Assembly (NCBI GenBank): GCA_964035545.1
Contig: OZ037767.1
Span: 9,620,581 to 9,684,580 of the forward strand
Direction of reading: 5' to 3'
DNA: 64,000 nt
Source of the DNA: Bugula neritina
Lineage: Eukaryota > Animalia > Bryozoa
A program made the translations under genes and the position numbers. The notes below the pieces were generated by a model. The model had not been told where the DNA came from, made no database searches, and saw nothing but the letters and a program-made list of their open reading frames with translations. This document shows, piece after piece, positions 1 to 64,000 of the stretch (position 1 is its first letter; each line of letters starts with the position of its first letter).

Positions 1-3000
1 TGCCCTAGACTACCTCGCATGCATAGCTAATGGCTGTCTAAGACATGGTAGGTCCAAACATAATTTATATATTCTTTTGTCACTCCTTGATGTTGTCTGA
101 GTGGATGCAAGGCAAATTTTATCACAGCTAGTAAAACTTTGCCATGTTTAATCAACATTTCCATTATTACATCTTTTCTATTTTCTTCTGAATGTGACTT
201 TAGTGTATAAATAAGTCCATGTCTTTCCATATTCATATATGTCTGTTTTCGCTTCGCTATGACTCATATATGTCTGTTTCCTGTTCACTATGACTCATAT
301 ATGTCTGTTTCCTGTTCACTATGACTCATATATGTCTGTTTCCTGTTCACTATGACTCATATGTCTGTTTCCTGTCTACTATGACTCATATTTCTGTTTC
401 CTGTTCACTATGACTCATATTTCTGTTTCCTGTCTACTATGACTCACATTTCTGTTTCCTGTTCACTATGACTCATATTTCTGTTTCCTGTCTACTATGA
501 CTCATATTTCTGTTTCCTGTTCACTATGACTCATATGTCTGTTTCCTGTTCACTATGACTCAGATTTCTGTTTCCTGTTCACTATGACTCATATTTCTGT
601 TTCTTGTTCACTATGACTCATACAAACGAATTATTTAGTTTCACTGCTCTGTTTTCTCTCGGCACAGGAATATGTCTGATGATTTGGAACACCTACCTTC
701 TAAAGAAAGTGTCTGCACTAGTTTCATTGGTTGAGAAGGTGGGGAAAACTCCTAAAGATCGACTGTGTGTAAAGGAAGTGGGAATGGATACAGCTACGAC
801 TACAGAGTTCATGACTGTTGTATGTGAATATATGGAAATATTTTTACAGGTAAATATCCTTTTTATTTTGAAATAGCTCTGTCATATCTACCTACTAAGG
901 ATAAATTTAAAGTTGCTCCCAGAATTTAAATAATAACAAATATGCCAGTTTATACTCTCTAGACACAACACAGACTTAGGATCTTGATTAATAACTCTAT
1001 ATATAGTTGATGCAGTGGATAACTGTCAACTCACAGATGCCCGTATATAATATATCTAACTAAAAAATATTTAGCTAGCCTGTGTACTACAAACCCTTTG
1101 CTTTCTTACAGGCTAATTGTGATTTTTCTGAGCCCTTGATATACAAGGAGGAGCCTCGTTGGGCGTCCGAAGATACGACGGGCCACAGTCTAGTTCAGAT
1201 GGCATGTCAGTGGAAGGAGACAAACTACAGGTTACTGAAGCATCACTCGAACCTCCTGTCTCTAGTTACTGCGATCCTTACATTCACTATGAAATCTGTT
1301 AAGATTATGACTCTCTTTGATCACAATGTAAGTGAATATATCTATCAACTATAGTTAGTAATTCTCTTGTTGAATCAAAGTTTGATTGACGACTGCTATT
1401 TTATTCTTTATAAAATAAGCTCACTATGATTTTACTCAACCCTTTACATAACTAAAGCAACTAGTTACTAGTAAGTTAGTAGTTGCGCTAAAAGAATAAT
1501 TGCTGTAGGTTACTGGTTACACTAGCAGACAGATACTAGTAAGTTACTGGTTACACTAAGAGACAGTTACTAGTAAGTTACTGGTTACACTAAGAGACAG
1601 TTACTAGTAAGTTACTGGTTAAACTAAGAGACAGTTACTAGTGAGTTACTAGTTACACTAAGAGACAGTTACTAGTAAGTTACTAGTTATACTAACTGAG
1701 AGGTAGCAACGGGCCTGTACTTTGTGATTTGAGTTGAAATGCTGAAGTTCTATCTCATATATTGTTAAAGCTACCTTAACAACTCTTTACCTATCTGAAT
1801 TCAAAGTATATGAAATTGTGAGTGGAGAGTCTACCAATATGGGGGTCAGTATTTTCTAATATTGATTGTTACATGGGAAAGCATCCTGCAGATGTTTGAT
1901 GTTGGTTATTATAGGGACAAGCAGCTTTCTTCCAGCAGCTTACGTCTCACCCATATATGGGCATAGAAGGTAAAGACGACCTGATTTCTGTTCACAGAAC
2001 TGAGTTCCTCTGCAGAATCCTGCTGAACAGTGTTGAATGTCTGCCAGACAGAGCCACTGTTCAGACTGCTAGTCGCCAGATCAGAGTAGACCCGGTACTT
2101 TTACTTTGCACTATTTGTTTGCTTTTTGTCTGTCAGCTTCGTTTGCTGCTGTAGAACACTTGATGTTATACTTACTCCGGTGTGCTTGTTGTCATAGCTT
2201 TCACAGGTTTATTATGCTGCATACTAGCCACGCAGCTACAGTATCTATAGATGTAACTGATTAGACAACTAAGGCACCCTGATGTATCAGGAGGTTTGGA
2301 TTTTCTTGCAGACGTCTGATGCTATGCGATGGCCGGAAACTGTGATGAAACTGGCCGAGTCATTTTTGTTAGATACAGACCATTTGCGTAAACATCATGT
2401 CTCCCTGCTCGTTTCACATGGCTATGACCTGCTTGCTCTAGAGGTAAAAGCAATTTCTTTGAGTGTTCTGAATTTTATGCATTTCCTGCCAAAATACTTA
2501 CGTGACAATCAAATGAAAACGTGAAATATGTAGTCGTTATATGCACATTTCTTCTTAATTGCAGTGGTTCTGGTTGTGTTTATTCATACTTTGTCTTTGT
2601 AACATGAATACTCAAAACAGTTACATTATTTATAATTGTTCTGCAACCTTATTCTAATTAGTGTACACACATATGCGCTCACACACACACACACACGCAC
2701 TCATGTATGCATGCACCACCTTCTTCATTTCATGCACACATGACTCAAAAGATATATAATGGAGTTTTATTATTAATGCTATCAGCAGTTGATGCAAGTT
2801 GTGCATGAATTAGAATGTAAAAAAACTTTTATTTACATGACATAATTATCAATGATTTTTTACAGTAGAGTGTGTGTGCGTGTGTGTGTTTGTTGGTGTA
2901 CACACATACTACATGCTATCAGAAATTTACTCTTTATAATCAATTCTATAGAATTTTATTGCATCATTTTCTCTCTTACGCTCACCAGGTTGTGCCATTT

Positions 3001-3768
3001 ATGAAGAATTCACAACTAGCTTACGTAGCGATGTTGGAGTTGTGTGCTCAAAGGTTTTCGTATTTCATGCTGGAATCTAATCAAGAAACCCTCACAGAAA
3101 TAACTAGTGCTGCATCTCCAGCGCTCGTTAACTGGCTAAATGAAAGGGTATGTCATCCTATATTCATTCAAATCTGTGACTCGTATGATAATCCTACACA
3201 ACGGTATTATGACATATATGCCAACTGAGTATAATATATGGTGTAATATATGCTCCACATATACTACTGTAATATATGGTGGGGTTCAACTTCTCTCCAC
3301 CACTGATTCACCTGCTCCTACAGCTTCCTCAACCAGACTCTGTTGTATTGGTTTATATTAGTTGTAGTGAACTATGTTGATTGTATTGAACTGTATTGAT
3401 TGTATGGAACTATATTGATTTTATTGAACTATATTGATTTTATTGAACTATATTGATTGTATTGACCTACATTGATTGTATTGACCTGCATTGATTGTAA
3501 AGTAATTTACTGTTGTTTAAGCGTAACTGGTAGGTAGATTAATATTTAACCCAGGGCTCAGCTGTTATACTCTAGCCAATCAATTGAATGACAGTTTTTC
3601 TTCAACTTTAAACTAATACTGTAGTACACTGGAGGCATAGCAGCTCGAGATGTACCCATGACTGACACCAACTCTCTTCTCTTACACATTGTGCAAGGTC
3701 TCCATTCTACTCCAAAAGAACTTAGATTTGCGCAGGAGTTGTATTCCCTTACAGCTGACCATTGCTGA
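1..3768 (+). CDS. RAB3GAP2: Rab3 GTPase-activating protein non-catalytic subunit, 3' part (5'-partial)
   Basis: Phase-consistent GT-AG exons <1-47, 668-849, 1112-1327, 1915-2094, 2312-2443, 2989-3147, 3625-3768 (TGA). GICLMIWNTYLLKKVSALVSLVEKVGKTPKDRLC, KIMTLFDHNGQAAFFQQLTS and WPETVMKLA match the recalled C-terminus of vertebrate RAB3GAP2 ([53 protein letters not shown]). Confidence 0.92.
236..621. repeat. Intronic minisatellite, ~30-32 bp unit (TATGTCTGTTTCCTGTTCACTATGACTCA), ~12-13 copies
   Basis: Visible tandem repeat. Confidence 0.95.
1510..1695. repeat. Intronic minisatellite, ~34-35 bp unit (GTTACTAGTAAGTTACTGGTTACACTAAGAGACA)
   Basis: Visible tandem repeat. Confidence 0.9.
3368..3500. 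repeat. Intronic ~20 bp tandem repeat (TATTGAACTATATTGATTG)
   Basis: Visible tandem repeat. Confidence 0.85.
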
Positions 3769-4125
3769 CTCATGCTGACACTATTTACTACATAAATGGT
3801 AGTACTAGTATAGTAGATGTAATGAAAACGGTATTATTTATTGAGCTTATTTGTAACTATTTTATAAAAATGTGGTGTCGCATTTTTCGTTATATTTAAG
3901 CATACTACTAAGTTTGTTAACTTAATGTTAATTGGGTGTATGTATATGATTTCATCACATGTTGTCAATATACTTTACTTGGTGCTAAAAAATACCGGCT
4001 TCAATGTTTTGCATATAATATTACTTTTATTACACAGCAAACTTATATGTTTCACATCCCATAAAACATTTATACAACCGACTACTTTTATTGCACGTTA
4101 CTGAAACAGGAAGGTTACATTCTTT

Positions 4126-4852
4126 TTATTTTGCCTTTCCTCCTCTCTTTTGTCTTTTTGAGCCTTTCTTTCCTTTTTTGAGAGATTTTTTAGCCACACG
4201 CCTGCGAGATTGTGACTGTCTCCTTCTTCCAGCTTTTGCTCGTCTCGATCGACTTCTAGAGCGTTTTCCTTTGGATGTTCTACTTCTTACTCTAGATCTG
4301 CTGCTACGTGATCTGCTTCTGGAATGTTTGCTGCGGGATCGACTTCTGGACTTTTTGCTGCGGGATCGCTTACTTCGGCTTCGTTTGCTGCGTGATCGGC
4401 TAGCTCTACATCACACATTTATTTACAACATCATGATTTTGTGATCACATGAAGCTATTTAAATATATTTTTGTTATTTAATGTAGAGACTTACTTTTTG
4501 CTTTTAGATTTGCCTCCCTTGGGCTTCCCTCTAGTTTTTGACCTTCCTTTACGAACTCTTTTCACAGTCAGCTTAGCTGACCGTCTCTTTCCTGCTGGCC
4601 CACTCTTGCTGACTTTGAGTTTTCTGTTTGTAGTCAAAGTTTTCTCATTTACATTTGCTGAGCCTCGTTTTGGGAGTGCGTAGCATATGGTCTCATCTAA
4701 CAGATAAATAAATTAAATAAATGGGCTTGTATGATTGTTGCAAGGAGGTCAATTTGAAGTTACATTTAATCAAAGTGGTTAGCTGGTAACAACCTACCTA
4801 GATCTACGGAGTTTCCTCCAGTATATCTTGTTGGGGATTTTGATACAACCAT
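4126..4852 (-). CDS. Arg/Lys/Ser-rich basic protein, protamine-like (sperm nuclear basic protein-like), ~178 aa
   Basis: Exons 4852-4798, 4696-4495, 4405-4126 with GT-AG introns and matching phases (1,2). Protein MVVSKSPTRY...KRRSAKLTVKRVRKGRSK...ASRSRSKRSRSKRSRSKKSRSRSRS...KRGGKAK*. AATAAA ~35 nt after the stop. Function inferred from composition. Confidence 0.82.
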
Positions 4853-6425
4853 CTTGTTTCTCAGTTAAATATTAAATGGTTTCATTCTTGCTGACACTCT
4901 TTAATATATTCATCTTAACAATTGTGATTGTCTTCTATTGGTTATTCTGAAAAATGAAGCCATGACAAATTGTATCATCATTATCTGCTGTCACAAGCTG
5001 AAATTGCATAAAATATTTCAGTTATTGCCTGATACTAAAATGATCAATTTCTTTTAATTTGTGTGTCCATTTGTATACAATTACAATTATCTTTGCCTAG
5101 TCTAATTTGTTTCCTTTCTGATTTAGAGGTGAAACCAATCGATAGTAGACAACTTCTTCTGTTTACTAGTATGCAGTGTACTGTTGTACCTGCAGCCCCA
5201 ATAATGACATATAATGCTGAGTGCCAGTTGCATGACATTAATTCAAAAATCAATATTAAAAGTCTTCATAAGTATTCAATTTAAAATCCTGGGCAGTCAA
5301 CTTACTATCACAGTCTATATTATACAGGCCTACACACACACTGCGCACTAACACACACTCAACTTAATAAGGAATAAAATATTTCTTGTTTACTCCTGGA
5401 TGCCTAATATGAAACACATTATTGATGGCTCAAACCAGCACAAACTGAAAGCTAACTCTAACTCCATCACTAAACCCAACATATAACTGATTGATAAATG
5501 GTAAATGCCTATATAAAATGCAATATACTGAGCAACTGTGCAAAGACATGACAGCAATCCTGGCCAATGGCCACTCTCATGAACTTTGTTCAACAACTTT
5601 TAAAACTAAATGTGATAACCACAAAATCTATTTCAAACAAAGGAAATAATACTAAACTCAATAAGCATGTCTGGAAGTTGAAAGAGGAGAACGTGCACTT
5701 CAACATCAAATGGAATAGGTACCATAAAAATATGTGGATCAAACTCGAATGTGATTAAACAGATGCGATTTATGCAGCTCTGAAAATAGATAAATTTAAA
5801 ACAGCTGGAGTTGTTACATCTCCAAAAATTCAATATGAAATTTCGAGAGCGCGCGCAATGTTTACTCACGCGTATTTAAACGACGCCAAGTGTAAGACGC
5901 GCCTTGTATTAATACAATAACTAACGCAATTTTTAACAAGATCATTCTGCCGCAAAGGCCGGAGAGCGTAGTCTACTAACACGAAACAGTAATTTGGTTC
6001 ACAACAAAGTTATTATGTAATTATATGCAATATAGGACGTTTCAATAATATCAGCACTACTCTAGTTGGTCATTAATATGGCCAAAGGTAATAATAATGT
6101 TTCTATGCAATCCGTAGCTCAAATATGATGACAAAAACCGTAAGGGCAGCTGCAAGCCTTTATGAGCCAAAAGTAAGAAGGTACTGTGTGTGAAATTATA
6201 ATTAGGGTCATTGCTTTAAAATTTAGTATTTAGTATCTCACCCAGAAGTTTGATACCCGAAATAGTGGTGAGCATAGCTTGTTTATTGCAGGAAATGAGA
6301 ATTCGTGTCTGTGTTACAAACACACAGCAGCCTTCTCAAGGTACAACTTTGGGTCCAGCATAGCAGTTCAATCAAATCTGGTTCACAACAGACCAAGTAG
6401 TGAATGTAACAGCAGGCAGAAGGTG

Positions 6426-6697
6426 TGTAGTAATTTGTGTAACTACTATGCGTGGGTTCCTAGCTTGTAATTATAGTCTATTTATCTACACCAATAAAGT
6501 ATTTAAGTAAGAGTTTCCAAAGTTTATTCACTACTAATTACAAAAAAGATACAGTACGTATACAGACTAGAGATTACATCTTCGCTTAGTTAGCACGCTC
6601 TCTCTACTGCAAAACTACTACTAGCTGAGGGTTATCACGTGACGCACTCGGATAGGCTGAAGGAATACGGGGACGCGCGTATTACGTCCTCACTACA
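6426..6697 (-). repeat. 3' LTR of element A
   Basis: Identical by eye to 13723-13994; preceded on the minus strand by the PPT at 6698-6710. Confidence 0.96.
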
Positions 6698-7049
6698 CCG
6701 CCCCCCCCCCAGCAGAAAGCCCTACTTTCTGATAACACAGATACAATAAATTCGAACATAAAATGTTATAAAACTAAAAAAAAACCGAGAGCGTGTGGCA
6801 CATAAAAGAAAAACATGGCTATGTACAGTAATAAGAAAACATATACATATAAAAAATATAACAGTAAATACACAATGGCACCGGCGGGAGGCACTTATAA
6901 AGGGATAGTTTATAGAGGTAGAGCTGTATACTGGTAGGTTACTATATTGTTACACTGAGTAATTGTTTGTGAGCACCGGCGTGAGAAGGGTCTGGAATGG
7001 GGCACCACCTGCTGTACCATCACGGATAGAGAGAGGAGGGACATCATCT

Positions 7050-8138
7050 TCAAGCACTTCCTTTCATTCGGGCTACAGAGGCAGAGAGGGCCCGGAGTTC
7101 TGATGCGGCGGCGGAGATTCTCGGTGTCAGTCTTTGCACCTCTTTCTCTAATTCTCGTATCCGCTCTTCTGCCTCGCCTAGATTCCGGGCAGGGGCAGAG
7201 TGTCGGTTGGGGGATGAAGATGGCCAACGCCGTTTACGAGAAGGCCTTGGGGAGACAGGGGGGGAGGGACGCCATCGCTGTGGTATATCGATGCGTCGTA
7301 ACACGACTCTTGGTATGGAGTCGGGGCGGGGCACTGTGCGTGCGGGGGGTGAGGGACGGGATACGCGTGGTTTCCTATATCCGGGTGGTTTAGGGCAGGG
7401 TCCCTGTGTGATGGTCCTGGGTGCGGGGAACTCCTGACGCAGCCGTTCATATCGAGCTGGGTCTGATATGAATGGTCGGATGAGATTAAGGAATTGTGGA
7501 AAGGAGGGTTCGTCGACTTCGAACAGGTGTCCAACATGGCATCCCATAGTTCGCTGGTGACGGAGGATGTAGTCCCTGTGGTAACTATATTCACCACAGG
7601 GACAAAAGGTGGTGAAATAATGTTGGGGAATATGAACTCGAAGTCTTCGTGGAGTAGTGAAGTGAAGCTGGCATAAACGGCAGGTGGTGCATTGGTCGTC
7701 TCCCTAGTGCTCTCGTATCAGTGTTTCTGTATCTGGTGTAACCCAGCATGACTGCTGTAAGAGTGCCTCCGGAAGAGTAGTGGGAACGGGTTCCTCGTTC
7801 CAAGCCATTTCTAGTGACGGCATGTCACCAGAGAGAGGAGAGAGAGCGGTATCTAAAAGAGCAGAATTACTGTTAGATCGAGTATGATCTTTACACCATA
7901 ATTCTGATGACAACCGACTGTTACTAGTCTGGGAGTCATACATCTTTTCAGATAGCACTCGAGGGACTGAGTCGTGTCGTGTAGACTGACAGAGAGACAT
8001 AGTGTCAAGCTCCAGATCTAGTAGATCGTCGGCCATCTTTATGTTCTCGTCGCCTTTCACGTAGGACTCAGTCCCCAGTAGTTGTGATTCAATCAAGGCG
8101 ATTAAATCAGAACTGACTGATGGTAGACTGGTTTCCAT
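7050..8138 (-). pseudogene. Element A ORF3 (acidic region, tandem zinc fingers, PxVxL, coiled coil), ~362 codons with one in-frame TAG at 7704-7706
   Basis: ORF-track ORFs 7704..8138 and 7050..7547 share a frame. The bridge translates as H*GDDQCTTCRLCQLHFTTPRRLRVHIPQHYFTTFCPCGEYSYHRDYILRHQRTMGC, homologous to the C-terminal extension of element C Pol. Confidence 0.88.
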
Positions 8139-8203
8139 GAGTGGAAATGTTAGCTCAGAGCAAGCTTACCTGAGAACCCGGTATTTGTAATCATACTCAG
8201 CGT

Positions 8204-11200
8204 TCAAGCTTGGATGTCCGTGGATTGAGTTTGAATGCGTCTTCCCTTGACAACGTCAGCGTACGAAAAGACTGGGCAGCGTGGTTGTTGCGCACGGCTG
8301 GAACTATTTGCCCCGGGCGTAGTAGTTTTGTTTACTACTCCGCCTTCGCAAAAGTTGAGATTTCCGTGGTGTTCACAACTCCCACGCTTTGTTGCCAGTC
8401 CTTCCGTACGGCGCCCAGCTAGACTTTCATAACTGCCGTTTGTAACACGGTCACATATGAAGTCTTTAAGGTATGCTGGGAGTTGTCTAGTACGCTGTCC
8501 CCGTTCCAGGGGAGGTGACGTATCAGCTGGAGAGGGAGTTGTAGCTGTTGGTTGGGGCGGCGTACTCACTGGTGGGCTATTTTGCTCCACCTGTGGTGTT
8601 TCTGGCCCGCCGTTGGTGGTGGTGTTCCCCTCTCCGCTGTTGTCTCCAGATGGAGCCCCTCCCACGGGGGGGTTTTGCACTTCCGGACGCGGATGTGGAA
8701 CCGGAAGTGGTGGGGGTAGACTTGGTACTGGGGGCGGTGGGCGCACTTTTGTTGGTGGGAGTGGCGTCTCCTGCTTCACCAAGTCCTCTCCCCGCGGCAC
8801 AACCACTTCGTATTCTGGTCCATGCCGTTGCCGCCCACGCGTTACTGTCTGCCTCCTGGGCTCCAACAACGGGGGGGCTGCTCCTGCTGCTCCTGGGCTA
8901 GCCCAATACGGTTTCAAGCGGGCTTCGTTCTGGACAGAGACCTGTCCAGATCGCTCCAACTTGTACGTATGATTGGGCATAGCCTCAACTACTACGTAGG
9001 GTCCCACAAACTTAGGCTGGAGCTTAGCCGCTTGTCCTCGACGCCTACGGTAGTTGATCATCCACACCCAGTCCCCAGTTTGATAGAGAGGTGGTTCCTG
9101 AGAGTCCTCTCGCCGTACCTGCCACTGCTTCGCCCGCAGTATTTCGTGTGCGGCTCTCAGGTCCTCTATCAATTTACTGGCATACTCGTGGATGGTATAG
9201 TCCTGCTCTGGGATGTGGTATGTGAGGTGGTCAGGCACTCGCGTCTCTCGACCGAGCATCAGGAGGTTAGGGGTTTCCCCCGTACTGGTGTGTGGTGTAC
9301 TACGGTAGGCCCGCATGACTTGCGGCAGTACCGTATCCCACTCCTCCTGACCCCGGCCGAGGAGCAGACTGCGCAGTGCATCGCCCAACATGCGATTGTT
9401 GCGTTCCACCACCCCGTTGCCCTGAGGATGGTACGGGGTGGTCCTGCTTTGGTTTACTCCCCAGAGGCGGCAGAGGTCGCTCAACAGTTGGGACTGGAAT
9501 TGAGCCCCCTGGTCCGAATGTATTTGCTCAGGTAGTCCAAGATAGCAGAATACATTTTGGTCCAGCACCCTGGCCACTGTGGGGGCGGACGCATCTGGAA
9601 TAGCCAGGGCGTCCGCCCACCGTGTAAAGTGGTCGGTTAATACTAGGATCCAACTGTTTCCTCTGGGGGTGACGGGCATGGGTCCGACTAGGTCGATAGC
9701 TACCACCTGCCATGGCCTCCCAGCATATAGCCTACGCCGTCCCGCTTCACCAGGGAGACGGCCATGCTTGCTGGCCTGGCAGATTTCGCATTGTTTGACT
9801 CTACGCCGCACCTCACGCTCCATGCCGGGCCAGTACCACCGGAGTTGTAACTTGGAGAGCACCCTGCTCACCCCGGCGTGGGCTTGCTTGTGGGTGTCCC
9901 ATACTAACTCCCGGCGTATGGCGGCTGGGCAGATCACCCTCTTCCTGCCGTACTGATTGTTGTGAGCAGCCACTGTGATGGTCAGCAGACCATCTGGCCC
10001 GATCCGCAGGGAGTCCCAACGTTGGCAGTACGACCGTAACTCGGTGCATCCCTGCCGCAGTTGTTCTTCACTGGGTCGTCGCCCCTCCTTTTTGGCACGA
10101 TATACGTCGGCTACCACTCCAGGGAGGTCCTCCTGGAGTCTTCGTAGCTCCCTAACGTTATCAGCCAAGACAGGATTGGCACGGAGGCGTTGGATAGCCT
10201 CCGGGGGCGTAGCGGCCTTCTGTAGGAGTTGACCCTGGTCCCAGTCATACTCCGTTTCAGAGTGGTTCAGTGCTCTCAACTCGGATTTTGGAGGACCTCC
10301 GTCCCTCTTCTCGATGTTGAGGCACTGTTTACACCCCTCGTCCGGTCGCCGGCTCAGTCCATCAGCATTGCCGTGTTTCTTACCGGGTCGGTGCTCGATC
10401 CGGTAAGAGAACTCGGCCAGGACCTCGAGCCATCGGGCGACTTGGCTGGACGGTTCTGCTCTCTTACATAACCAAATCAAGGAGGCGTGGTCGGTCCGCA
10501 AGCGGAACTTCCTGCCGTATAGATAAGGTCTGAAATGCTTCACTGACTTGATTACTGCCAGTAATTCCTTTCGGGTAGTGCAGTAATTTCGTTCAGTGGG
10601 CGAGAGAGACTTACTGTAGTAGGCCACGACTACTTCGCGGCCCTCCTGCACCTGGGACAGCACAGCGCCGACATTTTGGTCACTGGCGTCAGTATCGAGG
10701 ATGTACTCCAGGGCAGGGTCTGGATAGGCCAGGATAGGGGCCTCCAGCAGGCGGCCCTTGAGGCAGTCGAACGCTCTCTGTTCGACGGGAGTCCACTGCC
10801 AGGTCACCCCCTTTGCGGTGAGCCGGTTTAATGGCTGCGCTACCCCCGCAAAGTCTGGTATGTATTGCCTGTAATACCCTACCAGCCCCAGGAAAGCCCA
10901 TAGCCCGGTCAAATCCTGGGGGGTTACCCAATCTTCTATAGCTCGTACCTTTTCAGGATCCGTCGCCACACCGTGACGGCCGACGATGTGCCCCAGGTAC
11001 TTCACCTCTGGCTGCAAGAGAGCGCACTTGGAGGGTTTGAGCTTCAGATTGGCGCCTCGGAGTCGATCGAAGACCTCCCGCAGACGGCTGACGTGTGTCT
11101 GAAAGTCTGGGGAGATCACGATGACGTCGTCGAGGTAGACTAGCAGTGTCTTCCAGTGGAGTCCACTGAGGACCTGTTCCATGAGCCGCTGGAACGTAGC

Positions 11201-12780
11201 GGGGGCAGAAGTCAGTCCGAAGGGGAGGACTTTCTACTTCCATAAGCCGTCCCGCGTGATGAACGCCGCCTTCTCCTGGGCGTCTGGGCTGAGGGGGACC
11301 TGCCAATAGCCGCTCAACAAGTCTAGCGTACTGAAGTACTTGCTGCCGGCTAAGGCGTCCAGAGATTCGTCGATCCTGGGTAAGGGGTAGGCGTCCTGTA
11401 TGGTCACGCTATTGAGCTTGCGATAATCCACACAGAACCGCCAACTGCCGTCTTTCTTTCGGACCAGAACGACCGGTGAACTCCACGCACTATGTGCTGG
11501 CTCGATGAGGCCGCGGTCCAAAAGATCCCGGACTTGTTGGCTGACCTCCTTTTCCTTCTCGGGTCCCAGCCTCCTAGTGGGCTGCCTAATAGGGGTAGTC
11601 CCTGCAGCTAGCGGTATCTCATGACGGACGGCCGTGGTCAGGCCGACGTCATGGTCCCCACTGCTGAACACGTCGCTATAATCACGTAGCAACTGGGCCA
11701 TAGTCTGGCGTTCCACGTTGCCCGTGCAGCCGTCACACGCTGCCTGGTATAGCTCTTTGACGTGTTTTGGGACGGTCCCCCGCCTAACTGACGGGCTCTG
11801 TTGGGGACCTTCCGTCGCAGCTCCCAGCGACGGCCCTATATCCTCCTCCTGGATGGAGTGGAAGCGACCCAGCATGGATCCTGACGGTAATTGTACCGCT
11901 TCGGAGAAGGGGTTGACACACTGCACCAAGATCTCTCCTCGGTCAGTCAGCCGGTTAAGACTGCTGGCGAGTTGGATTCTAGTGTGCGCACCTTCGACAA
12001 CCCCTAGCCCCGAGAGTTGGCTATTGTTCACTCTGCAGTGAACGGTAGCCCGGGAGCGGCCGGGTATAGTACAGTTGCGTACTACCTGCACACCTCCCGC
12101 TAGAGGACGACCGAACTTGTCGACACAGGTGAGCTCTTTGCCGCCCATCAGCATTGCTGACTTGCTAAAGTCAATATGGCACCGTGTCTCTTCAAGAACG
12201 GCATCCCCAGTATGGCATCTTCCTCCAGTGGGCTGATGACGAAGGTTTCCTGAATGGCCTGGTCGCGGACGCGCCCAGCCAATTCTATGATACCGTAGAA
12301 AGGAATCCGTGACCCGTCAGCTAGGGTGCCCGGTTCCCCGGTATAGGGAGCTAAGGCTCCCCTCTCCTTGGGAGGGAGGGTGTCGAAGACCCGACGGCTG
12401 AGGAGATTAGTGGTACACCCGGAGTCTAACAGGAAGGTGACAGCTTTACCGGCCACCTTCCCTGGCAAGAAGTAGCTGCCTCCGTGAGGTTGTACCCGTA
12501 CTCCCCCAGCGTGCTCGGTCTCGGCCGAACGGGGCTGTGCCCGTTTGTTTCGCGGTTTGCGGGGCCGGTGAGAGTTTCCTTGCGGGGGGGTGTTTTGATC
12601 CTCCCCGATGCCCTGAGGGGCCTCGCTGGTCTGTTCCATTACTGGTAACGGACTGAAGCGGTTGGTGAGAGGCAGAGAGAAGGGGTCTCGTGGTCGACCC
12701 GGTTGGCTGGTTCGGCGAGGTGTTTGCCATTGACGGGAGGGTGTGCTGCTGGGCCTGTACGGGCTCCTGGCGGCATCCAC
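8204..12780 (-). pseudogene. pol: Element A pol (PR LLDSG, RT YLDD, RNase H DAS, integrase HHCC/DDE, GPY), disrupted
   Basis: Frameshift near 12180 after the protease; TGG>TAG nonsense at 11234-11236 in RT (GLWK*KVLPFG versus GLWKWKVLPFG in element C). Confidence 0.93.
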
Positions 12781-13661
12781 CCCGTTTTCCTCTCGGTGTG
12801 GGCCCGCGGAGCTCTGGGGGTCTCCGGGGGGGTTGTGGCTTCTGCTGCCGTTTGAATCGCGGGCCGCTCGGGTGGCGGTGCCCCTGGTTGCCGCTTTCCC
12901 AGCGTCGCATCATAGGTCTGGGGGGTTTTGCTGCCGTCCTCTTACTCTTCCTCGAGTGGTTGTATGTTATTGTCGCCACCAATTGTCCCAGTCTAGTCAT
13001 CAAGCGGCTTATCTCCATCTCTAGTGGGTTTAGTGGTCGCGGCAGCTATGCGGACCGGATGGTCTGGTTCCCTAGAGGTCTGGGGAGTGGCCTCTTCCGT
13101 CTTATAGAGTCGCTCGGCTCCAGCGTAGGCCTTATTCTCCTGGATTGCAGCCTCGATTGTGGTCACTCCCTTGGCTTGTAACTGGTGGTAGAAGTGCAAA
13201 GAGTTGAGAGACTGTACAAAGGCTTCGAATGTGTAATGCCGTCTGTGTGTTTCTGGCAGATCGCTATACGCGGTCCGTGCCAGTCTCTGCACCAGAGTGG
13301 CGTGGTCAGAAAGCGGTGTACATGTCTTGCGGAGTAATCCTCGCAGCTTGGACTTGGCGACGGCAACGGGCATGCCAAAACGGGCCCGTAGTGTAGCAAT
13401 GATCCCGTTTACGCTAGGCTTCCACCCGTACGGCTTGGCTTCTTCCGTCAGTGCCATCCGCAGTTTTGTAAGAGTTACTCTTGGCGGCCATCTTGTAATG
13501 GCTGCAGCTTCACGGAACTCTTGAACGAATTGTTCAATATCCTCGCGGCCTGTGAACACGGGAACCTCTAATGTGTTCCTATATACCTCCTCTCCAGCTC
13601 CGAGAGGGCCTATAATAATGTTCCGCTCACCTCCTTCCATTGAAGTTACTCCCTCGTCCAT
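12781..13661 (-). pseudogene. gag: Element A gag, frameshifted near 13030, degenerate Zn knuckle
   Basis: PVFTGREDIEQFVQEF..WP..LRARFG aligns with element C Gag; homology continues in ORF 12446..13018. Confidence 0.8.
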
Positions 13662-13702
13662 GATGTTCTAATACTTCTCATTGTTCTCGTACAGTAGCTA
13701 GA

Positions 13703-13721
13703 AATCCCACTGCTGCCACCA
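13703..13721 (-). promoter_or_regulatory. Primer-binding site, tRNA-Leu type (TGGTGGCAGCAGTGGGATT)
   Basis: 1 nt from the 5' LTR; complementary to the recalled tRNA-Leu 3' end. Confidence 0.85.
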
Positions 13722-13722
13722 C

Positions 13723-13994
13723 TGTAGTAATTTGTGTAACTACTATGCGTGGGTTCCTAGCTTGTAATTATAGTCTATTTATCTACACCAATAAAGTATT
13801 TAAGTAAGAGTTTCCAAAGTTTATTCACTACTAATTACAAAAAAGATACAGTACGTATACAGACTAGAGATTACATCTTCGCTTAGTTAGCACGCTCTCT
13901 CTACTGCAAAACTACTACTAGCTGAGGGTTATCACGTGACGCACTCGGATAGGCTGAAGGAATACGGGGACGCGCGTATTACGTCCTCACTACA
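13723..13994 (-). repeat. 5' LTR of element A
   Basis: TG..CA termini, adjacent PBS and TSD. Confidence 0.96.
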
Positions 13995-14789
13995 GGTGAA
14001 CTACTTACATAGGCTTCAATACTGCCATCTACAATGCTCTACTGCGTTAATTCTGTGCCGAGTGACTAGCCAAGTGACTAGCCAACTGTAGCCAGCGTTC
14101 ATAGCTAGGGTTTGAGGAGTGTCTTCTTGCTCTCCCTAGTATCAATAAGAACACGCAGCTATATCTTTCAGGTAAAATGATGTATAATTATATGCAAAAG
14201 TAATTAAATGTTTTATTTAATAGTACCTAAATAGTGCTTATAGTTGCTATACTTTATTATCCAAGAATATAAATAAAATTACCTCTGAATAGCAAATGCC
14301 TTACTTCCTACAGCATATATGAGTATAGATGCAATTATAATAAAAAATATCCAGGAAAAAGCATTATATAAAGCTATTGCAATATTAAAAAAGCAAATAA
14401 ATACGTAGCATTATTGGCATGTTTCAATTAGTGGTATAAAATTTTTCTTATATAATATTATAGCAATTGAAATATTATAATTTTAATTAATATTCATCTA
14501 CAGGCAGTTTTGACAAAATTATATAACATAGGAGATTCATAAATTTAATTCTAGATAGCTGTAGTACATTAGGATTATTTTGTAAGAACTAACAAACTGC
14601 CTCTGAAGTGGGAAAGTAATTTAAAAAAACTGATCATGCTCAAGCATAAGTTTTTTGAAATTATTTTTTCAACTTTTATGAATTAAAAAAGAAAAATATT
14701 CCTATAAAATCTCATCATAATGCATGTATGGAGGTTAAAATTATCACATGAGTATACTTGTTGCACATTAATGAATAAGTATAAATAAA

Positions 14790-17700
14790 CTGCTATAGTG
14801 ACTATATAGCTTCTGAAGGTATCAATGAATGCTATAAGTAAATTATTGCATCTTATTGTAGACAGAGTAGTCCAAAATACTTATATAACGGTGTTACTAT
14901 TACAAATCCTTCAGCATTTTTTGGAAAAATGTTTATAATTTTTTAAAAATACAGCCATATATTTTTGTTATATTATTAACAGGGTGTATACCAGATGACC
15001 CTGAGCAAGGATAGGATAAGCTTCAAGAATTCATCTCTACTTACTGAAGGAAGTCTTCTAATTTAAACTGAATCTAATGGTGAAATGCTTTCTATAGTAT
15101 GAGCCTTCAACTCTCACTTCAATCAATTGTATTCAACTCTCTTTGTCTTTAGAGTTAAGAATGAGTACTGATATATTTTTAGAATATGAATGCCAACTAT
15201 ATTTTCTATTATAAATTCATAGCTTCAGTTTAAGGTAAAGTGTTATGAAAACATATAGGTTGCTTGACAATTAAAATGTTGGAATAATTTTCTACTACAG
15301 ATAGTCAATTTGCTCAGAGAGTGGTATTGCAGCTTCGCACATTAATCTGCTTGCAAATAGTTTGAAATTTAATGCTTTTATTTTATTTTATTGGTTTTCA
15401 TCAAAGCAAAATATTTCTCTGTCGATCAAAAGAATAAGTCTACCTTCATAACTGATTTCACATGAAATATTGAAATTGACAAAGGAAAATATTATTATAA
15501 TAATTATATGAAACTATTTTATATTAAACACTGACTTCAACATTGTTGAGTATACATGATGAGTCTGCTTATTATACTTATTATTCAGATGTGTGAAACA
15601 TTTGAAATTGTTTCCTCTTTTGATTTGTTCAAGTCTCAAGACTTTAAGCATTAGCTTTTGTTCTAGAACTAAAACGCTACACTGTAAAAGGTAGCTAACT
15701 GCTAGCTAATTGTGTTATTTAATTATCTGACTAAACTTTAGACTACTATTTATATTAATCAGTTGCTTTGATCTCTAGAATAATCAAAACTTATTTTTAA
15801 ATAGTTCTCAAAATTATTAGTTGTTGTAGAACTGTTTGGTTAATATGAAAGATTATATTTGTTACAAGGAAAGCCAACTTAAGAGACTCAAGGTGTTTAG
15901 TTTTTTTCTAACTGTAATCTCATTTGCTAAATTTTTTTCTAGAACTGGTATAGGATGCATATCCAATAGCATGTAATTAAAAACGCACGCACTGCTATGA
16001 TGTGCCTATTATGTTATAAACATAATATGTTCTGTTTCTTTTAAAAATGTTTGTTGCTTGAGGAAGCATTGAACATTATATATATAGGAAGCGCCATTTC
16101 TTAGGATCATTCAGCTGTCTCATCAGAGTTGCTAGCTTTAAATAAAAAAGTGATGAGGTGGTATTTATTGTTTTACTTGATGTTTTGAGATTTATCTGTT
16201 GTAGACTGGATGATTTGTGGGCATGCACTGTTTTTATACTTGCACAATAGTAGTGTATTTTGTTTCAATTTACTTCACTTCATTAGGCTTGGTTTTTGAA
16301 ATTAACAAGTGCAAATAACATCATTTCTGCTATAATATAGTAGAAATTAGCAAAGTGACCCTATTATGCATGAGCACAGTGTCTAGCTGAGTGAGAATTG
16401 AATAGTATTTGTTATTTTAATTTTTGATCATAGTCTTACTTTTAGTTAATATATACTTTATTTTTTACTACTGCATTGCATGCTGTGAAATTAATTATTT
16501 CCTAATTGTATTAAAATGCTTTAATGTTTTTTAGAAAAATATTGATTGCCATGGAGCATAATTGCAGCTGTAACTTAATTGAGTAAATTATAAGTTATTT
16601 GCAAGAGCTGCTATTGAAATAAATAATCTTATAGTAACTGAAAAGTAAAATAATGCATAAACTAGATGATTTATGTGTGTAAAGAATGTCATGTTGTGTA
16701 AGTAAGTTTAATAATAGATTAGCTTGGCTGTTTCTGTATATCTATCCTTGTGTACAGATATTTACTGTACAACTCCTCAAATGCCTCGTAACATTCACTC
16801 AGACTAGAATCATCTGAATCTATCATCTCTATGGAACAAAAATTACTTGCAAATATTAAATAAAGATCAAAATATAAAGCTGTAAGTTACTGTCATACAC
16901 TTGCACATACACGTGCATGAACACACGACTGCAGACACACACACATCAAAACATACGCAAGACTGGGTTCAAGAAAAGAAATAAGAAATTTTTAATTATA
17001 TTTATATTGACTGACTATATAAACCACTACCAGCTCTCAGCTGTAGTATGTGATGTCTGGTAAAGAAAACTAGCGCCACCGTCACTTTATGCTAAAAATA
17101 CCTGCTACACAACTAAAAGTCTTCATGGCTTTAAAGAGTTGCAGATGTAGCACCATTTCCTAGCTGAGCCTCCAATGCCACACGACGCTGGTGTAGATGG
17201 GCAGTCAACTCTACCAGTTCCTGTACTTCACTCAGGAGACTGGATGTTGAAGGCCTTGTGTGAGTAGATGGAGGAATGATTTGAGTTTCATGTTCTCTGT
17301 TTGGTGGCTTGATAAAGCTTGATTTTCAAAGATTAGTTGAATTTTGTTTAGAAATATTTGTCTGCCTGGTAGGCTTTGTGTTTGATTGACTTTGTTGTAT
17401 GATTAGTTGTTGAACTTGTCTAGCAGAATTGGTTTTTAAAATAGTTTTTCTTTTGAAGCACAATTAAAACCACTTATTGCAGTATCATACCTGCAACAAG
17501 CGAGTTATGTAAGATAGCTGAGTCAATAGCCTCAAACTAAATGCTGTGAAACTATATTATTATTTTCTATAATTTACCCGCATTAGTTTGAAAATTATAA
17601 ATATTTGTAGGAGTATGAATTAACATCTACTTGAGTTTATTGTTTAAGTTTTATTGTCTTTTGCACCATAATACTATTTCATGCATTTCAATTTTTCTGT

Positions 17701-18600
17701 ATTTTAGTCTTTCTGCATGTAATTTTATTGTCACTCATATAATCATGTTCAGCCAAATACTTCTTGCAACCTCAAACGTATTATATTGTGTTTTTGTGAT
17801 TGTTTTTGTACATAAACTTTGATCAAAAATAAATTTGCTCATATAATTGTACAATTGATTGAGGACTAAAATCAAAGCTGTGTTCTAGAGCTACCTTAAC
17901 TTTACACTGCTTTGTTTAATCTTGTTAGCCAGATTATAATTCTATTGGTTTTATTTTTTAACAATTTTGCGTCCAAAAACGATTTCAAAAATATCAATTA
18001 ACTAAAATGGTATAACAAAAGTATCGCTATCTGAATTATACATCTGCAATAGTAGTTATATTACTAAGCTTAGCTTTAGCTCATGCAGTAAGACAATCTG
18101 CAAATAGTAGTTTATCATTTTATTTGTTGTTTCAGTAGCTTTAAATAAAGTAACTAATTGTATTTCAAGTTAAGCTACCACACAAGTTTTATAGATAAAA
18201 TCATTTAAATACTCTCTTATAGATAAATCAACAAAAACTGTGGAAGGAAAAATTAAATATGTTTATATAGCAAAACTGAGCCGATTAAGTTGACAAAGCA
18301 AATACAGTTGCATATTGAAAAATAATCAGAGCTAAAATATATAGAATATATGAAGAGGATTTAAAAATTGCTTTGACTGATAAAAAGATATTTGGCATCA
18401 ATTTGTAACAACACTAAACTCTGTAAATAATCAGTTGCTGCAAGCTCAGCTTATCACTAAAGGCTTTGTCATTGTTAGATCTATATCCAATACTTCATGA
18501 AATCCATCATCAAAAAAAGTTGGAATAAAATAGCAACAACTTTTTTATTTTGCTATGTGATCGCTCTGTCATCCCCAGTAACTGCAAGCCTGAAAAAAAT
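14790..18600. repeat. Left arm of an inverted segmental duplication (partner ~53200-58052)
   Basis: Collinear reverse-complement matches: 14960-15170/57660-57885, 17490-17545/53810-53865, 18560-18598/53200-53240. Confidence 0.85.
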
Positions 18601-21600
18601 TAAAGTTTAAAAGCCAGGGTTTATTTTTAAGTTTATAACACAATAAACACTATGACCTTAACTTAGTTGATCAAGTTATGATTGAAAATATATTATATTA
18701 ATAAGCTGTAAATAAATAAATGGAATACATAGAATACAACAAAAATGCGCTTTTGAAAAGTTTTAGTTTGTATTACCATGCATAGAACTTCTTTTATTAG
18801 AAATGCAAATAAAAACTATAATATAACTGTTATCTCATTAAATTTTGTAGCCGATTATTTTATGAGAACCCCTCCACTCCTATAGATGTACGCAGACTAA
18901 TCATGTTTTCTATTGTGGCAAATAAACAATTATGACTGAATGCCTTGCCTAACCTAACATCAACAATTGCCTTTTAGTAGAAAGCAAACCCTTTGACATT
19001 GAGTTTACTAAGCCAATGCTCTAATCCTTAGACCACAGCTGCTCACTATAATATAGCTGTTATATAAAATACTACCATGCAAATTTTATATAAATGAGTA
19101 AAAAATATAAAACTTTCATTGGTTACAAAATAATTAGTTTAAGCTGTTTATACTTTAAATTATTTTGAAACATTATACTTGTCATCTATTAGAAGCCATA
19201 ATTTCCACTAAATGAAGCAACTTACTTACAGATCATAACAAGTACAGAAATACAACTATTCACCCTATGAAACTGCCTCAACTTTTTAAATATATGCAAC
19301 ACATTGTATCTATATTATAACTGCTACAACCAATTTCTTAAGCATACCGAAGGATAGTCCAATAGATGGATGACCCTTGTAGAGAAGATAACCTATACTT
19401 TGAAGTAAATAGAGGATCATTCAATCTTGTAGACTTTCGTTTTGTTAGTCTTCTTTTCACTACTCTTCTTCCTACTGTAACATCAGATTTGTTGAGTTTA
19501 TTTATAAAAAAGTTATCATTTTACTTGAAAAAGTCAAGGCTCTGTAGAAAAAATTTAATGAAAAATATTATAGCAAGTCCAATAACTTCTTTATGTTTTA
19601 TTTGATTTATGTATGACTAAATATATATGATACTAAATGATTTTAATCAGTTTTATCTAGCAATAAATTCATGATTTGAGTCTTATCAACCTTCAAGTCA
19701 CAGATTCCAATATAAAGCAATTAAAATTCTTAGTTGATAAGCCAGTTTTTCTATAATCAATTTAGTAGCTTATTACCATAAAATCTAAACCATAGTGCAA
19801 CCTTAAAACTTGTACTTAAACATTTTCTCTTACAACACTCATGCAAACAGATATTAACTGTATCAGAGTTTCTATTTTTTTGTAAATTTAAAGTAAAGAC
19901 ATGGGCACAATTTTTGTCAAATTCTTTTTAAGCAAATAAGTAAAAAAGAAAAACTTGTTGGCTCTATATATAACAGTTATATTTTTATTAAAAAAACATT
20001 AATATATTACATAAGGAGATAATAAATAAATGAAAGAAATGTTATTACATCTTACATTGCAATCTTCGTCTATACATGAGCCAGACTGCAGCCTCTTTAA
20101 TAGAGAGTATGTTGAAAATAGGCTCATCGGTTATCTGTCTATCTGCTGCATGGAATAACTTATGAAATAAAATATTTTCTTCATTCTGTTTATCTTCAAT
20201 TTCTGTAGAAATATCAAAGACAAGCAGTAATAGACAGATTATTCATGGCAGAGCATTGACAATAAGTTGAAAATTCCTGCTTTGTTTTTTTCTGATCATG
20301 TTCTTTATAAAACAATTGACAAATTTGTGCTATTGTTTTGAAAATCTTCTCACCTTTATTTGTTGTGTTGGTTAGAATTCTTCGGCCAAACCAAACAACC
20401 AGGAACAAGGCAGCTAGAGTGATGGTAACTCCAGTAAAGATTACAGCAGATCTAGATGATAGTGCTATGCCATCGTTATATCCTGTTAATTTTATTAATC
20501 TTTGAGTTAACAATAAATGGGCTAAATAAAATAAAAAGTAGACTAATAAATAATGAAGCGAAAAGTTTCATAAAAATTTAAACATGTTCAAAAAAATGGG
20601 TATTGCAATTTGCATCGCCAAATGTTTTTTTTATAGAGATTTATCAACTTTTCATTAGCTTATTTTGTGTGTGGATAGCAACTTTTGTTGAGTAAACGTT
20701 TGTGGAAAACGAATGAATAGATCTTACTAGTCACAATGATTTCTAGAGATGAGTTAAAGGGACATCTCTGACTTATACCATCACCTATTTTCATCTCGTG
20801 TATATACCTATTCGAGTCGTAGAGGTCGAGATTGAGGGAGAGGGACAAAGAGCCACTTCCATTATTAAATCTGACTGAAACTTCGTAACTATAACAAATC
20901 AAACAATTATAATATATAGTTTAAGTCATTTATGTGTAATATATCAGATAGAATTATAGCTTAGGTTGGAAATGAGCTGAGATACCAGAACCTACAGCTT
21001 CCCAATATCTCTAAATTTCCCAGAACACTCATCTGTTAGCATCACCAATTGGGAAGACCTTATATTGTTCAGATTGTATTTGCACGTCAGCTTTGGCTCA
21101 AAATCTGCAAAAAATATTTTCATACAAAAGAAGTATTTTATAGGATTAGCTGTATAAATGAGTGTTTCACAGTTGATTAAATTAAAAAGTTTCTGTGTTT
21201 ATAATAGTATTTGTTGTGCTTAATTTTTGTAGTGTTCAAGTTTTGCTGTTATTGATATTTTCATAACAAATGGCATGGGCCTATAGTTGTAATAGCTATG
21301 TGATAGTCGAAAATAAATCATTTTTATCTTGCTTGCTACGTGTCCTGTTGTATGGCTGACAGTAAAATAATGCATAGCTATATTTTTTACTGTTTATAAC
21401 TTTTATATCATATCTGCTTAACATTTTCTTCCTAAAACTATATAAATAGTTGATAGAATAAAACTAACCAACCAATTTTGTCCATTTCCATCTCTGCTTA
21501 ATTTCTGTTACTGAAAACTTGTATTCCAACCAATGGTTGAGTGACTCAGAGAAAATCGAATCAATTAGACTAAATTGGATTGAACCAAGATTGACCTCTT

Positions 21601-23663
21601 CACCTCTCACAACTTTTATCTGATTGGATAAGCTTTCGCAATCAACCTCCCATATCTCTCTGCTATACACTTTATATATGCCTATAATTTCAATATCATT
21701 AAAATTAAAATTTAACATAAGGATGAAAAACAGTTATTAAAATAAATTAAAACTCAAATAAAGCAGTAAAACTATCAGTGTATAAATTAGGTAATTTACT
21801 CAGAAAAATGAAATGTAAAGATATTTTTCCGTGACTTGATTCATTTAAAACTCCTGTTGAACTGCAAATTGTGCATTTATATTAAGCATAATGAGCAACA
21901 GTTTACAGACATAACAATACAACACATCTATATATGGCTGTATTTTTATAGTATATGTTATTTATACTACAATACATATAGTATGTTATACATTACAGTA
22001 TATCATTCTGTCTGTTATAGTACACTGTAATACATCATATTGCATTATATTGTTATGCAACAGGCATCGAATACATATTATTTTATTTTTAGGTTACAGA
22101 GTTTAAACCATATGCTATCACTAGTACATTATATTTGACAAAGTCAAATGTATTCAATAATGCTCTTTCTTCCTATAGGAAATTGCAATAATTGGAAAAA
22201 TATTTTCATTATTTTAATCTTTAAAAAACTTTTTTTATATTATATTAAAATTCTTACTAAATATTAGAGCATAGTATAACCAGCGCACCTCCAGCTTGAG
22301 CCAAGGTGAAGCAGTAGTGACAGCTAAATAATATTATACTTTATAGGTATAGCAAAAAAAAAACAAAACTCCGTAAATTCAGCAAACTACTTTCAGTTAA
22401 AGCTTGCATCAGCTAAATTATGTATTACGACTGGGCAGCTGTGTTGATTGGAAAGTGTTGATAATCAGAGCTATGTTTAACAATCGAAATATGACTGAAA
22501 AGTTGAATTGAGGCAACTCATTGTATATTCTGAAACATAAACATCTTTTCTAAAAGGTATTAAGCGTTTCAAGTTATAAAACAGATTAACGGTTTAATTG
22601 AAAAGCTTTTGTTCATTAGAACAAGTACTAGCTACAACCATGCAGATTATTTGTAACTTAAAGTATACATAAATCCCGCAGCAACTGTATAATTGCACAA
22701 GTTTCAACAGAATGCTTTTATATTCAAAATTTTATGCCAGACATCAATATTGTCATTTTACTTTACAATAAATATGTAAATATAAGAAACCTTGCTCAAT
22801 GCATGTTACTTCTTTGTTCAATATTTATGCACTCACTGCCAGCTCATATATAATCTTCAAAAAGAAAATATGAAACAATTTTAATATTGTACTATAATAT
22901 TAAAAACATATGAACTCACTGACACATATGTGCGTTGATAGTACTTGCAACTTGAATATTTTGACCAGTTTAGAGAGTTCTTATAATAAAACTTATCACT
23001 GCAATTTATATGTTTAAAAATCTGTGTACTCTGAGCAATACTAAAACTTTAGAAGCACTACAATGAACATACCTATGCACTTGCTTATGTTGGGAATTTA
23101 CTGAAACGTTATTTAGAAATCAATTTGAAAAGATGATTATTTCGATTAAGGAGCCAGTTAAAACTTTAAGTTGGGGGGTGTTGGGACATTCTAAGAGCAT
23201 GGAAAGCTTTTGGTGCATTATTAAAACTTTAATAGCTATGTTAGCTATTTGATGCTTTTTCTATATTCAGCTTGGCACAGCTTATCTAAAGCTATTTTTG
23301 GCTGCCACAAAAAAGCTATTTTGGCTAGGTACCACAAAAAAAATCTAATAATAAACTATTATATAAATACAGCACTTAATGTCATTTTTCTTTTTGATTA
23401 GTCTTTGGTGGTCAGTAGGCCTACATATTTCTATTAAAACACAACAATAAAACACTTATTTTGAAATAACATTTAGAAAAGCCATGGCGTACTAATATTG
23501 AAATTATACATAATTGAATGCCTGTGTCAGCCTGTCATGTAAAATCAATAGGCTTATTAGGGTATTGCATTCTCCATACACACTCAATACTATTGGGATA
23601 AGCCATATAAACTATTCACATTTAACCAACTTATGCATACCTGAGTGGTAGTTCTTGATTCAT
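18550..23663 (-). CDS. Multi-exon type I membrane protein with a divergent Ig-V-like ectodomain; 3' exons contain stops (truncated or pseudogenising)
   Basis: Phase-compatible exons 23663-23641, 22998-22920, 22854-22837, 22323-22289, 21662-21469, 21104-20996, 20888-20728, 20482-20354 (TM AVIFTGVTITLAALFLVVWFG-RR), 20202-20056 give ~298 open codons. Further phase-compatible exons 19871-19834, 19541-19348, 18589- have stops. The first three exons are less certain. Confidence 0.6.
18925..19045 (-). mobile_element. Degenerate tRNA-derived SINE fragment
   Basis: Minus strand GCAGCTGTGGTCTAAGGATTAGAGCATTGGCTTAGTAAAC is a tRNA-like head; related copy near 63700-63820. Confidence 0.5.
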
Positions 23664-23750
23664 CAGAGACGAGTTTGCACAAGAATCTGCTCTGTAAAGT
23701 GAGTTTTGATTTGGTTAACTATAAAACAAGCAGAACCTGAAATATTATCT

Positions 23751-26700
23751 ATGGAAAGAGGAAAAGATTTACTGCACAATTTTCTTCTTTCCTATTTGTT
23801 AGTAAGTATATATTAACACCATTATCTACATAATTCATAAAGTAACACTGTGCTTTCCAATCTAACATTAAATAAATTTTACCTAATTGTTACTCAAACT
23901 TATAAAATTTTAATAACACTGTAAGCAGTTGAAATTTTGTTATCATAAGAATATAGTATGAATATTTCTTTTTTTAAAGTAGTAAGCATAACAAAATTCA
24001 TAAGTATAGCCACAATTCTCAAATGTTGTAACAGTAAAGTAAAGCAAAACCCATACCCCCCCTCTTTTTAATTGAAAGTAAGCATAATAAAATTCATAAG
24101 TATAGCCACAATTCTCAAATGTTGTAACATTAAAGTAAAGCAAAACCCATACCCCCCCCCCCCTCTTGCATATAACAATAATTTTGATTCAAGTAGTTTT
24201 CATTAAACCTTATAAGATTTTAATAATGTACTCAGACAAATATTGCTGCAATAAGTTTATAGTAATCTGCAGTAACTGGTGTCATTTCAGTTAGACAACC
24301 CCCAATATTTCAGGGGCTATTAGTTGAAATGCTGCAGATAGACGACCCCAAATACTGCTCTCAAATATATACGATATTTAAATTATATATTTGACTACTT
24401 TAAACTTTGAAATTCTTACTTTCAACATTAAATGCTACTTAAAATAACCATATATTTCAGTATAGTTATATTAGCTGAGAAACCTATTGAAATGCTATCT
24501 AATATGTGCAATATTTTATCAATAAGATAATATTTAAACATATTTGATTACTTTAAACTCTGAAATATAACTTAGTATTAAATATCATTAACCTTTTATA
24601 ATTCCTGCTGTTCTATAAATAAAGTCGTCTAAATGGAAATCGGACAATTGGAGGTAGTCTAGGTGGAACATAATTGATGGTCGTCTATCTGGGGGTCATT
24701 TATCTAGAATTAAACCCCATAACTAAGACTCAATGAACTTATTATTTTCCAGATTACAGTAAAGAGTCAGTTTGTGTTACAACCAGCTAGTCAGTTAACT
24801 AATGCAAAGTACTTTGGTGTCACGAGATCAGCATCTGAATGTGCTGTCATGTGCATACAGCAAGATGACTCATGTATGTCAATATCATACGACAGCAGAA
24901 GCAGTGAGTGCAGCTTCTCCAACAGCACAGCTGAGTTGGTGGAGAATCAACCAGAGGGTACAAGTCTTCTAGTATACAGCAGTGAGTTGAGATTATATAA
25001 TATTATATAATATATAAGTTATATTATATAAGTCTGTAACTCTATTTTGACCACATACACATCTATAAAATATTAAAAATATTTGTAAGTAAGCTAGCTG
25101 ACTGTCCATAGTTTTAGTAACGGTTATTTGAGCTGTGGCATCAAAAAATTATTTACTTTATGAAATACTAGTGTCTCCATAATCAATCATAAACTTTACT
25201 AGCTTTCAGACCTTCTATAGACTAATGCCTTTAAACTCCCTGAAGTCTTATCTCTTTTATACAAAGAATGCTTAAAAACCTCAAAATGCCTTTCTATTAT
25301 CTTAAAATATGCTAATTTGAATATTTTTTAAAGCATTACTTTGAATTTTTCTTTGAAGTAATAAAACTATAGTAAATACAGTCTTGTAAAATATGCATAC
25401 AAACACAGGCATGTAAAGATACTTTAAATAGTTTAAAACTATGAAGCAGGATGATGTTGATTTCTCTAAATATTTATTATTTTTTGAATATGTAAAATAT
25501 ATGACTTTATACTACTTTTATTTAGTTGAGGAACTTTAACTTTCTTTATTTGATCATCAAAAATTAACTAAAGAGGACACATTTTTCAAAGCCTTTATGT
25601 AAAAAAATAGAGCAGCTTCAAAGCAACTTAAGATCTTATTTTCAAATATTTACTGTTCTAAGTTGTGTGAAGAAGAAACCTATAATACTCTGACAATCTT
25701 GTAGGAATATTACCTCCTTCATGCTTAGATGGTTGGTTTGAAATTCCTACTAAAGACACTTGTATGTTGATAAGATCTGAAGAGATGGTTTCGTGGAATG
25801 ACGCAAAACTAGATTGTGAATCCATGCAAGCTGAGTTGGTTATACTTGACAGTGACAGCCTGATGAGCTGGTTCTTTGAGTTGAGAAATAATCTTACAGG
25901 TATATATATATATATATATATATACATTATATACATTATATATATATGTGTGTGTGTTCAAACTCAATGCTCAAAACTTCATGCTACATAAAAACAAGTT
26001 GCTTTTCTATCAGTCGTGTGTAATCTAAAGTTTTTATTGACAAGTTTTCTGCAGATGAAAACTTTGGATATTGCAAAGTTAAACTATTTATTCAAAATAA
26101 ATTGCTTGTCACTCATTAAAGTGACTTAAAGATTTATGCAATATTCATTGCAACAAAAAGTATATTGAAATTTCCTTGAAAGTTAAATAGTTTTATTTGG
26201 CCTTTAACAAAGATTCTTTTACTGTGCCATGAGTTAATATAAGTGATGTGAGATTTACAGCTGAAAGTCGAGCATAATGTTTAAATTAAAAACTATACTT
26301 ATTCAAATGTCACCTGCATGAATTTATTGCTAATCAATAAATTGAAATAATTAGGTAAAATTATATGTATAATTATTTAACCTATAGGAAGTATTTGTGT
26401 TACAAATGTTATAGCCTCGATATTGATCTGAATCTGTGATATTATATATGAGCTCAGGTCAATATCCAGGCTATGACATTTGTAACGCAAATAATTTCTG
26501 AACAATCTCCTCATAATATTGAAATGCTTTGTTAAATAAAGAAATATATGGTTGAGCTCTACTTCTAGATTCATTGATTAGGGAAATATTAAATGGAAAA
26601 GCTCTCTACTTGGATTAGTTTGTCTGCATGATATATATAACTTCTTTATAACTTCTTACACTCAAAGGCAACAAGCATAGATTTTACTGATATTGTTGCC

Positions 26701-29700
26701 ATTGCTTGTCTCTACATTGCTTAACTAGTATAACAGCAAACTCTAAAATAAATTTTTCTTGAGGCACGTTTATGTCAAATTTGGCCATCCGGGGCACAAT
26801 GGGCCACCTTGACCGGGACACAATGGGCCACCTGATTATTGTACCCTGATCACTGTTATTAGTTTGTTTGCCCAAAAAGTTGGTTGAAATGTTACTAAAA
26901 TTTATAGATATAGCCATTTCTGACCTTTTTGTAAAATATCAAAGACATCATGGTAAGACTACCAAACTACAAGGTGAAGCTTCCCTAATATATATATCTG
27001 GTGAGGTTAAAGCTTTGCTATTTTATACATAATACAAAACACTCTGCTGTTGCTACTAGTAAATAGTCATGATATTTATTATACATTATTTCATTGAGGG
27101 AATATACATGTATTTGACTAAAATAAATTGTGATTTGCTCATTTGTTCCCCCCCCCTCTACTTTCCATACTCCCGCCACAAACCGAAGCCATGCACCTTA
27201 GCTACAGTTCATAGAAAAAAGTTCACTCAGAATTATGTAGTACAAGTTACTAAAGTTTTTTTTTAATAAAAGTTCCTCTGAAGTGTAAAAGAAAACATTT
27301 TTAGTTCTAAAAAGTAATGATAATGGCACCGTAGAATCGAGTGATGTGCGTTTGATTTTGCCTTCCTCTGCTATCCATGGTGGTGTTGTGTTGTTTGACT
27401 CGCTATTATTCACCGCGAGACTCGTTGAGCTCGGGGATTTTCCTACTAGCTAGAATTGAAATAAATCACGATAATTATCAGCTTAGACTCAATCCAACGT
27501 TGTTGTACTCTTACGCACCAATCACACATGGTGGCAGCAGTTAAAACTAATAATGGGCGATGAAGAAGTTCAGCAACAAATAATTGTGCATAGGAATGCA
27601 CCCAGAATCGAACCACCAGGTGAGATCGTTTTGAATTGTGAGCGTGAGCAAAACTTCAGAAGATTTAAAAGCCGGTGGCAGTCGTTTTACATTCTGTCTA
27701 GACTTTCGGAGGAAAGTGATGAGTACCAGAGAGCATTGCTATTATATACAATTGGTGATGATGCATGCCGAGTGGTAGAGTCAAGTCACAAATATCAGAA
27801 TGATAAGAGTCTAGCAGCGATAATAGACATTTTGGAGCAATACTGTGTAGGAGAACGAAATATAGTGCACGAACGTTATAAATTTAATACAAGGTGTCAA
27901 TTACAAGGAGAGAATTTTGATGCTTTTTACTCAGAATTACGTACGCTAGCAGATAAATGTGGATTTAATTACCGACCTGCCACTGATGAGGCACCAGCAC
28001 CATTTGATGAGATGCTGAGAGATCGAATTGTTCTAGGAATTAGAGATGACTCTCTTAGAAAGAAATTGATTTCTCAAGGTAACACTTTAACACTAGACCA
28101 GGCAGTACGTATTTGTAAGAGCAGTGAAGTCACTTCGACCGTGATGCAAAGTGTAACACAAGGAGCAAGCTCAGGGTCTGTAGATGCTATAAGTAAAGCA
28201 CAAAGCAGATACCCTAATTATAAGCAAAGCAAGCCAAGTCGTACACACAAGCAGGGAAGTGCTGTCCAGCTGCCAGTTAACTCTCAGATGTACAAGCCTA
28301 CAAACAGCCAAGATCATTGTAAAAGGTGCGGTAGGGAACCACATTCAAAAGCGGAATGCCCAGCTAAGGATGCTCAATGCAGGAAGTGCAAGAAAGTGGG
28401 CCACTTCCAGCGGCAATGCAGAAGTACATCCATCCAGGAGGTGACCGAAGCAAGTAGTGACGATGGTATAATGTTCACAGGAGAGTTCAAAATAGAAAAC
28501 CTAACTGTGGATGCTTGGAAAGCCGAAGTAGCAGTAAATGGTAACTGTACTACTTTCAAGCTCGATACAGGTGCAGATGGTACAGTAGTCAGTGACAAAC
28601 TACCGTGGCTGTCTACTATTTCACTGCAAACTACAGGAGTCCGCTTATATGGACCTGGAGGAAAGCAACTCCAAGTCTTAGGAACTTTTGAGGCAGATCT
28701 TCAATATAAAAGTCAAAAGTACAAGGAGACAGCCTACGTAATTCAAAATCAGTCAACCTCTCTACTCAGTAGAACTGCTTGTGAAAAGTTAGGACTGATA
28801 ACATGCCAAGTAAAGCAGCAAGGGGAAATAACCAAAGACATTCACACAGGCTTCTCGAAGCTATTTAAAGGCCTTGGAGCACTCAAGGGATATTCATACA
28901 GAATATCACTAATTCCAGATTACCAGCCAACATGCATCTACACTCCAAGGAAAATTCCCATTCCATTACGAGACAAAACCAAGAAAAAGCTAGATGAGAT
29001 GGCACAACAAGGAGTTATCTCTCCCGTAACAGAAGCTACAGAGTGGTGTAGTGGAATGGTCCCAGTCCTCAAACCATCAGGAGATGTACGCGTCTGTGTG
29101 GACCTGACTGGCCTGAATAAAGCAGTTAGAAGGGAAATCTATCCAATGCCAGCAGTCGATGAAAGTATTGGACTGTTGGGGGCAAGTAAAATCTTCTCAA
29201 AGCTAGATGCCAATAGTGGGTTCTGGCAAATACACTTGGACAAGGAGTCAAGAAAACTGACTACCTTCCTCACACCTTTTGGCCGGTTCTGTTTCAACAG
29301 ACTTCCATTTGGCATATCTAGTGCACCGGAGATCTTTTCTCGAGCTATGTGCAGACTACTAGGCGACATAGAGAATGTCATCTGCCACATGGACGATATT
29401 CTAGTTCATGGTAAAGATGCAGAAAGCCACGATAAAACCTTAAAGCTGGTTTTAAGCAGACTGGAAGAAGCAGGACTCACATTGAATGAAGACAAGTGTG
29501 AGATTGGCCAAGCTCAAGTGAAGTTTTTAGGCCACATTATAGATGCTAAAGGAGTCAGCCCTGACCCGGATAAAGTCGCATCAATACGTGACTTCCCAGC
29601 CCCTACCTGTAAGACAGAGTTGAGACGACTAAATGGTATGCTGAATCAGCTAGCTAAGTTTATCCCTCACCTGTCTGAAATCACAGCTCCCATGAGAGAG

Positions 29701-32648
29701 TTACTGAAGGAAAGTAAGGCTTGGACATGGAATCAACCTCAAGAGGAAGCTTTCCAAAAGGTAAAGCAAACACTGATGTCTGCTCAGGTCATAGCACACT
29801 ATGATCCCAAGCTGAAAACAATTGTTGCCACTGATGCTAGCAACACTGGACTTGGAGCTGCTATGTTCCAAATACAAAAAGATGGGACAAGGAGGCCAGT
29901 ATACTATGCATCAAGGTCTTTAACCTCAGTGGAACAAAATTACGCCGCAATAGAAAAGGAGGCATTGGCAATGGCTTGGGCATGCAACAAGCTTGATCAG
30001 TTTTTAAGAGGATTACCTTTCACTCTAGAGACGGATCACAAGCCTTTGGTTAGGCTTATGGGTGTAAAAGACTTAGACCAAGTGCCAGCCAGGATTCTCC
30101 GATTGAGACTGCGGCTCATGAGGTATGCTCCAAAAATAGAGTATATCCCAGGGTCTCGCAACCACGTAGCAGATGCATTGTCGCGAGCACCCTCTGGTAT
30201 ACCATCTCGCATAGATGTGATGCTGGTTGAAGAGCTAGAAGCTAGCACTTCCATTATACCTTCGATAGATCCGATGATCGAAGAAATCAAGGAGGCACAA
30301 CAACTAGATGCCGTGTGCCAAGAGGTCCAGAACCTCATCATAAAAGGATGGCCTACATATAAAACAGATGCCCACACAGCAGTACACCCTTACTGGGATG
30401 TCAAAGGACATTTGACACAATCTAAAGGCCTTCTCTTATATGATCAGCGGCTAGTCATCCCTAGCAACTTAAGACTAAAACTGCTTGACCGCATTCACCA
30501 GGCCCATCAAGGAATAGTAAAATGCCAGGCAAGAGCCAGAAGAGCTATCTGGTGGCCGGGAATGTCTAAACAAATAAAAGAAATGGTACAGGGGTGTCGA
30601 CAGTGCAGAATTAACTCACCGACCCCGGTGGAGCCTCTGCAGCCATCCACCTTGCCATCTAAACCCTGGATAAAGTTAGGTGCAGACCTGTTCGAGTTCC
30701 AGAAAAAGAACTATCTGTTAGTGGTCGATTATCATAGCAGATACATAGAAGTTAGGAGATTAGACTCACTGTCGTCAGCATTCACTGTGGACAAAGTTAA
30801 ATCCATCTTCTCAACTCATGGAATTCCCGAGGTAGTCATTTCTGACAATGGACCTCAGTTCAGCTCTAGGGAGTTCCAAGAATTTGCCAAGAGTTATGGT
30901 TTTCAACACGTGACCAGCTCTCCAAAATATCCAAAAGCCAATGGCGAAGCTGAGAGAGCGGTAGGAACAGTAAAGCGTCTGTGGAGCAAAACTACAGATC
31001 CATACCTAAGCCTATTAACCTATAGAGCTACCCCACTCGAAAACGGATTCACTCCTTCAGAACTTTTGATGAACAGGCTACTTCGAACTACTCTACCCTC
31101 CATGCCTGAAACCCGAGTGGTTCACAAGCCACCAAACATTGCTGAGAAGGAACAACACATAAATCTAAGGACCATGAATAACTACAACCAACGGCACAAA
31201 GCCACTCTGTTGCCTGAACTTTCTCAAGGTTCACCCGTCTATGTCAGAGACACTAAGAAACAGGGCACAGTTCTGGCAAGTGTAGCTCCACACTCATACA
31301 CAGTTAAAACTGAAACAGGAGTTATACGCCGAAACAGAAGTGCGTTGGTAGATCTTCGGGAAGAGGACCCCGTGGTGCTTGAACCAAATGCTCCTCCGCC
31401 GGTTCCTATGGGTGCAGAGGTGCTTGGTCCAAAAGCTAACAAAAAAGCCAATCCATCAGGAACGCAGGCACCCGGAACATTGGTCGCAGAGGGCTCGGGT
31501 ACGTCTTTAACCCATACAGCCAGTCCAACGGTTCCGGGTAGGTTTTGTGCTCTATCCAGAGAGCGAAGATTGCCCCGGAGATTTGATGACTATGTGATGA
31601 ATTAACATCCAGACGATCTAACCACGGAGACACTCGTACCTTCTATGGAACAATCATAAAAATACATATTGTCATGTTTTTTCTCACTATTGTTAACCTT
31701 CACTTACTATTGTCAATCTTAATTAATAGCATACGTGATTACATATAAATGTTTTTTGTAACCCACTTAGAAAGGGGGATGTTGTGTTGTTTGACTCGCT
31801 ATTATTCACCGCGAGACTCGTTGAGCTCGGGGATTTTCCTACTAGCTAGAATTGAAATAAATCACGATAATTATCAGCTTAGACTCAATCCAACGTTGTT
31901 GTACTCTTACGCACCAATCACACAGGTGGCACAAACTGTACAGCTAAAACATGAATTTTGCTTTAGATCTGAAAGAATGTTTTTATTTGTTGGTAATATT
32001 GAAAAAATAAAAATCAGATGCAACAAAATCTGCAAAGTTTCAATATATTTGTTTTGTCCCACCCAGTGGCCCATTGTACCCAGTACCGGGCACAATGGGC
32101 CAATTTTTTCGTCATTAAAATTTCATTATTCTGAAAGTTGTGATAGAGATAAAAACAACAAACTGATACCTGTAATAAACAACAGATGCAGGCATTGAGA
32201 CTAGAGATTATTGAACTAGTAACCTGAAAAACAGACGAATGAGAGCAAAAAATTCAAAATTCGGCTCGTTGCGCCTCTCCCCCCTTACCCCTATATATAT
32301 TAGATCAAATGATCAATTTATGGTTCAATCAGTTCTATGCATTTTTTCATCAAAAAATTATACAAGTTTAGAAATCAAGTGCGAGTGCTTTTGTCATTTT
32401 GGCATTTAGATATTTCTTCAAAAGAAATATGGATAGGAGTGTCTTGGGATGGAAGTGGATACAGCTGGCTGAATGGTGAAACAGTTGGCCTTAACACATC
32501 CAACTCAAACTGGAGCCAAGTTCGAGGAGAACCAAACAGAAGCGGTGACTGCGTCAACTCTTTTGGTTTAACTTATCAATACAAACTTCGAGACCATTCC
32601 TGTAGCTCATACGGAGCAGGATATGCCTGCGAAGCCAACAAGTCATAG
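23751..32648 (+). CDS. Secreted PAN/Apple domain + C-type lectin protein (paralog 1)
   Basis: Exons 23751-23801 (signal-like), 24753-24981 (PAN: SECAVMC..CMSISY..CSFS), 25705-25899, 32410-32648 (CTLD: CLDGW, SWNDAKLDC, WIG, EPN, C..LRD.C..YACE); phases 0,1,1. Confidence 0.85.
23978..24167. repeat. Two-copy ~90 bp tandem duplication in an intron
   Basis: GTAAGCATAA..TAAAGCAAAACCCATACCCCCC occurs twice. Confidence 0.85.
24285..24710. mobile_element. Degenerate MITE-like element
   Basis: Subterminal motifs AGATAGACGACC on the left mirrored by GGTCGTCTATCT on the right; no clean TSD seen. Confidence 0.4.
27384..31924 (+). mobile_element. Intact Ty3/Gypsy LTR retrotransposon, Mag-like (element B)
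   Basis: Identical 145-bp LTRs at 27384-27528 and 31780-31924; 5-bp TSD GGTGG; PBS TGGTGGCAGCAG 27529-27540; PPT AGAAAGGGGGA 31769-31779. Confidence 0.97.
27553..31605 (+). CDS. gag-pol: Gag-Pol polyprotein, 1350 aa, single ORF
   Basis: Two CCHC-type knuckles, PR LDTGA, RT HMDD, RNase H TDAS, integrase HHCC and D,D,E (SDNG, NGEAER). Confidence 0.96.
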   Translation: MGDEEVQQQIIVHRNAPRIEPPGEIVLNCEREQNFRRFKSRWQSFYILSRLSEESDEYQRALLLYTIGDDACRVVESSHKYQNDKSLAAIIDILEQYCVGERNIVHERYKFNTRCQLQGENFDAFYSELRTLADKCGFNYRPATDEAPAPFDEMLRDRIVLGIRDDSLRKKLISQGNTLTLDQAVRICKSSEVTSTVMQSVTQGASSGSVDAISKAQSRYPNYKQSKPSRTHKQGSAVQLPVNSQMYKPTNSQDHCKRCGREPHSKAECPAKDAQCRKCKKVGHFQRQCRSTSIQEVTEASSDDGIMFTGEFKIENLTVDAWKAEVAVNGNCTTFKLDTGADGTVVSDKLPWLSTISLQTTGVRLYGPGGKQLQVLGTFEADLQYKSQKYKETAYVIQNQSTSLLSRTACEKLGLITCQVKQQGEITKDIHTGFSKLFKGLGALKGYSYRISLIPDYQPTCIYTPRKIPIPLRDKTKKKLDEMAQQGVISPVTEATEWCSGMVPVLKPSGDVRVCVDLTGLNKAVRREIYPMPAVDESIGLLGASKIFSKLDANSGFWQIHLDKESRKLTTFLTPFGRFCFNRLPFGISSAPEIFSRAMCRLLGDIENVICHMDDILVHGKDAESHDKTLKLVLSRLEEAGLTLNEDKCEIGQAQVKFLGHIIDAKGVSPDPDKVASIRDFPAPTCKTELRRLNGMLNQLAKFIPHLSEITAPMRELLKESKAWTWNQPQEEAFQKVKQTLMSAQVIAHYDPKLKTIVATDASNTGLGAAMFQIQKDGTRRPVYYASRSLTSVEQNYAAIEKEALAMAWACNKLDQFLRGLPFTLETDHKPLVRLMGVKDLDQVPARILRLRLRLMRYAPKIEYIPGSRNHVADALSRAPSGIPSRIDVMLVEELEASTSIIPSIDPMIEEIKEAQQLDAVCQEVQNLIIKGWPTYKTDAHTAVHPYWDVKGHLTQSKGLLLYDQRLVIPSNLRLKLLDRIHQAHQGIVKCQARARRAIWWPGMSKQIKEMVQGCRQCRINSPTPVEPLQPSTLPSKPWIKLGADLFEFQKKNYLLVVDYHSRYIEVRRLDSLSSAFTVDKVKSIFSTHGIPEVVISDNGPQFSSREFQEFAKSYGFQHVTSSPKYPKANGEAERAVGTVKRLWSKTTDPYLSLLTYRATPLENGFTPSELLMNRLLRTTLPSMPETRVVHKPPNIAEKEQHINLRTMNNYNQRHKATLLPELSQGSPVYVRDTKKQGTVLASVAPHSYTVKTETGVIRRNRSALVDLREEDPVVLEPNAPPPVPMGAEVLGPKANKKANPSGTQAPGTLVAEGSGTSLTHTASPTVPGRFCALSRERRLPRRFDDYVMN

Positions 32649-32759
32649 CAAATTGAGTCACTGGTTTATTTAGTTCATGTATAACTCCATAGATTTTGTA
32701 CCAGTGAAAGCGATGCTGCCGGTGTAATTCACCTTATAATGCTGCAGTGTTGAGATTTC

Positions 32760-32840
32760 CCAGTAGCCCCTGTGGTGCAATGGTGGGTGCGCTAGCTTGC
32801 AAGCAGAAGGTCTGCGGTTCGAACCCCTGTGAGGGGAAAA
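32760..32840 (+). mobile_element. tRNA-derived repeat head (A box TGGTGCAATGG, B box GGTTCGAACCC)
   Basis: Pol III boxes but poor cloverleaf; related copy at 43030-43110 (-) shares the CCCAGTAG flank. Confidence 0.6.
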
Positions 32841-35298
32841 TATTTTACAAATGCCTATTTGATAATAAAATCATTCCTTATGTTTAGAGCATATCCTAAT
32901 ACCTCACCTCAAGAAAAGCATTGCAACATTGTTCAATATAACTATCAATTAATAATTATTCTGTTTTAGATGAGAGAGCACATACATACATGTATACATT
33001 ATATAACTTCACTTAAAAATCAGAAGCATCAAAGCTAAAAACATGATTGCAAAATGAAACCCTAAATATTATTATCATAATGAAAATACTAGATAATTGT
33101 TCATTCAATTTAATACATTTACCAGCTTTTTTGCAAAAATGCAGTTAAATTTTGTTTGCTTTGAGATTTTTATGTTTGCAAGAAAAGTATAAACACAAAA
33201 GCAGTTAAAAATGTGTTTGATCGGTGGAAACAAAATAATCTTCTAGTAATTAATATTCTTTGAGTGATTTTGTAAGAAACATCATTGTAGGTTTAATGTG
33301 CTACTAACAGATGATCATTTTATATTAGCTTAATAAAAAGCGATTACATGTTTTGCTTCTAATCATGTTACACATTATAGAAAATTTCAAGTCATCAGAA
33401 AAAAGCTTCCAGAAGCCAGGTATAAATAAAATTCTTATAACATGCATAAAATAGCTGTTGCTTATGAATTTTGCTTTACTGGGCGAGGAAATTGTATTTT
33501 TTTTTGGTGATATTATAATTCTATTGTTTGAAATAGAAACAAATGTTTTATCTGGGCAGAGAGAGTGATGGCTTGAAAAACACAGTAGTTTCTCTTTGCA
33601 TGTAGCTCTGTGTTGTTTATTAAATTCATAATGAGTTTTGCGTAATAATTCAATATACCTACATAACTCATGAGTCATGATGTGGCATTTTTTCTTACTA
33701 ACTTTTATTCTTAATCAACTTCTTTAACATATAACAACACTGTGGCATTTTAAAAATAAATTTTGTAGAAATGCTATAATTATATTTTTGTAACTTTTAT
33801 TCCCCACCTGTATTTAGAGTTTTAATTTATAAGTTTATAATCTTTTAGTTTTATTTTCAATAATTGTATTATATTTCAAATTGGTTAAACGTTGGGTTTT
33901 ATTCAAATAAAAAAAACAATACATTAGACTACTATTCCTGCTTATTCTGCAACGTATTATGAAAATTTTCTATAGTAGCTACCAAACAACTAAAATCAAT
34001 TGACGCGCTCACCACTAATCTAAAATCTCCCCAAAATAATATTTCCACAGCTTAATAAAATTTTTAATAGTAATTAAAAACTCATTATAGCAAAAGTAAA
34101 TTAAAATCTCATCAAATAATATTGCTTTAAATTTAAATGAAAATTTTAGTTGGCGCAGGTTTGTCCAAACTTTAATAATAAATATTGGTTTACTAAAAAC
34201 TCATTCATAAAATCCAAAGGTTTGAACTTTAGCTCATTTAAAACTTTGTCATGTAGAAAGAATGTACTAGATAAATAACTAAATAATAATCAATAATTAT
34301 GAGAGATAGACAGTTTTTAAATTAAGCAATAATCCAGGGAATTGAAGACTGTCAAATATAGTTGAAAAGTATATACAACAATACCAGTTCTTGTCATTGT
34401 AAACAGGACTAAGTTTACAAGTTTGAACTCCTATTATGGGAATGGCAAGCGTTTCCAATATGCTTCCTTCCTGAGCAGCTGTTGCTATGGGGCAGTCACC
34501 AAGTGTGGAGTTGTATTGATTATGCTTCAGCTTACCATGCCGAGTTAATTTCCTTGTCATAGAACATTTCCTGTTTCAACATAATTTGCACCTGCTATAT
34601 CTCGTGATTGAGTAACTACAGAATCTATATATATGATTGTATTTGATATAATATATTATTTAGCGCAGGAGCAGTTAAATACAGCATTTTAAATACTCTA
34701 TCATATTACTAAATATAATTGTCTAAAGTTGTTTAAATTTTTACCTTTTATTATTCTTTTGATAATAAGAGTTTATTTTAGCCCTCTTTTTGTTGAAACT
34801 TGTAATTAAATAAAAAAATGTGATAGTTATTAACCGTTTGTAAGATTTAGGTAGCTGATGTAGAGAGAAATTGTAGGTTTAAGTAAAAATGTGTGGTGGG
34901 GGGGGAGGGGAGGTGTTTCTCAACACTAAACTAATAGCCTACAAAACTGAACATTTTAAAATTTTACATGTCTTTAAAAAATAATCAACAATGTAAATTG
35001 TAAATGTGAAATATAATCTCATAAAGCAAAATCACGGAGACTGAAGAGACTAAAGTTGCATCAATAATTATTCAAACGAGTTTTCGAGAAACTGTCATCA
35101 ATATATTGAGTGAAGATATAAAGGATTGCGTAAACAGCAGCACGCTTTAAAATAAAAGTTTTAGAAGTAATTAGATTGAAATTTTAAACCGTGTATATAT
35201 TGTTTTAGCAATCAAACTGAAAGGCAATGAGAGTAAATCAATGCAAAGCATTGATGTTACATTGCATTGCAAGTTAAACATGTATGCCTGTTCACTAT

Positions 35299-38200
35299 AT
35301 GAGCAACATGTACAATATTACATCATTTCTTCTTTCTTTATCTGTCTATTTATTATTCTTGCCTTTTGCTAAGGTATGTATGAGTGTTCAGCCATTTTTT
35401 CTTTCAAATCTACGGAATGCAAAGTTAGTATTCTATTTCTAAACTTTGCTGTATTATAGAAGTAAAGTGTGGGTAAGTTTTGTGCTCAATACAAATCATA
35501 AGTCAACAATAGATTTCACTGCTTTTTAACGATTCAAAAATGTTCAAAGTTGTTGTACTAATAAAATGCTGATATCTGTAGTTAAATATAACTTAATTCT
35601 AACAATGTAATGTAATGTGAATATGTAAGATAGTAATACTATAGACTGATTCCTTTCCATATCCATAGACAGGCACTTGTTAAGCTAAGAATGCTGCTGT
35701 GTTATTAAATCTGGTAAGTTATTTAGAACTTCTTAAACAGATAGACCGTGGAATCAGATTAAACTTGTTCAAACAACATTAAAATGAACAATCATTATGC
35801 ATAAAAGACGATCAGCCATAACAACAGTTTTAAATTATTTAGAAATCAACATATTCAACAAGTATTATCTACTCGTACTATGTCCATGGAAAATAGTAAG
35901 TAATTTGAATTTTTAGCAATGTAAGGAGTTGAAAGGTAATCTTTAGAAATTGTTAAATGTGCAACTTGTGAGAGCATTAAAGACAATAGTCTTTACAAAC
36001 AGATACCAAAACTCTTAAATTGAAGAAGTTTTGATTAAATTACCTTCGAGATTTTGTTAACTGACAAAAGATAATTTGAGGCTTAAAATCTTTTAAAACT
36101 CCTGTATAAGAGCTTTGTTTGTCATCCTAAAGCTGCAAGTGCAAAAAGATGCTAAGTTTTATAACACTAAAAGCTTGTGGATATTGGTTAGAAATAAAAT
36201 TATATATAACAAAACTTCTAGTAATTAAGCTGTTTTTTCTATAATTGTGTAGAGTCATCTTGATATTGGGAAATTTTTATTCCAAAACTCTATGCAAGTA
36301 CCTAGATTTAGGGTCATATAGCTAGTTATAAACTTTTCGTGTCTAACTTAAAATATTCTCATAACAGGATAAAACACTTGCAAATTTGCTTTAAACAAAA
36401 ATCTTTTAGCTATTTCAGCAAATGCTTGAATATAATATGTTTTTGTCATTGGCAAAAACATTTTGTTTAATTATTTTAATGAAAAATCTTATGCGCTATG
36501 TGTAATAGATAGATAACCTTCTGTAGGGTTTGCCTCAAACATCTTTCCTCTTACAAGTGAATACATCAGAACTAAGCAACCACCTCTCAACATACTCTGG
36601 GCAAAGTTTGGAGTCGTGCGCTGTATTGTGTCTCAAGAAGTGGCAGTGTAGGTCATTCTCCTATTCCACTGATAAAAAAGTTTGTGAATTATTCAGTAAA
36701 GAAGCAATCTCATATGCCAACAATGATTCAAACCCTAAAGATGCTATAGAAGTATACAATAGTAAGTGAAACTGCAAATTACTATATAACATAACGTATC
36801 AAACTTTTCATGCAGGCAAATTTAAATACGAATATAAACATTGCTGCAAATGAAATATTAAATTGTGAGCTGCATAGTTTTATAACTTTGAAGAAATATC
36901 AATGCATGACCATTGTTCAATATCTACCAATTAACATATCGTTTGGGCAATTCAATAAAGGGATGCTAGTTGAGTAATGTAGCTGACGGATTGTTTAACA
37001 TTAATTAAATGAGTTGCCAATGTTGGGATATTAAAACACAATAATATTACACAGCTTCTCTGAATCTTAGGCTGATAACATGCTGTTGTGTTTTAGTATA
37101 TAAAAATATTCATTCAGACTAGCTGAAAGAAGTTAGCAATGTGAGAACCTTTACATCATAAGTTATGAATGTAGTTGCAAGTTGCCAGTAGCAAGTTGCA
37201 AGACACAAGTGTAAAGATGAGTAAAAATGTTGGGTTTTTTACCAGTCAAAAAGGTTAGCTATTGTGTAGTAACCATAATGAGTGCGGAAAAGCATAATAT
37301 AGCTGGCATAGCTGTGATGATACATAAAAAGCTATAATGTAAAGTCCCAGTACATGTCTCTAAGATGTTCAGTGTGTGTGGTTTTCTAGACGATGAGTCA
37401 GTCCCTGTTATTTTTAGCACAGCCTGCTGAGTTGGATTTTTGATAGTAAGAGCGATAGATATTATATTTTATTTAATTGATATTTTGTATTACAATCAAA
37501 TATTTTTTGTAAAATTGAGAGTCAAAAGTTAACACTTAAGAAGACTGGCAGCTTATAATAATCATAAAACATAAGCATGTTTTCATCTGTCATAATGATG
37601 GCTATTGGAATTTTGTGACATATAAAAGAACTATTATGACAGCTGTAATTGCCTCTTTACAGTTAGCCTATTTTATAATACACGCGCAATCTTCTTACAG
37701 AAGTTTCACCTTGTCCTGAGGAATGGTTCGAAATGCCAAGAAAAAGCAGATGTTTGCGATTTTATGCAGACATAAAGAAAATTTGGAAAAACTCAAAAAC
37801 ATTTTGTGAAAATAGGGGTTTCCAGCTGGCAGTATTAGACAGTGATGAAATGTTAGACTGGTTCATGACACTAAGACAAGAATTATCAGGTACTATTTTA
37901 CTGTACCTGTCACTTTAAACAAGCTTTATGTACATATGTAGGTACATTTTATTGTATACAAATAAACAAGTAATATAATCAATAAATCAGCTTCGAAAGT
38001 AGTATGACAAAAGCAATAGGTTGTGTTACTTTTAAAAATTAGCATTATGTTTGAAGATGCTGAAACATTCGAATTTACATTTGCGTATATTTCAAATTTA
38101 ATTTAAAACCATTGTAGAAATTTCTGACAAGGAAATTTGGCTTGGAGCTTTCTGGAACGATTCTGAGTACATCTGGCTGAATGGTAAAACAGATGGCCTC

Positions 38201-38359
38201 AATGCTTCAAGTTCATGGTGGAGTAAGACAGATGTTATTGAACCAAACAGAAGTGGTGACTGTGTGAATTCATATTCTAAAACTAATAACTATTTATTAC
38301 GAGACCACTACTGTGGCGCGTACAAGGCTGGGTTTGCTTGCGAGATGAACATTTTATAA
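35299..38359 (+). CDS. Secreted PAN/Apple domain + C-type lectin protein (paralog 2)
   Basis: Exons 35299-35373 (signal), 36527-36761 (PAN: ESCAVLC..CRSFSY..CELF), 37701-37889, 38118-38359 (WLG, EPN, LRD, FACE, TAA); same phases as paralog 1. Confidence 0.88.
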
Positions 38360-39429
38360 AGTATTGTGTGCACTCATATAACATATGTGGAAAATAATAA
38401 TATTTTTTTAAATTTCTATTGATTGTAATGAGTGATTGAAATTGAGAAATACACCACATGTTTTTTCATATCATAAGCTCATGTGATTTATACTAGAGCG
38501 TATTACCAATAAACTATGTTACATGCAATATATAATATATTACTTATATATATTATAAGTTGATGATAAAATATTATGCAGCTACAAGATTATATAACAT
38601 TCCCAACCAAATGTGTTTGTAGTTAGTGTAAGACCTTTATTTTGCTAATGATTATTATTGCAAAATGCAGGTCAAAAGCATTTTTTTATTTACAAGAGTA
38701 AAATTAGGTGCAAGTTTAGCATACTTTGAACTTTATTTTCACAAATGTACTGTCAAGTAATTTCTGAAATATTTAATAGATTATTGCATTTAGGACCTTT
38801 CTATTAATAAAATAAGATTTACAAGAATATATTGCAATAGAATAAGTAGGCTGAAATATATCCTTTAAAGTTTGTTTTAAGCTAAATTAAACACAATGTC
38901 AGTTAAATTCAATGGGCTATAGCTTTAAATAAATGTTAATATACAAATTAGCTAATTTTAATTGCTTTTGATGTTTGTTGGATTTGATAGAACAAACTTG
39001 CTGTGTGTATATAGTGTGTACAGTGATTTGTAGTGAGCAGTGTGTAGTGTGTATATAGTGAGTAGTGTGTATAGTGTTTAGTGTGTATTAGGCAGTGTGG
39101 TAAGTATAGTGGCATATAGTATAGACGTAGATGTACCATATACTTTTGTTTCTTATTGCAATCAGCAGCTTCTCTCACTTGTAACTGACTTCGTTATAAA
39201 TCATATAGCTTATTATAGCTGGCATATTGGTGTATTATATTTTTTAATTTCCTTCTAGAGCTCTGCTTTTTTAATAAAACATTACTGCGATTACAAAAGA
39301 CATGTGAGTAAATTATGTTAAAAAACTTTAACAAGTATGTGCCAAGACTCATTATTACTTCAGGCCAAGCGGCGAATGAGTGTGGCTTTTTAATGGCTTG
39401 TTTTTTGTCCGAAGGGTTCATCTTTCAAG

Positions 39430-40360
39430 TCAACTCAGGTAAAAAATTTATCAAAGCAACCAACTCTAACAAGGAAACCAAATCCACCAAAACAACCAAC
39501 TCTAACAAACCAGCCAAATCAAGCAACAAAATCAAATCTCTCTAAACTACCAGCACAGCCAAAACGAACAACTCTAATAAAGAAATCAAATATGTCAAAA
39601 CAACTAAATCCACCAGCGAAATCAACAAAACCAGACCCACGTACTCAGACAATAAAACCAAAACAACCACCAAAGTCAAATCCACCAAAGCAATCAATTC
39701 TAAAAAGGACATCAAATCGACTATTGAAAACAAATGTGCCAAAACAACAAAATCCATTAACAAAACTAAACCCAACAACTAAACCAATAAAATCAAGCCA
39801 GCCTACAAAATTCAAGCAACCAGCTCAAACAAGAGGCAAAAATATTAAATATCTTCTAAAAACTAAAACTACAAAATTTGCTGCAGCGAAAATGAAAATG
39901 AGCCAAACAAAAAAAACAAGCTTCCAAAAATCAACAAACTGCCTGCACTCCTACACAGCTAAAGCCAAAAACATTTTTAAAAACTACTTCTACTAAACAA
40001 ATCCGTCAACTAATCACACCAAACACAAAACCTATTAATATTCTTAAACAAAATTCAATAATTCTACCATCTGCCCAAACAAAGCCTTCAACTTCCAGCC
40101 TTCTGAATGAAGTGCAAGAGCTTGTCCAGTTGACTGCCCATTTACACCAACGTTGTGTGGCATTAGAGGCTCTACTTTCCAGCGATAACTTTTAGTTGTG
40201 TATAGCAGGTATTTTTAATGAGGTTGAAAGTGACAGTGACACCAGTTTTAACACCAGGCATCACATTTTACTGAGAGTAGGTAGTGTTTATATGTAATTA
40301 GTCAAAACAAATATAATTAGAAATTTCTCATTTGTTCTCCTAAACCAAACTACAATTACA
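39430..40360 (+). repeat. Low-complexity A/C-rich degenerate repeat followed by a third copy of the duplicated module
   Basis: K/T/N/S-rich frames with stops; 40120-40350 matches 54900-55150 (direct) and 16960-17215 (inverted). Confidence 0.65.
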
Positions 40361-42549
40361 TTTATACATAAACTTTTACCTCTTTATTTATTTTCATAAA
40401 CCCACTAGATTTTTGCATTGTTTTACTTTTTAGTTGCTATAATATTATTGTTTATTTTAGTAGATAACTTATAATTTACCCAGTTAAGTTACAGATGGTT
40501 TAAAAGAGAGGCTTAGCTCTTTGTTTCAAAGAATCCTTCTCACCATCTATTAAATATTCACACTACTATACCCATATTTAGTTCTTTTAGTTTAAACAGT
40601 GAACCCACAATCAAGTTAGTATATTATTTTAGTTACTTCAACATATATTTATAAAGTTTATTATCATTTTTTTTTGGTCAAAAACAAACTGACTGTTAAG
40701 TTTATTTGAAGGAGCAGCTTGTGATTAAGGAATGGCTGTATTAGAAGTGCATAGAATGTGTATCTCTGCAGTGTAGAGTTGCAGCTAAACTTGCTAGAGG
40801 TTGCTCTGTCATCTCTCTATAAAATGTTTATATCGATAAAAATAATGGTTATTGTATATATAGTCATTAGTGCATGTGAATGTAACTGGTGGTTGCTAAA
40901 AGTAGTTATAATGCCAGCTAAATACTCAAATGTTAACTGTAATGTTCTAAGATGTCTATAGCTGTAGACAATTATAGTGACAGTGGGAAATGTAACACTT
41001 TCAACTTTTCAGCCATTATGGTATAGTGCCTACTTTCTAATATTTCATATTGGACACACAAATAAAGGGTGTTTCAAGTATAATTATTTCAAATTGTATC
41101 AACTTTTGCATCAGCTAAAATACTTTTCTCTATAAGAGAAATTGGTTTGAAATACTACTTCATTATACTTAATAGTGTTTAAAAACAGGCTGGATTTTTG
41201 TTTGTAAGTGTGGTACACAAGCCCTTACCCTTAGTTTGAATGGTTATAAATACAACAGCTAACTAAATCACGTTGACAAAATATTGGCTATAGTGAATAT
41301 AGTCTACTATACTTAATCTATCACATAATTTTATAAAAATTGCTGCAAAAAATGTGTATAAATGTTTTATTGTTTGATGTATAATTTAATAATTTGCCTT
41401 GCCTTGTTTTTATTTATGTTGTGCATAATATTATATCAGTAAAATACAATAAGCTTTACATTGATTTAAAATGTGTTTTGATAAATATTTGTTATGTTGA
41501 TTATCAAAACAAAATATGTTATAAGAAAAATGAGGTCTACAACGTTTCCAGCTAAATGTCAATTGAAATAAAAACAAACTAGTGAGTCATAAACTCAATT
41601 TGAACTTGAAGAGAAAACTTCTGAATTTAACAAAACTGCTTTTGTTTTCTAAAAATAAATGTATGTGGAAATTCTAAATATATGTCTTTAATGTGACTGC
41701 TGTCATCTTAATTAAAAGGATAAAAATTAACATTTTAAACAAGTCAAAAGTAAAAACTATGAGAAAATGCAGTTGTTGATTTAATACTTATAATTATTTC
41801 ATTAAATACTAACTGCAAAAAATTCAAATATTGATGACTAGTGTAATAAAGCAATAAGTGTTCATAAAAATAATGCTTTTCATAGTTATACAAAGCAAGT
41901 AAACTATTTGGTAAATAGAAAATGCTGACATACATAAGTAATAATAATAATTATTGCCAACAACTACACTCTTAGAATCTTTGGAGTCTGAATTTAAACT
42001 AAGACTTTCTAGCACAATAACAAGAGGAAACCAATCTAAATGTAGATTATAGCATTCTTTTTAACTAGCAAGTTATTAGTATTGCTATCACTGCATTTCT
42101 ATGACTGCCATTATGGAATGAATGTTGTTTGTGGTTTGCATTAACTTATAGTTGTGGTTTCGTTCAATGTAACTAGTCCATGGGGCAATGAAAAGATCCA
42201 TTCGCATAATGCGATAATGGAAATGTAGTGTATATATTACATTTTAAAAAAGCTTCAAATATTTCCTAAAAACTTGTTTAATTAAATTAAAATACATTTT
42301 AATCTCCTTTATTAGCAGTAGACCTGCTTCTCAGAACACAAAATAAAATTCTTTTAAATAGATAAAGACTGCTGTTGCGTAGCTTTGAAATATTACATAT
42401 TGCCTTCGCCACCTTTACAATCACAAAGCATGCTGTGTAGATACAGAGTATAATAATATTAAGAATTTTCTAAAAATGGCTAAAATGAATTAATAGTGAA
42501 ATTTATTATCTGCAAAATTAAGGTAATAGACAAATGCACTAGCTTATCC

Positions 42550-44220
42550 AGATAACAGCTGGGGAGAGTTATTTTGGAAGCAGACAAGAATTCAACATCA
42601 TTATGACAAGGACGACTTCTGTTATAAGATCTATAAAATAATTTTTCTCCCATTGGAATTTGAACTACTGTAGGCAGTACAAGGACCACTGGGAAAGTTT
42701 CACACTACATCCCATCCAGTTCTCTAAAACTCCTCTGGCCCCTCTACTACTTTTTCATTTTTAGGTTCCCCTGGTCTCTCAACTCTCTGAGTACTACTAT
42801 ACTACTACTATACATACAGGGGCCACTGAATTATTTTAACACTACAGCAACAACTAAATAAAATCTTGTTAGTAGCAAAAAGTTAGATAAAAAAATTGTT
42901 TAAAGAGAAAAAGCTAAATAAAAACGTACCAGAGCAATGCATGCTGCCGTACAAGTGAGGCGCAAGAGGGACCACTCAGCTGGCGTATGGCTTTAAGTAT
43001 AGATGCTAAGATTATAAAACTTTTTTGCCACTGAAATTTGAACCCGAGATATCGGACTTGTAGCAGACGGGCTAACCATTACACCACAGAGACTACTGGG
43101 TTAATTATAAGCACTACATATTATCTTTACTTTCTTCAAATATATTGCATAAAAAAAACTGAAAATTTTCTTGTAAAAGTATGAAAAATTAAACTTAAAT
43201 AAGGTTTTGCCAATATGTTAGCATCTGTCATATAATAATGTAATATTTAATTTTCAATCTACATCTTTTAATATTACTGTTCATTGTAAAAAAAACACTT
43301 AGCAAGTCTTGAACATATTATAATATAATATCTTATCACCCAACTGACATAAATTCTATCCTAAACCTAATTTCACTACTATTCTCCAATCAGCTTTTTA
43401 ATATACAGAAGCTATATTCATATGCTTAAATGCTTCAGCAAATAGCCAACATATTCTATACAGCTAGTAGATACTGCTTAGAGTATTTATCCTGGTAAAT
43501 GTCTATTTTGATAGTATAGTAAATTTCATATAAATTTCTTTTCCCGTGATTTTTATAATAACTTAATTCTCTTTGTTTCTCAGCAATGTCTCAATCATCC
43601 AAAATGTCTGCTTGTCCACCAAGTTAGTACAACATTCTGTAAAACTTGCTAACTAGTTATCAATATTTAAAACAGAAAGTGCAAAAAATGTAGAGACAAC
43701 TTCTTATTAAGCTCATATATGAATAGGTCTTCAATTAGTTACATTTTACCATTTTGCAGTTGTTGACTAACAGAAGATTCTTGAAACATCTAATTACTAC
43801 AAACAAGAAACATATAGTCAATTAGTCACTATGTTGACTGGGAGTCTTTTTATGATAACTTAGACTCTGCAGAACAATATAAACATCCAGTAAACTCAGA
43901 CACTTCCACTTCTACTCTCACTGTAAACACTCAACTTCTTCTTATTAACATGTCACTTACTGTATCTGACACTTACCTACCAGATAGTACTGTGAGAGAA
44001 CTTACTGCTACCTGGGAAAACACGGTTTCAAATCAAAATTATTTTTCTGTCACTTCATTCCCAAAAGTTGATGAGCAAGATCTAGTCTTTGTTAACAAAC
44101 AAGATTCAGTATATGACAAATATTTACCAGAAGAATTTGAAGTTCCTCTGTCTGAAGTCATCTCTGAGGCTTTCACAGTTTTAAGACTGAATATTGCAGA
44201 AAATGTCAATTAAGCTGGTG
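42550..44220 (+). pseudogene. Possible degenerate exons of an unidentified gene
   Basis: Exon-like segments with AG/GT borders (~42550-42668, ~43760-44218), the second containing stops. Confidence 0.3.
43030..43110 (-). mobile_element. tRNA-derived repeat head
   Basis: Minus strand CCCAGTAGTCTCTGTGGTGTAATGGTTAGC...GGGTTCAAAT. Confidence 0.55.
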
Positions 44221-44747
44221 AGTGTGTTCCGGCAGCTGTATGTTCATTTCAATAACATTCAAAATAATGTTTTAAAAAATATATAATTGTTAATGGGAAG
44301 ATAAAATTACCATGAAAAGTACTGCACTTTGTTTTTCAAAATCATAATTAAATATTATATATATCAGTAAAACTTCAAGTTTTTGGTTTATATTTTGGAG
44401 ATATTTTAATTTAAATGAAAGTTTTTAAATCAAAAATACACTTTAATATGCCGACCAAATGTAGCACTAGCGTACACAAATTTAACAGTTATAGGGTACA
44501 TAACTCATGTAAAATTGCATTTAAAACTAATGTTTTTACAAAAATCATGATGTTTAAAGGAAAGCTGTTTTCATGACCACATGTATATACATACTTAAAT
44601 AATTTAAATAAAATGGTTTCAAACTACAAGAATAATTTGACCTAGCCGTACTACAAGAAGTTTTGTATTAGCCAAATTAATTGCAAAATTATGATCTAAT
44701 TCAATCAGAAGCCTATAATTTAATGCATGAAGCCAGAAGTGACATAT

Positions 44748-45138
44748 TGTGATAGTTTTGTGGATTGTGAATGAAACTAGTGCTGTTACATGCTTGTATG
44801 AGAAACAAGGCGAGAAATAAGGTAAAATGTAGATAATCTTTATTGTAGTATAGTCCGAGTGAATCAATGGTTTTTATCCAGCGAGCTCCAGTAGTAGACT
44901 GAACTATACTGGAACTCGCTGGCTTTTATATACATGCAGGACAAAGACATTCCTTTGTTGCCGAGATCGGAGGCCCGAAATACCGAATATCGGTACTTCG
45001 GGAATCCGAAATGCCGAATCCGGCATTTCGGTACTTCGGTATTCCGATATGCCGAGAATCGGCATATCGGTGTTTCGGAGGACCGAAGTACCGATCTCGG
45101 TAACAAAGGACACATACACACAACATAAATTTACCACA
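44748..45138 (-). repeat. 3' LTR of element C
   Basis: Direct repeat of 52341-52731. Confidence 0.96.
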
Positions 45139-45429
45139 CACACCCCCCATCGGAAAGCATGCTTTCCGATAAAGAGGCGTACACAACACAAACACACAAC
45201 AGGGAATGACACGACAATAAAACGCACAGTTGAAAGTAACACACGGAAAAAAATATGGTAAACATGCAGTGATAGTAATAATACAATGACAACAAAAAAA
45301 ACAGGGAAAATTTGTGCACACACAAGAAAAACAGAGTATGAATAGGTACATACATTACATGAAGAACTTACACACATATAATAAACAAACAAAGAATAAG
45401 AATAGAAAAGAAAATACTATACAATAGTC

Positions 45430-48400
45430 TCAGCGGCGGTCGCCAGATCGACCCCGCTCCAGGCGGCTAACTCGTCTCCGGAGTTGCCCCAGCTCCTCTT
45501 CATATCTGCGGAGCTGCCGGCGTAATTGGTGTACCTCCTCTGCCAACTGAGCTGACGTCTGGTGCCTAGGGCGGTCGGTGGTACCACGGGCAGGACGTCG
45601 CTGGCGGTGCGTCTGCTTCTCGCCCGCCGCCGAGGGTCGGGGGCCCAGGTCCGATGAATCGGCCCTGGCACCTGGTCCGACCCGTGCCAGCATGACCCGA
45701 AGTGGCTGGGTGGCTGCCGGTTGGGGGGTTGCGGCGGGCTCCCCTTCTTCCTCCCGAACAGGCCTACACGCGGGGAATCCCAGGGCGAGAGCAGCCCGTT
45801 TGTGGGGATCCGCCACGTGTGGCAGCACCAGGTCCCGAAATTCGGGAAAGGAGGCCTGGTCTACAGCAAACGTGTAGCCCGTGTGGCAGTGAGCTATGCG
45901 TTGATGTCTCAACACATAGTCTCTCTGGTAGGAGAACTCCCCACACGGGCAAAACACGTTGATGTAGTGCTGTGGGGCGTGTACGCGCAACCGCCGTGCA
46001 GAGGAGAATTTCCTCTTACACTCATGGCAGATGCGGTTGCCCGGCTCACCGCAAGCATCACCAATTTTTAGGTTGGTGGGTCCAGTCACCCAATACTGGC
46101 GGGCGACCAGGGCCCGAGGCAGGGCCAGTATTGGGGAGGTATCTTCTTCTGCTGGCAGGTGGTCGCCGTGTAGGATGCCCTGCTCCTCCCCGGCCGTGAG
46201 CTGAAGCTCGACCGGTTTGGGGTCAGGGCCAACCATGGCGGAACACACCTCTGTGGAGGAGGTGGCGGCCTGCTGGCTGGTAGAAGCCGAAGCAAGGGCC
46301 GGTGGGAGAGGGGAGTCGGACCGACTGGCCTCCTCAACGTCCATTCGCTCCTCTAGAATAGATAGTAGAGGCTGTGAGAAGCCGGTCTCACTATCGCCGA
46401 AATTCGGCACAGGCGTGTATGGAGATAAGTTAAAAACCGAGGGCCGAGGTGTATCGCAGAAATTGACTGAGCCTACATCGTGATTTAACAAAGTATCAAT
46501 GGCCGAGTCATCTCCAAGATCCATCTCGGCCTCCGGTTCTAAGAAATCAGAACCAAGTAAGTCTAGTAAAGACCAGTCTACTGTAGTTTGACTAGACTCC
46601 GCAACTGGAGGATCTAATCTAGAAGAAATACCTGATTGTGTATCTGGTAGAGTAATGCCCATAGCTGCTGATAGCGTACGGAGAACAGTGATAAAATCAA
46701 AATGAGTATTAGAATCAGAATTTAGTTTGAGTTGCAACTGCCGTGCGAGCTGTGTGAAGTCAGAATGAGAAATTGCCGAACCTCGTGCTTCAGAAGTTTT
46801 ACCTGCTGAAGCCCGAGTCGCGTGGCTCGTGGGAATTTCCCCCGGATTTTGAAAAGACAACTCGCGTGATCGAGTGTCTTCCGAAATTCGGTCGGCCATT
46901 TCTTCTTCTTGGTGGAATTCTCCGGGGTGATGGAGGGAATTTCCAACCAAGATGGGGTGGCAGTCAGTGTGGGGGGGGTCTTCCTCAGGAGGGGGCCCCT
47001 CCAGGTGTCCTACAGCATAGTCTGCCAGGTACCTGGGAGGTCTTCTTGGCCGCTGGCTCCTCTCAAGTGGAACAGACTCTGGTGGTGTTGGTGGCTCCTG
47101 GGCTGCCCTGGTAGGGGGGTCCCCGTCTTCACCCCGTACGGGGGTGGGGGTGTCCTCCCCCGGGAAGGGTTGTGAGCCAAGGGCTTGCCGCTGTTCCTGC
47201 TCCCGTTCCGCTCTCTGCTGTCGCTCCAGCTGCTCTATCAGGGCGGCTTGCTCCTGGTCCGCCTCCCTGGGGACCATAATCTCCACCTCACGGGGCCGGG
47301 TGGCCCGTCCACGACGGTTGGGCTGACGGTGGGGCTCCAAGAGGGGTGGAGCCTGACCCACCGCGACTGGGCTGGCATGGTAAGGTTTGAGGCGCTGCTC
47401 GCTCTGGACAGAGACCTGTCCAGAGCGCTCCACACGGTATGTGTGGTTGGGCAGCACCTCTACTACGCAGTAGGGGCCGACGAACTTGGGCTGAAGCTTA
47501 GCCGACTGTCCGCGCCGCCTACGGTAACTCACCATCCAGACCCAGTCTCCCACTTGGTACAACGGGGGCTCCTCTGAGTCCTCTGTGCGAGTCTGCCACT
47601 GCTGGGTGCGCAGCGCATCATGAGCTTTGCCCATGATGTCCATCAGACCCTCCACATATTCGTGTACCGGTGACTCGGGGGCAGGAACATGGTACGTCAG
47701 GTGTTCCGGGACCCGCGTCTCTCGGCCTAACATCAGGAAGTTTGGGGTCTCCTGCGTGGCGGAGTGTGGTGTGCTGCGGTAAGCCCGCATGATCTGTGGC
47801 AGCACCACGTCCCATTCTTCCTGACTTCGACCAAGCAGCAGGCTCCGGAGCGCGTCACCCAACATCCTGTTGTTCCGCTCGACGACTCCGTTCCCTTGCG
47901 GGTGATATGGGGTGGTCCGACTCTGGTTCACCCCCCATATCCGGCAGAGGTCTCCCATGAGCTGGGACTGGAACTGGGCACCCTGGTCTGTATGTATCTG
48001 CTCGGGCAAACCGAGGTAACAGAATACATGTTGGTCCAGGGTCCGGGCCACCGTGGGGGCGGTGGCGTCTGGAATAGCCAGAGCATCCGCCCACCGGGTA
48101 AAGTGGTCCGTGAGCACCAGTATCCAGGTGTTCCCTCTGGCGGATAACGGCATAGGCCCGACGAGGTCTACCGCCACTACTTGCCACGGTCGACCAGCGT
48201 ACAGCCGGCGTCGACCAGTGGTTTCCGTGGGGCGGCCATGCTTGCTAGCTTGGCAGACCTCGCATTGCCGTACCCGCAGTCGTACGTCCCGAGTCATTCC
48301 GGGCCAATACCAACGTAGCCGCAGACACCTGATGACCCGACTGACTCCAGCATGAGCCTGCTTATGGGTGTCCCAGATCAGTTCCCGCCGGAGGGCGCGT

Positions 48401-51400
48401 GGACAGACGACGCGGTCCCTCTTCTGCTGGCGGTTGTCTGCTGCTAACGTTATCATCAGGAGGCCATCGGGACTGACCTTGAGGGCATCCCAGCGACGAC
48501 AGAGGAGTTGGAACTCAACGTCCCCCTGTCGCTGCTGTTCCTCGCTAGGCCGTCGGCCCTCCTTCTTGGCCCGGAAGATGTCTGCTACCGCGCCGGGTAG
48601 CGTCTCCTGGAGTCGGCACAGCTCCTTGACGTTCTGGTGCAGAGTAGGGTTGGCGTGGAGTGCCTGGACACCGTCCTGGTGGGTTTCGGTCCGAAGATGG
48701 CCGTGCTCCCACTGGTAGGTGGTGCCCTCCACTAGTCCTGCTTCCACGTCAAGGCGAGCGGGTCCCCCGTCCCGCCGTTCAATGTGTAGGCATTGCTTAC
48801 AGTCCTCTACCGGCCGGCGGCTCATGCCGTCGGCGTTCCCATGCTTCCGGCCTGCACGGTGCTCTATCCGGTAAGAGAACTCAGCAAGAATCTCTAGCCA
48901 ACGAGCCACCTGGCTCGAGGGCTCTGCACGTTTACACAGCCATATCAGTGATGCATGGTCTGTTCGCAGACGGAACGATTTCCCATACAGATATGGCCGA
49001 AAGTGCTTGACCGCCTTGACTACTGCTAGGAGTTCCTTCCTAGTGGTGCAGTAGTTCTTCTCGGCGGCCGCGAGAGTCTTGCTATAGTAAGCCACGACCA
49101 CCTCACTTCCACCCTGGACTTGAGACAAGACGGCTCCCACGCTGTGGTCGCTGGCGTCGATGTCCAGGATGTACTCCTTGGCTGGATCAGGATACGCCAG
49201 GATTGGCGCTTCCATTAGCCGTTGCTTGAGGTGGTCGAATGCCTGTTGCTCCTCCTGTGTCCACTGCCACCGGACTCCCTTCGCGGTCAGCCGATTTAAC
49301 GGTTGAGCCACTCCTGCGAACCTAGGTATGTACTGCCGGTAGTACCCTACTAGGCCCAGGAAAGCACGCAACTCAGGGAGGTCACGGGGAACAGTCCACT
49401 CCTTCACAGCTTGTACCTTCTCTGGATCGGTAGCGACCCCATCACGGCCAACCACATGGCCCAGGTACGTGACTTCTGGCTGCAGGAGTGCACACTTGGA
49501 GGGCTTCAGCTTCAGTCCAGCAGCCCGGAGACGGTCAAAGACCTCCCGCAGACGGCCGACATGAGTCGAGAAGTCTGGGGAGATGACAATGACGTCGTCC
49601 AGATAGATGAGGAGGGTCTTCCAGTGTAACCCACTGAGGACTTGCTCCATGAGTCGTTGGAATGTTGCCGGAGCGGACGTCAGTCCGAATGGCAGTACTT
49701 TCCATTTCCAGAGCCCGTCGCGAGTAATGAATGCTGCTTTGTCCTGTGCATCAGGGCTGAGGGGCACTTGCCAGTACCCACTAAGCAGATCCAAAGTACT
49801 GAAGTACTTGCTACCCGCGAGGGCGTCTAGAGACTCATCTATCCGGGGGAGAGGGTAGGCGTCCTGGATGGTAGCGTTGTTGAGTCTGCGGTAGTCCACG
49901 CAGAATCTCCAGCTACCATCCTTCTTCTTGACCAGGACCACTGGGGAGCTCCACGCACCGTGGGCAGGCTCAATCAGATCCCGGTCCAGAAGATCCTGTA
50001 CCTGTCGGCTCACCTCCTTCTCCTTCTCCGGGCCCAGACGTCGGGTAGGCTGCCTGATGGGAGTGGTGTCGGCTGCCAGGGGTATCTCATGAGAGATAAC
50101 CTTAGTCAGCCCCATGTCTCTATCGCCACGACTGAAGACATCACTGTACTCCGCGAGTAGTTGAGCCAGTACTTGGCGTTCAGTACTACTCGTACAGTTT
50201 CCGCATGCTCCGCCATACAGGTCAGCCAGATGCTCCGGGACTGCTTCTCGTCTGGTGTGAGGGGGGTTTCCCTGGTTGTCGGCCACTGTCTCCAGTGCCG
50301 GACCCACATCCGCTTCCTGGATGGAGTGGTACTTCCCCACCAGCGCTCCAGCCGATAATTGGACAGGTTCCGTGAAGGGGTTGATGCACTGCACGAGGAG
50401 CTCTTGCCGACAATCTAGCCGATTCAGGCTGTTTGCTAGTCGGATGGCTCCGTGCGTTCCTTCAACCATCCCCAGGCCGGCGATCTCCTTGCAGTTGACT
50501 CTGCATCGGAGAGTCGCCTGGGACCTCCCCGGAACTGTGCAGTCCCGCACTACCTGGACTCCGCCCACCAAGGGCCTGCCAAACTTGTCAACACAGACAA
50601 GTTCCTTCCCAGCCATCACCACCACTGACTTCTGGAAATCCATGTGGCACTGGTGTTTCTCCAGGAAGGGCATTCCCAAGATGGCGTCCTCCTTCAGCTG
50701 GCTGACTATGAACGTCTCGTGAACTGCTTGATCACGGACGCGTCCAGGTAGTGAAATGACGCCGTAGAAAGGAATGCATGATCCGTCCGCCAACGTACCA
50801 TGCGCACCTTCATACGGCTCGAGGCTCGCCCGCTCTCGTGCACCAAGGGTGTCAAAGAGACGCCTACTCAGCAGGTTGGTAGTGCACCCAGTATCCAGTA
50901 GGAATGTGGCAGCTTTACCCGAAATCTTTCCGGGCAGGAAGTAGCTGCTTCCATACGGCTGGGTGCTCCTGGAGCGGTCAGTCTCTGGGGGAGACACGAC
51001 TTGGGTCCACACAGCGGGCCTCCTCTTCGTCTTAGAGACAACGGGGGTTTTCTGAGGTCGGGAGGGTAGCTTGGGATACTCTTGCGAGTAAGCTGAATCC
51101 TCCTCCACAACCTCCTCGGGCAACCCCGCGAACCGGTTACGGAGTGGCCAGGCTGGAGGATCGGGTAGACCTTGCGGCCTCCGAGATCTCCGAGGTGTCT
51201 GCCATCCGGTTTCTTCTAGTTCCATCCGGGTATCGAGTGGCAGGGCAGGAGGATCGGGTAGGCCTTTCGGTCTCCGAGATCTCCGGTTTGCGTGCCACTC
51301 GATGTAGGTCGACTCTGGAGAGGTCTCTTCTGTTGTCTTCCGAGTCCTATCCCGGACCGGATTGGCGTGGGGCCCACGGGTGGCGGAATTCACCGTGAGC

Positions 51401-51414
51401 CTCGGGTGTTTAAA
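45430..51414 (-). CDS. pol: Pol (PR-RT-RNaseH-IN) extended by ~525 aa of ORF3 (acidic, ZnF x2, LxVxL, coiled coil); probably entered by -1 frameshift
   Basis: 1987-aa ORF; LLDTG, YLDD, DAS, HHCC, DDE, GPY. The typical Pol tail RRPPRYLADY (~47015-47050) is not followed by a stop. Confidence 0.95.
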   Translation of the reverse strand, partial: FKHPRLTVNSATRGPHANPVRDRTRKTTEETSPESTYIEWHANRRSRRPKGLPDPPALPLDTRMELEETGWQTPRRSRRPQGLPDPPAWPLRNRFAGLPEEVVEEDSAYSQEYPKLPSRPQKTPVVSKTKRRPAVWTQVVSPPETDRSRSTQPYGSSYFLPGKISGKAATFLLDTGCTTNLLSRRLFDTLGARERASLEPYEGAHGTLADGSCIPFYGVISLPGRVRDQAVHETFIVSQLKEDAILGMPFLEKHQCHMDFQKSVVVMAGKELVCVDKFGRPLVGGVQVVRDCTVPGRSQATLRCRVNCKEIAGLGMVEGTHGAIRLANSLNRLDCRQELLVQCINPFTEPVQLSAGALVGKYHSIQEADVGPALETVADNQGNPPHTRREAVPEHLADLYGGACGNCTSSTERQVLAQLLAEYSDVFSRGDRDMGLTKVISHEIPLAADTTPIRQPTRRLGPEKEKEVSRQVQDLLDRDLIEPAHGAWSSPVVLVKKKDGSWRFCVDYRRLNNATIQDAYPLPRIDESLDALAGSKYFSTLDLLSGYWQVPLSPDAQDKAAFITRDGLWKWKVLPFGLTSAPATFQRLMEQVLSGLHWKTLLIYLDDVIVISPDFSTHVGRLREVFDRLRAAGLKLKPSKCALLQPEVTYLGHVVGRDGVATDPEKVQAVKEWTVPRDLPELRAFLGLVGYYRQYIPRFAGVAQPLNRLTAKGVRWQWTQEEQQAFDHLKQRLMEAPILAYPDPAKEYILDIDASDHSVGAVLSQVQGGSEVVVAYYSKTLAAAEKNYCTTRKELLAVVKAVKHFRPYLYGKSFRLRTDHASLIWLCKRAEPSSQVARWLEILAEFSYRIEHRAGRKHGNADGMSRRPVEDCKQCLHIERRDGGPARLDVEAGLVEGTTYQWEHGHLRTETHQDGVQALHANPTLHQNVKELCRLQETLPGAVADIFRAKKEGRRPSEEQQRQGDVEFQLLCRRWDALKVSPDGLLMITLAADNRQQKRDRVVCPRALRRELIWDTHKQAHAGVSRVIRCLRLRWYWPGMTRDVRLRVRQCEVCQASKHGRPTETTGRRRLYAGRPWQVVAVDLVGPMPLSARGNTWILVLTDHFTRWADALAIPDATAPTVARTLDQHVFCYLGLPEQIHTDQGAQFQSQLMGDLCRIWGVNQSRTTPYHPQGNGVVERNNRMLGDALRSLLLGRSQEEWDVVLPQIMRAYRSTPHSATQETPNFLMLGRETRVPEHLTYHVPAPESPVHEYVEGLMDIMGKAHDALRTQQWQTRTEDSEEPPLYQVGDWVWMVSYRRRRGQSAKLQPKFVGPYCVVEVLPNHTYRVERSGQVSVQSEQRLKPYHASPVAVGQAPPLLEPHRQPNRRGRATRPREVEIMVPREADQEQAALIEQLERQQRAEREQEQRQALGSQPFPGEDTPTPVRGEDGDPPTRAAQEPPTPPESVPLERSQRPRRPPRYLADYAVGHLEGPPPEEDPPHTDCHPILVGNSLHHPGEFHQEEEMADRISEDTRSRELSFQNPGEIPTSHATRASAGKTSEARGSAISHSDFTQLARQLQLKLNSDSNTHFDFITVLRTLSAAMGITLPDTQSGISSRLDPPVAESSQTTVDWSLLDLLGSDFLEPEAEMDLGDDSAIDTLLNHDVGSVNFCDTPRPSVFNLSPYTPVPNFGDSETGFSQPLLSILEERMDVEEASRSDSPLPPALASASTSQQAATSSTEVCSAMVGPDPKPVELQLTAGEEQGILHGDHLPAEEDTSPILALPRALVARQYWVTGPTNLKIGDACGEPGNRICHECKRKFSSARRLRVHAPQHYINVFCPCGEFSYQRDYVLRHQRIAHCHTGYTFAVDQASFPEFRDLVLPHVADPHKRAALALGFPACRPVREEEGEPAATPQPAATQPLRVMLARVGPGARADSSDLGPRPSAAGEKQTHRQRRPARGTTDRPRHQTSAQLAEEVHQLRRQLRRYEEELGQLRRRVSRLERGRSGDRR
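51371..51414 (-). promoter_or_regulatory. -1 ribosomal frameshift signal: U UUA AAC plus stem-loop
   Basis: Heptamer at 51408-51414 in the gag frame; pol is in the -1 frame; 6-nt spacer then a GGCTCACGG/CCGTGGGCC stem. Confidence 0.8.
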
Positions 51415-52289
51415 GGCTTCTGTCCCTTAGGGCAGTGCCTTCTCACATGTCCTGGCATCCCGCACTCCCAGCAAGTGGGCATAGGGGGGCGGACAGGGTC
51501 GTCCCGCGAGCGGGGAGCCCGCCTGTCCGTCTGGTTGCGCTGCAACTCCGTCACCGTAGCCTGCAGGCCTTTCATCATGCTCATCAGCATGTTGAGCTGC
51601 GTCTGCTCAGGCGACGGGGTAGCTGCTGCTGCCACTTGTGGGGTTGGGGGTACCTCTTCTGCATCTCCGGCCACCTGGCGAGCTGCGTAGTTCGCCCTCC
51701 GTGGCTCTTCCACCTGGAAGTAGGCCTTTCCCATCTCTAGTGCTTCGTCCAGGCTCTTGACTTTTGCAGCTAGCCAGTACCGCTGGAGGTCCGGGTGGTT
51801 CACACTCCGGAAGAACGCCTTAAAAATGAGGCGCTTCCGATCGTCGCCAGTGGCGTGACCAAAAGCAGCCTGAGCCAGGCGCTCTACCTCGTTAGCGTGA
51901 TCTTCCAGAGATGTCCTTCGGTCTCTCCTCATCACTTGTAGCTGGTCTGACGCCTCTTCCGTGGTCAACCCGAACCGGGCCCTAAGAGCCCGCAGGATGT
52001 GGGCTTCGTCGGGTCCCAGTGCGAAGTTCCTGGCCCGGCCTGTCAGACAGGCCCGGAGTTGGAGGACGCGCACCCGTACTGGCCATTCAGCGGTGGCGGC
52101 CACATCCTCGAACTCCTTGATGAACTGTTCCACGTCTCCATCTCCTCCGAAAGTCGGGGGCTGGAGGCGATACCTGTCACCAGGTGCTGCCTGTCCTTGC
52201 CCCCGCAATCCCTGGAGGGCTGTGACCAGCGCCTCAATAGTGAGGGCTGGTGGTGCTGCTGCCTCAGGGGCTGGGTCCCCTGGGGCCAT
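51390..52289 (-). CDS. gag: Gag, 299 aa, single CCHC knuckle
   Basis: CWECGMPGHVRRHC; immediately downstream of the PBS. Confidence 0.93.
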   Translation of the reverse strand: MAPGDPAPEAAAPPALTIEALVTALQGLRGQGQAAPGDRYRLQPPTFGGDGDVEQFIKEFEDVAATAEWPVRVRVLQLRACLTGRARNFALGPDEAHILRALRARFGLTTEEASDQLQVMRRDRRTSLEDHANEVERLAQAAFGHATGDDRKRLIFKAFFRSVNHPDLQRYWLAAKVKSLDEALEMGKAYFQVEEPRRANYAARQVAGDAEEVPPTPQVAAAATPSPEQTQLNMLMSMMKGLQATVTELQRNQTDRRAPRSRDDPVRPPMPTCWECGMPGHVRRHCPKGQKPLNTRGSR

Positions 52290-52320
52290 CCTATTTCTCT
52301 TAGCAACTAGCTATTCGTAG

Positions 52321-52339
52321 AATCCCACCGCTGCCACCA
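52321..52339 (-). promoter_or_regulatory. Primer-binding site, tRNA-Leu (TGGTGGCAGCGGTGGGATT)
   Basis: Complement of the recalled tRNA-Leu(AAG/TAG) 3' end AATCCCACCGCTGCCA-CCA. Confidence 0.88.
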
Positions 52340-52340
52340 A

Positions 52341-52731
52341 TGTGATAGTTTTGTGGATTGTGAATGAAACTAGTGCTGTTACATGCTTGTATGAGAAACA
52401 AGGCGAGAAATAAGGTAAAATGTAGATAATCTTTATTGTAGTATAGTCCGAGTGAATCAATGGTCTTTATCCAGCGAGCTCCAGTAGTAGACTGAACTAT
52501 ACTGGAACTCGCTGGCTTTTATATACATGCAGGACAAAGACATTCCTTTGTTGCCGAGATCGGAGGCCCGAAATACCGAATATCGGTACTTCGGGAATCC
52601 GAAATGCCGAATCCGGCATTTCGGTACTTCGGTATTCCGATATGCCGAGAATCGGCATATCGGTGTTTCGGAGGACCGAAGTACCGATCTCGGTAACAAA
52701 GGACACATACACACAACATAAATTTACCACA
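52341..52731 (-). repeat. 5' LTR of element C (TATATAAAA ~52517-52525; nested palindrome 52544-52703)
   Basis: TG..CA termini; TATA box and AATAAA on the minus strand. Confidence 0.96.
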
Positions 52732-53199
52732 ATATGTCACAAACACTGCTTTTCGTTTTTGCTTTACAAATCAAATTCAAGCAGATTTAAAGATAACAAA
52801 CTTTTCTGTCAATCTAGTTGATACAATTTTTAAAAAGGCAGATGACTACAAGGTTTTAAACAAGTCATACAAAGAGGCAGAACGTATTGCTGATGACACA
52901 CTGGGTACCGATAGTGCACTCTCATTCTCGCAAGGATAGTCACTATAAACTTACAATAGATAAAAGCTATGTTGTAGTTTTTATTTTTATTTATCCTAAA
53001 ATATTTGTTTATGATAATTTTTAAGCTATAAAGTCTTTTTACAAACACTCTTTGATTTATATGCAGTTAATTATAGGTTATTTACTACTTTTTAATGTAA
53101 TATATTTTTAACTTCAACTAGATGAATGGAGTTATAAGTTGGTATTTGTGTTTGTTTGCATTATATAAATTTCAAACCCAGCTCTAGTTTTTAAACTTT

Positions 53200-58052
<4,853 letters not shown>

Positions 58053-59329
58053 CGACTGTTTCTGTATATCTATCCTTGTGTACACAGATTTACTGTACAA
58101 CTCCTCAGATGCTTCATAACATTCACTCAGACTAGAATCATCTAAATCTGCTGTCTCCATGGAACTAAAATTATTAGTAAGTTGTGAATAAAGATAGAAA
58201 GATCAAACTGTAAAGCTATTATAGTTACTGTCATGCACTTGCACATACATGCACATGAAAGCACATGAACGCACGACTGCAGACAGGTATGCTCAAACAC
58301 ACTAAAAAAAACACACACACCCAAACAAAAAACATTTCTACAAAAACACACACACCAAAACACACACAAGATACACATTAACGAAGTAAATATAAAATCG
58401 GTAGTAGGCCTACAGCTAATACTCTGCTAGAAATATGCTGTCACTTAGAGTGCTGTATTGAAAACGGAAAAACAGTATTTCAGTTTCAAACTCCCAGTTG
58501 CACTAATTGGTGGCTATTTTTAGAATGTTAATGAATAGAGTATTAATGAAGTTATCTTCCCTTACCTAGTTCACTGCTATAGACTATAGAGAGACAAAGA
58601 TTCAGATGAGATATAAAAGGCTTATAAGCACATTCAGTTTATTCAGTGTAATGTTAACATATTATATGCATGAGATACGACACAGAATAGTAATATAATG
58701 TCTAGCTCTAATCACAAAACAAGACTAAATGTGAAGTCGTAAAGAAAAAATGCTGCAACAATCAGTAATCAAGAAGCTAGTAAAATTTTTATTGAATACG
58801 ATTTTCAATTGTTACTGCTTTTAAAAGTTTTGACTGTTATAACCAATTAAAATGTGTGCCCACAAACACATTTTGTTTGTAGTCACAAATTCTATTCATG
58901 TGCTATAAATTTCAGATAGTAAAATATTTGAATTGCACATATCATGTATATATGATGTCAAAGCTGAGGTTTCGAATAGGGATCAGACTTCTAGTTATAA
59001 CTTTGAGTTTAGGGTTGATGCTTCCTATGGCTTCAAATGTTTTTATTTTAAACCCTAAACCTATACCCTAAATACTACCAAAAGTTTAGAACTCACTGTA
59101 TAAAGTCTATACCAAATACTGTATGCTATATGTCATGTATAGCATATATAACATATGCTATATAAAAAAACCTACGAAAGTTTATAGTCGCTATCCTTGT
59201 GAGAAAACCCCTGATGGAAAGGCTTTTGTTAAAGCGGACTAAGGACTTGTTCAGATGAGGCACAGGAACAATTATGACTGGAATAACATGTGCTATATGC
59301 TGCATATATGCTATATATACACTATGTTT

Positions 59330-59367
<38 letters not shown>

Positions 59368-60196
59368 ATAAATATTATATGCTATATACATACTATATAC
59401 CTATTACATACTACATCCTAAACCCTATACACTATATACTATGTATACTATATGTTATATTATGTATGTATTATACTACATTGATTTTTCTATTTTTATA
59501 AGCCTTCTAATTTGTTTATTTTTTAATAAGTTATTAAAATATTGGGCTGGTATCAATAATCTAAAATTGCATGTTGTAACAGAGTTTTTCCTTTTAATGC
59601 CAGTGTCGAATGCATCAGTTAAATATGTTCGTTAGCTGATATAAACTTTTAGCCAATCACGTATCTATATTGTGTATTGTTAAGCTGACTTCCAGAATAG
59701 CTATAACAAAATACTGACTGTATAGCTGTTTAGTGTACAACAGGTATCTATAATGCAGTTGATAATATGTGCATGAACTTACAATTCGGCAAGCTAGAGA
59801 TTATACTAAGATAAATCATAAGACAACTATTTTATCTTCACACAGTAAGTGAATAGAACCTATAACTTTGGCTATCTACAATGTTATAAAGAAAATAACA
59901 AATTGATAATAAGGTGTTAATGACCCTAAATCATCATTTCACTCACTAGCTATTGTATCAGGGTTCGTTTATTATAAGTAAGCTGGTAGATAGAAACTTA
60001 CCACTGCTAACTAGTGAGTTAATTATGTTGCTCATGTTGCTGTTTCCAACATGCATAAGGTAAATTTTATTACATAATTTTTGGTTGTCGGATTATTTGA
60101 TAATATTTACATGCATAAAAATATGTCGTTCCTTCTTATAACAAACACAATACGTCTTTTTGTTTAGATAATGTTGGACATCAAATGTTTTAGGTG

Positions 60197-63100
60197 ATGA
60201 AATTATCACACCGAGCAGTGCTTTGGGTTTGGGTCATTACCATTGTCGAAGAGGTTTTGGCTGTACAGAGATCTTGTTACAATGATGATAAACTTTGCCA
60301 GACTGGACTCTGTAGGATAGAGGAATGCTTGAAATGTGATAAACACAACGCTATCTGTACTACTAGTGACCCTAAAGAAGTGGTACCCAAACGTCTCACC
60401 TCTACCACTCTGTATCTAACTGTCACTTACACTGGTCCACTTGTAGAGCTCAGCTCTTTAACATTTCAGCATTTGTTGAATTTGAAAGAAATAACAATAG
60501 TAGGCAAGAATATAGCTTCACTTGCTCCTCAAACATTTTCACAATTGCAAAATCTGGTTCTTATTAATGTGACTGCTTCAAAAATATCAATACTCCCGGA
60601 TAAACTTTTTCACCAGCGCCGCCCGATTCGCTACTTCTATTTCCCTAGCAATCAGCTTACATCTTTCCCAACAAATATTTTTCAAGAACTTCCTTATGTG
60701 AGAAAAATGGATTTTTCCTACAATCCTTTAGATAGTTGCAGAGCAAATAAATCTACCATTTCACCTGAGTTTGAAAATTTAACTCAACTCTCAACACTAA
60801 AATTAATAGGATTTGGTAAAAGCCATGATGATTGTAAAGATATCAGTGAAGGTTTCTTTAGTCCTTTGAAAAACCTCCCTCAAATTTATTTAAGTGAATC
60901 GTACATATTCTCTGCTGGCTATAAAGTTCTTACACCTCTCGAAAACCTCAATAATCTTCATATGGACAATATACCTTTATTTAAAAGCTGCCCAGCAAAT
61001 GCAGCTAATCTTTTTCATCATCTGCCGAGAAGATTGGCCTTTTTATCTATACAATACTGGACAACAACACAGCCAGCAAACACTTCTTGTTTCTTAAAAC
61101 ATGCTCCACTCTTGGGTTTAAAACAACTACCCAAACTTTCGTTTTTGGATACCAGATTCAGCGATAAAATCTTTGGCCCTAATCTCATGAAATCAACATT
61201 TGATGGGTTTACCAACATTCATACTCTGCTTATTGGCTGGTGTGGAATTTCTTGGTTAGAAGAAAATGTTTTTGAATCTTTAGAAAAACTGACCGATTTG
61301 ACTTTAAGCGGAAATCTTTTAGGTCCTCGCAAGTTTAAGTTGTACAGCAAAACATTTACTTCAAAACTAAAAGTGCTGAACATGATTGACGTTGGAATCA
61401 ATTCTGCCATACCATATAATATGTCCAGTTTGCTTGACAACTTTCCAGAACTTGGTACATTGTATTTAAATAGTAATCTTCTTAAAGTCATTCCAATATT
61501 TAATGACACTTTAATTAAAACCAGCTATAGGTTTACTAAAATAAGATTTCTCAAATTGAATAATAATTATATAACCAGGTTTTCAGACGCAGGTGGAGAA
61601 AGTGTTTGTAGAGTCATGCCTCGCCTTGGGTCATTGTACATGGAAAGTAATAAACTAGTTGATATTTCAAAGATGTGTACGACAATCAGAGTTCTCCAAC
61701 TAGCTAATAACCATATTAGAAAAATGGCAGAATTGAACTTCCGTGCTCTTGCTAGATTATCAAAATTGCAAAGTTTAGGCTTATCCTACAATCAAATTGA
61801 ATACATTCCAAGCTACTTGTTTGAAAACATGCCACACCTAAAAACACTGATGTTGAGTAGAAATAGAATCAGTGCATTGCCACTGAGCCTGCCTTATTTA
61901 TGTCCAGAGTTGAGAGCTTTAGACTATAGCTCCAACTTTCTATCTTCATTTGATCGATCTAATATTCAAGGACTGCAGGCTATTAAGTATATTTATCTAC
62001 AAGACAATTCTATTACTTCAATATCAAATGACTTGATAGACAGTTTATCACAAGACTTCAAGTATATCGAGATATTCGCAGTTAACGACAACCCACTTAT
62101 TTGCTCGTGTAACAACCGTTTCAAAAACTGGATTGAATATTCACCTATAGTAATGTTACCCAAACAAATAACATGCACCCCACCCCAAGCCAGCAATACC
62201 AATATTACCGTAAAAGTTATTGATCACACACCAGATCAATTCCACTGTTTCATTAAAACTCCTTTGGTGATCATTGGTGCTGTGTTAACTGGAATAGGTG
62301 TTAGTTTAATCATAGCCCTTCCCTGCTACAGGTATCGCTGGTACATCAGTCATTGTAGCTTAGTATTGAAAGCTATGACAAAAAGAATTAAGGAAGTAAA
62401 GTTTGAACAACAGTGTGAATATGATGCCCTGGTTTCATATGACAGGCAGAGTGAATCAGACACTCAGTGGGTGATACAGCAACTCATTCCTCATATAGAA
62501 GGAAGTGAGAATATAAACGTGAGTAAAATTAACTTTCCAAATTGAATTACTTGATGAACAACATCTCCTAAGCCTAGGGCCACACTGTGCGTATTTTCGC
62601 ATGCGAAAATTGAAATCACAAGTAACAAAGGTGTCCACTGTGCGCGTTGAGAAAACCTTCGCACTTGTCGCTCTGCATTCTCAACGCAAGTGCGAATCGT
62701 CTCTGTCGTCGTCACCTAATTGGCTGATAGTTATTCAGCGAGCCCAACTTCTTTATTTTAGTGCTACATTCCAGTAAATTGCGTTTTATTGAAGGCGAGT
62801 GCGATTTAAAAATGAAAGCTTTATTTATCACGCATCACTGACGTTACAGTGGACACCTTTGCTACTTGCGAATTCAATTTTCGCATGCGAAAATACGCAC
62901 CGTGTGGCCCTAGGCTTACTCTAAATTCAAAATATATATTTGCAGAAGTTTAATATTGCTGGCTAACCACCTCCTTGATTAAGCTGTTTATTTCCCTTAC
63001 TTGCTTCTTCTTGGTTTTGTACCTCCCTTACCGTACTTTGACTATTTGCAATTACCATTTCCAATATATATACCTGCAAAGTTTTGTTTAGTAAAAAAAA

Positions 63101-64000
63101 GTAATTTACTAGTATATGCATGGCAGTCCTCACACAGGCTCTTGTTTTACCATGTTTTTATTTTGCGTTATAAGTAATGTGAAATGACAGGCAAAGTTAT
63201 TATGTAATATATTATGCCACCTACAAAGAAAAAACTCATGCAAGTTTATAGTCGCTATCCCTGTGAGAGCCCTTGATAGAAAGGGCTTTTTGTTAAATAT
63301 TGTTAAAGGCCTGACCTCACACTTGTGAGAATCACACGAAATTGTCTATTTGACACGAAAACACAAACGTTCGATCAAATTTGAAAAAATTCAAACAAAA
63401 TCGTCTTCGTTGGGTACACCTAGCGAAGACTATGGACAAAAATTCACAATTAACGATAAGCACCATTTGATTGGTCAATAGAATTTTAGCAACAGCAATT
63501 ATTTCATTTCTACCACATTTCTCTGTTTGGCAACTTTTTGCTGTTTGTATCTCATGCAAGACTCATTCACGGACTATTTATGATGTGTTTTGTCCGATGA
63601 GTGTGTGGCTGGTCATAATGAGAGGATAACTCACAAAAATTGTCACACGATTTTTGTGTAATTCTCACAAGTGTGAGGCCCAGGCCTTTTATTCAGATTT
63701 GGCGCGGTAGCAATTATAACTGGATGCTCTTCCTAGCATTACCAATGACCTTTGTCAGGTTCAAACCCAAGACTTTGGTTTACTAAGCCAAACACTCCAG
63801 CCCCAAACCCCTGCTCCCTCAATAAACTTTACCATAATTACAGTTAGTTACCTTCTAATATTTTCAATTCACTCTAGAAACTGAATCTGTTCATAACTGA
63901 TAGAGACTCAGAGCCTGGTGCCAACACATTCTGTGAGCTGTGTGGGACAGTACAGAAGAGCAGAAAGATAATCATTCTTCTCTCAAACTCATACCTCCTG
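60197..64000 (+). CDS. Toll-like receptor (LRR ectodomain, LRRCT, TM, TIR), 3'-partial
   Basis: Exon 60197-62518: signal peptide, many LxxLxLxxN repeats, NPLICSC, TM, TIR box 1 YDALVSY. Exon 63878->64000 encodes KLNLFITDRDSEPG..SRKIIILLSNSYL (TIR box 2 region); phase-0 intron. Confidence 0.93.
62571..62916. mobile_element. MITE with ~70-bp terminal inverted repeats, TA flanks
   Basis: AGCCTAGGGCCACACTGTGCGTATTTTCGCATGCGAAAATTGAA.. mirrored at the right end. Confidence 0.88.
63240..63820 (-). mobile_element. SINE-like repeat interrupted by a MITE
   Basis: AAGTTTATAGTCGCTATCC segment also at 59178-59283; tRNA-like end similar to 18990-19045. Confidence 0.55.
63306..63688. mobile_element. PIF/Harbinger-like MITE, TSD TTA
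   Basis: TIRs AAGGCCTGACCTCACACTTGTGAGAAT / ATTCTCACAAGTGTGAGGCCCAGGCCTT; TTA on both sides. Confidence 0.85.

Follow-up and report, generated by a model that had tools for sequence, protein, structure and literature searches.

A selected third gene behind pol in a Ty3/gypsy retrotransposon of the bryozoan Bugula neritina, broken in one copy by a private TAG codon

Introduction

The extra genes of LTR retrotransposons reveal how such elements cope with their hosts: env genes point to infectivity and chromodomains to safe landing sites. In chromoviruses a chromodomain at the C-terminus of integrase is thought to steer integration by binding chromatin, according to PMC6317226 (citing Gao et al. 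2008). Errantiviruses and gypsy carry env as a third ORF, placed after pol and before the 3' LTR. Env-bearing gypsy elements are known in bryozoans and other phyla, and the published bryozoan ones have a gB-type env and the gene order gag-env-pol (PMC13524379). LTR retrotransposons of bdelloid rotifers carry non-env ORF3s encoding a GDSL esterase or a DEDDy exonuclease, a precedent for the capture and retention of diverse non-env third genes by animal LTR elements (PMC5408684). In the Ogre elements of legumes, an intron inside the polyprotein, between gag-protease and RT, has been shown by experiment (PMC6317226).

Here we analyse a 64,000-nt stretch of the Bugula neritina genome ("the window") and a third gene, ORF3, of a Ty3/gypsy element in it (element A). 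As in chromoviruses, an extra non-enzymatic module ends Pol in families resembling element C, a second element of the window. This module is, however, no chromodomain but a domain with two C2H2 fingers plus a zipper, it forms a separate gene in several families, and a targeting role, by analogy, is only putative. ORF3 occupies the place of errantivirus and gypsy env, and expression from spliced RNA may be shared, but ORF3 has neither a signal peptide nor a membrane segment nor a fusion-glycoprotein fold. While the bdelloid ORF3s are enzymes of recognisable families, the finger/zipper protein described here, fused or free, belongs to no Pfam family. A putative 53-nt interval would do for pol and ORF3 in one family (family E) what the intron does in Ogre; it differs in lying at the pol-ORF3 junction and in being predicted from sequence conservation. 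Compared with tandem C2H2 proteins (Kaiso, ZBTB7A/20/38, CTCF, SALL4), finger 1 is canonical and the finger pair superposes weakly over ~50 residues, but finger 2 is non-canonical and both fingers are locked in a ~120-residue domain. A literature search found no paper on a finger/zipper ORF3 or on a pol-ORF3 intron, and this type of third gene has no named relative in the searches run.

Results and Discussion

The window consists of AT-rich host DNA (~30% G+C) with interspersed G+C-rich blocks, and sits on a 32-Mb piece of the assembly that was searched (216 Mb in 321 pieces). Element A spans 7.6 kb on the minus strand (6426-13994). It is identified as a Ty3/gypsy LTR retrotransposon by two LTRs of the TG...CA type that are 100% identical to one another, a 4-bp target duplication (CACC, at 13998-13995 and 6425-6422) and a polypurine tract (Table 1). 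Gag, protease, RT, RNase H and integrase follow in gypsy order, the protease region being recognised solely through its likeness to element C, and the Pfam domains of pol run RVT_1, RT_RNaseH, Integrase_H2C2, rve. The last pol ORF matches RT_RNaseH, Integrase_H2C2, rve and SH3_Tf2-1 and closes with a TGA at 8206-8204 that is kept in 30/30 copies. Neither element A nor element C has a chromo-family Pfam match in its pol tail. The gag-pol of this copy is also broken, by an in-frame stop inside RT and by frame changes between gag, protease and RT. At two of the break sites, 12181 and 12738, nearly all contig depth of sequencing run X1 shows a one-base insertion or deletion relative to the window.

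Table 1. Features of element A, of its ORF3 and of the related module elsewhere. Coordinates are those of the window unless a lineage is named.
Feature	Position	Strand	Remarks
5' LTR of element A	13723..13994	-	272 nt, TG...CA, termini read directly
3' LTR of element A	6426..6697	-	272-nt direct repeat
Polypurine tract of element A	6710-6698	-	G-run directly upstream of 3' LTR
Break sites in gag-pol of element A	11234-11236, ~12150-12181, ~12738, ~13023-13028		
Last pol ORF of element A	8204..11182	-	RT end, RNase H, integrase, SH3-like domain, proline-rich tail
Neutral-looking proline-rich pol end, family A	8207-8800	-	shared variants (N:S) 12:4 and 6:2, small counts
Pol-ORF3 spacer	8139..8203	-	65 nt, closed in three frames; ATG 8194-8192; 17-mer 8177-8161
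Putative 53-nt intron	8117..8169	-	donor CAG/GTAAGC at 8170/8169, CTAAC, Y-rich tract, CAG ending at 8117
Junction in other lineages	L097 1090-1180; L031 ~5085-5170; L034 ~175-260		
ORF3, codons 1-144	7707..8138	-	N-terminal helix, acidic-hydrophobic stretch, disordered Ser/Thr-rich region, start of globular domain
N-terminal helix of ORF3	8117-8067	-	
Acidic-hydrophobic stretch of ORF3	8036-7992	-	
TAG, codon 145 of ORF3	7704..7706	-	private nonsense change inside folded domain; private base is 7706
Compact domain of ORF3, residues ~120-240	7419..7781	-	helix-helix, two C2H2 fingers, two C-terminal helices
Basic proline-rich disordered linker	7197..7418	-	P-R-V-V-L at 7313-7293, SRKRR at 7241-7227
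Leucine-zipper-like helix, last codon and TGA	7050..7196	-	residues 315-361, one helix in model
Element C pol	45430-51393		1987 aa, comparator
Module as in-frame C-terminal tail of element C pol	45433..46260	-	finger domain ~46128-45706
Module fused to pol, several families			45-100% identical to element C tail; open frames of 1981-1998 aa, many copies
Module free-standing, family A			~40 copies, 362 aa
Module free-standing, family D			after 240-nt spacer, 316 aa
Module free-standing at DNA level, family E			over 100 copies, 357 aa

Behind pol, two ORFs on the minus strand look unrelated, and the sequence-only reading had joined them into one protein of ~362 aa split by a single stop. Our analysis bears this out. 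The two ORFs, 8138-7704 (144 codons and the TAG) and 7547-7050, lie in one frame, and since the 156-nt bridge between them (7703-7548) holds no further stop, the whole frame from 8138 to 7050 comprises 362 codons plus the final stop, with the TAG as its sole interruption. The acidic stretch, the SRKRR cluster and the terminal coil that had been read from the translation are likewise present, the coil (7196-7056) being modelled as one long helix with clean heptads. Both zinc fingers had been placed in the bridge, which holds for finger 1 (~7682-7620, wholly inside) but not fully for finger 2 (~7604-7536): the latter only begins there, and its last ligand (C/H, residues 200-201) already lies at the beginning of the downstream ORF.

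The TAG is not fixed in the family. The genome contains at least 40 copies of the family A region at 87-100% identity; the site is a sense codon in all 29 other aligned copies, ORF3 is fully open in 20 of these 29, and the same is true of six out of nine subfamily copies at a greater distance (86-95% identity). Within 8203-7050 (1154 nt), base 7706 is the sole base unique to the element A copy, and a 62-nt query spanning the TAG matches at 100% only its own locus among 41 candidates. A private TAG at the sole unique base is therefore best understood as a single lesion of a very young copy and not as a recoding signal. Programmed readthrough, by which this copy would still yield the full protein, might be suggested by one in-frame stop with conserved coding sequence on both sides; it is, however, contradicted by the privacy of the TAG, which is missing from every other copy examined, and neither a structure nor a context signal was seen at the site. 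We regard its probability as close to nil. An assembly or consensus error, with the real copy intact, is slightly less remote, because the comparison with sequence reads covered 7726-13724 and thus ended short of base 7706, and because so many near-identical family copies can confuse polishing. Yet the change is a substitution and not a homopolymer indel, the remainder of the 1154 nt agrees with the other copies, and this copy has several further breaks in gag-pol. Such an error at 7706 is possible but unlikely for a substitution, and on the whole we consider it very improbable. With the TAG at codon 145, inside the folded domain, the product of the element A copy is limited to a fragment of 144 residues. 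The stretch itself thus represents one freshly inactivated copy, and its main use is to confirm that the frame across the stop is a real gene.

ORF3 evolves under strong purifying selection. Its dN/dS between subfamilies amounts to 0.11-0.19, and variants common to at least two copies show an N:S of 28:80 against a neutral expectation of 2.84:1. The last ~200 codons of the pol ORF, by contrast, look neutral (Table 1), whereas the integrase part shows an N:S of 5:8 and the first 79 codons of ORF3 one of 0:4, again in small counts. ORF3 of family A lies in a different frame from pol, and the layout of pol stop, 65-nt spacer and ATG is identical in 30/30 copies, so that its description as free-standing is correct at the DNA level. 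Our data show that ORF3 is a real third gene behind pol, kept by selection in the lineage of element A. A reading of ORF3 as an errantivirus-type env was rejected because the protein has no membrane segment (the maximum 19-residue hydropathy is 0.93); it also lacks a glycoprotein fold.

The sequence-only reading had further regarded ORF3 as a second example of a module also carried by element C. Aligned to the element C tail, the piece after the TAG indeed gives a highly significant match (37% identity, E = 2e-35), and element C carries the same module as its pol tail. The piece before the TAG adds a collinear L-P..L....W.T..T..I motif, shared with element C and conserved in all families. The module marks an entire clade of gypsy elements: about 1000 candidate loci, fused or free-standing, were listed in the Bugula neritina genome, the free forms being open frames of 311-366 aa. 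Other environmental eukaryotic DNA also contains the module downstream of gypsy pol: a word search returned 94 unnamed proteins from assemblies of JGI, ENA and Logan, most of them 357-366 aa long with an identity of 60-73%, and those with known context stand behind gypsy RT and integrase on metagenome contigs. A word search with region 1660-1987 of the element C pol gave no match. The profile search of the full library yielded 353 matches, 140 of them at E <= 1e-10 and none named, and the distant relatives among them retain the same core and the C-terminal coil. A tree of the module separates an A-like clade (families A and E and the metagenome relatives) from the fused families plus family D with a support of 100/100, and leaves the order of fused and free forms without support. 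One further locus (L086, ENA ERZ650156, gene 2938-6564) encodes 1208 aa with an aspartic protease domain close to its start and the finger module at around residue 900. There is no RT or integrase match on record for this protein, which may belong to a deleted, non-autonomous relative.

A structural model of the full protein, built with an alignment, contains a confident domain (residues ~120-240) and the long terminal helix (315-361), the remainder being disordered. Folded alone, the domain reaches a pLDDT of 91.4 and a pTM of 0.82; the TAG site falls at the end of a helix within it, at a pLDDT above 90. Finger 1 has the classical C2H2 spacing of PF00096 and PF13894 (C-x2-C-x12-H-x3-H, more fully C-x2-C-x3-F-x5-L-x2-H-x3-H), while finger 2 is a variant (C-x-C...H...C/H) whose last ligand varies. 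In 27 sequences the finger ligands are invariant, as are, beyond the fingers, one W, one T and the pair V-D; an R is invariant as well. The best Pfam C2H2 scores of the fingers, 13.5-19 bits, stay below the cut-offs of 25-27, and a profile search of the PDB reaches tandem C2H2 fingers at E = 2e-5 (SALL3). In structure searches with the domain only the finger pair superposes on tandem C2H2 pairs, and it does so weakly (Z 3.1-3.3 over ~50 residues, rmsd 2.4-3.0); nothing solved matches the flanking helices or the whole ~120-residue domain. Foldseek against the PDB and an Atlas shape search with the whole ORF3 model returned nothing above noise, as did BFVD with the domain alone. The wide VIA search with the whole model was swamped by the terminal helix and gave generic coiled-coil matches only, with the domain alone its matches were confined to the finger pair, and the Atlas feature search led to generic C2H2 clusters.

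The linker behind the domain is strongly basic and rich in proline (20 K+R, 2 D+E and 20 P per 80 residues; pLDDT below 50). Its P-R-V-V-L motif is conserved across families, P131 being nearly invariant and V133 invariant, and the fused families read L-R-V-x-L where family A has P-R-V-V-L. In HP1-binding proteins a P-x-V-x-L pentapeptide binds the chromoshadow dimer. The heptads of the terminal zipper carry L I V I L V A at position a and A L L A L M at position d.

Taken jointly, the observations are probably explained by a selected third gene of a gypsy element that may encode an integrase-linked nuclear partner and that was broken in this copy by the private TAG. More tentatively, and with rather less confidence, we propose for the protein itself that it is a nuclear, dimeric partner of integrase that binds nucleic acid or chromatin and tethers the integration complex. 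Nucleic-acid binding would follow from a resemblance of the modelled fold of only Z 3.3. The acidic head, the basic cluster and the zipper would be just as compatible with a transcription activator or with an adaptor for RNA export.

In the first of these alternatives ORF3 would be a transactivator of the element's own LTR that works like foamy-virus Tas or HTLV Tax (no homology was found) and combines an acidic activation stretch and a DNA-binding finger domain with a nuclear signal and a zipper for dimerisation. An acidic-hydrophobic head, a basic cluster, two fingers and a zipper are indeed there, and the contact helix of the finger, R-R-L-R-V-H, hardly varies between families. On the other hand, many families make the module only as the C-terminus of Pol, which would be odd for a factor needed before Gag-Pol, and finger residues that stay constant in very diverged families fit element-specific promoters badly unless the LTRs share a motif. 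We therefore consider a transactivator unlikely.

The junction between pol and ORF3 is of interest for the integrase link. The columns of the spacer are 95% invariant across subfamilies, compared with 66% for third codon positions of ORF3. Within the spacer, a 17-mer with the donor-like CAG/GTAAGC is identical in four lineages: families A and E plus two from metagenomes, with ORF3 proteins that share only ~53-75% identity with that of family A. This putative donor stands 31 nt upstream of the ORF3 ATG, and together with a pyrimidine-rich stretch that closes with CAG, likewise conserved, 52-53 nt further downstream it delimits a putative intron that contains this ATG. The interval measures 53 or 52 nt in every lineage, and the phases, computed exon by exon, are 1 at both sites. 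Residue 8 of ORF3 is always V, D or A, i.e. its codon always starts with G, which would be the G of the putative acceptor AG. All four lineages conserve two ATGs: one in frame, 8 codons ahead of the putative donor, and that of ORF3 inside the interval.

In family E (L097) 373 pol codons are open up to the donor and 349 ORF3 codons past the acceptor; in lineage L034 pol is open for 67 codons up to the donor and ORF3 is open past the acceptor. Removal of the interval would thus give, in both, a Pol-ORF3 fusion resembling the hard-wired one of element C. In family A and lineage L031 no such fusion is possible, because a TGA stands 11 codons before the donor. As judged from its conservation, the splice-site pair may alter how free-standing ORF3 is at the RNA level. 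Run X1, which is DNA-unitig-like, showed over 7726-13724 low-depth joints without GT..AG ends on the element strand. Four copies share a candidate leader donor (AG/GTGAGC) ~30 nt into gag, but its conservation is uninformative since the site lies in coding sequence. The junction of family D (L093 1060-1300) was examined as a parallel and rejected: a GT...AG pair at ~1097-1223 exists, and the joined frame stops at once. In this family, with its 240-nt pol-ORF3 spacer, an ATG is found immediately past the pol stop.

An element with the putative splice sites would need a factor of the kind proposed in the second alternative, a Rev/Rex-like adaptor that would export unspliced genomic RNA from the nucleus and combine a leucine-rich export-like stretch, an arginine-rich signal and multimerisation. 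By eye, L-x3-L-x2-M-x-L in the acidic-hydrophobic stretch fits the class-1a export pattern, and the basic cluster and the zipper would serve the other two functions. This reading, however, depends on pattern matching and the fingers resemble DNA-binding pairs; for the junction RNA, folding revealed no significant structure (z = -0.87) and an Rfam search no family, so that no structured RNA target was seen near it. The fused families, moreover, argue for an action together with Pol. An RNA adaptor appears improbable to us, even more so than a transactivator.

For the integrase-linked partner speak the fused families as well as the splice-site pair with its frame phases, while the sub-threshold Pfam scores of the fingers and the TGA that blocks a pol-ORF3 fusion in family A count against a tether. 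In sister families the module terminates Pol, either hard-wired or, via the putative 53-nt intron, joinable to it. In family A ORF3 is separate from pol at the DNA level and probably translated from its own ATG; alternatively, the conserved ATG before the putative donor could serve as start on a spliced RNA. A broader scenario, in which a gypsy clade recruited a finger/zipper integrase partner and keeps it hard-wired, splice-joined or separate, with splicing setting the ratio of Pol to Pol-ORF3 and the module deciding where or whether the element integrates, is conceivable but doubtful at present. A module that is fused to integrase, possibly splice-joined, or free amounts to a natural experiment on the accessory functions of retroelements and their regulation, and since copies are young and abundant the ORF3 system is experimentally approachable.

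The insertion sites of family A were compared in the 3' flanks of 29 copies. An RTAY duplication (ATAT, ATAC or GTAT) was found in 24 of the 29, and no long motif beyond this short preference, which counts against simple targeting directed by the fingers. Five to six of the family A flanks lie in low-complexity tracts of the TAATAG/TATTAC type. Two of the copies, L002 and L003, have an identical flank and are therefore a single insertion that was duplicated.

Elsewhere in the window, a different retroelement at 27553-31605 on the plus strand has a single gag-pol ORF of 1350 aa, closing with the usual R-x-P-x-R-F-x-D-Y motif and lacking a finger tail. At 55050-55590, a long (CA)n/(TG)n microsatellite gives rise to spurious His-Thr and Cys-Val ORFs.
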